Shown here: positions 1 through 64,000 of the stretch, piece after piece
How the letters are laid out: each line of letters starts with the position of its first letter
Position numbering within the stretch: the stretch's first letter is position 1
Origin: a virus
Length of the DNA: 64,000 nucleotides
Direction: 5' to 3' (one strand)
Virus record (IMG/VR): IMGVR_UViG_3300031715_000002
Span: 32,200 to 96,199 of that record
The notes under the pieces: generated by a model
The model's database searches: none
Told to the model about the DNA's origin: nothing
What the model saw: only the letters and a program-made list of their open reading frames with translations
Made by a program: the position numbers and the translations under genes

Positions 1-87
1 CAGGTAAATGCGCACGGCGGCATGGGTGAGACGGGCATCCGTCGTGACCTCCCACGGGATTCTGGAATATTGGGGCTTAGGCGTCAA
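1..87 (-). CDS. N-terminus of probable helix-turn-helix/replication-type protein (runs off window)
   Basis: TTG at 87 after GAAGG gives MTPKPQYSRIPWEVTTDARLTHAAVRIYL, resembling the start of phage winged-HTH proteins. Confidence 0.4.
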   Translation of the reverse strand, partial: MTPKPQYSRIPWEVTTDARLTHAAVRIYL

Positions 88-151
88 AAGTGTGGCCTTC
101 TACTGGTACACCACTGTGGCCTTGTACCGGTACACGTACATACACAAACTA

Positions 152-343
152 TTACGCAGTACGCGAGAACCGCATGGCAATGCGATGAAGTTCGGCGAGA
201 TATGCGCGGTATGATCGGATTTGCTCACGCTCTTTGGCGTAGCAGTCTCCACAGACACCATGGCGCATCCTGCCGTTGGCATGGTGGCATCGGTCGCAGA
301 CCTTCCGCTCTCCCCGCTTGTCGATTACGCTGAATCCGCTCAT
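152..343 (-). CDS. small Cys-rich hypothetical protein
   Basis: MSGFSVID... with CDRC and CGDC pairs; collinear with neighbours. Confidence 0.4.
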   Translation of the reverse strand: MSGFSVIDKRGERKVCDRCHHANGRMRHGVCGDCYAKEREQIRSYRAYLAELHRIAMRFSRTA

Positions 344-354
344 AGCGTTAATTC

Positions 355-600
355 CTACAGAGACGCCATGCACTCCATTGGGATATCTGCTGCATCTTCT
401 TCTGGACGATAGGCCGGAACTTCGGAGACGCACTCAAAAATGCAGATCCCTCTGCTCTCAAGTTTCAAATTCCGAGCTTTCTTTTCGCACTCCCCCAGGG
501 AATCGAACCATTCGACCATGCAGCCGAACGGATTTATGAACATGTACTTGTTTTTCATCACAGCCCTTAGCGCATCACTCGCTACTCGCGCAGTTTTCAT
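355..600 (-). CDS. hypothetical protein
   Basis: 81-aa ORF directly downstream of terminase, same strand. Confidence 0.5.
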   Translation of the reverse strand: MKTARVASDALRAVMKNKYMFINPFGCMVEWFDSLGECEKKARNLKLESRGICIFECVSEVPAYRPEEDAADIPMECMASL

Positions 601-629
601 TTTACGCTACTGCGCACTAACGTATAGGA

Positions 630-1928
630 CTACCCCCGATTCCTCTGCATCCGGTACGGACTCGTCCAACCCTCTGGTTTTGTTGTATTTGAGGACATTG
701 AGAGGTTTGCCGCCATGAAGGAACCGAACTGCTTGCCAGCAGATAGTACTTCTTTGGCCTTCGCTACACCCTGCCAGCCGATTGCGAGCGCCATCACCAA
801 ATCGTCATGCCCCCCGGCCGGCGCCGAGTACTTCATCAGGCCGCCAGCGCCAGGCTTACCCTCAAACGCCTGCAATTCGCCAATCAGTGCCGGGTCATTC
901 GGAATCTTGATTTCGCAGCGCTCGAAGGCCAGAGCCAAGGATTGAATGATCTCAGACTTGCTGGCGTAGGTCGTGGTGAATGCCTGAACCTTCAAGCCGT
1001 CGTTGGCAAGCTGCTCAATAACCGGCTGGCCCATGGAGTTCGCTTCAGCGATGATGAGCGGTTTGCCGTGACGCAGATACATGGCCTGTAGCCGGCCACG
1101 CTGAAGGCTGTACTCGATGCCCCGGAACCGGTCAAGTTCCAACACCTTGCCATCTTCGCTGATGCACGCAAACACGGTGTAGTCGTTCACTCGGCCCCAG
1201 TCCACACCGATGCACGACGGCACACCTTCGAGCGGTTGCACCGATACTGCATCCATGATCTTGCGGAAAACCGCGCCTTGCCACGTGACGAACTGCGCAA
1301 GCCCCTCCTGAGCAAAAGCCAGATCCGTCATATCCCGCTTCATCGCCTCGATCTCTGATGGCAACGTATGCGGGTTCATGTGGCTCGGCATCTGCCAGGA
1401 GCACCACTCTGGCTTTAGCGGATCTTGCCCGTAGGTGAACAGGATATAGAAATCATTAGCCGTGCCGCGCGGTGTGCTCAGAAACCAAGCATCGCCCTGG
1501 TAATCCATTAGTTGCGAACGCAGGTTGAGTTCCCACGCCGTTTTGAGGTTACTCACTTTGGCCGCCTCATCCACCACAATGCGAGCGTAAGCGCGACCGC
1601 GACCCGAATCGGCATCGTTTAGTGACCAGCCCTCAATCACGCCGCCACCAATAATTTCCATGCGGTGATCTTTATCTGACTTGCCTACAATTACTTCTCT
1701 CAGCGTATGACAAAGTGCGCGCCAAACGTCCTCCAAATCTTTGTACGTCGGCGCGAACCACGCAGCGGGCTTACCCTTCAGTGCCGGATGGATTACCCGA
1801 TCCATTCCCAGTGTCGTCTTGCCGAACCGCCGGCCGCAATCCACTACCGTAAACCGCTTCGATTGCTGGATGATCTCCATTTGTGCCGGGTGCGGTTGCG
1901 GGAGCACCAATTGAATGTTCTTGCTCAT
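630..1928 (-). CDS. terL: terminase large subunit
   Basis: Walker A CGRRFGKT, Walker B IVVDEAA, LSTP motif, RNase H-like GVDWG and HDDLVMALAI. Confidence 0.95.
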   Translation of the reverse strand: MSKNIQLVLPQPHPAQMEIIQQSKRFTVVDCGRRFGKTTLGMDRVIHPALKGKPAAWFAPTYKDLEDVWRALCHTLREVIVGKSDKDHRMEIIGGGVIEGWSLNDADSGRGRAYARIVVDEAAKVSNLKTAWELNLRSQLMDYQGDAWFLSTPRGTANDFYILFTYGQDPLKPEWCSWQMPSHMNPHTLPSEIEAMKRDMTDLAFAQEGLAQFVTWQGAVFRKIMDAVSVQPLEGVPSCIGVDWGRVNDYTVFACISEDGKVLELDRFRGIEYSLQRGRLQAMYLRHGKPLIIAEANSMGQPVIEQLANDGLKVQAFTTTYASKSEIIQSLALAFERCEIKIPNDPALIGELQAFEGKPGAGGLMKYSAPAGGHDDLVMALAIGWQGVAKAKEVLSAGKQFGSFMAANLSMSSNTTKPEGWTSPYRMQRNRG

Positions 1929-2559
1929 GGCCGTTGCCGTTCGTAACGATTACCGTGCTGCGGGTTAGTTTGGTGTCGAGATGCTGGTAGGTGACAGTGA
2001 CGTTGACATCGCCGCCTGCCTTGATGCCTTCATCCCACTGGCCCATCTCGACAGCAATTTGTTTCTCATGCTCACGGAGTTCTCTCAGCAGTCCAGTGTC
2101 TACCGGGTACTCTGGGATCAGTTTCGAGATTTCAACGAACTGCGTCTTGCCATCGACGACACGCTGCTCTGTGACGCGAGCCGATTTGAACTCCACTGCC
2201 ACGAGGCCGGTATCTCCGCCAGGAATCTCAGGCCGGTTGTAGACTTTGGCGCGTGCCTCGATAACCTTGTCCAGGCCCGTGCATCGCTTGTCTAGAGCTT
2301 GGATGCGCTTGTGGCGCAATGCCCGCCCGGAGTTTTCGGTCCTGCGGATGATTTTGGCAAGCTCGGATTGGATGCGGGCCTGGAATTCAGGATAGGTTTT
2401 CCACATCCTGATGGCACGGTCAGTGCAGCCAACCTGTGACCCGATTCCAGCATCGGTGAGCACGTCTTCTGCGAGCATTTGGGCTGCGCGCTCACGCTTT
2501 GGCGTCCACTTCCAAGGCTCCAAAGCCTTTGTTTCTGCGGGGTTTAAGCTACGATCCAT
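1771..2559 (-). CDS. terS: terminase small subunit (N-terminal HTH)
   Basis: Immediately upstream of and overlapping terL; HTH-like TDAGIGSQVGCTDRAIRMWK; helical middle. Confidence 0.7.
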   Translation of the reverse strand: MDRSLNPAETKALEPWKWTPKRERAAQMLAEDVLTDAGIGSQVGCTDRAIRMWKTYPEFQARIQSELAKIIRRTENSGRALRHKRIQALDKRCTGLDKVIEARAKVYNRPEIPGGDTGLVAVEFKSARVTEQRVVDGKTQFVEISKLIPEYPVDTGLLRELREHEKQIAVEMGQWDEGIKAGGDVNVTVTYQHLDTKLTRSTVIVTNGNGHEQEHSIGAPATAPGTNGDHPAIEAVYGSGLRPAVRQDDTGNGSGNPSGTEG

Positions 2560-2571
2560 AGGAAAATAACG

Positions 2572-2595
2572 GCAGGGCTATTGTATTAGCCCTGC
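2572..2595 (-). terminator. putative intrinsic terminator
   Basis: 9-bp stem GCAGGGCTA/TAGCCCTGC followed on the minus strand by CGTTATTTT. Confidence 0.4.
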
Positions 2596-2598
2596 TTA

Positions 2599-3210
2599 TT
2601 ATGCAGCATGTGCTTTATCGCCCAAACTAAACTTGCAACCGCACTCTGGGCAAGTGATCTGATTGGAGCCGCTGCCACTTCCGAGCGAAAGCGGGTCGTC
2701 ACCGCCGAAAGGGATGCCGACGGAAAGTTGGTCCAACAGGTCCGTCAAGCCTGGAGTGAGATTGGCCCCGAGGTCACTCTGGCGGATGTCACCGATGAGG
2801 GAATCGAGCAAGGATTGGTCTGTGCCTGCCATGGCGGCAATCGGGTCCATGGAAGCGAGCGCTAGTTTTTCTTCTGCTTCCGAAAGCTCCACGTAAGTGA
2901 TTGGGACTGTCGGCTGATTGCTGCTGATGGCCATCGCGATTCGCAAATGCCCATCGACCACGTGCTGAGTGGTAATGTTCACTACTACATTCTGGATCAC
3001 GCCGATGGTTTCAAGCGTGCCAGCGAGCGCTTCCTGTTGCGCTTGAGGATGCAAGCGAAAGTTGAAAGGGTTGCTTAAAAGTTGATCTGGCGCTTCCTCG
3101 CCGTAGCCACGGATTCTGTTTTTCCAGACAACTGGGCCGGTTAACGGTTGGCCGTTCTGCGCCTGCTTTTCCTTCGCCAAGTGGCGAGCGCCGCGTTGCT
3201 CACGCATCAA
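2599..3210 (-). CDS. ParB/Srx-like N-terminal domain protein
   Basis: NPFNFRLHP, VVDGHLR, VPITYVEL motifs; C-terminal CPECG; typical position upstream of terS. Confidence 0.8.
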   Translation of the reverse strand: MMREQRGARHLAKEKQAQNGQPLTGPVVWKNRIRGYGEEAPDQLLSNPFNFRLHPQAQQEALAGTLETIGVIQNVVVNITTQHVVDGHLRIAMAISSNQPTVPITYVELSEAEEKLALASMDPIAAMAGTDQSLLDSLIGDIRQSDLGANLTPGLTDLLDQLSVGIPFGGDDPLSLGSGSGSNQITCPECGCKFSLGDKAHAA

Positions 3211-3407
3211 CCGCCCACCTGATCAATACGCGCCGGAAAAATTTTCATTGAGACGACGGCCACTCCATCCTCGTAGGACAGCGAGAGGCTGCCATATAAG
3301 ATTGAAGAGTCAAACGAATCTCCGCTTTCGATGTCGAATGGCTGCAAGACCACGGACGCTCTGCCAAGCACATCTTGCTTCCTGATAATTCTCAGGCCAA
3401 TTTGCAT
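3207..3407 (-). CDS. hypothetical protein
   Basis: 66-aa ORF with 4-nt overlap into the ParB-like gene. Confidence 0.5.
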   Translation of the reverse strand: MQIGLRIIRKQDVLGRASVVLQPFDIESGDSFDSSILYGSLSLSYEDGVAVVSMKIFPARIDQVGG

Positions 3408-3429
3408 ATCGCTTCAGGATACCGCCGTT

Positions 3430-3786
3430 TTACGCCCCCATCCCCATCTGAATTCGGTAGCCCATGTGCTTCAACCAGTCTATCGAAACTGAGAGCACTG
3501 GCATTTCCGACTGGCGGTTGAGTTCGTGATATTCGCGGCGGGTGCGCTGGTAGATCGGGCAATCTGGCGTGACACGCACCGGCATGGCGAAGGCTTCTTT
3601 GGCCTGGATGTACTTGACACGCGACCGCGACCCGCCCACGAGGAACATGCCGGTCAAGATGAACAGCTTGGCGTCCTCGAAAGGAACATCGGCAACGAAC
3701 TTGCGCTCATGGTCCAAGTACATGACGCTCTGTGCTTTAGTGGCGGATACCGCATCCGCAATGTGTTTTTCTTGGAGGAGTGCCAT
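3430..3786 (-). CDS. hypothetical protein
   Basis: ATG 3786 (alternative GTG 3870 runs through a long hairpin); first gene of the terminase operon. Confidence 0.5.
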   Translation of the reverse strand: MALLQEKHIADAVSATKAQSVMYLDHERKFVADVPFEDAKLFILTGMFLVGGSRSRVKYIQAKEAFAMPVRVTPDCPIYQRTRREYHELNRQSEMPVLSVSIDWLKHMGYRIQMGMGA

Positions 3787-4027
3787 CGGAAGGAATTTTG
3801 ACCGGCTGGAAATAGAACCGCCCCGCGGTGTCGGGCTACCGCAGGTGATTCTATCCAGCCACGCGCTCACAGCTTAGCGGACCCGCGCGTCGGCCCGTAG
3901 TGCGGTGATTGCTTAGGACGTTGTGCCCTTTGGCATTTCGTAAGCGATTGTACCTTATAGCGCAATGGTAATGGAAGAAAAATGCCATTGACTCCACAGG
4001 ATTACATGTTATATCCTATGTTGTCTC

Positions 4028-4225
4028 ATGATTCCATCGAAGCCGCACCCAAAGCGCTCCACAGACCCTCAGATGGACGGCTACCTCACACCACAGCAGG
4101 CGGCCAAGGCGATAGGCGTCACGCGGAGGACCATCTACAGAATGATCTCAACTCATAAGCTCAAGGCGCGGCAACCCAGCGGCCCACATGGGGTGTGGCG
4201 GATAAGGCGGGAGGATCTACCGTGA
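4028..4225 (+). CDS. excisionase-like HTH DNA-binding protein
   Basis: YLTPQQAAKAIGVTRRTIYRMI...WRIRREDL (HTH_17/MerR-like); TTGACT at 3988 upstream. Confidence 0.85.
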   Translation: MIPSKPHPKRSTDPQMDGYLTPQQAAKAIGVTRRTIYRMISTHKLKARQPSGPHGVWRIRREDLP

Positions 4226-4467
4226 CCGGTGAACTGCAAGAGATGTACATCGCTCTCGGGATATCTCTGTTGTCTCTTATCGCGAGTTGTATCGTACTTA
4301 GAATCCCACACCGCCTGTTTCACCAGTGGGAAAAGTGGCAGGAGATTCCACCAGACCCAATTGGCATTCAATCCCTGTACTTGATTCAAGAGCGCTGCTG
4401 CAAGACGTGCGGGCTGAATAAAGATGAGGTGATCGACAAGGTTACCGGGAGGTTGGCGTTGCTATGA
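4222..4467 (+). CDS. small membrane protein with Cys motif
   Basis: GGAGG RBS, GTGA overlap, one hydrophobic segment, HQW...CKTCG. Confidence 0.6.
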   Translation: MTGELQEMYIALGISLLSLIASCIVLRIPHRLFHQWEKWQEIPPDPIGIQSLYLIQERCCKTCGLNKDEVIDKVTGRLALL

Positions 4468-4613
4468 CTATGCTCCAGGACGCCATCGCGCGCGTTTACC
4501 GGCAGTTGCAGTATGCACTTGACCGCCGAGAACTGAACGCCAAAGAGCGTCGCCTGTTTGAGATTACGAGGGCCGCTACGGAGCGATACAGCCGAGAGGA
4601 AACGAGGAAATAA
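4464..4613 (+). CDS. small hypothetical protein (49 aa)
   Basis: ATGA overlap and GGAGG RBS; MTMLQDAIARVYRQLQY... Confidence 0.5.
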   Translation: MTMLQDAIARVYRQLQYALDRRELNAKERRLFEITRAATERYSREETRK

Positions 4614-4908
4614 AGTCATGTTCTTTCGCGTCCAAGCCGCGCCACGCCGCGCTGAAGCACCGACTGATACTCAGGGGCCTGCCAGCAATTCGGAAGGCGC
4701 AGAACGCCCACGGCACATCGACGCATGGAATCCGAGCGGCAAGGTGTAGGGATACCCCCAAACGCGGGGAGTACCTAACTCGTACTACCCGCATCTTTTC
4801 CCTTGCAATGATCGCTATCCAAGCGCAGAATGAGAATTGCCAAGCGGTTCCTACACACTCTGGATCAGAGCAAAAGGTGCTGAGAACCGTGAGGCAAATT
4901 TTACTCAT

Positions 4909-6264
4909 ATGACACCAACAGCAGATCGTCCCACCACGCCGGAAGGCAACCTGATCTACCGTATCCCCGAGGGCAACATGGAGGCCCTTAAGGTTCGGGT
5001 TGAGAAACTGAACCGCCGCGCCGCCAAGCTGCACATGGGGCCGCTGGTGCTGTCTGAGATCGGCGAGGCATTCGAGACGCGCGTAAAGCACGCCGATTCG
5101 ACTGGCGACTTCGGCCCGCGCCGCCGCATCGAGTATCAGTTACGCTTTGCCCTCGTGACACTCACTGGAAACTGCCCGCGCGTCAACGGTTGGGCCATGG
5201 CCGCTACCATTCAGCACGAAGATGGCGGAAATATTCTGCGCACCGTGCCGGGATTTGAAACCAGCCTGCCGCTTGAGTATCGTACCGCCGAAACTGGATG
5301 CGATCATTGCCAAACCAAACGCATCCGCAAGGACACCTATGTCCTTCAGTCCGAAACCGGCGAATGGAAGCAGGTCGGGCGCAACTGCCTTGCCGATTTC
5401 TTGCGCACCGAGAACGCAGCGGGATTGGCTGAATACGCCGAACTGCTTGCGGGGCTGGACGGCGAGCTTGGCGCTTACGAGGATGAGGGTTTCGGCGGCT
5501 CTGGCATCCGGGTTTACTGGAACACGCTAACGTTGCTCACCCAGGTTGCTTGCTGCGTACGCGCCGATGGATGGTGCTCTCGGACAGAGGCGCGGAACTC
5601 TTATGTTCCCAAGTGCGCTACGGTAGACGCCGCGCTCAATTGCTTCGACCAGAACTTCTGGGACCGGCTCACGGCCAGCAAGCAAGCTGCGTACACCCCG
5701 ACCGAAGAGGATAAAGCCAAGGCAACCGGCGCTATCGAATGGGCACAATCGCTCTCAGCCGATGTCACCAACGATTACCTCTGGAACATTCGCGTCGTCA
5801 GCCAGCGTGAGCAGATTGGCCCGCGCGAAGCCGGCTTGGCCGGTTCCATCATCGCCGCCTACAACCGCTATCTGGAACAAGAGATGGCCCGCAAGTACGA
5901 ACGCGATAATCCGAGCAACTGGTTCGGCGAAGTCGGCAAGCGCGAAGTATTCACGTTTACCGTGATGGGTTTGCGCGAAATGGAGAACGATTTTGGCCTG
6001 ACTACGCTGGTAACGTTCCGCGATGCCGCCGGCAACCGCGCGAAGTGGTTCTGCTCCGGGGAATGCAGCATGGAGGTCGGCTCCGTGGTTACGGTAAAGG
6101 CGACCGTCAAAGAGCACGACGAATATAAGGGAAGCAAGCAGACGCTGCTGAGCCGTGTGTCTCTGTACGATGCGGCCGCAGAGGCGGCGGCAAAGGCTGA
6201 AAAGAAAGTAGCCGCCAAAGCCGCTCGCAATGCAGCCAAGGCCAACTTGCAGGAGGTGGCTTAA
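4909..6264 (+). CDS. conserved phage protein with Zn-binding motif and C-terminal OB-fold
   Basis: CDHC...VGRNCL; C-terminal TVKATVKEHDEYKGSKQTLLSRV is OB-fold-like; putative TTGCAA-17-CAGAAT promoter at 4803. Confidence 0.7.
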   Translation: MTPTADRPTTPEGNLIYRIPEGNMEALKVRVEKLNRRAAKLHMGPLVLSEIGEAFETRVKHADSTGDFGPRRRIEYQLRFALVTLTGNCPRVNGWAMAATIQHEDGGNILRTVPGFETSLPLEYRTAETGCDHCQTKRIRKDTYVLQSETGEWKQVGRNCLADFLRTENAAGLAEYAELLAGLDGELGAYEDEGFGGSGIRVYWNTLTLLTQVACCVRADGWCSRTEARNSYVPKCATVDAALNCFDQNFWDRLTASKQAAYTPTEEDKAKATGAIEWAQSLSADVTNDYLWNIRVVSQREQIGPREAGLAGSIIAAYNRYLEQEMARKYERDNPSNWFGEVGKREVFTFTVMGLREMENDFGLTTLVTFRDAAGNRAKWFCSGECSMEVGSVVTVKATVKEHDEYKGSKQTLLSRVSLYDAAAEAAAKAEKKVAAKAARNAAKANLQEVA

Positions 6265-6410
6265 TGATCCGCTACACCATCACCACGAATGGCTACGGCA
6301 CCATCGAGCTTGGCGGGATGGCCGATAAGGCCATCGAGTACGAACGGGAGCGCGCCAAGATGACGGCGGGGCAGCGCGCGGCGAGCCTGTGCGCGCAGGA
6401 GAGGGACTGA
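6264..6410 (+). CDS. small hypothetical protein (48 aa)
   Basis: AGGAGG RBS and TAATG coupling. Confidence 0.55.
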   Translation: MIRYTITTNGYGTIELGGMADKAIEYERERAKMTAGQRAASLCAQERD

Positions 6411-6565
6411 TGACTTGGGACGAAGAAACCGAGAACTTTCTGCCGGCCCAATGCGATTGCGGCAACTGCGATGAGTGTTGTGAGCGCGCAGTGCGCGAGA
6501 TGAACCGCGCGGGAGAGGTCGAGGAACAACAACTGGCGGTCGAACTGCCGGAGGAACTTCAATGA
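6410..6565 (+). CDS. small acidic Cys-rich protein (51 aa)
   Basis: TGATG coupling; CDCGNCDECC motif. Confidence 0.55.
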   Translation: MTWDEETENFLPAQCDCGNCDECCERAVREMNRAGEVEEQQLAVELPEELQ

Positions 6566-6696
6566 TCCTCTGCTCTCTCGTTTGCCTCGCTATTGTGGTC
6601 TGCCCAATCGCGCTTGGCGCGGTGCTCTGGTGGGCCGCAGAACGCACGGCACTGGTGGTCGATGAATGGCTGGAGGGACGCCATGAGTTGGATTGA
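6562..6696 (+). CDS. small single-TM protein (44 aa)
   Basis: GGAGG RBS, ATGA overlap, hydrophobic N-terminus. Confidence 0.5.
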   Translation: MILCSLVCLAIVVCPIALGAVLWWAAERTALVVDEWLEGRHELD

Positions 6697-6808
6697 GATC
6701 ACCATAGCGTGGATCTTTGCAGTATGGATGCCGCTGTCGTTTGTGGCCGTGATGGTCTGGGCGGCATGGCAAGGAATCAAGTTTCTCGCGGCGCTGCTGC
6801 GAGGTTGA
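6683..6808 (+). CDS. small single-TM protein (41 aa)
   Basis: GGAGG RBS; MSWIEITIAWIFAVW... Confidence 0.5.
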   Translation: MSWIEITIAWIFAVWMPLSFVAVMVWAAWQGIKFLAALLRG

Positions 6809-6966
6809 GCCGGGATGGCTCCCGTTAGCCCTTTGGGCGAAAGGCCAGTTGCCGGACTTACAACCGGTAGCCAACCGCCATGGTGGCAGTGCGCGAAAGC
6901 TGGCGGTGACTTTTTGCGGAAGAGTTGGGTTTTCAAGACGAAAACTCACCGAAATTTATAGCGAGT

Positions 6967-6996
6967 TTGCAAAGTTTACGGCCCTTGCCCTATAAT
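6967..6996 (+). promoter_or_regulatory. sigma70-type promoter
   Basis: TTGCAA-18 nt-TATAAT. Confidence 0.75.
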
Positions 6997-7000
6997 GGGG

Positions 7001-7450
7001 TTCCCAGTCTCTCCGCGGGGATTGGAAAGGTCGTATAGAGCGATACCACGGGCGGTTGCGCTATCAGCCGCCCAGTCGCTCTCAACCCTATAGCGAGGGT
7101 TTGTGAGAACAATCAAACGAAGGCCATCCCGAAGCATTAACCCAACACACCCTCATACCGCGCTTCGCTCATTTCGAGGTGCGGCGGGTGTCTTGCGCCG
7201 CGTGTGGTGGACCTCCGGCACAAGCGTTTCTCGAAGCCAACCATCGCAACCAGTTGCTTTACTATCTAGCCCGATACCCCAGTCCCCGAGGGGGATGCGC
7301 GCGGATACCTGCGTCTGGCTGACGTAGGTTAAAACTCCGGAGACCTGCGCTTAATGGGCTTGCGCAGGCTGAACCGGTTAGATGGTTTAGCTTTAGAGTT
7401 TACCCGCATAGGGAAGGCTAAGGATTTGAAGAAAACACCTAGCCCAAGGG
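7001..7450 (+). ncRNA. candidate structured RNA (family unknown); contains a weak 74-aa ORF at 7103-7327
   Basis: Follows a near-consensus promoter; series of hairpins with G-U pairs that form on the plus strand; no convincing protein. Confidence 0.45.
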
Positions 7451-7463
7451 CGTTTTGCGTACT

Positions 7464-7735
7464 TTATTTCCCCAACCTGAACATCGCACGCATCCGCATT
7501 GCCCCTTCTGCCTCGGTAATCGGCTTCTCTGCGCATACCCCATGGCTGCAAATCAATCCACGCGGCCCTGTCCCCATCAATCGGCACACCATCGGGCGCA
7601 CTTCGTAAACGGAGCATCTGTGGTCCTTCAACAGACTGCAATCAAGCGTTCCGGACTTATGCGCCATGAACAGGCTTCGGTCGCCTTCCGGCTCATGGCC
7701 GATGAACTCAGAGATGCGCTCCCATTCAACCCGCG
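7464..7735 (-). pseudogene. C-terminal remnant of YkgJ/CxxCxxCC-family protein
   Basis: CSLLKDHRCSVYEVRPMVCRLMG...C-HG; N-terminus replaced by the ISL3 fragment. Confidence 0.65.
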
Positions 7736-8608
7736 TCTTTGCGGCGGCGAAGGATCAGGTGGCGCTCGTGCATCAACTTCCGGCGCTGCTTGACCTCCAT
7801 CGACTCCCTGAGTTCCTTGCGGACGGCATCCAGGCAGTGATTCGCTATCTTGACCACATGGAACTTGTCCACCACGACTTTGGCATTGGGCAGCACCTTC
7901 AGTGCTGCGTCCCTGTAGGGACGCCACATATCCATCGTCACGATATCTACGGCGTTCTTATTCAACCGTTCAGTCATCCACTTGATTACAGTGGGCTTAT
8001 TCCGGTCCACCAAAAGGTCGATAAGCGAATTCATCTCGACGTTCGTGAGCACACACCGGGGCTTGCGGATCAGGAACAACTCGTCAATGCCTAACCAATT
8101 CGGCGTCACCGGACGGTACTCGGCGTCGAGCTTGTCCGTGTGCTCCGTGAAGATGTTGCGGACGGTCTTCTCGTCAACACCAACGTCGGCGGCGACTTCC
8201 GTGAACGTGCGCTCCAAGGAACGCTTCTTGATGTACTCGATCAGGCGGCGAGTCATCGTGCGCTTCTCGTCCATGTCGGGGAGAACCTGCTGGAAGGTCT
8301 TTCCGCAGTCGCCGCACTTGTACCGCACCCGCATGACCTTCAGGCCCACCCGGCTTACCGTGGATGGGCGTATCTCCGAAGTGCTGTTCCTCCACGCCAT
8401 GCCGATTCAGCTTCGGCGGCGTGACTCCACAGCGAACACAACACACGGGAGCCTTGGTGTACTCTGCCGTAATCACCATGTCGTCGTCGTTGTGGTTTGT
8501 TTCCAACACGTTCCAGTCTTTCAATCCAATGATATTGGGCACTCTGTCATAATATCAAACATCGGATTACACTGTGGAGTACTCACGGTACTACTTTCGG
8601 ATTCTGCC
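7735..8608 (-). mobile_element. tnp: truncated, frameshifted ISL3-family element (5' half)
   Basis: CVRCG/CGDCGK zinc finger, HTH, GIDE, MDMWRPY, VVDKFHVV; extra base near 8351; sequence stops at RRRKD. Confidence 0.9.
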
Positions 8609-9292
8609 GTGAAGAAGACTTGCTGAGAGAGACGGCCAGCGGCAATCTCGCAGTACTTCTCTTCGATCTCGATGCCAATACCACGACGCCCAAGGTGCTT
8701 TGCTGCCACCATTGTTGTGCCGCTCCCCATGAATGGGTCCAGGACGGTTTCCCCCGGTCTGCTCCCCAACGAAACAAGCCATTTCATCCAACTGAGTGGC
8801 TTTGGGCAGTGGCTTTGGGCACGGATGCCCATTCTTCTCGCCGATGTCGGTGCTGGAGATGGCGATGGCCTTCGATCCCTTATGCAAATCGGGAGATGAA
8901 CCGTAGAACATGCAGTGGGCAAGCGACGAAAACCCCCAAGCATTCCGGCCACACGCAGCAGGAAGAAACACTCCACCAACGGCTGTGGGGCGGGGGAAGT
9001 CCCACATCATCGTGCCAGCGCAAAAAACGATGGCCCTCTCTGAGTGCTTTATCGCTGCGTCAACCACGGGCACGACCACACTCAAGAAGTTGGCATATGT
9101 GTCGTCGTATGATGCGTACTTCTGCTTGGCTAGGTATTGTGGACGCTTCTCCTTCGATGCGTCATGGTTGCCGAGATTCACGCCGTAAGGTGGGTCCGTC
9201 AATACCAGATGAACGGGTGCGAGTGCTGGTATAACGTCCCGGCTGTCGCCGTGGTAGATCGTAATTCCGTCCTGTTGGTAGTAAGGTTTCAA
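8521..9292 (-). pseudogene. DNA N4/N6 methyltransferase, frameshifted
   Basis: TDPPYG and HPCPKP in one frame, LDPFMGSGTT in another; 13-bp tandem duplication at 8796-8821. Confidence 0.9.
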
Positions 9293-9703
9293 ATGATGTC
9301 CTTGGCGGATTCCGCCGTGTTCAACCACGCTACATTCCGATTTTGCATAGACGAGTTATTGGGGAGAACAGAGTACGAAACTCCACAGTCAAATCCGAAT
9401 AGCCTTTTCAATTTGAATCAGCTTTTTCGCGGGAATCATACTCACGGTTCAGCCTTTCAATCTCAACCTCAAACGACATACCCCACAGAGCCTCGAACTT
9501 GTGCCGACCGAGGCGTTCTACTGAAAGCATCCCGGCTTGATGCCTTGCTGGCTTGCCAGAATGGGGTTCTTTGCCACTTTCCCGCCTCTGTGGGCCACGT
9601 TCGGCTCCCGGTTGAGGGATAATGGCACCCCCTCCCTTGCGCGTGGCATTGAGGCTTGTGCACTTCAGTGACTTTTTGCGGATCAGTGGCTTGCGGTGGG
9701 GAA

Positions 9704-10578
9704 TCATCTGGACGGCCAAAAACATTCGGCAATATGGAGCGAAAGAGGGAATGGGATTCTGGCGATCATGGCGCTGGCGGCCTTGCGCCGCGGTGAATTG
9801 CTCGGGAAGTGGGCAGCCACGTCGGGATCTGCTAACCATGCGCGTCCGGAGTGCCCCGGCTGCTTCACTCCGCTCACCGCCACCGCCGCGCTCTGAAACG
9901 AGCCTCCCGCCATCCCCTTCTCGTGCTGATGGAAGTTGAAGCCGTCCACCTTGACGTGCCCCTTGGCCGAAACAGACGCCATCCCGAACTCAAGCGGCCC
10001 GCTGCGCACGATGCGACCGCCCACGTCTTCCACATCGCCCCAGAGGTAGTACGAGCCGTAGTGCGCCTTCGCCCGGCCTACCCACGGCTGCGCGCCCTTA
10101 ACGTTCTCGACCACCATGGGGATATAGCGTGGCGCGAATTCGCATCCGTCAAGTTTCGTGGCAGGGTGATAAATTCCGCAGCGTGCGCAACCATACGCCT
10201 CCGTGGCCGCTTCGCTGGCCTCTCGCTGGATGCGGAAGCAGGCGTCGAACAGAGCATTAAGGCTCTCTAGGCGGTCGCCGAACGGAGAATCCCGCTCCCA
10301 CCTCTGCCACCGAACCTCCGCTTGGCCAGATTCCACGGCATGGCCATGTAGGAGTACCGCTGGCACGGAGGCGAAGCGACAATGCAGGCGGCATCGCGAA
10401 ACTGGCTACCATGGATCGTGCGAACATCCTGAAGCACCAACTCCGCGCCTTCAGGCACAGGCCCATGGTGCGGGCAGTGCTCAATATCAAACCCGATTGC
10501 TCTACCGCCAAGCGAGAGCCAGCCCGCGCTCCATCCGAAGCTGCCTGCAAACAGTTCGATCATTAGAGGCGGGTTCAC
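9704..10578 (-). pseudogene. DNA C5-cytosine methyltransferase, frameshifted
   Basis: ELFAGSFG and ASPPCQ in one frame, VVENVKGA and ARIPFPLS in the next; one base missing near 10320. Confidence 0.85.
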
Positions 10579-10606
10579 GCAAAGAGTTCCTGGTTCTTGC
10601 TCTTGC

Positions 10607-11167
10607 TCATCGTGAAGCCCTCCGTCTTGATTCAGAAATGCTGGCAGGGTCACCGAAACGCAGGCGCGGTGGTGGCGTGGCCATTACTGGCTCCGCTGGA
10701 ATAGCGAGCGGTTCGCATTTCTCGCCGACCATCACAGCATCGCAGAAGGCCGCAATGCGCTCTTTGCTTGCGTGCTGGCCGTCCCAGTCTCCACCGTACC
10801 TTGGACCTTCGCCACGATCCGGTGAATGGAAACTACACTGCCCGAATCCCGGCAAGTCCACATAGAGCACTTGGGATGCTCGCTCACCAAACACCACGGC
10901 TGGATCTTCTTTCCAACCCCAAACAAACCCGAGCGATTCGCCGTGTATGCTCAGCAAGCGGCACAGTTCTCCGAGGGACCATTGCTTTACGTCGTAGGCC
11001 GCGCGCCGCCATTTGCCACGGCGGTAATCCTTAGCCCGGCTGCTACGCTTCTGGCAACGGAACAAGGCCACGGCGATTTCGCCGAGTGTCCCGCGTGAAG
11101 CCAACTCAGCATAGTACGCTTTGGTGACTTGCCCGTCGTTCTGCGAGAAAACCTGTGCCGCTGTCAT
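10607..11167 (-). CDS. conserved hypothetical phage protein
   Basis: 186-aa ORF, ATGA-coupled; LYVDLPGFGQCSFH motif. Confidence 0.7.
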   Translation of the reverse strand: MTAAQVFSQNDGQVTKAYYAELASRGTLGEIAVALFRCQKRSSRAKDYRRGKWRRAAYDVKQWSLGELCRLLSIHGESLGFVWGWKEDPAVVFGERASQVLYVDLPGFGQCSFHSPDRGEGPRYGGDWDGQHASKERIAAFCDAVMVGEKCEPLAIPAEPVMATPPPRLRFGDPASISESRRRASR

Positions 11168-11730
11168 GATGGCCGCTCCACTTCAAGTACGTGTGTCAGA
11201 TGCCATCCGCCATTGGCCTTTGGCTCGCATTGCTTAAGGAGCCACGGCACAACACTATCGTGCCATTCGGACAACGGAACCCATCCACCAACGCTCATGC
11301 AATTCACATCGAAGATATTCGGCTCTTCACTTTGAATTGAGGAGTCAGCAACTATCCAGTGAGTGTGCCGATAGCGGACCAGAATCGGAACCCCCGGAGC
11401 CGTCCATGGGCCTTCCCATTGCACGCGCACCAATCCGAAGCGTGGCCAAGGGTGCAGGCCATCGTTGAACCAAGCCGTACCGCCTATCGCCTTACGTGGA
11501 CTCCAATTGAGTCCAAGACGGTTCAGGCACTCAAACATCAATGTTGGGTTGGTATACCCCTTACTCTCGAAATCGCCCATGTGGGGTCGCAGTGCGTCTG
11601 GGGTTAGCCCGGAAACAACAGCCAACGCCGCCGGGCCACAATTGAAACCCCACTCGTCGCCGGCGCGCTCTGCATCGGACAGCGTGAATCGTGGCGCTAC
11701 TAATCGAGAAACAATGCGTGCCGCTGCCAT
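11164..11730 (-). CDS. putative papain-like/C39-like fold protein
   Basis: NCGPAALA ... HTHWI ... IFDVN suggests a Cys-His-Asp triad. Confidence 0.5.
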   Translation of the reverse strand: MAAARIVSRLVAPRFTLSDAERAGDEWGFNCGPAALAVVSGLTPDALRPHMGDFESKGYTNPTLMFECLNRLGLNWSPRKAIGGTAWFNDGLHPWPRFGLVRVQWEGPWTAPGVPILVRYRHTHWIVADSSIQSEEPNIFDVNCMSVGGWVPLSEWHDSVVPWLLKQCEPKANGGWHLTHVLEVERPS

Positions 11731-11747
11731 ATGGACTTCAGCCTTTG

Positions 11748-12032
11748 TTATTTCGAGAACTGTTTGATTAAGCCCGCCATGTGGGCATCTATCTCAGTGA
11801 CTTCATGCACGTCGAAATTGACGTGAGCCTTTGCCGGATATGCCGCCATGAGAGCATCCAACGCCTGCTTATCTGGCACGGAAACCACAGCGTACTCGCC
11901 TGAGCCGTCCTTAAATCCGCCGATGCTCTGGAAGAATCTCTGGTTGGCCGAAAGCCACTCCGCAGCCTGATGAAAGGTTTCCGCAGTCGGGTTCGTACCC
12001 GGCTTTGGTGAAACGGTGATATGGAACGTCAT
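11748..12032 (-). CDS. hypothetical protein
   Basis: AGGAGG RBS; 94 aa. Confidence 0.65.
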   Translation of the reverse strand: MTFHITVSPKPGTNPTAETFHQAAEWLSANQRFFQSIGGFKDGSGEYAVVSVPDKQALDALMAAYPAKAHVNFDVHEVTEIDAHMAGLIKQFSK

Positions 12033-12057
12033 TGTTGCCTCCTCCTCTGAAAGTTAT

Positions 12058-12975
12058 TTATGCGGTGGCTCCGTAGTTTGGTACGCCTGGGAGTTGCGGC
12101 CCGTAAGGCAGCACCGGAACATCGTCCCAAGTACGAGCATCAAGCGTTCGCCCGGCTTTCTTTTTGTCTGCAAATCGCACCATCGGAGCGGCGATGTGAT
12201 AAGCAGCACCAGATATTGGAGCAAACTGTCCCCACTGCTTCCAAAGAAACGGCAGTGGCCACGGTCGTCCCATATCAGCGCGATTGCGGCAATCATCGCG
12301 AAGTTTTCTCGCCCAGTCCACTTGGCAGGGGCGCGCGCGAGGACCAGATTCGCCACCACCGATCACCCAATCGAAGTAAGGTAGCCATGAGTTGTAGTTT
12401 ATGACATGCGTATCCCGATAGGGCTGTGGTGTCCAATCCAACTCGCTTAGGAGCGGCTCGCACGATGCAAATATCAGTGATCCAGGGAAGACGCGCTGGA
12501 ATTGGATGATGTGTGGCATGCGCTCATCAAGTCGCCTTTGGTTCTCCAGCGTCACACCGAACATAGCATTACGCGGCCAATCTTTGTCCCAATAGGCAGG
12601 AAACATCCGTACCGCGTTCTCTGGGCGCTTCGTCAAAAATAGCCAAAGCAGATTCGGTGTGCTCACGGCAATATCGAACACGCGACGGCGTAGCGGCTCA
12701 AGTTCCTCGCGGTCCTCAAGCACGTCGCACATAGATCCACAGAACACGCGGTGCATAACGCCAAGTCTCTCAGCCGCCTTGTTCCATTTGAACGGCTGCT
12801 GCCAGTGATTCTCCCCGAAGAAACGGCGGTCTACATCTTGCCCCCAGACTTTCAGGCCAACCCGCTTTGAAAATGATTCGGCGTAGCAATTCTGGCATCC
12901 CTCGCTCACTTTGGTACATCCCCAGATCATGTTAAAAGTGTGCTCCGTCCATTCGATCTTTGAATTTTCGGCCAT
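12058..12975 (-). CDS. DUF5131 / phage Gp37-Gp68 family (radical-SAM-like)
   Basis: SKIEWT, GCTKVSEGCQNCYAE, LTKRPEN, SCEPLL, WVIGGGESG, KQWG. Confidence 0.92.
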   Translation of the reverse strand: MAENSKIEWTEHTFNMIWGCTKVSEGCQNCYAESFSKRVGLKVWGQDVDRRFFGENHWQQPFKWNKAAERLGVMHRVFCGSMCDVLEDREELEPLRRRVFDIAVSTPNLLWLFLTKRPENAVRMFPAYWDKDWPRNAMFGVTLENQRRLDERMPHIIQFQRVFPGSLIFASCEPLLSELDWTPQPYRDTHVINYNSWLPYFDWVIGGGESGPRARPCQVDWARKLRDDCRNRADMGRPWPLPFLWKQWGQFAPISGAAYHIAAPMVRFADKKKAGRTLDARTWDDVPVLPYGPQLPGVPNYGATA

Positions 12976-13487
12976 TACGCCCCCTTCGTTTCCGCACTCG
13001 GCACGCACACCACCAGATCGGCATCTGCCTTGCGCGCCAGACTGCCTCTGATTTCCTCCACCGGCTTCGCTTCAATGCGCTCGATTTCGCGTAGCGCCAC
13101 TTCCCGGAAGGTGGTTTCATACGCCGCGCACCAGCCCAACAGGGTGACTGCCACGCCGCCGGCCTCTTGCTGCGGTTGCCCCGCTGGGCGTCCGTAGACA
13201 TGGAAAATTTGCCGCATCACTGGGTCGAACGGGATGCCTTCTGCTTGCGCCAACTCGACTGCCTCTTCGAGCAAGCGGATGGCGCGCTCCTGCGGGGCAA
13301 TATGGTCCGCTCCGATGCGCGTGCGAATCCATTCGGCTACGCGGCGCTCAAGAAACCCAGAGGGCATCTCGCCTTCGATGATAATCGGCGCAGGCGACTT
13401 CAGGGATTCTATCTTTGTTGGCTCAAAACCGGCCATGCTGCCATCTTGCGCCTTGCTATCAAGGTATCGTTCGTATTCAGCGATCAT
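12975..13487 (-). CDS. MazG-like all-alpha NTP pyrophosphohydrolase-fold protein
   Basis: ERAIRLLEEAVELAQA ... QEAGGVAVTL. Confidence 0.55.
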   Translation of the reverse strand: MIAEYERYLDSKAQDGSMAGFEPTKIESLKSPAPIIIEGEMPSGFLERRVAEWIRTRIGADHIAPQERAIRLLEEAVELAQAEGIPFDPVMRQIFHVYGRPAGQPQQEAGGVAVTLLGWCAAYETTFREVALREIERIEAKPVEEIRGSLARKADADLVVCVPSAETKGA

Positions 13488-13711
13488 GCAAACAGCCCCA
13501 CCTTCTCGCCTTGCGCCGGCCGCACATCCCACCCGGCATGGTGATCCAATCCAGGCACAATCTCATATCCACGGACGCGCAGCCAGCCTTCCAACTCTTC
13601 GGTAGGCCGGTGCTGGCCAACCCACAGGTTCATGAACCAATCCGAAAGGCGGATGGCACGCTGCTTGCGGTTTACGAGGGCGAGTACGGATTCGGAGAGG
13701 ATGAGGTTCAT
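13484..13711 (-). CDS. hypothetical protein
   Basis: ATGA-coupled to neighbours. Confidence 0.55.
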   Translation of the reverse strand: MNLILSESVLALVNRKQRAIRLSDWFMNLWVGQHRPTEELEGWLRVRGYEIVPGLDHHAGWDVRPAQGEKVGLFA

Positions 13712-14259
13712 AAAACGCTCCGACTGCCAACTGCGGGGCAACTCACCGAATGCGGGACGATGCCCTGCTTGGCCAACTCGCGCGACGCGACCAACCTAGG
13801 CCCAGGTTCCTCTTGCCACTGCACCCGATTAGTTGCCACCAATGCCTTAGCAATTTCATCTACGCGGGCATTGAAGGCACGGCCCTCAGCCAGAATCTCT
13901 TTCCATGGCTTGCCGCACATGCAACAATCAGGCGCGAGCGAGATTGGCTGCGGAGGGCCGTATTTTTTCCGCCATTCCTTCTCTCGATCAATACGGACTT
14001 CTTCTTGTGCGGTAGTATTCGCATTCACCTGACGGATGATTTCTACGATGGTGGCGGGCGCAGGACACTCCTCACATTGATCAACCGCCATATCGACTAC
14101 CTGCCGTACAGCCGAGTCAGACTTGCATCCGCCCAGGAGCACGCGTTTGAATTCGGCGGCTCGCGCCTTCGCCTGCTCTGGAGAACTCTTGGCACCTGGC
14201 GCGAAAGGGATTTGCATCAACCTGGCAATTTGTTTGTTAATTCCGGCGTCATCAATCAT
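13708..14259 (-). CDS. replication accessory protein (helicase loader/inhibitor-like)
   Basis: Directly downstream of the initiator; CPAPATI motif. Confidence 0.45.
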   Translation of the reverse strand: MIDDAGINKQIARLMQIPFAPGAKSSPEQAKARAAEFKRVLLGGCKSDSAVRQVVDMAVDQCEECPAPATIVEIIRQVNANTTAQEEVRIDREKEWRKKYGPPQPISLAPDCCMCGKPWKEILAEGRAFNARVDEIAKALVATNRVQWQEEPGPRLVASRELAKQGIVPHSVSCPAVGSRSVL

Positions 14260-14260
14260 G

Positions 14261-15070
14261 CTATGCCTCTTCGATAATTTCGCTCATGGTTTTAGCGCGC
14301 GCTGGCCAACGCGAGGTCCACCCATCCTCCGCACATTGAGCCAACCAGCCCATTTTCCCGTTGGTACTGCCGGGGTTCATGATTGCCCCACGCGCCACGT
14401 CCGCAGACTTGCAATAGCTTTCCAGGCAAGCGAAAATGGCACCCTCGTTATCGGTGGAAACATACATCATCCACTCGCGCTCTACGCCAGCCCGGCCATA
14501 CTTCCTGGGGTAGAGTTCCCAGAATTCCTCAAAACGGCTGGATGCTGCGGTAGAGGGAATTTTACGCGCGGTTCCATTTGTATGTACTGTTGTGTTTTGT
14601 ACTGTTGTTCCTTGTACTGTTATGTCTTGTCCTGTAACGCCACTTTTTGCCAACGTGGTGGGATTTTCCGCCACTTCATCGGCAGATTCCGCCACTTCAT
14701 CGGCAGAATTTCCCAAAGCCTCTGTTTGCAGGGCTTCTAGCCATCCTATTTCGACCAATCGGGGGATTACCTCTTGGAATACTTGGGCTGGCAATCGGGA
14801 GATTCTCCCAAGGGAGCGGCAGATTCCGCCAATGCCTTGGGGGATTCCGCTAGGAAGAGTACCGCGATTTTCGCGCGGGGTTTGCTTTGCGGCGATCTCA
14901 ATTATAGCCACCCAAGCTCCGAAATGGGCCGCTCCGTTTGGATGGTCCACGAGGGCCGTATATCCTTCCCCGTCCATCTTTGTTGGAACTGCCACCCAAT
15001 CGAGGCGCTTTAGTTTTCGGCTGGCAGCGTTCTCAAAATCTCTATCCCAATTAGTTATGCGGTAGATCAC
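14261..15070 (-). CDS. phage replication initiator protein
   Basis: YRITNWDRDFEN...WVAVP N-terminus, low-complexity linker, FEEFWELYPRK C-terminal motif. Confidence 0.8.
   Translation of the reverse strand: MIYRITNWDRDFENAASRKLKRLDWVAVPTKMDGEGYTALVDHPNGAAHFGAWVAIIEIAAKQTPRENRGTLPSGIPQGIGGICRSLGRISRLPAQVFQEVIPRLVEIGWLEALQTEALGNSADEVAESADEVAENPTTLAKSGVTGQDITVQGTTVQNTTVHTNGTARKIPSTAASSRFEEFWELYPRKYGRAGVEREWMMYVSTDNEGAIFACLESYCKSADVARGAIMNPGSTNGKMGWLAQCAEDGWTSRWPARAKTMSEIIEEA
14583..14707. repeat. iteron-like repeats (candidate origin) inside the initiator gene
   Basis: TGTACTGTT at 15-bp period (x3-4) and an exact 21-bp tandem repeat TTCCGCCACTTCATCGGCAGA (14666-14707). Confidence 0.6.
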
Positions 15071-15191
15071 TTATCGGCCATCCCTCAATGGCTGTCAGCG
15101 GGAGCGGTATGAGGGTACCGCCCCGCTGCTGACATTTCCGTGGGCTTTCGCCCAACAGAACGCATTGTACCGCAACTCACGGTAGATTCAA
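15071..15191 (-). promoter_or_regulatory. promoter plus structured leader of the initiator gene
   Basis: TTGAAT-16-TACAAT; hairpin loop CCCTCA complementary to TGAGGG in the RBS hairpin loop. Confidence 0.65.
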
Positions 15192-15218
15192 AGCCAAAAA
15201 ATGGTGCTCCTGTGGCCC

Positions 15219-15410
15219 TCACGGCGCCACCTCCAGGAAATCCGCATGGAACTCCTCTGAGCGCTCCCTGCCATCAATCCGCACCGTTACCAACTCATTC
15301 CGCTGGCCAACCACGATAGCTCGCGTGAAGCGCTGGTCTACGAGCTTCTCTCTGGCCTCGTGGCTGAGCACGACGTGCTGGCGTGGACGGAAGCGCTTGG
15401 GAGGAGTCAT
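15219..15410 (-). CDS. small SH3/KOW-like hypothetical protein
   Basis: MTPPKRFRPRQHVV...FHADFLEVAP. Confidence 0.5.
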   Translation of the reverse strand: MTPPKRFRPRQHVVLSHEAREKLVDQRFTRAIVVGQRNELVTVRIDGRERSEEFHADFLEVAP

Positions 15411-15415
15411 GGAGT

Positions 15416-16255
15416 TTACGCAGGCGTGCCGTTCAGGATTGTGGTTTCGGTTGCTGCGGCAATCTGATTCACGATGGCCCTGAAGGCATCCCGTTCGATG
15501 TTGGCCGCGCGCCAGAGGTCGTACCACATGGCCAGTTTACCGGCCGCCAAGCGCCACCGGAGCCGCGCTACCACCTTGACCGGATCGCCGCCCTGGTAGA
15601 TCGGTATCTGGATGGTGAACGTCTCCGGCACGGCAAACTCACCCGCCGCGCCGCAGACGCCCTTGACCATCTCGTTGTAGCGGAACTTGATGCCCGCGTT
15701 GGTGCGGACGGCCGACTCGCAGTTGATTTCACCCGAGGCCACGATGGTCCGGGCGATCTCCAACATGGTGGCGGGCGCCGGGTCCACGATGTCTGGCGAG
15801 TTGTCTTCGATGAACTGAGCGAAGACATCCTGGGCCACCTGCTTGCCGTCCTGGCTAGTCCTCCACAGAATCCACTCATCCGATTTGCGGAGCGCGATTT
15901 CTATGGTGTGCTGGCACCAGCGCGGGACGGCCACACCGTATTCGTCTCCCAGGCCCTCATGGTAATCCAGCACCGCCTTGATCTGGCCGCTCTTTTCGTC
16001 CGCGAAGATACGGGAATCTCCATCGCTGAAATCGCCGAAGTACTTCACGAACGACAGCGCGTCGTGAAACTTCACATTGGCTTTGATGCGCGGGGGCCGC
16101 TCGCGCAGTTGCTCGTTGACGGGCAATTGGACCACAGAGTAGCCTAGCGGCGCGAGAACACTCGGAACACCCCCATCGAGCGATGAGGTAAACGTTTCCC
16201 CGGCGCGCGCCAGCGCCGCAATCTCTTGAATCGCTTCTTTGGTGATGTCAGCCAC
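15416..16255 (-). CDS. YfdQ / DUF2303 family protein
   Basis: SFVKY, AVLDYH, W-QH, FAQFIEDN, IPIYQGG, ARLRWRL. Confidence 0.9.
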   Translation of the reverse strand: MADITKEAIQEIAALARAGETFTSSLDGGVPSVLAPLGYSVVQLPVNEQLRERPPRIKANVKFHDALSFVKYFGDFSDGDSRIFADEKSGQIKAVLDYHEGLGDEYGVAVPRWCQHTIEIALRKSDEWILWRTSQDGKQVAQDVFAQFIEDNSPDIVDPAPATMLEIARTIVASGEINCESAVRTNAGIKFRYNEMVKGVCGAAGEFAVPETFTIQIPIYQGGDPVKVVARLRWRLAAGKLAMWYDLWRAANIERDAFRAIVNQIAAATETTILNGTPA

Positions 16256-16583
16256 GTGGTTCTCCTACGGAAGCACTCTTGCGGTCTGGCTCGAAGAGTT
16301 TCTGCTGGCGCGGGTCCTCGCGCGTCAGTGTGCCATCCTGAGCCAAGAAAAAGATGGAAGACCCGATGGAGAATTCTGGTTTCTTGACCTTGGAATCATA
16401 ATCGATCTTCATCTCAATCTGGCCGTCCTTCTGCTTTGATGGGCTAAGGGAAAACTTGATCGACATCTCCCCTTTCATATTGGTTTCCGCCACGGCCTCT
16501 ACCAACTCGGTGAATTTCCGGCTGATATCGATGGCCACATTACCGTCTCGCATCTCGGCTAAAACAGACAGAATGTCTGTCAT
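16248..16583 (-). CDS. YfdP-like protein
   Basis: Usual partner upstream of DUF2303; FFLAQDGTLTREDPRQ. Confidence 0.75.
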   Translation of the reverse strand: MTDILSVLAEMRDGNVAIDISRKFTELVEAVAETNMKGEMSIKFSLSPSKQKDGQIEMKIDYDSKVKKPEFSIGSSIFFLAQDGTLTREDPRQQKLFEPDRKSASVGEPRG

Positions 16584-16597
16584 TGTTTCCTCCTAAC

Positions 16598-17134
16598 CTA
16601 CTCCTGCTCCTTCAGCCACAACTCGAAGGCCTCTTCCAGCACCTGCTCCTGAGTGATCTTGCGGTAATCAAGGACCGCCTGAATCCGCGCTACGAAGGCC
16701 AGAGGGACCACGGCCAAACTCATATCTATGGTCGCCAAGCGTAGGGATGCTGGCCGCCCCGTGCGCCTGGGCTTCGGCGGATTAGCGCGGAAAGCCTCAA
16801 CCTCTACACGCTGGAAGATGTACTCTTGTCCACGAGCGTGCTTACGCCACGATGGCGTGAGTTTGCCAATGCGCACCATGCGACGAATCGTTCCATCGGA
16901 TATATCGAGGTACTCCGCCGCCTCACGCACCGTCATCACCGGGCTTGGGCTCGGCTCCTGATGGCTCATAGCCTCGAATCCTACGCCCCATTCCGGTGCA
17001 TCGGTCGGCAAACTCTCCATGGCCTTAGCGATTTCCTCGCGGGTTAGCCCGTTCATCCGGACGGCGAACTCTTGCTGCGTCATCCCTAAATCTCCATTCC
17101 GTGCCATCGGTGCCTTAGCCGTAGCAGTCATCAT
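16598..17134 (-). CDS. HTH_17 DNA-binding protein
   Basis: MTVREAAEYLDISDGTIRRMVRIGKL. Confidence 0.8.
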   Translation of the reverse strand: MMTATAKAPMARNGDLGMTQQEFAVRMNGLTREEIAKAMESLPTDAPEWGVGFEAMSHQEPSPSPVMTVREAAEYLDISDGTIRRMVRIGKLTPSWRKHARGQEYIFQRVEVEAFRANPPKPRRTGRPASLRLATIDMSLAVVPLAFVARIQAVLDYRKITQEQVLEEAFELWLKEQE

Positions 17135-17137
17135 GGG

Positions 17138-17617
17138 TTACCATTCCTCGAATCTCAAATCAGGGTACTTCGCCATGAACCACTTTGCCTTGATCCTGTA
17201 AGCATCTGGGCGAAATCCCTTGGCGTCCACGACCACCGTTTCACCGGTGGCTATTTCCTTGTACCGGAAGTCTGCAATATAGTACACCGGGCGCACGTGC
17301 TTTCCCCACTTCGTATCGAAGGAATCTTGAAGTGCAAAACGCGGCTGCACCTGGAGAGCGACAATGTGGCCGCACCGTTCCATGGCCAGCAGTTTTTGAT
17401 ACGCTTCCGCTTCTCGGATGCTCTGGAATACCGCACCGCCACTCATCCTGTAGGCCAGCACTTCTTTCCGGTTCTCAAATACCTGTCCCTCGGCAGAGAC
17501 GAACTTGTTGCCGTATTTCTCACGCTTCGGCAGAGCGGTGGCCGTGGTCTTTATGACATCAGGTTGCTTGAGCCTATCGAAGTGGGCCAGCACGTCTGAT
17601 TCTGTCCAGCCACTCAT
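17138..17617 (-). CDS. DUF1064 family PD-(D/E)xK nuclease
   Basis: KYGNK, FQSIREA, QPRFAL, YIADFRY, VVDAKG. Confidence 0.9.
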   Translation of the reverse strand: MSGWTESDVLAHFDRLKQPDVIKTTATALPKREKYGNKFVSAEGQVFENRKEVLAYRMSGGAVFQSIREAEAYQKLLAMERCGHIVALQVQPRFALQDSFDTKWGKHVRPVYYIADFRYKEIATGETVVVDAKGFRPDAYRIKAKWFMAKYPDLRFEEW

Positions 17618-17681
17618 TTCCGTCTCTTCCCCGCAGCAATTAGAGCGCCCTTTTTAACTGCTTCGAGTGCTTGTCCAAAGT

Positions 17682-18125
17682 TCATATTTTTACCCCCATC
17701 AACGCCAACTCCACCAGTGGCTCCCGGTGGTCACACTGCCCCACAGCCCGGCACACGGCACATGGCCGCTTGTAGGCAATCGCCAGCAGAGTCTTAACCC
17801 GGTTGGCCTGTAAAACGGCAGGAAGCGGGCTTTCCGTTCTCTCTGTGGGCATTGGGCGCGGCTTAGGCTCCTCCAATACCACCGGAGGGCCTACCGCGGC
17901 CTGGTGACAGTGGTAATGTACTACCGAGTGATCTATCCGCAGCGCTTCACTGGTGTCCCGCTGAGACAACCCCATGCTGCGTAACTGCTGGCACGCATCG
18001 CGGCGGGCGCGGGTGACTCTGCGCGAGCGTGCCCCTTGCAATATCGCGGATGGCAGCACGTTGTTGCGCCTGGCAACTGCGGCGATGATGCGCTCAACGC
18101 GGGACCGGGAAAGGCGGGTGGTCAT
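17682..18125 (-). CDS. DnaA-C-terminal-like HTH protein
   Basis: RSRRVTRARR...GLSQRDTSEALRIDHSVVHY. Confidence 0.7.
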   Translation of the reverse strand: MTTRLSRSRVERIIAAVARRNNVLPSAILQGARSRRVTRARRDACQQLRSMGLSQRDTSEALRIDHSVVHYHCHQAAVGPPVVLEEPKPRPMPTERTESPLPAVLQANRVKTLLAIAYKRPCAVCRAVGQCDHREPLVELALMGVKI

Positions 18126-18736
18126 TGTGCCGCTACCTCCGCTGTAGGTGCTTTGCGGGTGGCGGCATCGTATTGCTGAATACCCCAGACGATTGCATAG
18201 AGGCACCACAATAAGTGATAGGCGTACTCTTTTCCGTCTGGCAACTCGCAAGTGTCAAACTGAAACCCATCGTGCTTGAAGTCCCGAGCCGCTATCAGCA
18301 GATCTAGCTTACAGTCTTGGCAAAGCACCTCATCCCGTAGCGCTTCCATGACAGATTGCAACCGATCTCCTTCAAGGTCATAGTATTCAGTTAACTGGGC
18401 AACGAGGCGCTGCTTAAATAATTCCTCGGAGAATACCTTAGCCCCGTCCCTGCCGCCGTGCGTTCCATGCTGAAGTTTTTCAGCCCAATAGCTCGCATTG
18501 ATGCGCAGTTTGGAATCGCGGAAGAATGAGAACATGTCTGGCAATCGCGCGAATGTCCAGCACCCCATGTCGGCTGCGATTGTGAGAAACCCAGGCCACG
18601 TCACAAGATCGAACCACATATTCCAGTGATTGTCTGGACGCTTAAACTTGATGTGCCGATAAATCCCGCTATCGAGCAAAATGTTGATCTTGTGATCCCG
18701 AACATCGCGCAGGAAATCTTCAGGGGTTATGCTCAT
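18122..18736 (-). CDS. conserved hypothetical phage protein
   Basis: FDLVTWPGFL...DMFSFFR...INASYWAEKL. Confidence 0.75.
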   Translation of the reverse strand: MSITPEDFLRDVRDHKINILLDSGIYRHIKFKRPDNHWNMWFDLVTWPGFLTIAADMGCWTFARLPDMFSFFRDSKLRINASYWAEKLQHGTHGGRDGAKVFSEELFKQRLVAQLTEYYDLEGDRLQSVMEALRDEVLCQDCKLDLLIAARDFKHDGFQFDTCELPDGKEYAYHLLWCLYAIVWGIQQYDAATRKAPTAEVAAQ

Positions 18737-19302
18737 CGCGCAACCTCTTTCTCAGGCGACAATGCCGGATTAGAACAAATCAATCTGATGTGATGCCAGT
18801 ATTCCGCTGTAAGCCAATGGAAGCGCTGCGCGCTGTACCGACGAATGTCCAGCATTCCCAAATGGCCGTCCGAGGCAAAACCCTCAACCGCTCCAACCAC
18901 TTCGGCCCCCGGTAGCATTTGTGCTGTGGGATCATGAATCAGGTGCATCCATGCTATTCCAGAGACCAGAATCAATTTGGAGCACTCCAGGCAGGATGGA
19001 GCCATACTCGCGCAAGGCTTGTTGTCCCTCATCTTCACGTGCAACATCCATGATCCTGCTAGGCGTTCGAGAGCGGCGATTATTGCCGCCTGTTCAGCAT
19101 GAATCGCCGTTTTTCCACAGTTCCGTTTACATCGGTCGCTGCCATCACACTCAAACGGCCCTGGCTGATGATTGTACCCATGGGAGATGAACCGATTATC
19201 AGCGGAGGCAATGACCACTCCACGCTTGCTTTGACATGGCGAGTACGCCGCCGTTGAGAGAGCATACGGGACCCAAGAAGCAATTTGGGATTCGGTACTC
19301 AT
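18733..19302 (-). CDS. dCMP/cytidine deaminase-like protein
   Basis: SPCQSKRG, GYN, HAEQAAI, PSCLECSK zinc motifs. Confidence 0.85.
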   Translation of the reverse strand: MSTESQIASWVPYALSTAAYSPCQSKRGVVIASADNRFISHGYNHQPGPFECDGSDRCKRNCGKTAIHAEQAAIIAALERLAGSWMLHVKMRDNKPCASMAPSCLECSKLILVSGIAWMHLIHDPTAQMLPGAEVVGAVEGFASDGHLGMLDIRRYSAQRFHWLTAEYWHHIRLICSNPALSPEKEVAR

Positions 19303-19676
19303 TTCGCCGCCTCTTTCTCCGGCGACCACAGCGCCTCTTGCGGCTCATCGCCATTGCAGGCGCGACCGTCGCTCAATCTCTCTCCCCAGATCCAACGATT
19401 AACGTACCAGACAAATGCTATCGCCGCATCGCCAGCGTGGCCGGTGGCTTCATCAATTGCGGCTTCCAACCCGTTGCGCGGCGGCACATGGCCAGTCTCT
19501 TTGCTGAACTGCGCAACAATATCAGCATCCTGCGCGGCGAAGTTCAGGCAACCGTACCACGCGGGCAACACGATCTCACTAGTTGGCATCAGCGCGTGAA
19601 TGCGCTCTTGCACAGAGGCAACGGATTGCTTCGTGATGCGCCTTGGCGCACCAATGGCTTTTGACTTTTCCTTCAC
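19299..19676 (-). CDS. hypothetical protein
   Basis: GTG start behind a structured leader; 4-nt overlap with the deaminase gene. Confidence 0.65.
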   Translation of the reverse strand: MKEKSKAIGAPRRITKQSVASVQERIHALMPTSEIVLPAWYGCLNFAAQDADIVAQFSKETGHVPPRNGLEAAIDEATGHAGDAAIAFVWYVNRWIWGERLSDGRACNGDEPQEALWSPEKEAAK

Positions 19677-19833
19677 TGGCTTCCCTCGGCCTCTCGATAA
19701 ACCGCGAGAGGGGCGGGTCGGAGGCCGAGGAAGGCGTTAAGCGATCCCTACCCCTCGTCCCGCAGTTTCACAACACCCAACGTGGCCTACGCTGGATATC
19801 GTGAATAGTATTACGAATCCATTGTTAAGTCAA
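19677..19833 (-). promoter_or_regulatory. promoter plus structured leader
   Basis: TTGACT-17-TACTAT (19833-19805); hairpin loop CCTCGGCCTC complementary to GAGGCCGAGG over the RBS. Confidence 0.7.
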
Positions 19834-20019
19834 TAACAAATTTCACAGTGTTGGCTAAGCCCCTGTACCCTTTGGCCAGCGGCGTTGCGGTTCCAACTCC
19901 ACGGCCTTTGTCGTCTGCCGTTTCACTGGCTGTGGCGGGTTGTCCAGCAGGGACAAGAGGGCCTTCATCTTTGCGCGCATCCGTGGGTAGTGGGCTACTT
20001 TCGATTCCCGGCAGCTTGA

Positions 20020-21026
20020 GCGGCTCGCCGTCTCCGTGAGTACGTCCAGCGCCGATCTCTGGAGCGGACCTTTACGGAAGTTGGCGTCGATATTGGCGTG
20101 GACGAGAAGACCATCCGTAACATCTTCAACGAATACGTTGCGGATCTCGATGCAAAGTATTGGCCGCTCACGCCGAACTGGATTGGCATTGACGAACTGT
20201 TTCTCGTCCGCAAGCCCCGCTGCATCTTCACGAACGTCCAGCAACGCACCATCATGGACCTGTTGCCCAATCGAGATCAGGCCAGCGTTTTGAAGTGGCT
20301 CATGCGGCGACAACTGCGAGAACTGGTGGAAGTTGTCACGATGGATATGTGGCGACCCTACCGGAACGCTGCGCTCGAAGCGATGCCGAACGCCGTGGTG
20401 GTCGTTGACAAATTCCACGTTGTCAAAATGGCGAACCATGCTCTCGATTCCATCCGCAAAGGTCTTCGAGACGGCATGGACCTGAAGGAACGCCGGAAGC
20501 TCCTGAGAAGCCGCCACTTGATCCTTCGCCGCCGCAAGGATCTCAGCGACAAAGACTACGCAGCGATGGAAGAGTGGACGAACGCCATTCCCGCACTGTT
20601 CGCCGCCTACCAAGCCAAAGAGGACTTCTTCGACATCTATGAGTGCAAATCGAAGGTCGAAGCGATGGAACTCTACGACACCTGGAAGGCTTGCCTGGAC
20701 AAGCGAACCGCCGCTGCCTTCTTCGAGTTGATCCGAGCCGTGGATAATTGGCGTCCCGAAATCTTCAACTACTTCGATTTTCCAGGGGCCACCAATGCGT
20801 ACACGGAGGCCGCTAACGGCATGGCGAAGGTCGCCAATAGATTGGGCCGGGGATACTCGTTTGAGGCCATCAGAGCCAAGGTATTGTTCGGACAGGCCAA
20901 GCATATCAAGCGCCCCAAATTCGGAGAAACAGCGCTGGAAAGCGCTGACACCTACGGTGTGTCCCTGCCAAGTTTGATCGAGATGTTGGACGCAAATCAT
21001 TCAGACACACTCAATTCCGAATAGCC
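20020..21026 (+). mobile_element. tnp: 5'-truncated ISL3-family element (HTH + DDE domain, right end)
   Basis: GIDE, MDMWRPY, DKFHVV, TNAYTEAANG, GRGYSFE; ends ...CCGAATAGCC; lacks the zinc-finger N-terminus. Confidence 0.92.
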
Positions 21027-21419
21027 GATCTGCGGATTCTTCGGAATCGACACCTCCCCGATCCACTCGAAGCCGCCCGCCTCGAACAGATCCACCACCG
21101 CCCCCCGGAAGTCCCGCCGCCCCATGTACCCGTGCTGATTCTTGTACCGAAGGAGCTGCTGGATGTGAATGCACACGTTCCGCCCCGGCTTCATCACCCG
21201 CAGCAGTTGGTGGATGAAGAACCGCATATGCAGCCCGAACTGCGACCCCCGCATATCCACCCCGTCCGGGTTGTTCCCGATATCCTCCGGCTTCCCCGAG
21301 TACATAAAGAGCGCCCCGAACGGGATCGAACTCACCGTCAGGTCGATACTCTCCGGCTCCAGGTGCCCGAACATCGCCGGAATATTGTCCTCGTTCCAGA
21401 TCTGAGCGTTAATCCCCAC
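20997..21419 (-). pseudogene. DNA N4/N6 methyltransferase truncated by ISL3
   Basis: SIDLTVSSIPF, LLRVMKPGRNVCIH, RDFRG, IPKNPQ then IS end; SAM-binding half is missing. Confidence 0.85.
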
Positions 21420-22599
21420 AGACATCCTCCAGGAATGGCTGTACCACGCCATCCGCAAACATCGGCTCCAACACTGCATCCCCCGCCGGTTCGGTACCAT
21501 CCCACCCGCGCGGCCACGTATTCGCCTCAGTCAACTCACGAATCCGGGCTTCCTCCTCAGGGTTAATGAGGTCGATCTTCGGCTGCCCGACTTGCTCTGC
21601 TGCGTCGTTAATCTCCCCCTGCACACCCAGCACAGTAGACAACCCGAACTCGCGTGCCTCCATCGTCAACGGCCCGACCCTCTGCTGGTTTTGCGACAGC
21701 GTGCCATCCTTCCGCCGCTCGCCGCCCGCCTTACGGATGCGATGGGCGTGGTTGAAAGTCAGCTCCTCGTAGAGCGGCTTAAGCCGAAGAAGCGGGGCTA
21801 GGTAAGACCATTCCGGCCGCTCTACTACGCCGCGCAATGCCTTGTCTTGACTCGCCAGCGGACAACCGATACATCCGGTCCGTGCGTTGATCTCCACGGC
21901 CTCATCGCCGCCGTAGACGTTCGCCACCATCCGCGTCGGGTATTCGTGCTCCCCGAACATTAGCCAATCCCACACGTGGCATACGCGCCAGTGAAGCAAC
22001 GGAGCCAAGGTATCCGCCACCGCCTCCGGAGTCGCCTCCTGGAACCATCCCTGCCCGCACTCCGCCCCATCCCGCGAGCAACTCATGATAATCCTGCTGT
22101 CGCGCGCCGCAGATTCCCCTAGCCGGACCCCCGTGAGCATCAGGAGCTTCTCGCCGGCGGTTTCCCGGAGTTCCTTGAGCGCGTTCAACATCGGCTCGAT
22201 CTTGATCTGGCTGGTACACCAGCGAAATCGGTTCTTCGGCGGGGGAACCCCGCGGCCGAACATGTACACGAAGTAACGGTCGTCCATCGCCGGTAGAACC
22301 ACCCGCGCGCTAAAGCCCTTGCTCCGCAACTTCTCCATCATCCGCATCGCGGATACCTGGAGCGGTGGTATCTCCATCCGGGTGTCCGCATAAAGGATCG
22401 TCAGCGACTCCGGCCGTGGAATCACGCCACTCTCGATCAGGTGCGCGACAATCGTCACCGTCGCACTGGAGTCTTTCCCTCCGCTGTAAGCGATGGCCCA
22501 ATGCTTGAACCGCGGAGCGTACGCCCTCAGCGACTCCACCGTTAACTCGATGGATTTCGGTAGTGTCAGTCGCTCCGACTCGAAGAGATTTGCGTTCAT
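21409..22599 (-). CDS. PAPS-reductase family protein (DndC-like)
   Basis: AYSGGKDS, ADTRME, RWCT-QIKIEP, GVRLGESAARD, RTGCIGCP. Confidence 0.9.
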   Translation of the reverse strand: MNANLFESERLTLPKSIELTVESLRAYAPRFKHWAIAYSGGKDSSATVTIVAHLIESGVIPRPESLTILYADTRMEIPPLQVSAMRMMEKLRSKGFSARVVLPAMDDRYFVYMFGRGVPPPKNRFRWCTSQIKIEPMLNALKELRETAGEKLLMLTGVRLGESAARDSRIIMSCSRDGAECGQGWFQEATPEAVADTLAPLLHWRVCHVWDWLMFGEHEYPTRMVANVYGGDEAVEINARTGCIGCPLASQDKALRGVVERPEWSYLAPLLRLKPLYEELTFNHAHRIRKAGGERRKDGTLSQNQQRVGPLTMEAREFGLSTVLGVQGEINDAAEQVGQPKIDLINPEEEARIRELTEANTWPRGWDGTEPAGDAVLEPMFADGVVQPFLEDVCGD

Positions 22600-22808
22600 G
22601 CCGCCATCCCCTCCAGCGCTATCTTGTAATAGCGCTCCTGCTCCTCCGCGTCCGCCTCGAAGTTCCCCGCCTTGCGCAGGATATTCTCCAGGATCGGCCC
22701 CTCCAGCTCCACGATGAACGGAATATGAATCCGCACCTCCAAATGGTTATGGATGGCGTAGCCCATCATCAGTACGAATGCCACGATCACAACAGCAACC
22801 ATCATCAT
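22596..22808 (-). CDS. small membrane protein
   Basis: Hydrophobic N-terminus, coupled overlaps. Confidence 0.5.
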   Translation of the reverse strand: MMMVAVVIVAFVLMMGYAIHNHLEVRIHIPFIVELEGPILENILRKAGNFEADAEEQERYYKIALEGMAA

Positions 22809-22959
22809 TGCTTGCCTCCAGGCGGTATCAACCGCTCGCCTATCTCATCTGGCCTGTACCCGTGACTACGCAGTCCACAGCGTAGCCAATGCGTGCCGTT
22901 CCATTCGGCCACTTCCCAATCCTCCACGAAGCGGACCCAGTAGAAGCCGTGGGCTGTCA

Positions 22960-23160
22960 TCATTCCTCGCTGTCCTGTGCTTCCAGAACGCCGATTTGCT
23001 GGCCGGCGATGAACTCGCGATGCTCTGCGGTGCCAGCCGGATACGGATTACTCTGATGCGATTTTAGTTCGGAACTGGGCCATTCTGCTTGCATGTAGGA
23101 ATAGTAAACCTGCTGGCGTGGGGTCATCGCCTTGAACTGCTTCAGTTTTACCGGACTCAT
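22960..23160 (-). CDS. hypothetical protein
   Basis: NPYPAGT motif; coupled to neighbours. Confidence 0.55.
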   Translation of the reverse strand: MSPVKLKQFKAMTPRQQVYYSYMQAEWPSSELKSHQSNPYPAGTAEHREFIAGQQIGVLEAQDSEE

Positions 23161-23345
23161 AATTCCTCTTTCCGCTCTCGCAACGCCGTGATGATGCGGC
23201 TCGCCTCGGCAGTGGTCAATTCGTCCAGAAATCGGATGGTACGCCCCAACTCTTCGCTCATGAATGCCTTTCGCGCAGCGCGGTCGAACCCAAGATCGTT
23301 GAACAGGATCTCCAGATAGTTAATCTGTGGAGTCGTCGCATTCAT
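23157..23345 (-). CDS. hypothetical protein
   Basis: ATTPQINYL...LTTAEASRIITAL; GGAGG RBS. Confidence 0.6.
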   Translation of the reverse strand: MNATTPQINYLEILFNDLGFDRAARKAFMSEELGRTIRFLDELTTAEASRIITALRERKEEL

Positions 23346-23495
23346 ACCCGTCCTCCGGGTCATCCCACGGTGCGCAGCCAAAAGCAAAGAACAGTCCGCA
23401 CTTTCGACACCGATTGCCGTAGTACTCCTCAATGAAGAAGCACTCGCCACCTTTGGCGCAATCTACGCCGCTATTACCTTCCGTGAGGGCACTCA

Positions 23496-23732
23496 TCACA
23501 ATGGCCTTTTGCGATGTGTCGCGCCAGCAAACATCCCCAAATCTGCCAACCTCACAGATGCAGCAAGCATTGGGACCTGAAACGCCTTGCAGAATGCCTT
23601 GAGAAAATCATCATCCACAAGGCTTACGCCTTCTGGGTAATGCTTTCTAATCCATTCAAGCACCAGTCTCTCAGGCATCAGTAAGCACATGGCGAACAGG
23701 TTAGCTTCGCGGTCTTGCTCTACGGTGCTCAT
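23496..23732 (-). CDS. stand-alone C-terminal part of ImmA/IrrE (DUF955)-like protein
   Basis: REANLFAMCLLMPE...FQVPMLAASVRLADLG, with no HExxH. Confidence 0.6.
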   Translation of the reverse strand: MSTVEQDREANLFAMCLLMPERLVLEWIRKHYPEGVSLVDDDFLKAFCKAFQVPMLAASVRLADLGMFAGATHRKRPL

Positions 23733-24241
23733 ACCTGCACACACACTAAAGGCTGATTCTCGCTACCTCCAGCCTCTAGGAATAAACACGACTCGCGTCC
23801 TTTGAGGCGCACCGGACGACCAGCCGCTTTCTCTGTTTCCACCACTGCTTTGACTTGGGCCAATTTCTCTGGAGAGCGCCATTGCAATGCCAGAATCATC
23901 GCCGCTGGAAGATCCCGCTTGGCATCATCCTCGACCATATCGACAATCTCTTTGGCGAGTTCAGTCTTGAGTAACTTCACGTCTTCATCTGGCGCTCGAC
24001 GCATCTGCTCGACGTAGACCTCAAAGGCCCGCCAGACCAAAAAAGGGACAGACTTATCTGCCATCATCGTTTTCAGTAGGCCTTCTGCGAACTGCCGGAT
24101 TTGCTTTACCGGAGCGGCCAACATAGGAGTCAGCAATTCATCAATTCGCGCCTCATGCCTGTCGGCTTCGTCTTTATCGTGTGCGATAGCCAATCCGACA
24201 AAGACACGATGCCATTTCTCGATCATCTCTGTAACATTCAT
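23729..24241 (-). CDS. hypothetical protein
   Basis: Helical ORF; frame is open further upstream so the start is uncertain. Confidence 0.6.
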   Translation of the reverse strand: MNVTEMIEKWHRVFVGLAIAHDKDEADRHEARIDELLTPMLAAPVKQIRQFAEGLLKTMMADKSVPFLVWRAFEVYVEQMRRAPDEDVKLLKTELAKEIVDMVEDDAKRDLPAAMILALQWRSPEKLAQVKAVVETEKAAGRPVRLKGRESCLFLEAGGSENQPLVCVQV

Positions 24242-24444
24242 GGCCTTTTTCCTCTTGCGGCTAGGCTCCTTACATGCATAGAAGCAAATACAGCCGACCT
24301 CTCTCGCCCAATGAACCGGAGACGGATAACTCCGACTAGACACATTTAGCGCGTAGATAAACTTTCCAAAATCGTAGCAACTGAGTACGAGCGTTCGCAC
24401 GCCTTCGGCAGGATCAACCACCGATGTAGGTATATGCGGACCAC

Positions 24445-24699
24445 TCATTTCGCTCTCCCCTTCCACCTCGGAGTGGCCGCCGCCAACCACAACAGACCAG
24501 CGAGACGCTTCTGCCACTCTACTAAGGATTTGTCAGCCCAGTCTGCCGTATTCTGAATAGCACTCTCTACCGTATCGCCACATGAAGGAAAGGCAACGAG
24601 AAATACACGCTCCCAGAAATCGCGCTCCATTCCCCTCATAGTATCCGCAGCGCGAAGTGTCAATAGCGTTTCCTCAAAATTCATTTCGTTACTCTCCAT
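24445..24699 (-). CDS. hypothetical protein
   Basis: TAATG-coupled to the ATPase gene. Confidence 0.55.
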   Translation of the reverse strand: MESNEMNFEETLLTLRAADTMRGMERDFWERVFLVAFPSCGDTVESAIQNTADWADKSLVEWQKRLAGLLWLAAATPRWKGRAK

Positions 24700-26090
24700 T
24701 ACAAATTGACGATATGGAAATCGGAATCCGAGAGTCGCGAGATAAACCACTGCAACCCGGTTTGCTTCGCAGCGGCAACGAAGCTATCAAAGTGCGCCGT
24801 GTCCAAGCATTCCAGCCCGTCTGCGCACACGATGCCTAAATCTTTCGCGCGCATCGCGCCGATCTTAACCCAGAACTGCGTGCGCCGCTGCGTGTTGATT
24901 TCCGAGAGCGGTACGCCGTTGAGGTAGGGCACGCCGGCCTCGACCTTCAGCCCTGGTATCGGCAGATTCTTCATCAGGTCTTCGCGGATGGCGTCCACAT
25001 GAGCTATTGCCGCTGTCATGAGCGTAGATTTCTTTTCGAGCAAGTCTGCCACGCGCTCAGCCTCTTCAGCTATCTTGACGGTTTGTGCGGCCCGCTGTTG
25101 GCCCTCGGCGTTCTTACGCGCTTCAGCCTGTTCAGTTATCAACCGCTCGCGCTCCGGTCGCGTGTCGTCTTCCAGTTGCTTCAGCGCCGCCTGATGTTCG
25201 GCCATCAGGGTATCGACCGCAGATTGCGCCAGCGCCTTAGCAGCATCGGTACGCTTTGTGCGCTCCGCTTCCAGCAGCCTGATCTGCGCGTCTATCTCTT
25301 TGTCGATGGTTTCCTTTTCAGCGCGTAGCAACTCGGAGATATTCATCCGCGCTCCAGCCGTGTGCTTCTCGGCCGCAATGCGCGTCTCGGTTTGCTTGCT
25401 GGCAAGCGCTTGGATTTCCTCTTGGATGGCTTGTGCCTTTGCGCCCCAATCGACGCCATTCTGGGCTTCTGGGCCGATGGACTCACGCAACTGCTGTCCG
25501 TTAATCTTCTTGCTCTTGGCCTCCCGGTTCACATCCGTCCGGAGATCGTAGACGGTATTCGCAACCAACTTGAGAGCGTCAAGCGCCGGCAATTTCTCAG
25601 CCTTCTTGAGCGCGGCATTGACCTCCGGCGATGCCACATCGGCTACTGCGGCAATGAGCTTCGCCTTATCCAGCGTGAGCGGGATAGTTTCCAAGATAAT
25701 CTCAGCCTGCCGCTCCTCACTGGCATTCATCGCCTGCCCAATTGGGTCGATGGAAACCGAATCAAGTATGGATTCCAGAAACGTAGCGGGCGCCCCGAGC
25801 CTACCGGCTGAACTGCTCTTGATGCTGATGGCCTTTGCTTTCCCAGGCTCGAACGACCTGCGAATCTCCCAAGTCTCGCCCTCGTCTTCGATGACGGCGC
25901 GAATCTCGCCGCTAGTAGCGCCAGCGCGGAGCATACGCGGTTGCGCCTTGCCGAAAAGGCCAACAACCAACTGGATTAGGCTTGTCTTATTCGATCCATT
26001 TTTGCCAAGAGCCGCGACACACTCCCCGCATTCGAGAGAGAACGTCTCGAAGCCTTTTATGTTGCTGGCGGCGAGTGATTTAATCCTCAT
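24699..26090 (-). CDS. SbcC/SMC-like ATPase with coiled coil
   Basis: GKNGSNKTS Walker A, long coiled coil, C-terminal IVCADGLECLD. Confidence 0.85.
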   Translation of the reverse strand: MRIKSLAASNIKGFETFSLECGECVAALGKNGSNKTSLIQLVVGLFGKAQPRMLRAGATSGEIRAVIEDEGETWEIRRSFEPGKAKAISIKSSSAGRLGAPATFLESILDSVSIDPIGQAMNASEERQAEIILETIPLTLDKAKLIAAVADVASPEVNAALKKAEKLPALDALKLVANTVYDLRTDVNREAKSKKINGQQLRESIGPEAQNGVDWGAKAQAIQEEIQALASKQTETRIAAEKHTAGARMNISELLRAEKETIDKEIDAQIRLLEAERTKRTDAAKALAQSAVDTLMAEHQAALKQLEDDTRPERERLITEQAEARKNAEGQQRAAQTVKIAEEAERVADLLEKKSTLMTAAIAHVDAIREDLMKNLPIPGLKVEAGVPYLNGVPLSEINTQRRTQFWVKIGAMRAKDLGIVCADGLECLDTAHFDSFVAAAKQTGLQWFISRLSDSDFHIVNL

Positions 26091-26356
26091 GGCTTTCCTC
26101 CAGATGGAGCGCATCCAGGTCGTGGCCCAGTGTCTTCAATGACAGCCTTGAGCGTCCCGAGTACGGCGTTGCACCAAACGATACTGGCAGTGGCTTCCTC
26201 ATAGGCATGGCGACCCTTGACCGCATCCTCCATCACCTCTGAGCCAGTCCATGCAATGTAGTGAGTCTGAAGGCTGGCCATCAGTTCGTCCTTCAACGCC
26301 TGCTGTTTGGCGATGGCTTCGCGGATTTGGGATTCAGTTAGCATTAGTTTAACCAC
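26087..26356 (-). CDS. hypothetical protein
   Basis: Collinear coupled ORF. Confidence 0.55.
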   Translation of the reverse strand: MVKLMLTESQIREAIAKQQALKDELMASLQTHYIAWTGSEVMEDAVKGRHAYEEATASIVWCNAVLGTLKAVIEDTGPRPGCAPSGGKP

Positions 26357-26358
26357 GG

Positions 26359-26838
26359 CTATTTAACAAACACTTGCTGCGGCACTGCCTCCGCAACGCG
26401 CTTCTGCTTCGCTCTCAGTTTGGCGGCCATCTTATAAGCTCGCCCTCCGATGTTGTTCATGGATGACCGCCCCTCATCTAGCCATCGGTCGCGCCACTGT
26501 TCTCGCTTGGCTGGATCGTCAATCAATTCCAGGCCAGCCTTGTACGTGCTGCGGTCCTGCTGATACCCAATCAGGCAGGACTCGAAGCATTTCGCCAACT
26601 CAGCCGATTTCTCTTCGGTGACGCGGGTTATCAGGGCATCCAGCGTGCAACCGAAGTGCTCTTGGCAGTATTCCTCGTGGCCTCCTAAAAGAAACAGAGG
26701 TATCTCGATTGCCCCACCATCAATCGGCTTAAAGCCGTACTGGCCACTTCCGAGAAACAGGCAGGCCACTAGCGCCACGTCAAGTGATGGAGCCTCAATG
26801 GTGTATGGATCGCTTGGGTTAATGATTTCGTAGAGCAT
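26359..26838 (-). CDS. conserved hypothetical phage protein
   Basis: YEIINPSDPYT...RSSMNNIG. Confidence 0.7.
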   Translation of the reverse strand: MLYEIINPSDPYTIEAPSLDVALVACLFLGSGQYGFKPIDGGAIEIPLFLLGGHEEYCQEHFGCTLDALITRVTEEKSAELAKCFESCLIGYQQDRSTYKAGLELIDDPAKREQWRDRWLDEGRSSMNNIGGRAYKMAAKLRAKQKRVAEAVPQQVFVK

Positions 26839-26846
26839 GGATTTTG

Positions 26847-27062
26847 CTATCTTCCGTCCCCGTACCCGGACCCGTACCCGTACCCGTACCCGTACCCGGA
26901 CCCGGACCCGGACCCGGACCCGTCCCCGGACCCGTCCCCGGACCCGTCCCCGTACCCGGACCCGGACCCGGACCCGTCCCCGTACCCGGACCCGGACCCG
27001 TACCCGGCCCCGGACCCGGACCCGGACCCGTACCCGGACCCTATTTGAAGTTGCGTAGGCAT
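26847..27062 (-). CDS. Gly/Ser/Tyr/Asp-repeat protein
   Basis: (GS/GY/GD)n encoded by 6-bp repeats at about 26855-27040; usual neighbour of DUF6948. Confidence 0.7.
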   Translation of the reverse strand: MPTQLQIGSGYGSGSGSGAGYGSGSGYGDGSGSGSGYGDGSGDGSGDGSGSGSGSGYGYGYGYGSGYGDGR

Positions 27063-27391
27063 TTCTCAGACTCCTTCGAGCAAGGGATTATCTCGATCCT
27101 GCCTTGCACGAAATTTTCGGGCGCTTCAACCGACACCTTGCCGCCAGAGATACCAGATACGGCGATCTCAGTACAAGATAATGCCCCCTGCCAACTCCAG
27201 ATACGCCGTGTTTCCTTCAGTGTTACTTCTCCACCGTTTACTGCTGTGACGATGCCCACATGCACGCCAGCCGAGCAGCACCGCACGACACAGTATTTGC
27301 CGATAGCAGCGTGGTTACCGTTTTGCGCTGGCTGGCTGAAAAGCTTTGCCAATTCGCGCGCTTGTCCGATAGTCAGTTCGTCTATGTTCAT
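27041..27391 (-). CDS. DUF6948 domain protein
   Basis: IGKYCVVRCCSAGVHVG...RRIWSWQGALSCTEIAVSG...EIIPC. Confidence 0.8.
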   Translation of the reverse strand: MNIDELTIGQARELAKLFSQPAQNGNHAAIGKYCVVRCCSAGVHVGIVTAVNGGEVTLKETRRIWSWQGALSCTEIAVSGISGGKVSVEAPENFVQGRIEIIPCSKESEKCLRNFK

Positions 27392-27400
27392 AGGAATCCT

Positions 27401-28780
27401 TTACTCAAAACTCAGCGCATCCGTATGTCGCTCGCGTTTGCCTTTCTTGGTTTCGGCCTTGGGTGGCTCGCCTGCAGGACCAGTTAGGCCAATCGACCCC
27501 ATGGTCTGCCACTTCGGGAACTCACCCGGCTCCTCGATGACGCGGTATAGCACACCCTCGTAGATGCACTCGGTACCCAGTTTCAGGTCATCCGGAGCGG
27601 GCATCTCGCCTTTGGCGTATGTGATGATCGGCGGTTTGCCAGATGCCGTTTCCTGGGGTTTCTGGGACGTTTGCTGGCCTGTTGGCTCCGGGGTGGCAGT
27701 AGAAGGCTTGGGTGCCTCCTGGGCAGGCTCAGCGGGCTTGGGAGTGGCGTCGGCGGCGGGCTGCGGAGCGCTGCCGGCCGGTTCCGTTTTCATGCGCACG
27801 GTATCGTCCTGCTGCTTTTTCTTTTGCGCTTCGATCTTTTCCAAGATAGCCAGTTTGGCGGCGGTGGGCTTCTCACCTTCCTCTGGCTGTTCGTTCAGCG
27901 CCATCACGTCTTTCCACGTGGCTACGCCTTCGCAGATGGCCATGTAGATGCCGCGGAGGTTCACGTACTCGCCGGGCGTGCTGGCGGACACCGGATGCCC
28001 TAAGTATCGCTCAATCATGGACGGCAGGATGCCCTTGTCCGCGAAGGCGTCAAGAATCTTTTTCTTGGTGCCCTCCGGGTCGCTCATCGCAGAATTGGCA
28101 AGCGTATCCCAGATCTTACGCTTCCACTCCTGTTTGTAGTGCGGCGGGAGCAACTTTTCGGCCAGCGTGCGGATGGCCTTGCTCACCGATGCTGCTTCCG
28201 ATTGGGAAACTTCGGCGTCCGTCGCCTGAATGATGTACACGGTATCGCCGTAGCTGTTCTCGCGTGTGGCAAGCGGCGTTTGGCCCTGTTTGATTTTCCG
28301 GCGCTCAACGGTTTTCGGAGTCGTGATGACCCGCCAATAGGCGTTATTGCTTTCGATATCCCAGACACCGACACGTGTTACGCGCTTTTGTTCGTCTTCT
28401 GCCAGCACAATGGTTTGCACGTCGATGTTGCCAGCCTCATAAATGACGGCCTCTAGGAATCTGATAGAGAATCCGGTGGGCCACTCTTCGGGAGCCTTCA
28501 GCAACCGCTCGCGTTTGTCTAAGTCGGCCCAACCTTCTGGCGCGCGGCTGATTGGCTTGACGTAGAGTGCTTCTGCGCAGAACTCGCTATCGCGGCAGAG
28601 CTTCATCATGTTCTGCCGCACGTCGTCCCATGAACGCCGGTTGCGGATGGCGACCATGATTCTGGCCTCGACCATGGCGCGCTCTTGCGCCGCCAGCGCG
28701 ACGGCTACTGGGTCTTGGTTCCTCGCCACTGCGTAATCATCGCGGCGGACGATATCGGTTGATTCTCGTAAAGGTGTCAT
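27401..28780 (-). CDS. putative single-strand annealing/recombination protein
   Basis: Directly downstream of the YqaJ exonuclease; GFSIRFLE, SKAIRT motifs; acidic Pro-rich tail. Confidence 0.55.
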   Translation of the reverse strand: MTPLRESTDIVRRDDYAVARNQDPVAVALAAQERAMVEARIMVAIRNRRSWDDVRQNMMKLCRDSEFCAEALYVKPISRAPEGWADLDKRERLLKAPEEWPTGFSIRFLEAVIYEAGNIDVQTIVLAEDEQKRVTRVGVWDIESNNAYWRVITTPKTVERRKIKQGQTPLATRENSYGDTVYIIQATDAEVSQSEAASVSKAIRTLAEKLLPPHYKQEWKRKIWDTLANSAMSDPEGTKKKILDAFADKGILPSMIERYLGHPVSASTPGEYVNLRGIYMAICEGVATWKDVMALNEQPEEGEKPTAAKLAILEKIEAQKKKQQDDTVRMKTEPAGSAPQPAADATPKPAEPAQEAPKPSTATPEPTGQQTSQKPQETASGKPPIITYAKGEMPAPDDLKLGTECIYEGVLYRVIEEPGEFPKWQTMGSIGLTGPAGEPPKAETKKGKRERHTDALSFE

Positions 28781-28789
28781 CTCTTCTCC

Positions 28790-29836
28790 CTACTTCCAGT
28801 TTCTTGGGCACAGCAACTTGCGCGCGCCATGCTTTGTAACTATCTGGCTTTGTGCCGCCAGTTGCTCGAACGTTTGCGCCCACCAGTCGGGATACGTTTG
28901 GTCCGCTACTAGCGCGTATCGCTTCAGTAGCTCAACCCGCCACCCCAACTCCCGCGCTACCTTTTCCCAGTCCACCCCAACGCTATCCGCATCCTTGCGC
29001 CACGTCACCTTGCCCAGGCTGCTATTCAGGCCGTCCGCATCGCCAATCAACTGCTTGACTTCATTGCTGAGCGATTCTTTCTCCTGTTCGGCGCGGTTGA
29101 ACTCGTCGCGCGCCAACTTCAGGCGCATCAGTAGCGCCTCTTCCTCTCCCGTGGCCTGCCGTAGCACTTCCACGTTGCGCGGGAATCGCTGCCTGAGATA
29201 TTCCTTGGCCGTCTCCGTACAGCCGATGGGCGGCGCTACGCGCGCCAGCACGTGCTCACGCCAGAACTTTTCGCACTCTTCCAGCAGCACCGCTTCCAAA
29301 TCGGCATCGAAGTGGATGCGGTAAATACGAAGATCATCAAGCCCGCAGATTGCCGCGGCATCGGACCATGGCAGGCCGGTTGTGGAACAAGCCCACTGCA
29401 ACTGAAGGCTCACACGGTCGGGTACCTTATCGGAGCCAGTCTCGCCCCATTCATAGGCCTGGTCCCAAGACACCGTTTTCGCATCAACCATCCCGAGCGC
29501 TTGGATTCCAGCGGCAGGCACATAAATCGGCGTGGCAGAAGACGCTTCGCTACTGATTACGAAAGCATCGGGGCTTACTACCTGCCATTCTCGGTCGGGA
29601 TGCCGGATGGTTTCATCGAACCAATAGCATTTACACCTACGCTCATCGCCGTACCACGCGACTACGCCACGTTCCAGGTATTTTCCGCGGCGCATTCTGG
29701 CGTTTGGCGGTTGCCGCTTTACTAGCCCCAGCTTATCGGCGTAAACTGAGAACCTGTCGCGGCGCGTATCTAGGCCAACGACGGCACACACATCACTGCC
29801 ACCAATTCCACGTGCGCGTATGCGATTGTCAATCAT
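28790..29836 (-). CDS. YqaJ-like viral recombinase exonuclease
   Basis: RARGIGGSD, GKYLE, SPDA, DAKT, QLQW, FWREHV. Confidence 0.9.
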   Translation of the reverse strand: MIDNRIRARGIGGSDVCAVVGLDTRRDRFSVYADKLGLVKRQPPNARMRRGKYLERGVVAWYGDERRCKCYWFDETIRHPDREWQVVSPDAFVISSEASSATPIYVPAAGIQALGMVDAKTVSWDQAYEWGETGSDKVPDRVSLQLQWACSTTGLPWSDAAAICGLDDLRIYRIHFDADLEAVLLEECEKFWREHVLARVAPPIGCTETAKEYLRQRFPRNVEVLRQATGEEEALLMRLKLARDEFNRAEQEKESLSNEVKQLIGDADGLNSSLGKVTWRKDADSVGVDWEKVARELGWRVELLKRYALVADQTYPDWWAQTFEQLAAQSQIVTKHGARKLLCPRNWK

Positions 29837-30069
29837 TTACTCCTCTTCCGCCTAACTGCCTGCCAACCGCTTCGCCACTCGAAACTTTCAGCGCTCGCAA
29901 GCGGATAAGGATTATCGAGCAATCGCCTTCCATCACGATTCGCTCGCATACCTGCTCTCTCTGCCTTTAGCAAGGCTCGCTCATGCGCTTGCTCGGCCTC
30001 CACTTGCTCATCCACCATAGCGATTACGCTGGCCCAGTCCACGCGCTCAAGAGATGAGGGGAAGCTCAT
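29833..30069 (-). CDS. hypothetical protein
   Basis: DNPYP...W-SGW motif. Confidence 0.6.
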   Translation of the reverse strand: MSFPSSLERVDWASVIAMVDEQVEAEQAHERALLKAERAGMRANRDGRRLLDNPYPLASAESFEWRSGWQAVRRKRSK

Positions 30070-30713
30070 TGCCTCAACCTCCACGCCAGTTTTGCCGCCA
30101 GCCGCGCATCGGCCAGTGCATCGTGCGCGCCATCAACCGGAATCCCCAGAAATTCGCATACCGTGGTTAGCTTTAGGTTGTTCGGCTTGTCTGCGCGGTC
30201 GAAGTACTTCCAGGCGGCCAATTGCAGGCAGTCCAACACGTGGTAGCTGCACGGAAAGAACTGATCACCGTACAACCGTCGTAGCCTCGGAAAATCGAAC
30301 GTCAGCGCATTGTAGCCAGCCAACCGCGCCATGCTGTACGGATTCCCCGTTCGCTTCGAGATCATCTCAATCGACCGGTATGGCTCCATCCACTTCGAGA
30401 ACTTGCGCACGGCATCCGCTGGCGGGATGGCTTCAGCCTTCCAGACTTCGCGGTCGTAGCCGTTCATCTTCAGCGCTTCGGGATCGGCATCGACTTCGTT
30501 GAATTGCAACTTGGCCTCAAACTGCGAGACTTCCGTGCCTGAATCGTCAACGGCAATTGCCGCCAACTGGATGTCCGGTTGCGTGTCAAGCAAGCCGCCG
30601 GTTTCGAGGTCGAAGAAAATGGTGAACATGTTTATCCAGCCAGAAGCACAGCCAAAAGTCTGGGCTTTCCGGATTTCGTTGTGTCGCTTCGTACATTGTT
30701 CGCTCTCATTCAT
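30066..30713 (-). CDS. DEDDh 3'-5' exonuclease (DnaQ-like)
   Basis: DLETGG, GYNALTFD, AHDALAD. Confidence 0.92.
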   Translation of the reverse strand: MNESEQCTKRHNEIRKAQTFGCASGWINMFTIFFDLETGGLLDTQPDIQLAAIAVDDSGTEVSQFEAKLQFNEVDADPEALKMNGYDREVWKAEAIPPADAVRKFSKWMEPYRSIEMISKRTGNPYSMARLAGYNALTFDFPRLRRLYGDQFFPCSYHVLDCLQLAAWKYFDRADKPNNLKLTTVCEFLGIPVDGAHDALADARLAAKLAWRLRQ

Positions 30714-30723
30714 TTAGTTCTCT

Positions 30724-31668
30724 CTACGGATTTTGCTGTGGCGGAACACACTCAAATCCGGTGTTCATACTGATCTGTTCCGGCTCCGCTACGAGTTCGC
30801 ATAGCGGCAAGACCGACTGCGATAACCGCTTGGCAGCGATCTCGCAATACTTCTCTTCAATCTCGATTCCGATGGCCCTTCGGTAGCACTGCTTTGCGGC
30901 CAGCAATGTGGTTCCGCTGCCCATGAAGGGGTCCAAGATCACGCCATCCGGCGCATGGCGCATGAGGGATGCCAACAAGGGCAACGGCTTACGGTGCGGG
31001 TGCTGGTTACGCCCCACGCATCCGTTACCCGTCCTAAATCGGAGGATCGAAAAGGAGCCATCATCTACCCGACGCCAGCCAGCCCCCCGCACGAAGATCG
31101 GCTCGTGGTTATAACGCCACGGCCCCCCGTTTAGGCCACCTTCAGCCTTATCCCAAACCAGCCTGTAATCCCAATCGCCCGGAGGCTCTGGTAGCCGTGG
31201 GGTTGAGAAGATCAGCATTGGCTTGTTGGTGGCACCGATAAGCCAATCACGCACCGCACAATCCAAGTCGTTAGCGATCACATCGCCGTGTCTGCCGTAG
31301 CTTCCCGCTAACGCCTGAAGGCCGTAGGGCGGGTCAGTGATGACGCAATCCACTTTTGGCAGATACGATAGGATTTCCTTGCAATCGCCGTGATAGATCG
31401 TGATGCCGTCTTCGTTGTAGTATGGCTTCAGCATGGCATCCCGCTCCCGTTGTAAAAGTTCACGTTCCGCTCTCCAGTCCAGTTCGCCCCACAGTGCGCC
31501 GAACTTATCCGGCCCGTCGTAGGCTTCACACCACGCAATCTCCCGGTCACATCGTTCGATTGCGGCGGCGTAGCTGGTAATCGGGATTGGCTTGCCCATA
31601 GCGTTGAATCCGCTATCGGCATCAGTCTCAATTTTGGATGGCCTCGCCTGTCCAAGAAATTCCGCCAT
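30724..31668 (-). CDS. DNA N4/N6 methyltransferase (intact), with N-terminal extension
   Basis: TDPPYG, HPHRKP, LDPFMGSGTT; catalytic domain begins at MLKPYY (about 31434). Confidence 0.92.
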   Translation of the reverse strand: MAEFLGQARPSKIETDADSGFNAMGKPIPITSYAAAIERCDREIAWCEAYDGPDKFGALWGELDWRAERELLQRERDAMLKPYYNEDGITIYHGDCKEILSYLPKVDCVITDPPYGLQALAGSYGRHGDVIANDLDCAVRDWLIGATNKPMLIFSTPRLPEPPGDWDYRLVWDKAEGGLNGGPWRYNHEPIFVRGAGWRRVDDGSFSILRFRTGNGCVGRNQHPHRKPLPLLASLMRHAPDGVILDPFMGSGTTLLAAKQCYRRAIGIEIEEKYCEIAAKRLSQSVLPLCELVAEPEQISMNTGFECVPPQQNP

Positions 31669-31835
31669 TATCGGTCTCCCTTAACCCTTGGAAGTCCAGC
31701 CCTGAGAGCAAGCACGATGATGTCTCTCTTCGGCAATTGCCTGTCGATGCTCACATGCTCAATCTCGCAGTTCAGATCGGCAGGAACCCTCACCCGCAAT
31801 GTTAAAAACCTGCCAGGCTCTCTTGGCTTACTCAT
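31668..31835 (-). CDS. ribbon-helix-helix repressor-like protein
   Basis: TLRVRVPADL beta-strand followed by two helices; first gene of the early operon. Confidence 0.7.
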   Translation of the reverse strand: MSKPREPGRFLTLRVRVPADLNCEIEHVSIDRQLPKRDIIVLALRAGLPRVKGDR

Positions 31836-31840
31836 GCTCG

Positions 31841-31875
31841 TTACCGTTTTTACCACCATTACCGCTTTGTGTCAA
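31841..31875 (-). promoter_or_regulatory. early promoter with triple GGTAA direct repeat
   Basis: TTGACA-17-TAAAAA; GGTAA x3 at 9-bp spacing. Confidence 0.6.
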
Positions 31876-31905
31876 GAAATAATTTCCGCCATCCACAAAA
31901 CACTA

Positions 31906-31933
31906 CGGCCCGGCTCCTCTCGAAACCGGGCCG
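31906..31933 (-). terminator. putative terminator of the late operon
   Basis: CGGCCCGG/CCGGGCCG stem followed by TAGTGTTTTGT. Confidence 0.5.
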
Positions 31934-31964
31934 CAAGTTGATAACTCGTAGTTATATCTATGAG

Positions 31965-34181
31965 TTATGGCAGCAATTCCTGATAATCCTTGTAAATCTG
32001 CAATCGCGGGTCATCAGGCGCAAGCACATGCCGGTCCTGGTATGGCGTCATTCTCTCCGGCGGCGTGTCCTTCTTGAAGCCCCCGGCGAAGTGCATCACC
32101 CGCAGGAAGTCGCCGTTGACAGTGTAGTCTTTGGGATATCCACCGTGATCCCAACATTCGATTGGCTTAACGTCGCGATCACAGATATTCCAGAAAGCGA
32201 CATTATAACCGGGATGGCGTAGGAGTCTCGCTCTCGGATCGAAGTCCAGCGCGTACCGCAGCCAAGACTGCTCGCTGTAAAGATGCTTCGCAGGGTCGAT
32301 TTGTGGGTAGGCCGCCGTCTGGTTTCCCCACCAGCGGATGAATGGGAGCGCCGCTGGCGTGGCCGCGAAGAAACCGCTGTTGTAGTTGCCCGCAAGGTTT
32401 AGGCACTCCTGCATCCGTGGCCATTTGCCATCATCGGGATACGGGACCATTGTGTGTGGCGTCACCAGCATGGATGCGCCGGCCGCTATTTCGCGCTCCA
32501 CTTCGACAAATGGGCCGTAGGTGTACGTGTCGCCATCGAGGAAAACCGCAATATCGAAGCCGCGCGCTTCCAGTGCGTATTGCATGATGCGCGGGCGCCC
32601 GACGACACCCCAGATTTTCAGGACATCAGAAAGCCCCAAGTCGGAGGGATTGAGGACATGGTCAAAGATCCCGCCATACTCAGACTTTGCTGCGTCAGTT
32701 AGCAGAACTGCGAAATACTTTGGATTACATCGCTGAGCCGATTCGGCTGCCAGCATCGTCTGCGGCAGAAACTCCTTGCTGGAGATGAAGCATAGGCACT
32801 TTCTTACTGATAGCTTCTTGGTATCCGCTGGTGGCGTGTCTTTACGGGACTGAGTTGGAGTGGCCGGCAATGACGGCAGGGAATGTCCGACTTCTGTCAT
32901 GCGCGGATCGGGTACCCAGGCCACTGGCCCAAGAGGGATAGTGGCCCCATTGGTATCACATCCCTCTACATCTAGTTCCCTCCATTTTTCGGCCCAATCG
33001 GCGATGGGGATTTTCTTGATGACTTCCGCGAAATGCCTCTCACCGTCTTCAAGGTACTTCGGATTCTTTGGCTCGTAGCACAGGGCTTCCTGCCAGTGCT
33101 TCGTCGATCCTTCCTTATCTCCCAACCACCACAGGCTGGCGTACAGCATCTCGTGAGGCACTGCGCCGTAGTGCCTCAGGTTGTTCATGTAGTAGCCCAC
33201 GAGCGGCACCGTCAAACTGGCCGCCGCATAGGCCGCGCACTGCCCAGCGTGCCCCGGCTTGGTGTAGTAGTACTCTGCGAGTCGGATCAGCGCTTCCCGC
33301 CGCGTGGGGTCCTTTGCGAATGCGCGATGCCAGCACTCCAAGGCTTGCTCATCGTCCCCGAGCTTCTGGCAGCACTCCCCGATGTAGATGAGCGATTGCG
33401 CTTGCTCAATTGGCCACGCCGGCATTTCGATATGCCGCTGAAACTGGCAGATTGCCGAACGATAGCGCCCACTGAACATCAATTCTCGCGCAAGGTAATG
33501 CGTGTTGCGGTCGTTGTTCGGATTGAGTCTGAGGTCCACCATTAGTCCTGGCAGGTCGCTTGCGTGCCCCTGGTGCTGCGGGTGGTGCTCCATCGAAAGC
33601 ACCGATTCCGGCGCGCGCTTAATCTTCGCGGCATTGCCAACAGGATGCTCGTGGATAAAGTTCACCCACCTGACTTTGCGTCGGTCGTAAAAGCGTTCCC
33701 GGTCAAACTGGATCAGCGGATTGCCGTACTCATCGCTGCTGTAGACGTAGTTGCACAGGATTTGCTCAGTATCTGGCTGTGCAATCATTTGCTCCAGCGC
33801 GTCAATGTCGAAGTGCGGCAACGTTTCATCGCAATCCGGCATAAAGATCCAATTGTTCGATGCCTGCTGTCCTGCAAAGTTCCGCGCTGCGCTGTAATCG
33901 AAGAACCGATCACCAGCCTTGATTGCTGGCGGTTCACCTTTCACAATAAAGCGATTGTTCAGGTCGTCGGCCTCATCTAGCAGCACGGTGTGCATAAACT
34001 GCGGACCACCAGACAAGACATTAATGCAAGATTCTTCCGCCAGTTTCACAGTGCCATCTGTTGACCCAGTGTCCACGAGCACCACTTCGCCGCCGCGCTT
34101 GCGAAATTCCTTCAAGCACTCTAGCAGGCGCGGCAGCGTGGCCGCTTCGTTCTTGGCGATCATCACAACGGAGAAGTTCAT
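31965..34181 (-). CDS. GT2 glycosyltransferase + TPR repeats + second GT-A domain
   Basis: MIAKNEA, VDTGSTDGT, AARNFA, PDCDE, IHEHP; TPR-like helices; C-terminal FLDGD, YNSGF, EQSW, GYNVAFWN. Confidence 0.9.
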   Translation of the reverse strand: MNFSVVMIAKNEAATLPRLLECLKEFRKRGGEVVLVDTGSTDGTVKLAEESCINVLSGGPQFMHTVLLDEADDLNNRFIVKGEPPAIKAGDRFFDYSAARNFAGQQASNNWIFMPDCDETLPHFDIDALEQMIAQPDTEQILCNYVYSSDEYGNPLIQFDRERFYDRRKVRWVNFIHEHPVGNAAKIKRAPESVLSMEHHPQHQGHASDLPGLMVDLRLNPNNDRNTHYLARELMFSGRYRSAICQFQRHIEMPAWPIEQAQSLIYIGECCQKLGDDEQALECWHRAFAKDPTRREALIRLAEYYYTKPGHAGQCAAYAAASLTVPLVGYYMNNLRHYGAVPHEMLYASLWWLGDKEGSTKHWQEALCYEPKNPKYLEDGERHFAEVIKKIPIADWAEKWRELDVEGCDTNGATIPLGPVAWVPDPRMTEVGHSLPSLPATPTQSRKDTPPADTKKLSVRKCLCFISSKEFLPQTMLAAESAQRCNPKYFAVLLTDAAKSEYGGIFDHVLNPSDLGLSDVLKIWGVVGRPRIMQYALEARGFDIAVFLDGDTYTYGPFVEVEREIAAGASMLVTPHTMVPYPDDGKWPRMQECLNLAGNYNSGFFAATPAALPFIRWWGNQTAAYPQIDPAKHLYSEQSWLRYALDFDPRARLLRHPGYNVAFWNICDRDVKPIECWDHGGYPKDYTVNGDFLRVMHFAGGFKKDTPPERMTPYQDRHVLAPDDPRLQIYKDYQELLP

Positions 34182-34599
34182 CTGGTAAGCCTCACAGTAA
34201 AGGCCATCCGATTCCATCGCTCGGCGAATCTTGTCTTTGCCATTTCAACCATCTGCTCAAACGTATATTCACCTTCTGCGAAGTACGTACTGTTGCATCC
34301 GCCTCTTCGGTCCACAGAACGGTCCCAGAAGGACAGTGCCGTCCATCCCCCAAGATGGTGGAGCAAAGCGTCGCCCTCGACGCATCCGTACCCCATGGAC
34401 CAGTAAGACCGATTGAAGCGCGCACTTTCCCATCATCGCTCCAAGACCAGTAGATACTTGGGGCGAGTTGTGCTATGTGATGGCTTTTATGACCGCCTTG
34501 TAATCTACATTGAAAACGTCCTTCAGGACGATAACGTGAGAACTTGGCGTCGGCTGGTGTGAGGGCGGCGCAGCGTGCGTTATCCTGTTCTTGAGCCAT
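34178..34599 (-). CDS. hypothetical protein(s), possibly frameshifted (34192-34599 and 34178-34396)
   Basis: GGAGG RBS at 34599; the conserved-looking GWTALSFWDRSVD part lies in the other frame. Confidence 0.4.
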
Positions 34600-34697
34600 C
34601 GTTGCTCCCTCCTATGGAGCGTGCTGGCTGGCCGTGCCGGTGTTCTCGCATCGGCGCGGCCTTCAGGGAACAGGATACCACCAAAAGGCGGGATGGG

Positions 34698-36919
34698 CTA
34701 ATTGCCCAGAAAGAGGTAGTAATACGAAGTGCTGGCGGAGAGGCCAGTAAACGTTACCGAACTGTTTCCAGCGGCGTAGCCTACGGTACCGCCCGCTGCG
34801 CTGTGGACATCGGCGTAGTAGAGGCCAGTGAAAGCGTGGTTGAACGTCAACGTGCAACTGGTAACCGTGCCGCTACCGGTCGTAAAGAACCCTGTGGTGT
34901 CTGACCCGGTGACGCTCGCGCCGCTACCGCATGTGGAAATTGTTGGAGCCGCGCCAGTAGGCCACACGTGGTAGTTGTTCAGCAATTGCAGGATTGGATG
35001 CGCAAACCCACTCGGGAGAAATTCGATGCCTCCTACAGAACCCGCCATCTCGCGCATACCGGATGCGTTCCCGGTAGCAATGTCCTGCATTTGAACCGAT
35101 TGAGTGATGCCACTAGTTCCATTTGTGATGATACTCGGCGCAGCGAAAACCGGCTGGACGTTGTTGGTGGCGTTGAGTGCCGCCGTGAGGTACGGCAGGT
35201 CGGAAGCAGACGCAACGTTCAGCGTGGTCCCATTGTTCTGTGCGTGCTCATTACTAATCGTCAATCCGGCTACGCCTGCAACCTGATCGAAGCAAAACAT
35301 GTTCCCCGAATTGGCGTAGTCGTTGTTCATAAAGAACATCCACTCGGAGCCGTGGAACAGCCCAAAGAAACAGGCTGGCGTCGTGCCGCCAGCGAAACCG
35401 CCAGTCTCGTTATCGTGGAACTCGATATTGTCAGTAAAGTCCATGGCTCCGTTCAGGCCACCAGTGCCCGTACCGTTGCCTCCATTGAACATCCACGTGT
35501 TCGACACGCGAATGTTGGCCGCGTTGTGCGTATGGACTACCCCGGTCGCAAGGTATCCGCCGCTCGAATAACCGGATGGATTGTTGCTCATCGGACAAGT
35601 AATCTGCGTAGTACTCGTGACTGTCGCCAAGCACGCGCTGTTGTAGGCCGCTGGACTCGCCCCGTAGACCACAATCGGATACGTCAGCCCGCTTATCAGA
35701 CCATGAGCGGAACCCGTGTTGACTGTGAGAGTGCCACTCGACCAACTGGCTGAACTGATCGGCATATTGATGCCGCAACCATCAAACTTGCTGTGGTCAA
35801 TGTAGGTGAAGAACTCTGCGATGTTCGCGCCGCTCGCCCCAGGACCGTTGAGCAAGATTGCGTATGGCGAATAGTAGCAGTTCACCTGAAGGTTATTGAC
35901 GTAGAAGCCGCCCACGTCTCCAGTGCTCGATTTGACGATTTCCAGCGCTGCCCTGCCGGGGCCGTAGTTCACCGAGTACGCTGGCCATCCTGGACCTGAG
36001 ATGTGAGTGTCAAGTACATGGTTTTCTCCAGCCGTGGCAAATACAGGGCTGGCCGATTGATCTAGTTGCCAATAGATCCCGTCAATACCTTGACCTATCA
36101 GTTCATTGTTTCCGGAAATCCACGTCCCACCATCACTGGAAGCATAGATACCGTAGGAGCCGCCATAAACGCCAATATTGTGAACACGACCGTTCACCAC
36201 AAATTCAAGGTTGATGCCGGTCGTTACAGCGTCCGTAGAAACAAGATCAAGCAGGAAGTCGCTGAGGTCTGGACCGTTCGGTGGGTAGTTCGATGGGATG
36301 ACCGTTCCACCGCTGCTGTAGCCACCTGGATTGCTAGCCATCGCAATAGAAAACGTGGTGCTCGTGATGGCCGTGACAATGGAAAGTGCGCCCGGATTGT
36401 ACCCAGATGGACTCACGTTCTCAATTGCTACGTGCTGTCCGACGAATAGCGTGTGCGCTCCAATAGTGTACGTGGCTACGCTGCTGGCCCAACTTGCCGT
36501 AGTGACGGTATACTGCATCGAAACGTTGATTAGAGTGCCGCCAGTGACGCTAGCGTTTTTGCGCAATACGCTGTTGTTGCGCCCCGCCGCGCCGCCGAAA
36601 TGGATTGGCGTTTTGATTTGAAGCGCGGTAGCTGTACCGGAGCCACCAACGATGCTCACACCAGTGCAAAGCAGAACGTGGCCAGAAGAGTACGGCCCAT
36701 TGCCGATACCATAGGCTTCCGCTGCATTGATAGCCGATTGAATCGCTGATGTGTCATCGGTCGAGCCATCGCACTTCGCGCCGTAGGAGCGAACGTCAAA
36801 CCATGGTGTCAACCGGATTTCCGTAATCCAATTGATTTGGGTCAATTGGAAAGTGCAGAACAGGAGAGCAAATAGCCCCAACAGGAGACCAGCAATCCGG
36901 CGGGTTTTCTCTTTGTTAA

Positions 36920-36923
<4 letters not shown>
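34698..36923 (-). CDS. tailspike-like beta-helix protein (pectate_lyase_3-type N-terminus)
   Basis: [23 protein letters not shown]; Gly/Asn-rich body; two ~70-aa internal repeats; hydrophobic N-terminus. Confidence 0.8.
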
Positions 36924-39409
<2,486 letters not shown>

Positions 39410-39413
39410 AAGT

Positions 39414-42400
39414 TTAGATGTAGTTGTACAGAATTCCGTTGGCAAAATAGAACTTGTGCCCAGACAGGGAGATGATACCCGTGTAGCTAGCAATAAACCC
39501 ACCAGGAGAATTGAATGTTTGCACATCCCTCACATACAGGGTGTCAATTGAGGCCGGCCCTGGAACTCGAAGCAATAGGCTCACTCCAGGGATGCCAGAG
39601 TCCGTACCGTTGATGGTTACCGTTCCGGCATTCCCGGTGAGGCTCATCGTGCCACCAGTCGCAACGATGTTCGCCCCACTGAACACAGCAATCGAAAACC
39701 CGGTGGCCGATAGCGACATCGTGCCTACGCTGTTTGTAATCTGAATGCCCGTGGTCGCATTGATGTTGATGTACGGGTGTGTAGTGTCTCCGTCCACCGA
39801 ATAGATGCGCAACTGGCCCGGAGTGATGGAAACAGAGGAACCACCGGAACCGGAGGAAATGAGTGTTCCCGATGCCGAAATTGAGGTGTACGGCTGACTG
39901 AAATTGGGAGTACCTGAACCTGTGGTTGCCGAAGATAGGAGCACGCCAGTCGCATTGATAAACGTTGCCGCGCCTGTGCTACTACCAATGCCACCATAGA
40001 TCAACATTCCTGTATTCTGGATTTGAACGAACGGATAATTCGTGAGTCCAGCAGTTCCAGGTCCATTGGCCGCGCCGAACAGCGATAATCCGCTGTTGGT
40101 GAGCACCATCACCGGATTGCCGCTGCCTTCGCTCAACACTACCGCGCCAGTGAATACCTGGCTGATTCCAGCGCTGTTCAGATTGTTGCCGTTGACGGCA
40201 TTGAGCGCAATGGCTGCATTCGTGACAGCACCAGCAGCAAGTTTGGTTGCATCTACCGATGCCGCCGCCAAATACGTGCTCGTGACGCCCGCCACCGCAA
40301 GCGTGAGTTGCCCGGAGGTATTGACTGAGATCGGTCCGCCCACCTTGACTTGCTGGACTAGCAGCACATTTTCCACGTACCAGTTCAGGCCGCTCGAAGC
40401 ATCGCCAGATGCCACGAACTGGACACGGATGTTTGCTGCTTTCGGTAGCGCTACTGTCGCTGTCAGAATGTTGGTGTTGAATGCAGGCAGCGTGCCAGCA
40501 ACTCCGACTAGTGGATACGTTGCCGTGCCGCCGCCTACAGCCGTGACGAGCAAGTTGGCTGTGAACGTCCCAGGCTTTCCAGCATCGCACGCAAGGTCGA
40601 ATTCCAGCGTGAAGGACTGCGAGGTCTTCAGCGAATGCGGGACTTGCTCTTGAATCGTGGCGTTATCGACAATCTCAAGCTGACCGTTGCTGTTGACAGA
40701 GACGTTGCTAGGATTCGATGTGACGTTCCAGCCAATCAGTCCAGGGTTGCTTCCCGTGGTAGGAGTAAACGGGTTAGCAACCATGTTGGCATTGCTGGTT
40801 TCGGTGTAGCCTTGCCCAACGTGGAGAAAGAAAGTCTGCGTCTGAAGAATAGTGTTTGGATCGCTTCCATCCCACGGGGTAGCGCCATTCGTGCTATTTC
40901 TATTCAGCCCGTACCACTCGAATAGAATCCATTGGATTGGCAGATTCGCGCTCGACATTGCGTTTGGCGATGGGTAGTTGATGTACAACCCAGGCCCAAT
41001 GCCTTGCGTGCTCCACGATTGCGTAGCCCCGTTGTTTACGCACTGCACGCCGAGTTGATAGCTCGATGGATTCGAGACTCCGCCAGGATCACCTTGCGTG
41101 AATGTGGTCCCATCGTAACTCCCCCACTGAAGGACTGACTGGTAATACCAGCAATTAGGATCTCCATTGCCCGGTGGGGTGTAGTTCACCAGCACAGCAG
41201 CATAGGGATTACCAAGAGAGTTGATGCCTCCGTAGATGTTGTCCGGAGTAGGCGTCAACCCTTGTCCATTTGTGACGGAGAATGAGATCCCGCCAGCAAT
41301 CGGAGGCTCAATTACTTCTGAAAACGGCGAGCTCAGTTCGACCACGGCAGGCGCAACCAACGCCGTGATATCGGCGAGCGTGAGCGCGGTTGGCCCATCT
41401 CCGCCCCATGAACCTTGAACGATGGCGCACTGGAAATTGACCGCTGGGCCATTCCACAGCGGAAAGTCAATCGGTGAGGATGTGCCGGTAAATGGAAACC
41501 ACCCTACCCAATAGAAGGCAGGCGCGGTGCCAGAACTGTAACGGAAGAAAAACCAGATGGTCGCTACATAAGGTATGCCAGCATGATTTGGCGTTGGTGT
41601 AACCGTGATGACCGCATGGGTAGATTGATCCGTGAGGTCGATGTAGCGCGCTGTCTCGGTTGCCGTTACAGCAGTGATCTTGATAGAGTCAACTGTGAAT
41701 GGGCTAGAGGCTACCGCCGCAGCCGTCACACCGTCGATGCCCTGTGAGATTCCCTCAACAGTCCAGTTCGGTTGATCTGTTGTCGGCAGCGGGTAAATCG
41801 GCTGAAGCGTGTAATTAACTGTCGTCCCAGTGATGCTTTGGATACCGTTCAGTACGATGCCGCCCTGGCCGGCCGGAGCGGTGGATGATGTCCCTGGAGG
41901 GAATGCCGAGACGATGATGGAGTCGAGCAAACTGTACGATGGGTCGGTGGTCGGCAGCGTGATTACGCCGCTGATTTGCACACCTGAATCGTTGCCCACC
42001 AGCACGTAGGTGAGCACTGCGGTAATTGAGACGATAGCCGGTGGTGTAGTGGTCAGACCCCCAGAGGTAGCAAGGTCGCCACCGGATAAACCGCCAACAA
42101 TCTCCGCGCCACCGCCGCCGCCAATCAAGTCCTGCCAAAAGTCCAGCCACGAACCGATCTGCGCTACGTCAATGACCGTTACGGAGTAAGAGTAATGGCC
42201 GCTACCAGGCATCGGCAGGCCGGCCTTGATGGGCACTAAGTCCGCAGAGACTTCCTGAACAACGTAGCTCTTCGGCGTCCCGATTGAGCCTACCAATGCT
42301 CCGACGCCTTCCGGATTGGAGTTATCCAGAGCGATACTCAAGTATTGCCCTGGCTTGAGTCCTGCAATGAACGTGCTGAAAGTGAACAGGACAGGGATCG

Positions 42401-44141
42401 GCAAGTAGGCCGCCAACGCCTGCTGCGCTTCGGCTAAGCCCGTTACGTTGCTCGCAATACCAGTGTTCGTTTTTAGTTGCTGGTACTTTCCTGTGCCGCC
42501 TTCAATGACAGCGCGGGCAGTGACAGCAGACGTGTCCTCAACCACAATCGAATCGCCGCCAAGGCGCGTGTATTGAACCTGAACGTCGCGTGAAAGGACC
42601 GGAGTATTGCTCGGTACCGATGCCAGCGCAATCTGCGTTTGCCCAGGAGTGTAGTAAAGGTTAGCGCTAGCCGACTGCCCATTGATGGCAACCGAAAGCG
42701 GTGCGGTATTGTTTACTCCTCCGCCAGATGTCGAAGGATGCAGCCACGAGAACGAAGATGATGTGGACGCAAGCGCCGCTGAATAGGCGCCGGCCGGTTT
42801 GTTGACTACTCGGATTTGCCCGCCACTCACGACTGAAGCATTAACCAGCGGGTTTTCCCATGTTGGCAAGCTGAATGTGACACCAGCCAATTCCACGCCA
42901 GCCCGCGTTTGCATGGAGTTCAGCGCATCGACAAAGTTCTGTGCCGTCGCCGCGGCATTCGCCCCGATGAGCACTTGGCCCCATTGCGTGTTATCGAGAA
43001 CGGTCTTCAGTGTATAGACGCCACCCTGCTGGATTCCAAGATCCTGCCATACCAATTCGAAGTCGCTGGTTGTGCCGCCAGTGTCGTTCCACGATGGCAT
43101 CGTTGGCCCGGAAAAGTTGCTGGTGGGAGAACTGACGTGCGTCACCTGTTGCGTGTGGCCGGCAGGGTCAATGATGATTTGGCCCACCTGATATGGGCTG
43201 TTCGGTTGCCATGTGTATGGCGAACTGCTGCCGGTTGGGTAGGTGATAGTAATCGTGTCGCCATCCGTTCCAGCGCCAGTGAATGTGCCAGTCTGCTGAC
43301 TTTGTGAACCTTGCGTCGTCCACGCAAAGGTTACTTGACTCGGTGGCCGCAGAAGCTGGAAATAGGCTGGCAAGGCACCGTATGATGATGACAGGAACAA
43401 TTCCGAGCTTTGGGCAAACGCACTCGGGTTGATCTGCAAAATCTGACGGTTGCGGTAATCCTGTCGGTTTTGCTCCCACTCCATTGAGAGCCATTCAAGA
43501 TCAGCGCTCGCAAGAGTGAACGGGGAAGGCGTCGTATTTGGCAGGTTAAAGTAGAGGCTTGGCAGCGGGCTTGTGGTGATGTCAATGCCGCAGATGAAAC
43601 CGCTCAGCGCCGCGAATTGCTTGATGACGGACCACAGGGTAGGCCAGTTGGGAAAGGTTACCGATGAAGGAATCGCGCTAACGTTCGTCGGGTCAATGGA
43701 GCCGAGCTGAATCAGCGGGCTACCTGCCGTCATCAGCTTGTTGAACAAATCGGTAACGATGAATCCGCATGACTGCCCGGAGTATGCAATCGTTGGTGGG
43801 ATGCGGATGGTATCGAGCGTCGATTCCAGCGACACGCATGAAAGATGGAAAATCTGCTCGCCGCCAGCACTCTCCCACGCCAGCTTCACGCGGTCGATAG
43901 TGCCCACGAACACGGGCACGTCACCAGAAACAGTCTGATCGTAAAGGAACACCTCGCAGCCGATGGTCGGCTTGTAGGTATCCCCCTGATGCACGCGCAA
44001 GGCGATATCCGCCGTGCCGCGCTGCAAGGATGTCAGGTTAAACGAGTGCTTCTGGCCTTCACTGAAGTCCAGACGGCCTGTTTGGTCGGTGGGGCCTAAG
44101 GGGGAAGGCTCGTTGATGATGAGCCATGCGGTGGTGGACAT
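39414..44141 (-). CDS. large tail-tip/hub protein
   Basis: 1575 aa downstream of the tape measure; VFVGTIDRV and GLKPGQYL hub-like motifs; beta-rich C-terminus. Confidence 0.8.
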   Translation of the reverse strand: MSTTAWLIINEPSPLGPTDQTGRLDFSEGQKHSFNLTSLQRGTADIALRVHQGDTYKPTIGCEVFLYDQTVSGDVPVFVGTIDRVKLAWESAGGEQIFHLSCVSLESTLDTIRIPPTIAYSGQSCGFIVTDLFNKLMTAGSPLIQLGSIDPTNVSAIPSSVTFPNWPTLWSVIKQFAALSGFICGIDITTSPLPSLYFNLPNTTPSPFTLASADLEWLSMEWEQNRQDYRNRQILQINPSAFAQSSELFLSSSYGALPAYFQLLRPPSQVTFAWTTQGSQSQQTGTFTGAGTDGDTITITYPTGSSSPYTWQPNSPYQVGQIIIDPAGHTQQVTHVSSPTSNFSGPTMPSWNDTGGTTSDFELVWQDLGIQQGGVYTLKTVLDNTQWGQVLIGANAAATAQNFVDALNSMQTRAGVELAGVTFSLPTWENPLVNASVVSGGQIRVVNKPAGAYSAALASTSSSFSWLHPSTSGGGVNNTAPLSVAINGQSASANLYYTPGQTQIALASVPSNTPVLSRDVQVQYTRLGGDSIVVEDTSAVTARAVIEGGTGKYQQLKTNTGIASNVTGLAEAQQALAAYLPIPVLFTFSTFIAGLKPGQYLSIALDNSNPEGVGALVGSIGTPKSYVVQEVSADLVPIKAGLPMPGSGHYSYSVTVIDVAQIGSWLDFWQDLIGGGGGAEIVGGLSGGDLATSGGLTTTPPAIVSITAVLTYVLVGNDSGVQISGVITLPTTDPSYSLLDSIIVSAFPPGTSSTAPAGQGGIVLNGIQSITGTTVNYTLQPIYPLPTTDQPNWTVEGISQGIDGVTAAAVASSPFTVDSIKITAVTATETARYIDLTDQSTHAVITVTPTPNHAGIPYVATIWFFFRYSSGTAPAFYWVGWFPFTGTSSPIDFPLWNGPAVNFQCAIVQGSWGGDGPTALTLADITALVAPAVVELSSPFSEVIEPPIAGGISFSVTNGQGLTPTPDNIYGGINSLGNPYAAVLVNYTPPGNGDPNCWYYQSVLQWGSYDGTTFTQGDPGGVSNPSSYQLGVQCVNNGATQSWSTQGIGPGLYINYPSPNAMSSANLPIQWILFEWYGLNRNSTNGATPWDGSDPNTILQTQTFFLHVGQGYTETSNANMVANPFTPTTGSNPGLIGWNVTSNPSNVSVNSNGQLEIVDNATIQEQVPHSLKTSQSFTLEFDLACDAGKPGTFTANLLVTAVGGGTATYPLVGVAGTLPAFNTNILTATVALPKAANIRVQFVASGDASSGLNWYVENVLLVQQVKVGGPISVNTSGQLTLAVAGVTSTYLAAASVDATKLAAGAVTNAAIALNAVNGNNLNSAGISQVFTGAVVLSEGSGNPVMVLTNSGLSLFGAANGPGTAGLTNYPFVQIQNTGMLIYGGIGSSTGAATFINATGVLLSSATTGSGTPNFSQPYTSISASGTLISSGSGGSSVSITPGQLRIYSVDGDTTHPYININATTGIQITNSVGTMSLSATGFSIAVFSGANIVATGGTMSLTGNAGTVTINGTDSGIPGVSLLLRVPGPASIDTLYVRDVQTFNSPGGFIASYTGIISLSGHKFYFANGILYNYI

Positions 44142-44161
44142 TTTTTATGGCTTGACAACTA

Positions 44162-44359
44162 TTGGCTATCATGATAGCCGTGGCCGAGACGATACGCGAA
44201 TGCGGCGAAGCACCGAGCTGGACGGTATACGCTGCGCTGGTTGGCCGCGTCACGCTGGAAGGTTACCAGTCGATTCTGCGCAACCTGAAAGGCGCGGGGT
44301 TGATTACCGAGGACGCCAGCCATTTGCTGCGCTGGATCGGCCCGAAACTGGCTGCATAA
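44162..44359 (+). CDS. small winged-helix-like hypothetical protein
   Basis: AVAETIRE...YAAL...LKGAGLITE...LLRWIG; start uncertain. Confidence 0.6.
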   Translation: MAIMIAVAETIRECGEAPSWTVYAALVGRVTLEGYQSILRNLKGAGLITEDASHLLRWIGPKLAA

Positions 44360-44374
44360 CAAGGAGAGCCTCAA

Positions 44375-44776
44375 ATGATCTGGACTCGCGAACCGAACTC
44401 CGTCAACGACAAGCCGAGCTACCTCGCTGGTACCTCGAAAGCCGACTACCGAATCGTTCCCGTATCGGGCGGCTTCCGGCTGCACTACAAAGTCATCGAC
44501 AGCAACACTTGGGCCTGTGGCGAATGGCACACCAAATTGAAGTGGACCAAAGAAATGGCCGCATCGCTGGATAGCCAACTTGGGCCGGCCATCCCTTCTA
44601 CTGTTTGCGCGGAGTTTCGTGAATTTCTCCGCGAAACCGGATCGGCATGCCAGATGCCGAAAACTCCAGAACAAGTCTATGAACTGTGGCGCGAATATAC
44701 TCGCGTATGCTCAAACTACGATCAAAGTCCGGTTAAATCTGAATTCCTTGAATGGTACAAGGATCAACTCCGCTAA
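44375..44776 (+). CDS. hypothetical protein
   Basis: AAGGAG RBS; 133 aa. Confidence 0.7.
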   Translation: MIWTREPNSVNDKPSYLAGTSKADYRIVPVSGGFRLHYKVIDSNTWACGEWHTKLKWTKEMAASLDSQLGPAIPSTVCAEFREFLRETGSACQMPKTPEQVYELWREYTRVCSNYDQSPVKSEFLEWYKDQLR

Positions 44777-44779
44777 ACC

Positions 44780-44834
44780 CCTCCCTGATGATGGCCCGGC
44801 TGGTTCACCGGGCCGAAACCCGATAGGTCGGAGG
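44780..44834 (+). ncRNA. type I hammerhead ribozyme (core variant)
   Basis: CCTCC-CTGATGA-T-GGCCCGG[loop]CCGGGCC-GAA-ACC[cgata]GGT-C-GGAGG: core and all three stems are present. Confidence 0.8.
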
Positions 44835-44844
44835 AAACCAAAAG

Positions 44845-45075
44845 ATGATAAGCACCAGATACGGAAATGAAATCACGCCGGTAGAGGCTGTTTATGACCA
44901 TGAGACCGGTAATTTTGTGGCTTGCTTTGCCACTCGCAAAATCGACAACGCCAAGCGCTTCTACACGGTTGGCCAGATCCGGGCGACCGACGGTGTAGCG
45001 GAGATCCTTTCCGCGCTAGAGTCTTTGCCGAAACGCGCTGACAACGAGGTCTTGGACTGCGAGGCGTGGCGTTAA
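44845..45075 (+). CDS. hypothetical protein
   Basis: GGAGG RBS (also the hammerhead stem I 3' strand); 76 aa. Confidence 0.7.
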   Translation: MISTRYGNEITPVEAVYDHETGNFVACFATRKIDNAKRFYTVGQIRATDGVAEILSALESLPKRADNEVLDCEAWR

Positions 45076-45274
45076 ATGCTCACTCCCTCCCGCGCCCGTC
45101 ACATCCAATCCCTACGCAAAACCAAACGGGGGGGGCCACAATGGTGGTCGCCCCCGCACGGAACCTGAACATGCCACGCACGCACGCTACCGACAGGGAT
45201 GCCGGTGTCGGAAGTGCTTGGACTTCATGTCAGCCTACGAGCGAAACCGCCGCGCTACCTCGAATTCGGGCTAA
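45076..45274 (+). pseudogene. small Zn-binding protein frameshifted in a G8 tract
   Basis: With G7 it reads as 65 aa: MLTPSRARH...GGRPR...HATHARYRQGCRCRKC... Confidence 0.6.
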
Positions 45275-48200
45275 ACTGATTCCCTGTAGACTTCAGGTAG
45301 TACGGCAGTTTCTTCGCAATCGTCCGCGCGAACACGTCAGGATCGGTTACCCCGTGGGCATGGACGTGGATTTCCCCAACCTGATAGCTTCCGCTGCCAC
45401 CTCCGCCCGCTTGCATGGCGCGGTAGCCTGATGCTTCGTCTTTGTTGAGGATCTTTTCGCCAGCGTGGATCACAGCCATCCCAGTGGACAGCACATCAGC
45501 GCCAGAAGCGGCCAATGGGATTGCTGGCGCAACCTTCAGTAGTCCTCCGAGTATTCCGCCGCCAAGAGACGATGCGCTTTCTGCTGCCCCCGCTGCCGTG
45601 ATTGCCGCAATAATCGCCGATGTGGCTGTCGTAATTTCAGTTCCGATTCCGGTCACGATAGCCGTTGAGCTTGTTGTAATTGCAGAGGTCAATGTAGCGG
45701 TTTGCGTTGCGATAGCCGTAGTGACAGCCGTGCCTCCAGCAGAGGTTCCAGCGAATCCAGCCGCCCCTGCTGCCGGCGAAAGCGCCGCTGAGAAAGCGCC
45801 GCTCGACTGCGGCAAAGACTTCAGCGCATCTAGCGTACCGCTACTGGCCTGCCCACCCGGCAGCAGCCCCACAATAAGCGAACGCAGGCGAGAGAATACC
45901 GTACTCGCTACCAACCGCGTGGCCTCCGATTCGATGGACTTGAAGACTTGCCGCATGTCACGGTCGAAGTTCTTGCCTGCCGTGGCGGCATTCGCAAGGC
46001 CAGCCCCAATCTTGTCAAAGGCATCGTTGAAGGTTTTCTGCGCATCCACGGCGAATGCGCCTAACCCTTTGCTCGCATCCTCTTGCGCCTTCATCTGAGT
46101 TTGGATGAGCGCCAACTGGGCGATGTACCCAGACGCATCTTGCCCACGCTGGAGTGCAAGTTTGATCTCTAATTCCAACTGCTTTTCAAGCCCTGCATTG
46201 ATTTCAGCAATAGGCGCGTTAATCGCGCGAAGCCGGTCGATAGCCTCAGCCGTTTCCGCAATCTGAGTAGTGAGCGCCTTATCGCTCTCCACGCCCAACA
46301 CTTTGTAGGCTTCCGCGTCTTCCTTTACTGCGTCCTTAGCGCCGCCGGTCAACCGCTTGTCCTGAAGCGATTGCAGTTGATTCTCAAGCGCCTGTCGCTT
46401 GGATGCGTAGTTGGTGTCGGCTGTGTACTGATTGTCCAGCAATGCGATTTCGCGAGCGATGGCCGCGCGCTCTATCGCTTCCTCTTGAGCGTCCAATTGT
46501 CGGTCAACGGCGAGTTTTTGAAATGCCGTGATCTGATGGAGTGAGGCTTCCTCTTCAGCCGCCTTGCGCTGCGATTCGAGAACCCTAACGCTATGCTGTT
46601 GCGCGCCTTTAATGGCCTCCTCATCGGCCTTAGTGCGATCCTCTTCTAGTTTAACGTTCAGTTCGCGGATGTGGTCTGAAATCTCGCGCTCGTAGGACAA
46701 CTCTTTATTGAGGGACTCAACATGATCCTTGACAGTCTGCTCAAAGGTTTTACGCTTTTCTTCAGATACCTTGATGGCGGCTTTAACATCCTCGGTAGCG
46801 AGCTTATCCTTGGCAGCCTGCAACTGCGTCCCGAGGGACGCCACTGCCTCATCGTTGCCGGCCTGCCGCTCCAAGGCAATCTTCTTAGCGATGCCATCGG
46901 CAACAATGTCGTACTCCTGTTTATTGAATGCCTGGAGTTGCGCGAGTTGCTGCGCTTGCGTTAGCCCGCGTTCTTTGGCGTCTTCCTCATACAAAAGCCT
47001 TCTGATTTCCAATTGCGTCTTGGCCAGCGCTTCTTCTTGCTCAAAAGCCGCTTTCTGCGCTGCTACCGGTTCGGCAATCTTTATTTGTGGGACATGCTCA
47101 GGCTTGGAGATTACCTCCGCAGCCTTTTCGTGTGCTGCGATTAGCCCCTGGATTTCCTTCAGCGCATCCGCATCCAGTTTTCTGAGATTCTCCAACTCTA
47201 CGGCTGCTAACCCGTAGTTGTGGGTCATCACATCCGCCGCTGCCTGCCCAAGCCCCTTAATTTCCTGAACGAAAGTACGGAGTGAACGTACTCCGATCTC
47301 GAATGTAAAGGCTACTTCTGTAACCCATTTCGCTACTGCTGTAAGCGCTGGAGCAAGCGCCTCACCTACAGAATTGAGGGCCAAAGTCCATGCATTCTGC
47401 ATCCGTATGAGACTACCGGATGTCAACTCAGCAGCCTTTTCTGCCGAACCTGAGAACTTGTCCATGGCCTCAATTAGGTCGCCTACACGGGTTGCCTCGG
47501 TAAGTCTCTTAAAGTCCTTCGATACGGCCTCTACCGAAACCCCCATCACCTTGGCGAGGTCTTCGCTATTGATACCGAGTTGGCGCAATTGACGCGCGCC
47601 AGCCATCCCGCTAAAGGCGATATTCTCAAGAGAATTGGCTACTTGCTGGAAACTGAATGGCAACACCGCCGATGCATCGGCTAGAGCGTGAATGGCTTCT
47701 GTCGTCTGTCGGGAACTGAATCCGAACGCCGCCATCTTCTGCGATGCTTCCACCAGAGAAGTGAATGGCACCGCCAAGTCCATCGAGGTTTTCTTCAACT
47801 CATCAATAGTCGCCGCCGCTTCGCTTGCACTGCCGCGCATTTGCGCAATGCCGAACTGGGCACGTTCGGTTGCAGCATATACGTTGATGGATTCAGAAAT
47901 AAAACTCTTCAGGGCAGCAACGCTTAATGTGATCCCCGTGAACTCCAGAACACTATTGAGTAGTCCACGCACCTGTCCAATCGTTAAGTTGGCTGATCTA
48001 GATGTTTGGAGAAGGGCTGTCTGTAATTGCTGCGTCGAAGTCGCCGCCGCTTGGGCTGCTTGCGGTATCGGTGCCAGTGCTGCAGTTACGTTCGCTATTG
48101 GAGTCGCAGCACTTGTGGCCGTTTGAGCGGTAGCAGCAAGAGATGGTGCGATTGTCCCGATGGATTGCGCCGCTTGAGAGGTTGTGGCCGATGCAGTATT

Positions 48201-48416
48201 CATGGCCGCCCCAAGCGCGGCCATGGCCTGAGTAGTGGTAAGTCCTTGGTTTGTCAGGGCCTTAATGATTTCCTCTAGATTGTCAATATCTGGAGAGAGG
48301 ACAGCCGCAGCCTTTCCCATCTCGTCCAAATGCTTTGTGATGCTGGACATCTGCGGGGCAGCATCCGCAAAGTCCACCCTCATCCGGACGATCAAATCAC
48401 CTAATGATTCCGCCAA
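45255..48416 (-). CDS. tail tape measure protein
   Basis: MAESLGDLIVRMRVD start; tape-measure domain (AVPFTSL, LRQLGI); 1053 aa, Ala-rich and helical. Confidence 0.95.
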   Translation of the reverse strand: MAESLGDLIVRMRVDFADAAPQMSSITKHLDEMGKAAAVLSPDIDNLEEIIKALTNQGLTTTQAMAALGAAMNTASATTSQAAQSIGTIAPSLAATAQTATSAATPIANVTAALAPIPQAAQAAATSTQQLQTALLQTSRSANLTIGQVRGLLNSVLEFTGITLSVAALKSFISESINVYAATERAQFGIAQMRGSASEAAATIDELKKTSMDLAVPFTSLVEASQKMAAFGFSSRQTTEAIHALADASAVLPFSFQQVANSLENIAFSGMAGARQLRQLGINSEDLAKVMGVSVEAVSKDFKRLTEATRVGDLIEAMDKFSGSAEKAAELTSGSLIRMQNAWTLALNSVGEALAPALTAVAKWVTEVAFTFEIGVRSLRTFVQEIKGLGQAAADVMTHNYGLAAVELENLRKLDADALKEIQGLIAAHEKAAEVISKPEHVPQIKIAEPVAAQKAAFEQEEALAKTQLEIRRLLYEEDAKERGLTQAQQLAQLQAFNKQEYDIVADGIAKKIALERQAGNDEAVASLGTQLQAAKDKLATEDVKAAIKVSEEKRKTFEQTVKDHVESLNKELSYEREISDHIRELNVKLEEDRTKADEEAIKGAQQHSVRVLESQRKAAEEEASLHQITAFQKLAVDRQLDAQEEAIERAAIAREIALLDNQYTADTNYASKRQALENQLQSLQDKRLTGGAKDAVKEDAEAYKVLGVESDKALTTQIAETAEAIDRLRAINAPIAEINAGLEKQLELEIKLALQRGQDASGYIAQLALIQTQMKAQEDASKGLGAFAVDAQKTFNDAFDKIGAGLANAATAGKNFDRDMRQVFKSIESEATRLVASTVFSRLRSLIVGLLPGGQASSGTLDALKSLPQSSGAFSAALSPAAGAAGFAGTSAGGTAVTTAIATQTATLTSAITTSSTAIVTGIGTEITTATSAIIAAITAAGAAESASSLGGGILGGLLKVAPAIPLAASGADVLSTGMAVIHAGEKILNKDEASGYRAMQAGGGGSGSYQVGEIHVHAHGVTDPDVFARTIAKKLPYYLKSTGNQFSPNSR

Positions 48417-48420
48417 GTGC

Positions 48421-48837
48421 TCACACCTTTTCTAAATACGGTCCAGCTTGCTGCGGACTAGCGCCAGCGAGCGTGCCCATCACCAGATTAGCGCTGGCCT
48501 CATCGTCCAACTCGCCGCCCATGGAAGACGCGCCACTATCGGCAAGCAGCGGGAATAGTTCGCCCGGCTCCGGTGCTTTGCCTTCACCGAAATGCGCCGA
48601 TGCGCAGATTAGCCAGTAATCGCGCCTGTCTTCTGAGATCCTCTGCGAATACCACTCACCCGAAAGCAAGTAGTATTTCCGCAGCGTCAATCTCCCGATG
48701 TCTTCCTCAGTTAAGCGAAAGCGTCCTCTGGCAACACGATAGAGTCTCCCCCACCAGCGGCGACTACGCTGTGCTGCGGATTCGGCTCCTTCGCCGCTCC
48801 GTTCACTGCCGTTGCGGACGGAGCTTGGGATTCCCCC
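48421..48837 (-). CDS. tail assembly chaperone, -1 frameshifted (gpGT-like) extension
   Basis: GGGGGAA slippery site at 48837-48831; -1 frame open to 48421 (WWGRLYRVAR...LTLRKY). Confidence 0.75.
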   Translation of the reverse strand, partial: GGIPSSVRNGSERSGEGAESAAQRSRRWWGRLYRVARGRFRLTEEDIGRLTLRKYYLLSGEWYSQRISEDRRDYWLICASAHFGEGKAPEPGELFPLLADSGASSMGGELDDEASANLVMGTLAGASPQQAGPYLEKV

Positions 48838-49232
48838 ATTTCTTCCGTGTCTGGGCTGTTGGCGTTATACCCTGACAGAAAGGCCAGCAGCAAAGCAACG
48901 ATGGCCTTCGGCTTGGGCTTAATGATCTTGCCTACTTGCGCCAGCGTCAATGGCCACACTGGCTCCCCTTGCTTATCGTACTCATGCACTGCCGCCCAAA
49001 TCAGCGCGCGGAGGTCCTTCACGGGTACCCTCCGCGCAATCTCGATATCGGTGATTACCTTCCCGTCTTTCTGCGCCTCGACGATAGGCTTCACGGCATC
49101 ATGAAGCGCGGCGACGGTATCGAGAAAGAACTTTCCCGTCGCATCCTCGTAGGCACACATGCCGTTGAGGTCGAAGCACAAGAATCGCTCCCGGTCCAAC
49201 ATCACCGGGACGCGCGTTTCAGCAATAGGCAT
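48711..49232 (-). CDS. tail assembly chaperone (gpG-like)
   Basis: Lies between tail tube and tape measure; contains the slippery site. Confidence 0.85.
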   Translation of the reverse strand: MPIAETRVPVMLDRERFLCFDLNGMCAYEDATGKFFLDTVAALHDAVKPIVEAQKDGKVITDIEIARRVPVKDLRALIWAAVHEYDKQGEPVWPLTLAQVGKIIKPKPKAIVALLLAFLSGYNANSPDTEEMGESQAPSATAVNGAAKEPNPQHSVVAAGGGDSIVLPEDAFA

Positions 49233-49251
49233 CTGATTGTTGCTCCTGTTC

Positions 49252-49695
49252 CTACGGCACCGAAGTGGTAATCTGATCGGTCAACTGCATCCCGATCTTG
49301 ACCGCCAATACGTTGTCTACCGGGACGTTGAATGAATGATCCGACAGATAGAACTTGGACAACATGCTGCCGAACGAATTCGGGAATGTCATCTTGAAAC
49401 TGTTCTCCGTCAGTGTGATCATTTGGTCCCAAAGGGATCCACCTTGGTTGAATCCCTGTGTCGGATCGGCGATGGCCCAGTTCATCTCGAAGGTGAGTTC
49501 ACCGGGGTTGATGAGCACGGCGAGAAAGCGCCGGAAGTTCAGCGGCGTATCGTGCGTCGTGATGTCCACGGTGTGCGGTTTGGTGGTCGGGCCGCTGATG
49601 GAGCGGACCTGAGAAATCGACCCGACGTAGGACGGGGGCGAGGCTGTATCACTTAACTGCAAAATTGTGCCCTTGGCACTCGTAATGATCGGCAT
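49252..49695 (-). CDS. major tail tube protein
   Basis: SISGP...VDITTHDT...LINPGELTFEMNW. Confidence 0.9.
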   Translation of the reverse strand: MPIITSAKGTILQLSDTASPPSYVGSISQVRSISGPTTKPHTVDITTHDTPLNFRRFLAVLINPGELTFEMNWAIADPTQGFNQGGSLWDQMITLTENSFKMTFPNSFGSMLSKFYLSDHSFNVPVDNVLAVKIGMQLTDQITTSVP

Positions 49696-49731
49696 TTTAT
49701 CTCCTTTGGGATTCTGGCTGCGGGTTGGCTC

Positions 49732-50421
49732 TTATGCCAGCAATTTGCTTTCTTCCAAATTCTCTTGATAGGTCGGAAGTCTTACGAGGTAGACCCCCAT
49801 CTCTCGAAACTCATCTGCGACGGTAGACTCAGTTATCGTCCCTGCTTTCAGCCCATCCAAACATCGTTTGGCATATCTGGCCGCCGCGTAAACAGCCGGG
49901 ATGTTGAGTGCTAGGCTGATCTCGTATGCTACAAACTCAAGGCTTGTCGGTCGTTGGCCGCGCGGCGCGATATCGTAGAACTGAAATAACGCCACTGCCG
50001 CTTCAATCGCCGGTCGCTCCACGATGCGCTTACCAACGCGAAATGGTACGGGCTGTGGGATGGAGCCTTGCTCTTTGCGCGTCAGGATTATCGGTTCTTC
50101 GATTACCGGCAACTCTTCCGCTTTGGCATGCGGCATCATGTCTACGACTTCCAGGAACGAGCGGAGAAACTGAGCCAATTGGGCTGGCGGGGCATTGTGA
50201 AACCGCAATTTCTGTTGCCAGTGCCATACCTCGGAGCGAATGGGAGCGATACGGTAGATGCCCGATACCATGTCGATCATTGTGGCTACATGGTTCTCGC
50301 TGTTGGTCAATTTGGCGATGTAGCCTACCGGCACGCGCTCCGGTGGCTTGACCGTTAAAGTGTAAGCTTTGAGGATGACGCGGGCGGCGTGCAAAGACGC
50401 AGCAGTGACACGATGGGCCAT
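49732..50421 (-). CDS. hypothetical protein
   Basis: 229 aa; possibly two diverged internal domains. Confidence 0.65.
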   Translation of the reverse strand: MAHRVTAASLHAARVILKAYTLTVKPPERVPVGYIAKLTNSENHVATMIDMVSGIYRIAPIRSEVWHWQQKLRFHNAPPAQLAQFLRSFLEVVDMMPHAKAEELPVIEEPIILTRKEQGSIPQPVPFRVGKRIVERPAIEAAVALFQFYDIAPRGQRPTSLEFVAYEISLALNIPAVYAAARYAKRCLDGLKAGTITESTVADEFREMGVYLVRLPTYQENLEESKLLA

Positions 50422-50445
50422 AGGGGTGAGTGAAACTGAAAGGAG

Positions 50446-50784
50446 CTATTCCGGTTCGTCTTGCCCTTGAGCGGAGACGCAACGACCATTGCGGATGTAT
50501 CCGTGCCAACCACAATGGGACTCGCAGTTAATCGAAGGATGAAATGTAGGTGCTTCGCGGTTTCCGCCCCAATCCCACTGCGGACGACCGCCGTTCTGCC
50601 CTTGTGGGTCGCGCTTGATATCGGCTGTTCCTGCGATGAGGAGATTGGCGCATTTATTGCGCTGTAGCAACTTTGGTAGACCTCGGTTATAGCCGACACA
50701 TCGAAAGGTGAACCGGCACGGCTTCTGCCCCTCAGGACATGGATCGCCTTCGAGTGTCAGAAATTCAACGTTGGCCGTGCTCAT
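50446..50784 (-). CDS. DUF6527-like Zn-binding protein
   Basis: WDWGGNREAPTFHPSINC...CGWHGYIRNG. Confidence 0.75.
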   Translation of the reverse strand: MSTANVEFLTLEGDPCPEGQKPCRFTFRCVGYNRGLPKLLQRNKCANLLIAGTADIKRDPQGQNGGRPQWDWGGNREAPTFHPSINCESHCGWHGYIRNGRCVSAQGQDEPE

Positions 50785-51089
50785 TTCTCATCTTCCGGCG
50801 CGAAACTCGCCCCTGCCAAATCCGCGCTCACTTCCCGCAGCACTTCTCGGCCATCTGGCGCAAGAATCCCGGTATTCATCATTTGCGGAGCCGGCTTGAC
50901 TACGGGAGCATGTCCGCGGCGGTGGTCGTCAAGCACTTCAAGGCAGTAGCCTCCGAATGTGCATTGCACGCCAGATTCGTAAACGAACGGGCACATAAAG
51001 TATCGGTGGCCACGCCATCTAGCGATCTGCAATCGCCGCCCGTCCACGATTACAAAGTTCGGGTCGTTGGGGTCTGGGATTTCGCTCAT
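50781..51089 (-). CDS. hypothetical protein (C2H2-like)
   Basis: CP...C...H...H; coupled overlaps. Confidence 0.6.
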   Translation of the reverse strand: MSEIPDPNDPNFVIVDGRRLQIARWRGHRYFMCPFVYESGVQCTFGGYCLEVLDDHRRGHAPVVKPAPQMMNTGILAPDGREVLREVSADLAGASFAPEDEK

Positions 51090-51796
51090 CGAATGAACTC
51101 CTGATACATCCGCACGTCATCCCCAATCCACTCTCTCAGCACCGTCAACTCCGGGTCTGGCTTCCACGCATCCGCCATGATTTCCGGCCGATGCCCGATG
51201 CCGATTCCCGGCCTGCCAGGTAGCCCCTTGATGCCAACGCTCATCCGAAGATCAATCAATGCCCCAGGCTCATAAGCCTTACGCCATAACCGCACGTCGA
51301 TGAACTCGGAAGATTGCGAATTGCAGATGTCCGTTAGCACGGGTAGCCACGATTTGCGGATGGCCGTCTGGCACAAGCTGGCGTGGCGGTTGTTGCTTAA
51401 CTGGCGGTAGCGCTTGGAGGGCACGTGGTAATAGCGGGCTGGAGCTTCGCCGGCAATCGGGAAGTGGTCGAGTTGCTTCACCAGCGTCTCGATGTAGGTA
51501 TCGGCAAAGCGGTCATCGTCCTCAAGAAAGAAAACCTTGTCGAACTGGACACAGGATATCGCCGCCAACAGGTTGCGCGCCAGCGTGTTCTGACCGTAGC
51601 CCCACTTCGGCTCTGGGAAGATGCGCGTAACCGTCATTCCGGGCCGTTGCGGCGGTTGCCAATCTTTGCCGTCCACATCATTTACCACAATCCACTGAAT
51701 CAAGCCGGGGTAGGTCTGGCGAGCCACAAAGCGCTCACACAGGGCAAACGCCTGCGGGCGCCCACCGGTACAGGTGATTATAGAGATTCCGTCCAT
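51086..51796 (-). CDS. GT2-like glycosyltransferase
   Basis: ITCTGGRPQAF, WIVVND, FLEDDD. Confidence 0.85.
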   Translation of the reverse strand: MDGISIITCTGGRPQAFALCERFVARQTYPGLIQWIVVNDVDGKDWQPPQRPGMTVTRIFPEPKWGYGQNTLARNLLAAISCVQFDKVFFLEDDDRFADTYIETLVKQLDHFPIAGEAPARYYHVPSKRYRQLSNNRHASLCQTAIRKSWLPVLTDICNSQSSEFIDVRLWRKAYEPGALIDLRMSVGIKGLPGRPGIGIGHRPEIMADAWKPDPELTVLREWIGDDVRMYQEFIR

Positions 51797-51850
51797 GCTG
51801 TAAAGTCCGATTCTAGGCCACTGGCGGGCGATATGAGCGAAGGGACCGGG

Positions 51851-52012
51851 CTACTTGAACAGATTGACGGTATCCGGCCCAATGCGCAACAGGAAGGCCA
51901 GCAAGCCGAACGCAAACGAAATGCGTCCGATCTCTTGCAGTTTGGGGTTTACGGCGAGCGCGTACATCAGGACACCAATCAAAGCGATAAGGAGCGAAAC
52001 GAAGATTATCAT
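51851..52012 (-). CDS. small two-TM membrane protein (53 aa)
   Basis: MIIFVSLLIALIGVLMYAL...ISFAFGLLAFLLR. Confidence 0.65.
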   Translation of the reverse strand: MIIFVSLLIALIGVLMYALAVNPKLQEIGRISFAFGLLAFLLRIGPDTVNLFK

Positions 52013-52030
52013 GTTCGTACCTGCCTTTCC

Positions 52031-52726
52031 CTATTTTACCGCCAAGGCGTGCTTTTCCCTGAACTTCTGCCGCATGGCCGCCATGGATGCCGCCGTGCTG
52101 CCCATCGTGCGCGCGAAACTGGCAGACGATTGATGCTGTCCGAACCCGTGCTTTACCACGGCATGATTGGCGACGGCTAGCTTAAAATCGGCATTGTGCG
52201 CGCGCTGGCTCAGATCTTCATCCTCAGCACCGTAACCATCAAAACTCTCATCAAACAGTCCGATTGTATCGAATACGATCCGCTTGATGTAGACGCAGAC
52301 GAAGGCGAGATAGGGCCGCTGGCAAATGCTCACAGGATGCAACTGGTTTACCCTCGGATTCCACTTCTGCTCGTTGTTCCCCACGCCGCCAATGACGCGG
52401 GGGGAGACGATGCCGATGCTGGGGTCAGAGTACGCTACGTCTGAGAGCGCTTGAATCGTGCCGCAATGCTGGAATTGTACGTCGTCGTTGACTAACAGAA
52501 CGTCCGAATCTCCGGCGAATTTGATGCCGATGTTGGCGTTGCGAGCGTAGATGAAAGGCTCGACACCACATAAAAACTTCCATCGCCCGCGCGGAATGGG
52601 AATCTCGACATTGCGGCTCGTCACCAATATCCGAAGCGCATCCGGTTCGTACCGATAGAGGTACGATTGGAATCGGTCGAAGATGTCCGCGAAACCGGTA
52701 AGCGTGACTACGGCAACGTCAGGCAT
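52031..52726 (-). CDS. GT2 glycosyltransferase
   Basis: YARNANIG, LVNDDV, IGLFDESF-GYGAEDED. Confidence 0.92.
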   Translation of the reverse strand: MPDVAVVTLTGFADIFDRFQSYLYRYEPDALRILVTSRNVEIPIPRGRWKFLCGVEPFIYARNANIGIKFAGDSDVLLVNDDVQFQHCGTIQALSDVAYSDPSIGIVSPRVIGGVGNNEQKWNPRVNQLHPVSICQRPYLAFVCVYIKRIVFDTIGLFDESFDGYGAEDEDLSQRAHNADFKLAVANHAVVKHGFGQHQSSASFARTMGSTAASMAAMRQKFREKHALAVK

Positions 52727-53468
52727 GCCACTCCTTCAGCGTCTTCGGATCGCGTAACCATTTCGTTTGGTCCCAATCATTGTACTGCACATGCCAACCG
52801 CGCGCCCGCTCCTCTGGGTCATACCGTTCTAGACGCTCATGCACTATTTTACGCTCCGCTTGCGCCGATGTGCGAATGGGGTAGTGCTTCAATATAAACT
52901 TGTGCGGGTAGATGCGGACGAACTTGCTAGGCCCCCAATGGCCGCCAGTTTCGGCCAACCGCAAGGGTCCAGCCGTGGTACGCCGCCAAGCCTTGACATG
53001 CGTGCATCGGCGATTGTCAACGTGATCTTGAGTGTAGTAGCGGAAATATCGTTCTGGGTCGCCTCGGTAACCATCATCGACCGGCATGAAGTGGTAGACG
53101 TCGAAGTCGATGGCCGTGTAGCCTTTCGCGTCCACGCGGGCCAGCGCGTCAATCATGCGCTCGCCTGGCACTGGGCTGCGGCGAATTTCGTCTGCATCAT
53201 TTGACATGATCCATGTCGCATCCGATTCGCGAGCGATTTGTTCAATCCGCTGCAATAGCGGCTTCCACGAGTAATAGCGCGATGGGCCGTCAGCAGGGAA
53301 TTTCTCGTATCCGACCAACGGAAAAGACTGAGCGATCTCTGAACTGCCATCCGTGCTCCAATTGTCCACGACGCGAACCTTGAAGCCTTGCTCATGGAGA
53401 TGGCGCAAAGTCCAACACAGGATGTCCGACTCGTCGAATACGGTCATGACCGCAAGAGCGGTGATCAT
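52719..53468 (-). CDS. GT2 (Glyco_tranf_2_4-like) glycosyltransferase
   Basis: VVDNWSTDGS, NDADE, LKHYPIR. Confidence 0.9.
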   Translation of the reverse strand: MITALAVMTVFDESDILCWTLRHLHEQGFKVRVVDNWSTDGSSEIAQSFPLVGYEKFPADGPSRYYSWKPLLQRIEQIARESDATWIMSNDADEIRRSPVPGERMIDALARVDAKGYTAIDFDVYHFMPVDDGYRGDPERYFRYYTQDHVDNRRCTHVKAWRRTTAGPLRLAETGGHWGPSKFVRIYPHKFILKHYPIRTSAQAERKIVHERLERYDPEERARGWHVQYNDWDQTKWLRDPKTLKEWHA

Positions 53469-54301
53469 TTAACGTATCCTTCGCCTTGGATTCGCCCCGG
53501 CCATCGCTCCCCGCACAACTCCACAAACTCAGCCACTTGACCTTTGACGCTCGCCAAGTAGGCTCTGAACTCAGGCCATGCTTGCGGTAGCGTGGCCTTG
53601 GCGCGGTCCAAGTCTTCCGCTCCCCACGCTACCCCATTGAACAGATACCCGGCGTGCGATTCCAACTCTTGCCGTGTTCGCTGTCCATCGGGAATCACAA
53701 GCGCCACGCAGCCGCACAGTGCCGCCAGCAATGGCAGCATCGAAACGTGGTCATAGCAGACGAACAGTTTGTGGCGGTTGAATGCCGTAATGAGTTGCTC
53801 ATCGTCGTTGTACCGGTCGATCAGAACTGCGTCTGCCGGATGCTGATTGAGCGGTCTGCCGAGTCCCTTGCGGACGGCGTAGCATGTTCCGCTTCGCCGT
53901 TGCTTCAGGTCTCGAAACTCCGAGAAGTTGCGCCACACCGTCAGAACGCCCTTGACGTTGCTGGCGTACCGAGGCTCCAAGCGGAAACTGGAATTCCACA
54001 TCATCACGACATCATCTGAGCCGTAGTCCTGTTCAGGATGGTCGCTGAGTATCCAGCGGACTACCTGCCTCGCTTCCATCGGGTTGCCCTTCACGCCGCC
54101 TGGATAAATCACGATCTCATCTGGTTGAGCAATCGCGCGCCTCGGTCGAACCTCGCCCAGCCAAGCGGAGTTTTTGCCGTGGCATTGGACCAACACCGTA
54201 GGGTGTCCGAGGCAGCATAGCTCATGAGCCAATCGGTGAAGCGAAAGCACACCGCCGCTCGTGGTTGTGTAGTTGGCTGAAGCCCAAACGATGAAGCGCA
54301 A
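53465..54301 (-). CDS. GT-B-like (WavQ-like) glycosyltransferase
   Basis: SGGVLSLHRLAHEL, IVIYP...GNP...VVRWIL, AALCGC. Confidence 0.7.
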   Translation of the reverse strand: MRFIVWASANYTTTSGGVLSLHRLAHELCCLGHPTVLVQCHGKNSAWLGEVRPRRAIAQPDEIVIYPGGVKGNPMEARQVVRWILSDHPEQDYGSDDVVMMWNSSFRLEPRYASNVKGVLTVWRNFSEFRDLKQRRSGTCYAVRKGLGRPLNQHPADAVLIDRYNDDEQLITAFNRHKLFVCYDHVSMLPLLAALCGCVALVIPDGQRTRQELESHAGYLFNGVAWGAEDLDRAKATLPQAWPEFRAYLASVKGQVAEFVELCGERWPGRIQGEGYVK

Positions 54302-54307
54302 GGCAAG

Positions 54308-54973
54308 TCACGCAGCCAACTTGTCGTAGAAGCCTGCGGAAACTCTCGCCCGCACCTTCGCGGCATCGGCCAGCACCGACCGATGGTTGACCACGCTGTC
54401 TTGGGCTTGGTGGACATTGTAGGCCACAAGCGGCCTTTGCACATGCACGGGATTCCATCGTGCCCCCAGCCGTATCCAGTAGTCCCAATCGGAAGCCCGC
54501 GGCACGCTCATATCGAAACCGCCAGCCCATCGGTAGGCTTCGCGGCTCCAGAAGGCTCCAGGCAACGGGATGAAGTTCTCACGCTTCAGCCGTGCGTAGT
54601 CCCACTTGAGTACTCCGAGCACCGATGGGACACCGTAGGGATTCTGGTTTACTAGGACGGAGCCGTAGCCCCACTCGTTGAACGCCATGGCCGATTCGAT
54701 CTCTGAAAGTGCTCCTGGCAGCATCTCATCGTCATCGGCCTGAAGCATGAAGATATCGCCGTGTGCATGCGCGATGCCCCAGTTGAAGCGATCCACGCGC
54801 CCCGGCATGTACTCGTAGAATATCCGCTCATCTTTCGGGATGACGCTACGCACGCTCTCTCCGCCGTCTACGATGAGCAATTCCCAATCTTTGTAGTCCT
54901 GCATCCGTATGGCTTCGATGGCCAACGGGATGAACGTGCGGCGGTTGCACGTTGGCATGATGATGGAGATCAT
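54308..54973 (-). CDS. GT2 glycosyltransferase
   Basis: ISIIMPTCNR, WELLIVDG, ADDD, GGFD, DWDYWIR. Confidence 0.93.
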   Translation of the reverse strand: MISIIMPTCNRRTFIPLAIEAIRMQDYKDWELLIVDGGESVRSVIPKDERIFYEYMPGRVDRFNWGIAHAHGDIFMLQADDDEMLPGALSEIESAMAFNEWGYGSVLVNQNPYGVPSVLGVLKWDYARLKRENFIPLPGAFWSREAYRWAGGFDMSVPRASDWDYWIRLGARWNPVHVQRPLVAYNVHQAQDSVVNHRSVLADAAKVRARVSAGFYDKLAA

Positions 54974-55140
54974 TTTTCAAACTGCTTCGCCAGCCCAGGT
55001 CCACGATACATCATTGCGCGCTTAGCGGATTGCTCGGAATCCCCAACGCAATCTGTGGGTGTATCGCTTGGACCGAACCACTGCCAGTGGATGCCGGTGA
55101 AGCGGAGCGAAAACACAATTCCTTCCACTGTGCAAGTCAT
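54970..55140 (-). CDS. small hypothetical protein (56 aa)
   Basis: ATGA overlaps at both ends. Confidence 0.5.
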   Translation of the reverse strand: MTCTVEGIVFSLRFTGIHWQWFGPSDTPTDCVGDSEQSAKRAMMYRGPGLAKQFEK

Positions 55141-55808
55141 AGCGCCTTCAGTCTTTCAATGGTAACAGGATCGCAAAAGCGAATTGCCAGCATCGTATCC
55201 TCAACATGGAACAGGTCGCGATTTTCAGCCAGCCCATCAAGAAACGCTGTGTTCTCCTGACACTCTGAATTTTGGTAGTCGTGCCACAGGATACAACCCG
55301 TCCGCTGGTAGTTCAGGATGTTCTCGGCGTTTCGCGTGTCGCACTTGACGCCGGCCGTAGTGTGGTCCCCGTCGATAAACACGAGATCCATATCGCGCGG
55401 AAATGCGTCAAAGATACGCGAGTCTCCAATCAAGCAAGTGATTTTCCGCTCTCCCGGCGTACCTGAAAACTCCAACGGAAACTGAGAGCGCCAATCGTAC
55501 ACATCCAGCATCCCAGACTTAGCCAGCGTCTCATCGTCCGCGTCGAGCGTCCAGATTCGCGCATCTTCCGGCGAGTTCATTGCCATATGCAATGTGGATG
55601 TGCCGCGAAATGTGCCAAACTCAAAAATCCTCTTTGCCTTTACGATACGGATGCAGGCGATTAGGCACTCCAATTCCAGCGAACGTAAACTGTTGTCTGC
55701 GTACCAGAGGATGCGCCGTATTGGCAGCATCATCCACATGCCGCGATCCATAGGGCATTTCTCTTCCACGAGGGCAAAGAGTTTCCATGGTCTTATGTGG
55801 TGCATCAT
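55137..55808 (-). CDS. class I SAM-dependent methyltransferase (Methyltransf_24-like)
   Basis: IFEFGTFRGTST, GDS, DLVFIDGDH, ILWHDY. Confidence 0.9.
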   Translation of the reverse strand: MMHHIRPWKLFALVEEKCPMDRGMWMMLPIRRILWYADNSLRSLELECLIACIRIVKAKRIFEFGTFRGTSTLHMAMNSPEDARIWTLDADDETLAKSGMLDVYDWRSQFPLEFSGTPGERKITCLIGDSRIFDAFPRDMDLVFIDGDHTTAGVKCDTRNAENILNYQRTGCILWHDYQNSECQENTAFLDGLAENRDLFHVEDTMLAIRFCDPVTIERLKAL

Positions 55809-55908
55809 CTGGTGACAGTATAAAAAGCCCAGCGCGTTTATGGACGCCAATCCAGAGGCGCGCCGGGCTGCTCCGCTCAATCAACAGCGTGAGCAAATCG
55901 TAGCACGC

Positions 55909-56163
55909 CTACGAAACCGGCGCAATCCACTGGTTATCCCAAGCGTACTGAAGCTGCTTGATGGCTTTAGCCGTGTACTGGTTGGGGGATGTTCCAGCAT
56001 CGAAAGGAAGAGACTGCGTCGCATTGTAAACAGTCCCGAGGAAGTTCATGCTTTCTCGGACCACCTTGTATTGCACTGTGCCAGAGGTTTCAAAGTTGCG
56101 GTACGCCGAGAGAGCGCTGAAGTAGCGGCGCACGCCAAGATTGCGGGTTGTGTTTGTAGCCAT
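55909..56163 (-). CDS. hypothetical protein
   Basis: AAGGAG RBS; 84 aa. Confidence 0.7.
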   Translation of the reverse strand: MATNTTRNLGVRRYFSALSAYRNFETSGTVQYKVVRESMNFLGTVYNATQSLPFDAGTSPNQYTAKAIKQLQYAWDNQWIAPVS

Positions 56164-56173
56164 GTGATCTCCT

Positions 56174-56581
56174 TCATTTATTCTGCTTCTTGCGTTCTTT
56201 TACGACCCACATGCAAAGTTGCGTGCGGTTGGACATGCCGGTCTTTTTGAAGATATGAAACAGGTAAACTTTGATGGTTCCTTCGGAGAGGTGCAACCTA
56301 TAGGCCACGAGTTTGTTGGCAAGTCCTTCATCGGTAATCAGATCAGCGACTTGACGCTCCCTGACGCTCAACGGGGCACCAATACTGTCTCCTTTCCCGG
56401 CAGGCCGCTTTGATTTTGTTTTATCTTTGCAAGCAGGGCAAACCTTAACACGCTCACTGATAGAGAAGAACTCCTCCCCGCACCGCGAGCAGTTATGCTC
56501 AGTCAGGATGGCAGTCGGTTCTGCAAGGCTGCGTGGTCCGCTCCTGTCCATAATCCGCTCCGAATTGTAGCGCCGCTTCAA
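56174..56581 (-). CDS. LuxR/GerE-type HTH regulator with N-terminal Zn ribbon
   Basis: CSRC...CPAC; LSVRERQV...GLANK...LSEGTIKVYL...KKTGMSNRTQL. Confidence 0.88.
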   Translation of the reverse strand: MKRRYNSERIMDRSGPRSLAEPTAILTEHNCSRCGEEFFSISERVKVCPACKDKTKSKRPAGKGDSIGAPLSVRERQVADLITDEGLANKLVAYRLHLSEGTIKVYLFHIFKKTGMSNRTQLCMWVVKERKKQNK

Positions 56582-57209
56582 TCGGTTGATACGGCCAGCA
56601 CTTCAACGCACTACCGGGCGTGCAGTTGACGACCTCCACGCCAGCATCGGCCAGTGGCTTCACGAGGTAATTGAACAGCGGCAGCATCGAATCCGCCAGC
56701 ACGCGCGAGAATGCCATGGCCAGTTTCCCGTAGCCCTCGTGCCAGTGCGTGCGCGCACCGTCGCAGTGCATATCGTAACCCAGTAGCAGAATCTTGCTCA
56801 CGCCGAAGTGATACGCGAGGTTGATAGCCTGATACCCGGCATTCGAGCCGTGGCGCAATTTGCTTGAGTCCGTTTCCAGCCCCATTTGCCCGCTGAATTG
56901 CATTTGATGAATCTGTGGATGGTCCGCAAAGCCTTGCTCACCGGCTACGAGAAACCCATTGCTGATTTGCTCATGCCAACTGCTGGAACTGTCGAGCGAG
57001 CGCGGATTCGCTAGCGATTGTTCGATGAACCATGAACGGTCGCACCAATACGTGACATCAGCCCATGGAGCCATGCGCCAACTGCCGTTTATTGTGATGA
57101 CTCGGCACTGGCCGCGCAACGATTCGGCATCGAAGCCCCGTAGCGAGGGACCGCCGGCTAGGATAGCGCAGGTTTCACCGGACCAGATGCGGGGGACGGA
57201 AAACAGCAC
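56499..57209 (-). CDS. DUF115/MptE-like Rossmann-fold protein (glycan-related)
   Basis: ILAGGPSL, NAGYQAINLA, LLGYDM, EVVNCTPGSAL. Confidence 0.75.
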   Translation of the reverse strand: MLFSVPRIWSGETCAILAGGPSLRGFDAESLRGQCRVITINGSWRMAPWADVTYWCDRSWFIEQSLANPRSLDSSSSWHEQISNGFLVAGEQGFADHPQIHQMQFSGQMGLETDSSKLRHGSNAGYQAINLAYHFGVSKILLLGYDMHCDGARTHWHEGYGKLAMAFSRVLADSMLPLFNYLVKPLADAGVEVVNCTPGSALKCWPYQPIEAALQFGADYGQERTTQPCRTDCHPD

Positions 57210-57212
57210 CGC

Positions 57213-57626
57213 TTATTCTCGGGATCTGTACACGCGCCAATTGGAAATGAAATTCGGTCTAGACAAATCGTCTGAAAATGCAACGGGGTGCGCGTGCATC
57301 GCCTGTATAAAAAACACCCCAGGAAGCAAGACAGGAGACCCAAGTATCTCCTGCGCATCCTGCAAAGCGTTGAACACCGCGAGCCACTGATTGTAGACCA
57401 CAGTGTACTCGAATCGCGGATTCCCGCGCACGCGCGTCTGGAAGGTGTCACGCTCGTTCGCACGCGAGAGCGTATCGAATGGCATCCCGCCAGTGTCGAA
57501 TAACGAGATTACCTGATTGGACTCGTTCGGTATGACGCCACAGTAGATGGGCCACGCGCTACCAAAATTCCCGCCTACCCCTTGGGCAATGAGATAGGCT
57601 TGCACGTCATTCAGAAGAATGCCCAT
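57213..57626 (-). CDS. tail terminator/minor virion protein
   Basis: Follows the HK97-gp10-like gene; DTGG, FQTRVRG, DD--RP-F--NW. Confidence 0.8.
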   Translation of the reverse strand: MGILLNDVQAYLIAQGVGGNFGSAWPIYCGVIPNESNQVISLFDTGGMPFDTLSRANERDTFQTRVRGNPRFEYTVVYNQWLAVFNALQDAQEILGSPVLLPGVFFIQAMHAHPVAFSDDLSRPNFISNWRVYRSRE

Positions 57627-57641
57627 GGATTTAAGGGGTTA

Positions 57642-57849
57642 TGCTGGCGTGCCGGATCAAAACCGGCCAAACTCCATCCCCACCGATTGGAACTCACGCA
57701 CGGCTTCGAGTTGCCGATTCGCTACTTTACCGGAGTCTTGCAAAACCCCGATTCCAAATCTAAGGTGTTCGTGGCCGCCTCGATTACGGACTCACGGGAG
57801 TTTTTCCCTCTTGGGTCCATCATGTTAACACCACATGCAGACGCCAGCA
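57642..57849 (-). ncRNA. candidate tRNA-like structured RNA (~208 nt)
   Basis: Terminal stem TGCTGGCGT/ACGCCAGCA; T-arm-like GCCGG-TTTTGAT-CCGGC; D-arm-like CATGT-GGTGTTA-ACATG; nested internal helices. Confidence 0.6.
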
Positions 57850-57852
57850 AGC

Positions 57853-58356
57853 CTACTTTATCACGCGTTCTGCGGCTGCGCGCAAGCGCCCTGGTAATTG
57901 GTTCTGAGTTTCCTTTACAGGATTCTCCAAGAACTTCGGCCCAGAACCGGGACGTGTCCACTGGATCTCTTTCCCCGCCGCTACTGCCTTTGTCCAACTC
58001 CAATTGGGTGATGGCGGCTGAGATCCTTCCATTGCCTCATGCACGTACAAGGCGTAGCCTTTAGCTGCACCACCATACCCAAGCACCACAAGCCCATCGT
58101 TCGCGTCCGCTGGCTTCTCGCCAAATGAATACGCGGGGCTTCCGCCGTCCCCAATGCCAAGCTCGGGACACTCCACGTGGCCGCTGTTCATCAGCGTGCC
58201 GGTCTTCAGCGGGCAACGGCGCTTGCTTTCCGTCATCGTCTCTTCAGCCCAGCGGTAGGCTTCGCCCATCACCTCTTTGCGTACCTGTGGTGCGAGTTTG
58301 GTCAACTTGTCCTTGAGGGCTTCGATGCCGGTGAGGCTGAAGGATGCGGAGGGCAT
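57853..58356 (-). CDS. HK97 gp10-like tail completion protein
   Basis: CPLKTGTLMNSG, YALYVHE, KFLENP. Confidence 0.9.
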   Translation of the reverse strand: MPSASFSLTGIEALKDKLTKLAPQVRKEVMGEAYRWAEETMTESKRRCPLKTGTLMNSGHVECPELGIGDGGSPAYSFGEKPADANDGLVVLGYGGAAKGYALYVHEAMEGSQPPSPNWSWTKAVAAGKEIQWTRPGSGPKFLENPVKETQNQLPGRLRAAAERVIK

Positions 58357-58357
58357 G

Positions 58358-58741
58358 TTAACCGTTGCTGCTTCCTAAAAATACTTTCATGTAAAGGGGC
58401 GCTCCAGTCTCATCCATGAAGGTCGAGAATGAGAGAATCGGCGGAACGATAACGGCCCCTTGCGTATTCGTGGTAACGTCCCCATTCATATATACGAGAT
58501 CCTCATAGCCCACATTCGGTGGTGGCGTTGCCATGATCCATATCACGCTCGCGCTCAGCACTTCAGCGCCTTGCCCCTTTGTACCACGCTCGTAAGCCGC
58601 CACGCGCTCAGCTTTGAATACGCGCCGACCGTTGAACGTCTGAACCGAACCCCACGACGGCGAGCCATCCTGGTCGCGGGATACCATCGGTTGCCAGCAG
58701 ACGGTGGCTGGCGTGAGCGGCAGGAAATCCAGGATGTTCAT
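58358..58741 (-). CDS. head-closure/adaptor protein
   Basis: Position in the head-tail module; RDQDGSPSWG motif. Confidence 0.7.
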   Translation of the reverse strand: MNILDFLPLTPATVCWQPMVSRDQDGSPSWGSVQTFNGRRVFKAERVAAYERGTKGQGAEVLSASVIWIMATPPPNVGYEDLVYMNGDVTTNTQGAVIVPPILSFSTFMDETGAPLYMKVFLGSSNG

Positions 58742-58805
58742 AGAACTAAGTCGGCTAAGATCTGCCACATTCTAACACGCCGTGCGCAAGACGATGCGGC
58801 CATAG

Positions 58806-59294
58806 CTAAGGAACAGTCGTCTGATTAGATGATTGCAGTTGAGATGCGCCTGGTGCCGTAGAATTATTATCCATGCCGTCAATTTGCGAGGCAGGTTGGA
58901 TCAGATCAGGATTGCTATAGGCCGCATACTTCTGACTCAGCGATTGGCCGCCGAAGTACACCGGCACGCCCGCCATGGTCGCGCGCCTGCGGAGAGAGAT
59001 TGCAAGTGCTGAGAATTGCTTCAGGAGATTCGAGTACGAAATCTTGAGGTCGCCCACCGCTGAGTCCACATTGCGGGCGAGTTTGGCTGCGATGTCATCC
59101 GCACAATTGGCGGCTGGAAGGTAGTTGCCCTGCGGAGGTGGATTCGTTCCGTAGACGCGAGTGATCTCGTAGTTCACTTCGGCGTCTTGGAGGTAGTACA
59201 CTGGAGTAGCCCCAAGTCCACCGGTATCGCCACAGAGAAACCTTGTTTCGTCTTTCGGCGAGGTTGAGGGGTCGCCAGAATATGTCGCAGGCAT
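58806..59294 (-). CDS. head-tail connector protein
   Basis: TYSGDP...RFLCGDT...LQDAEV...VGDLKISYS. Confidence 0.8.
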   Translation of the reverse strand: MPATYSGDPSTSPKDETRFLCGDTGGLGATPVYYLQDAEVNYEITRVYGTNPPPQGNYLPAANCADDIAAKLARNVDSAVGDLKISYSNLLKQFSALAISLRRRATMAGVPVYFGGQSLSQKYAAYSNPDLIQPASQIDGMDNNSTAPGASQLQSSNQTTVP

Positions 59295-59501
59295 TTATGT
59301 CGCCTCCGTCTCGTTCACTCCATCCCAGTACAAGCGAAACGATTGATATACCTTCTCCCAGTCATCCTCGTGGACTTTAATAGTCCACCCAACAATGTTG
59401 CGGACCTCTTTCTGGAGTGGAAACAGGCAAGAGATTTGGTCAATGCGCATAATGATAGGCTCGGACGTCTCCCTGAATCGGAACTCCACTAAGTATCTCA
59501 T
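59295..59501 (-). CDS. hypothetical protein
   Basis: ATGA-coupled; 68 aa. Confidence 0.55.
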   Translation of the reverse strand: MRYLVEFRFRETSEPIIMRIDQISCLFPLQKEVRNIVGWTIKVHEDDWEKVYQSFRLYWDGVNETEAT

Positions 59502-59716
59502 GAGTCATGCCCCGGGAAGACGCTCAACATCGTCAGTATAGCCTTTTCGAATACTGGGAGCGGTTTGGATTCGCCCCGCTCCCAGCGCGCAATGGTGTTT
59601 CCGGTGGTGTCGATCTTTCGCGCCAATTGCTCTTGCGTGAGGCCCAGCCGCTCACGCTCCCTTTTCACTTGCGACGGGAAGCGGCTCTCCAGCGGCTTCT
59701 TCTTTGGCTTCAACAT
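59498..59716 (-). CDS. XRE/Cro HTH protein
   Basis: RERLGLTQEQLARKIDTTGNTIARWERGESKP. Confidence 0.92.
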   Translation of the reverse strand: MLKPKKKPLESRFPSQVKRERERLGLTQEQLARKIDTTGNTIARWERGESKPLPVFEKAILTMLSVFPGHDS

Positions 59717-60677
59717 TGGATTTGTCCCCGGTGAATGCGGCAGATTTCAGGCCAGAAAAGATGCTGGTGCCGAGCACGTCCTTCTCTTTTTCATCCTGCA
59801 AGCCGAACCAAGGTCCGCTGTAGTTGTCGTGGACTACGGGAGCAGCAACTTTCTCACCAGTGATTTCTTCTGCCGTCTTGGCATCCACCAAGTAGAAGGC
59901 AAACACGACGGTCGGCTTGTCTTTCCAGACTTCGATGCCGTGCGGGTCTTCGTAAATCTTCTGAATAATCTTTCCGCCCTTGCCGATACCCATCTCGACG
60001 TGGGGGGCAAAGGAGCGTAGGAGCGACTTTGGGACAACGGATTCGCCGGAATGGAGCGAACCGGTAAAGGATGCTTGCGCCAAATATCCCGTAGGCCCTG
60101 TATATCCGGTAATACCAGATACCGGACCCCAATCCATCGTTGTGGAGTAGGGTTGTCCCATCACGCCTTGGTATGGATAATACTTGGTCTTGATCTTGGC
60201 ATCGTCCTTCGGGTCAAAGATAGCCAGACCGATAGCGCCCGTCTTGCTGTCCGCGCCGATGAGTTGCTCTGCTACCGTGATGCCTTCGCCCTTCTTGTGC
60301 GGCGTGGCCACGAACTGATGCACGGTGCCATCCACGTCTTTCCATCCATCAATCCACGGCTGCGGCGGGCACACCAGATAGTTGTCCTTCTCCAGCTTCG
60401 TCCCGAGCTTTTGGCCAGTGAGCGCATTCACGCCACCGGCCCCAACGAGCACGGCGACAGGTTTTGAATAGGAGTGGAACGAGATCCACATCGCCTCGGT
60501 ATCGTGCAGCGACATGAACAGAGCATCGTCAGCCCAATCGGTCGGGCAGTTGTTGCGGTAATCGGAAACCTTGTACAGATGCATCCTGCCAAGGCTGGGC
60601 GGGAGATTGCTGGCGGCGCGACCTTCAGCCACGCGCACGGTACGGTGAAAAGTGACTTCGAGATTGTTGGGTCTCAT
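59652..60677 (-). CDS. uncharacterised protein of a bacterial/fungal family (moron)
   Basis: FHRTVRV, LPPSLG, EAMWISF, VNALTG, YLVCPPQPWIDG, QFVA, GGKIIQKIYEDP. Confidence 0.7.
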   Translation of the reverse strand: MRPNNLEVTFHRTVRVAEGRAASNLPPSLGRMHLYKVSDYRNNCPTDWADDALFMSLHDTEAMWISFHSYSKPVAVLVGAGGVNALTGQKLGTKLEKDNYLVCPPQPWIDGWKDVDGTVHQFVATPHKKGEGITVAEQLIGADSKTGAIGLAIFDPKDDAKIKTKYYPYQGVMGQPYSTTMDWGPVSGITGYTGPTGYLAQASFTGSLHSGESVVPKSLLRSFAPHVEMGIGKGGKIIQKIYEDPHGIEVWKDKPTVVFAFYLVDAKTAEEITGEKVAAPVVHDNYSGPWFGLQDEKEKDVLGTSIFSGLKSAAFTGDKSNVEAKEEAAGEPLPVASEKGA

Positions 60678-60685
60678 GGCTACTA

Positions 60686-60714
60686 ACTATACACCGTGAC
60701 TATACGCTTGTAAA
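60686..60714 (-). promoter_or_regulatory. internal promoter, probably giving a leaderless mRNA
   Basis: TTTACA-17-TATAGT, with ATG 8 nt downstream; GTATAGT direct repeat. Confidence 0.6.
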
Positions 60715-61302
60715 GCCCGCCGCTTGTGGAAACGCCACTATCGCCGACTCCCGACTCCAGTTCACAACCTCTACCCCTGCGGCCTTAGCTTGCGGCAACA
60801 CCGTATTAAATGCCTTAGCCCAGTACGGATACTGGCTCTTGTACTCGCCACCGCCGGCCATATCGAAGCCCACAAGATTGACTTGCTTCGCACGTTTGAG
60901 GTAGGCCAGATTGAGGGCCGCGTATCCGCCATTGCCGCCTGTATTGACGATGCCAGGATCTTCGCTCCACCCGTCCCGATGGCCCCACTGCAAGTACGTC
61001 ACGCCTGGTATTCCGCCGCAATCCGGCCATGTTTCCAGCGGGAGCGCGATAAACTTCTCTCCCTCGAATCCTGCGATAAAATCCCGGTTGCGGCGTATCC
61101 ACCGATGGTCCAGGGAGAAGAGCGATTCCAGACACCGGCCGCCCGACTGGCACGCCGCAACCGGCAGTGCATGGCCGTTCACCGAAAGCACGCGGCCATG
61201 GATAAGGGAGAGGTCGAACGTTTTGAGCGATGGGCCACCGCCGATAATCCAGAGTGGCGAATCATCCCACCATGGCGAGCAATCGGCGCTGTAACTGTGC
61301 AT
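60700..61302 (-). CDS. second DUF115/MptE-like protein
   Basis: IIGGGPSL, NGGYAALNLA, LVGFDM, EVVNWS. Confidence 0.75.
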   Translation of the reverse strand: MHSYSADCSPWWDDSPLWIIGGGPSLKTFDLSLIHGRVLSVNGHALPVAACQSGGRCLESLFSLDHRWIRRNRDFIAGFEGEKFIALPLETWPDCGGIPGVTYLQWGHRDGWSEDPGIVNTGGNGGYAALNLAYLKRAKQVNLVGFDMAGGGEYKSQYPYWAKAFNTVLPQAKAAGVEVVNWSRESAIVAFPQAAGFTSV

Positions 61303-61759
61303 GGTTGCCTTGCGATTGCAATCCGAAGCGTTCGCAGAGTTTTGCCAAGTCGCGGCGCGAGAGGCTGTGAATTTGCTCCATTGTGATCCTGCTGACGCGT
61401 GGCGCTACTGGCTCCTGCCCCTCTGCTTTCTGTTCAGCAGGCTCGGAAGGCTCTTCCCTGCCTACACCATGCGCTTCGCAGAATGGGGCCAACTGCGGGT
61501 CTGCCAGCGCATAATCCAGCAGTTCTATGCGGCGTGTAGGGGTATCGTACAGACGTGCGAGCACTCGCGATTCGAGCACTCCATGTGGCACCTCTTCCCC
61601 GATCCCGTAATGCTTGTCTCCGATGTTCAGCCCGCAGGACTTCCCGACCACAAACCGGGCCGTGCGGAAGTCGATTGTCTTGACTTGCGGGCGCTTGCAA
61701 AGTAAACGTAGGACGGACACTAAAGTTTCTCCCTGAGTTTGCTGGCGGGGACTCTGCAT
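61262..61759 (-). CDS. SAP-domain virion-associated protein
   Basis: LSRRDLAKLCERFGLQSQGNHAQLQRRL; directly after the capsid gene. Confidence 0.65.
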   Translation of the reverse strand: MQSPRQQTQGETLVSVLRLLCKRPQVKTIDFRTARFVVGKSCGLNIGDKHYGIGEEVPHGVLESRVLARLYDTPTRRIELLDYALADPQLAPFCEAHGVGREEPSEPAEQKAEGQEPVAPRVSRITMEQIHSLSRRDLAKLCERFGLQSQGNHAQLQRRLLAMVG

Positions 61760-61783
61760 CCCCGCCTATGTAAGTTGTTGATT

Positions 61784-62788
61784 CTAATGGGCTGATGCAA
61801 AGAAAACTCCAAGCTCCTTTCCTGTCAACCCAAAGGCGTACGCCTGCTCGCACTCGACGTAATCGCCTGCGATGACTTCCCACCGGTACTTCTTGATCCG
61901 CATCCCGGCTGCGGTCGCGCCCTCCAACCCTTGCCAGTTGAAGGTGTATCCACCGCTGACCACACGCAGCCCCGGAGAGGGCGCGGCGTACGTCAACAGC
62001 GCATTGTTGCCCGCGATGTAGGCGAAGGTATCCGGCGTGGTATCGCTGTTCGGAACGTTGTTCTCCGCGCTGCTGGTTTGAATCGCGCGGGCGACCACAA
62101 CCTCATCCACTTCGAACACTTGCGCCAAGTCCGACTCCTTCACTGTCACGATGCCGGGGCCGGTCTGTCCATACTTCAGACGGTCGGTGATCTCTGCGTT
62201 GGTTTTGAGGTCATTGTAGACCTGCGCGCCAAGCACGAGTTTGTTCGGCAGGTAGCCCGTTGCCTGTTCAATGACGATGGAGGCGTTCAGGATGTCTTCG
62301 ATTGGGGTGGATCCGGCTTGGCTCCACTTCTGGAACTGCCCGGCTGACGGAGTTCCGGTAACGCCGGTGAGGTCTTCGCCCCATACGCCGGTCTTGAAGA
62401 AACTGCTGCACCAATTCACATCGCGGTTGATGAGGGCCTGTTGCGTGACGTAGAACGTCGCGTCCGCATCGGGGTTGAGGCCCTGGTCGCTGTTCGCGCG
62501 GACCTGATCGGGAATCGGCTCCTTAATCGCATAGACTTCGCAATTATAGCTGGCGGTTGCCAGTTTGTAGCCGCCGCCAGCCGCTTCCGCGCCGGGCGCG
62601 CGCAACTGCATGGAGTTGCGGTACATATCGCCGCGATTGAAGATGTAATACAAGTCCGACTTGAACGTCACCGGCATCGGCGGGAAAACGCGACCGGCCA
62701 CGAACTTGTTAAGCTGTTGCTGGTACATGATCGTCAAGTTCGTCAAAGGACGATTGACGTGTACCATTTGTAATGTGGGGGTTGGCAT
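61784..62788 (-). CDS. major capsid protein
   Basis: HVNRPLTNL, FVAGRVFP, TPIEDI, GYLPNKLVLG, GYTFNW; 334 aa; AGGAGG RBS. Confidence 0.93.
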   Translation of the reverse strand: MPTPTLQMVHVNRPLTNLTIMYQQQLNKFVAGRVFPPMPVTFKSDLYYIFNRGDMYRNSMQLRAPGAEAAGGGYKLATASYNCEVYAIKEPIPDQVRANSDQGLNPDADATFYVTQQALINRDVNWCSSFFKTGVWGEDLTGVTGTPSAGQFQKWSQAGSTPIEDILNASIVIEQATGYLPNKLVLGAQVYNDLKTNAEITDRLKYGQTGPGIVTVKESDLAQVFEVDEVVVARAIQTSSAENNVPNSDTTPDTFAYIAGNNALLTYAAPSPGLRVVSGGYTFNWQGLEGATAAGMRIKKYRWEVIAGDYVECEQAYAFGLTGKELGVFFASAH

Positions 62789-62888
62789 GGATTTGCCTCC
62801 TGATTTGTGAAAGCTGAGAGAGAGGGGTTAAAGAAACTGAGAAGAGTTAAGCCTGGGAAGGTTCGGCGCAATACCTCTGCGCTCAGAA

Positions 62889-63266
62889 CTAGCTACCCGG
62901 CTGGAAAACGATTTCGGTCATGGAGCCAGCGGCGCCGGCCGCCAAGGCCCATCCGAGCGTGGAAGCCCCCGAAGTTGAGGGAACGGCCGCGCCGGTCGAA
63001 TCGCACATCACTGCTTCGCCAGCATTGACAGTGCCGTTGCACATGATTTTCGTGATATCGCCGGGCGAGCAGCAGGCGCCCGGCTCCCCAACGTTCGGGG
63101 TGTCCTGAATCACGCTGATGGCGAGTTGCCCGGAGCCGCACTGAACGAGTGCGCCAGTGCTGTCCAGCTTCACGAAGGTGTACTGCCCTGTCGTGTAATT
63201 GGTATCGGTTTGGAAGTTATGGTTTGCCGGAATGGACTTCAAACCGCGAATAAGATCATAAGCCAT
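62889..63266 (-). CDS. capsid decoration/cement protein
   Basis: QYTFVKL...V-AGEAV-CD--G-A...G-ALAA; directly upstream of the capsid gene. Confidence 0.8.
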   Translation of the reverse strand: MAYDLIRGLKSIPANHNFQTDTNYTTGQYTFVKLDSTGALVQCGSGQLAISVIQDTPNVGEPGACCSPGDITKIMCNGTVNAGEAVMCDSTGAAVPSTSGASTLGWALAAGAAGSMTEIVFQPGS

Positions 63267-63391
63267 TTTGGTTTCTCCTTAATTGCGTGGCTTGCTTCTG
63301 AATTGGAATGGAGCCTCCCGCGGCCTGCGTGAGCCGGGGTGTCGGAGGAAACACTTTGGTAAGCGCTGTGACGTTGGGAGGCAGAGAGTGA

Positions 63392-63994
63392 CTACTGGCG
63401 AGTGCCAACCCTTTGCGCGTATTGATGGTCGTACTCGGCGAACAACTGCGGATTCTCCTTCATTAGTGTGAACGTGGCCTTACCAACATCGCAGTTGTCG
63501 CGCTTGGCGATCTTCTCGACTTCAGCGTTGAAGACGCGCTCCATCGGAATGACGCCATTGCCTTGCCCGCTCTTGCCCACTTCGCCGAATTCGCCGGCCA
63601 GCGCCTTGTCTGCGCTCTTCATCGCATCCAGCAGTTCGGTGTAGTCCTTCGACTGCTCCCCGAACGCATCGGCCATCTTCATCAGACGGATGCCCTTCTC
63701 TTCTGGGGAGCCGGGGGTGTGCGGCAGTTCGGCTTCGGCAACCTTGCTGAACTTGACGATGCGCTCCTGCTTGCGAATTGCAGACAGTTCTGCCTCCGCC
63801 TTGGCCAGTCGGTCCTCATTCTTGGCGATACGGGCGGCTTCTTCTGCATCGCGCTTCTGGGCCTTGCGCTTCATCTCTTCCTCGTCCTTGTCATCCTCAT
63901 CCGGTTCGTCATCGGCTCCCGGCTTGTCGGGCTTGTCGCTGCCGCTCTTCTTGAGTTTCGCCGCCTTCTCCGCCTTGGCCAGCAGAACCAGTTT
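63392..63994 (-). CDS. C-terminal scaffold region of prohead protease/scaffold protein (partial)
   Basis: Acidic linker and coiled coil, FGEVGKS, ENPQLFAEY; frame open up to a TAG at 63995-63997. Confidence 0.7.
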   Translation of the reverse strand, partial: KLVLLAKAEKAAKLKKSGSDKPDKPGADDEPDEDDKDEEEMKRKAQKRDAEEAARIAKNEDRLAKAEAELSAIRKQERIVKFSKVAEAELPHTPGSPEEKGIRLMKMADAFGEQSKDYTELLDAMKSADKALAGEFGEVGKSGQGNGVIPMERVFNAEVEKIAKRDNCDVGKATFTLMKENPQLFAEYDHQYAQRVGTRQ

Positions 63995-64000
63995 CTAACT

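Follow-up and report, generated by a model that had tools for sequence, protein, structure and literature searches.

A conserved leader with complementary hairpin loops at the ribosome-binding site ahead of a putative replication gene in soil and peat phages

The locus and its leader

The window analyzed here is a stretch of 64,000 nucleotides (positions 32,200 to 96,199 of IMG/VR record IMGVR_UViG_3300031715_000002) and forms part of a 96-kb phage contig. Its minus strand carries, at 14261-15070, an open reading frame (ORF) for a 269-aa putative replication-initiator or replisome-organiser-like protein, in which residues 1-112 make up a conserved N-terminal domain, joined through a disordered linker to a C-terminal domain that is helical. 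Over residues 124-227 the protein gives weak matches to PHROG 9474 and PHROG 9327 (E 7e-5 and 1e-4, respectively), while searches of Pfam, NCBIfam, and PDB sequences returned no match. Foldseek searches with an AF2 model (pLDDT 74.8) returned only weak, MarR/ArsR-like matches, the best at an E-value of 3 to winged-helix regulators, and the identity of this protein as a "replication initiator" is weakly supported. The 157 homologs found begin with M/V/L-x-L/Y-R-I-x-x-W at the equivalent residue, and the GTG start at 15070 is therefore sound. Neighboring genes are of early or replication type (DUF2303, an HTH protein, a DUF1064/resolvase-like protein, dCMP deaminase, and DUF5131), and the metagenome-assembled genome (MAG) matches carrying homologs of the 269-aa gene include Terriglobia, Bryobacterales, and Solibacteraceae.

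Immediately upstream of this gene, at 15071-15191 on the minus strand, lies the leader that is the subject of this analysis (copy 2 below). A reading made from the sequence alone had described here a promoter, a GNRA hairpin, a long hairpin, a short hairpin, and a GTG, and all of these minus-strand elements were found where that reading had placed them. The promoter is of the sigma-70 type (15164-15191), with TTGAAT at 15191-15186 and TACAAT at 15169-15164 separated by a 16-nt spacer, and agrees with the consensus at 9 of 12 positions. It is followed by the 5'-terminal hairpin P1 (15136-15160), which has a GNRA tetraloop in a GGGC-GAAA-GCCC core (15153-15142) that can be extended to 15160-15136, and then by GGAAA. 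The long hairpin P2 (15093-15134; 17 bp in all) is made up of a 7-bp lower stem, P2a (15134-15128 with 15099-15093), an internal loop with AGC on the 5' side and C on the 3' side (3/1 nt), and a 9-bp upper stem, P2b (15124-15116 with 15109-15101), which is capped by the apical loop L2 (CCCUCA, 15110-15115). Directly adjoining P2, with no linker, is the short hairpin P3 (15077-15092), in which a 5-bp stem (GCCAU/AUGGC) closes the loop L3 (UGAGGG, 15087-15082) that holds the GAGG Shine-Dalgarno core. The two 6-nt loops are exact complements, making L2 a candidate anti-RBS (ribosome-binding site) sequence. The spacer CGAUAA and the GTG start codon (15070-15068), at which homologs start in the equivalent place, complete the arrangement (15068-15076). 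The GAGG core lies 11-12 nt upstream of GTG 15070, which is long for a Shine-Dalgarno spacing.

The 116-nt leader stretch has a predicted folding energy of -54 kcal/mol, compared with -34.8±3.6 for 200 shuffles (z -5.27), and no shuffle folded as well. With Rfam 15, no match reached the gathering score anywhere in the window, and none appeared at E up to 5 in 6500-16000 for families that include C4 antisense RNA, mini-ykkC, preQ1-II, and SAM-II. The element is probably a promoter-proximal 5' untranslated leader (~87 nt) of the replication-module operon, a description that shares its likelihood with the overall explanation given below. Because the reverse complement folds equally well (of 24 cases, 11 favored the sense strand, p 0.59; G-U counts were also compared), thermodynamics does not tell the strand, or RNA from single-stranded DNA. 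It is solely the position between promoter and start codon, together with the involvement of the Shine-Dalgarno sequence, that suggests action as sense mRNA.

Just upstream of the leader promoter, a hairpin at 15196-15232 (minus strand) followed by CACCAUUUUUU ends a 63-aa ORF (15219-15410). Despite its terminator-like look, the hairpin was rejected as a terminator because the fold of 15186-15245 is no more stable than that of shuffles (z 0.01). GUGAGG, a 5-nt complement of L2, is present in the hairpin's loop. An RNase P or tRNA-like substrate, suggested by the GCCA after P2, was also dropped because GCCA is not conserved across members of the leader family.

Related elements within the window

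A second arrangement of the same order (promoter, P1, long hairpin, short hairpin, GTG 7103) is found on the plus strand at 6967-7105 (copy 1). Its promoter, TTGCAA-18-TATAAT, spans 6967-6996, and within 7038-7105 the P2 hairpin (7038-7081) presents the loop CGCUAU (7059-7064) and the P3 hairpin (7084-7101) the complementary loop AUAGCG just before the GTG. The sequence-only reading had held that the two copies share their geometry; the architecture is indeed alike, but the fit of copy 1 to the family covariance model described below (R2) is weak (16.7 bits, E ~0.12), even though it is the second-best match to that model in the window. Since copy 1 carries the ACCAC internal loop and the single-A bulge of the family, it is probably a genuine member that has diverged in sequence. 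The ORF that follows (74 aa) is of doubtful coding value and looks non-coding, and the 246-nt stretch after it folds no better than shuffles (z -0.84). Adjoining the copy 1 transcript, at 7726-8400 on the minus strand, is a 224-aa ORF with an ISL3 transposase HTH and a partial DDE domain, which is probably a truncated insertion sequence.

A third element (copy 3; 19677-19833, minus strand) has a 12-nt anti-Shine-Dalgarno sequence, UUCCUCGGCCUC, facing GAGGCCGAGGGAA before GTG 19676. Its minimum-energy fold is a plain Shine-Dalgarno-sequestering hairpin (z -1.55), R2 gave no match to it, and it is probably a different, simpler device. The 13-nt word ACCCTCATACCGC, which in copy 2 comprises L2 and the 3' arm of P2b (15104-15116, minus strand), recurs identically at 7149-7161 on the plus strand, in the transcript downstream of copy 1 and in a region predicted to be unpaired; the coincidence is of little weight because ~60 such 13-mer repeats are expected by chance per 64 kb.

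A similar caution applies to the loops. A loose scan of the window for a hairpin with a 6-nt complement before an ORF returned dozens of chance matches, ~1.4% of 26-nt windows in this genome hold the complement, and copies 1 and 2 alone stood out, by stem length and adjacency. Because a hairpin with a 6-nt complement is this common by chance, the single-genome observation is weak when taken alone, and the significance of the predicted loop pairing comes from the comparative data.

Loop complementarity in homologous loci

We collected 119 loci encoding homologs of the 269-aa protein, and the upstream regions of 84 non-redundant loci were used to search for an apical loop, on a hairpin of at least 7 bp, with an exact complement of at least 6 nt within the 26 nt before the start codon. 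Such a loop was found in 20 of the 84 regions. When the RBS windows were exchanged among loci, 2.1±1.4 loci matched (maximum 8 in 1000 trials), and the per-locus chance of a loop complement is ~1.5%. The search upstream of homologous initiators, which had been proposed as a check on the initial observation, thus gave a clear excess of complementary loops. Altogether, 29 elements (window copies 1 and 2 included) have a P2 loop with a 6-8-nt exact complement to the ribosome-site region, as CCCUCA and UGAGGG are in copy 2. The complementarity is kept throughout and is under selection, recurring across ~27 different loop sequences (e.g., CUCCCA/UGGGAG, CCCUUAA/UUAAGGG, CCCGAAU/AUUCGGG, CCACGAA/UUCGUGG, CUAGCC/GGCUAG, CUCCAUA/UAUGGAG, and CCUUUCA/UGAAAGG). 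The earlier description of the second loop as the RBS itself also stands across the family in slightly broader form, with the partner of L2 being, or abutting, the ribosome-binding site.

No more than roughly a quarter to a third of the homologous loci have the leader. Its carriers are soil and peat phage contigs in which the promoter, P1, P2, and P3 follow one another in the same order. Of the 16 relatives scored, 14 have a promoter matching 8-10 of 12 positions at a distance of 27-53 nt before P2, as does the window. Related leaders have a P1 hairpin followed by GGAAA or GGAU, and the P2 internal loop is conserved in sequence on its 5' side (ACCAC, ACCCC, or ACCGC), which could be a hinge or a protein site. 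In one clade (L016, L019, L020, and L098), the P1 hairpin (CCGG...CCGG), which lies ~90 to 60 nt before the start codon, has an invariant 11-nt loop, AAAUAAGCUCC; in members outside this clade, the bases right after the -10 box are GUCCUUGAG. Such conservation in the P1 loop may reflect an additional contact or a site for a protein.

The members fall into two groups. In group A, which includes the window, the partner of L2 is in the loop of the 4-6-bp hairpin P3, the gap between P2 and P3 is 0-3 nt, and the 3' arm of P3 often continues the Shine-Dalgarno sequence. The nine members of group B are without P3, and there the partner of L2 is the unstructured Shine-Dalgarno sequence itself, 20-25 nt after P2 (e.g., GUAGGAG, UCAGAGG, and GGAUGAG). 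The mean energy of the L2:L3 duplex (-8.3 kcal/mol) is of the same order as that of the 16S tail on the Shine-Dalgarno region (-9.5), as befits a competitor rather than an irreversible clamp. Pairing in either group would cover or lock the ribosome site.

The initial reading had likened the differing loops of copies 1 and 2 to compensatory change within one genome. The compensation lies instead between orthologous leaders of different phages. Among four close relatives whose coding sequences are 79-90% identical, there are 0-1 differences over the 16 positions of the P2b stems and none in the P3 stems; the loops show 1-4 differences, every one of them exactly compensated. Loops that evolve faster than stems would be in line with a trans-acting address, although the pattern, seen in one clade of four sequences, is no more than suggestive.

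In three loci (L038, L024, and L061), a small ORF or an HNH gene lies between the leader and the initiator homolog, which assigns the leader to whichever cistron comes first in the operon rather than to the initiator as such. The proposed control of a replication initiator is accordingly narrowed on both counts: the leader is tied to the first cistron, and the initiator identity is weak (PHROG E 7e-5, with a weak winged-helix-like fold). The intervening gene in L024 (2041-2505) encodes an HNH-endonuclease-like protein of 154 aa, a selfish nuclease gene that seems to have been inserted directly behind the leader and to be using it now. One 116-kb metagenome contig has the initiator locus twice, 58 kb apart (L019 and L060), and a 58-kb viral contig carries the same locus once; the duplication most likely arose when a 58-kb phage was assembled as a head-to-tail concatemer.

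Covariation of the helices and of the loop pair

The MAFFT alignments of the leaders (A2-A4) were rejected as structural alignments. Since they were out of structural register, one of them served only as the seed of a first covariance model (R1), and the best 12 matches to R1 were realigned with that model (alignment A6) and used to rebuild it as R2. Two-sided changes occur at 20 of the 21 stem pairs in A6 (P2b 9/9, P2a 6/7, P3 5/5), counts that are inflated towards the structure because the model fitted the alignment to the stems. A6 has a covariation score of 0.552; shuffles score 0.197±0.03, and slid partners 0.08-0.17. The loop-loop helix is untouched by this inflation, as the covariance models had no loop-loop term; on A6, 81% of the L2:L3 cells are paired and all six pairs have changed on both sides.

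Copy 2 matches R2 at 63.2 bits (E 1e-11), and seventeen elements in other loci match at E 0.011 or better. Six of the members recovered (L038, L024, L061, L048, L010, and L014) are from outside the set on which R2 was built. All six have a 7-8-nt L2:L3 complement, and because they were not used to build the model they provide independent confirmation. At the level of sequence comparison, the data establish the helices, the covarying complementarity of loop and RBS, the promoter, and the start codon, and the leader is a conserved, uncatalogued family of predicted structured RNAs of soil and peat phages and prophages.

Proposed mechanism and alternatives

The explanation considered best, which we regard as somewhat better than an even bet, is that pairing of L2 with L3 would mask the RBS and limit translation of the first cistron of the replication module. 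The leader would fold into P1, P2 with its asymmetric internal loop, and P3, whose loop and 3' arm would present the Shine-Dalgarno sequence. L2 would pair with the P3 loop in a Watson-Crick helix of 6-8 bp or, in the sister group without P3, with the unstructured Shine-Dalgarno sequence. The L2:L3 helix and the 16S rRNA tail would compete for the ribosome-binding site, so that translation initiation of the first cistron, here the putative replication initiator, would be held down. We infer that the leader acts as sense-strand RNA and by repression rather than activation, and the manner of pairing is proposed on the same conditional footing.

The sequence-only reading had the two loops kissing within one molecule with all stems intact. 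This looks strained with P2 and P3 only 0-3 nt apart, as far as ideal helices can indicate. By arithmetic on ideal A-form helices, P2b, the kiss, and P3 would stack coaxially into a rod of ~20 bp and ~55 Å; in the window its ends are connected through nothing more than P2a (7 bp) and a single bulged base, and in the L016 clade through 1-3 nt with no P2a. Because the gap between P2 and P3 is 0-3 nt, a kiss within one fully folded molecule is unlikely; an intramolecular kiss needs P2a and/or P3 to open, yet covariation supports both helices. Two ways of pairing can be envisaged, with a slight lean towards the first. Pairing could take place between molecules, free of this geometric difficulty, if the L3 of one molecule were bound by the L2 of a second leader or of a stable fragment comprising P1 and P2, in which case repression would grow with leader and genome dosage. 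Alternatively, the leader could be an intramolecular switch in which pairing occurs only once P2a and/or P3 open.

A purely intramolecular kiss formed in every molecule, with P2a, P2b, and P3 intact and serving as a constitutive anti-RBS clamp, would explain the same complementarity and covariation data. Both partners always share one transcript, and in group B, where the Shine-Dalgarno partner is 20-25 nt after P2, an ordinary H-type pseudoknot in cis is possible. Against the clamp are the 0-3-nt linker of group A and the L016 clade, which is without any lower stem: a 6-7-bp kiss and the stems come to ~20 bp and 55 Å, the connection spans ~20-30 Å unless P2a or P3 melts, and these two helices, one of which would have to melt, are both covariation-supported. 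The intramolecular kiss of the guanidine-II riboswitch, moreover, needs a linker of 7-40 nt (PMC7544219), and a constitutive clamp is considered unlikely. An activating pseudoknot, in which L2:L3 pairing opens or presents the ribosome site and promotes initiator translation as in the IncI-alpha/IncB rep mRNAs, is drawn from a context that is alike in kind, namely an initiator gene and an upstream long-hairpin loop pairing at the rep ribosome site. Many of the leaders, however, have the Shine-Dalgarno core itself covered (GUAGGAG, UCAGAGG, UGAGGG), an arrangement expected to prevent 16S pairing. A conserved leader peptide is lacking, and a consensus scan of the opposite strand found no promoter-like site in 9000-22000; activation by this route is improbable.

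Two further readings take the leader away from translational control. The RNase III processing signals of phage T7 are irregular hairpins with an internal loop, and P2 resembles them, so the leader could by analogy be an element of RNA processing or stability, with P2 as an RNase III-type site or 5' stabiliser and the loop-loop helix building or positioning the cleavage substrate. That P2b, the kiss, and P3 amount to about two helical turns, and that the 5' side of the internal loop is conserved (ACCAC, ACCCC, ACCGC), would suit such a substrate; the processing reading, which does not explain the constant location of the partner at the ribosome-binding site just ahead of the start codon, is highly improbable. 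Phage origins are often at or in the initiator gene, and the location of the leader beside a putative initiator gene, like the equal folding of both strands, would also fit an element acting as DNA, with inverted repeats serving as operator half-sites, a single-stranded origin, or a primosome-assembly hairpin. Three helices that covary while their sequence is free are a signature of base-pairing and not of protein-DNA recognition, however, and neither the fixed position between promoter and start codon, nor the Shine-Dalgarno sequence as one partner, nor the movement of the leader with the first cistron where another gene precedes the initiator is what a DNA element would lead one to expect, which makes this reading barely credible.

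Within the preferred reading of RBS masking, a more specific proposal, possible though rather doubtful, is that the leader is a self-addressed dose sensor. The L2 of a leader, or of a P1-P2 fragment that accumulates, would kiss the L3 of another molecule, translation of the replication genes would fall as the concentration of genomes or leaders rises, the loop pair would insulate co-resident relatives from one another, and an orthogonal pair would operate at the copy 1 promoter. If so, the leader would be the sense-strand equivalent of plasmid antisense copy-number control, and the loops would act as addresses as they do in incompatibility or heteroimmunity.

Comparison with known systems

On likeness of arrangement, the nearest published analogue is the rep-leader pseudoknot of the IncI-alpha (ColIb-P9) and IncB (pMU720) plasmids. 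In the IncI1 and IncB/O plasmids, RepZ translation cannot do without the pseudoknot, which is prevented by an antisense RNA (PMC8053102). As here, it belongs to the leader of an initiator gene in which the loop of an upstream long hairpin pairs at the rep RBS, the RBS is within a downstream hairpin, and pairing decides initiator translation (PMC8053102). Pairing of an upstream-hairpin loop at the ribosome site of the first gene is seen in the phage leader as a 6-8-nt complement in 29 elements. The plasmid pseudoknot activates translation, requires that a leader peptide be translated, and has a counter-transcribed antisense RNA working against it, whereas in the phage leader the Shine-Dalgarno sequence itself is covered and there is no conserved leader peptide. 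A consensus scan for an antisense promoter found no promoter-like plus-strand site in 9000-22000, the sole candidate in the window for a coupled leader peptide is a 4-codon AUG...UGA that overlaps the GTG without usable Shine-Dalgarno spacing and is absent from relatives, and Rfam scans detected no sequence or model similarity to the IncI-alpha/IncB leader.

Phages offer a second comparison in the c4 RNA of P1/P7 and the CI RNA of P4, which are structured RNAs located upstream on the transcript of their own target (the icd/ant mRNA for c4). Loops of the c4 type complement downstream sites that include the RBS, and matched changes of loop and target between phages lead to heteroimmunity. Processing releases c4 as a free RNA of 77 nt, which forms two loop-target pairs and has an antirepressor under its control. 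As with c4, the loop of the phage leader has its complement in an RBS farther down the same transcript, and the two sites covary between relatives. It differs from c4 in having one loop pair, a target that is a hairpin loop 0-3 nt away, and replication genes under its presumed control. The Rfam C4 family gave no match even at E up to 5.

The mini-ykkC RNA, or guanidine-II riboswitch, likewise has two tandem hairpins before the start codon, with a loop-loop kiss that controls access to the Shine-Dalgarno sequence (PMC5558903, PMC7544219). Its invariant ACGR tetraloops bind the ligand, its linker is 7-40 nt long (PMC7544219), and it is an ON switch, in contrast to the 6-8-nt hypervariable Watson-Crick loops (~27 sequences) and the 0-3-nt linker (group A) of the phage leader, in which no conserved ligand pocket is visible. 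Two complementary loops on one RNA that pair between molecules, head-to-tail, are found in phi29 prohead RNA and the bicoid 3' UTR (PMC7357161). The phi29 RNA is one of the packaging motor's components, with a 4-bp interaction and no link to an RBS, and for the phage leader pairing between molecules is a proposal.

Implications

The 29 elements define a new, well-supported family of predicted structured RNAs with three covarying helices and a covarying loop-loop helix, located where the replication genes would be controlled in phages whose hosts are little-studied soil bacteria. To our knowledge, masking of an RBS by a loop-loop helix from the same leader is not a catalogued class of mechanism. 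With ~27 orthogonal loop pairs on a constant scaffold, the family provides material for testing how the specificity of kissing loops evolves, and the natural loop pairs may be of use in programmable translational control. If the pairing is intermolecular, the leader would add a new mechanism by which a virus senses how many copies of itself are present.
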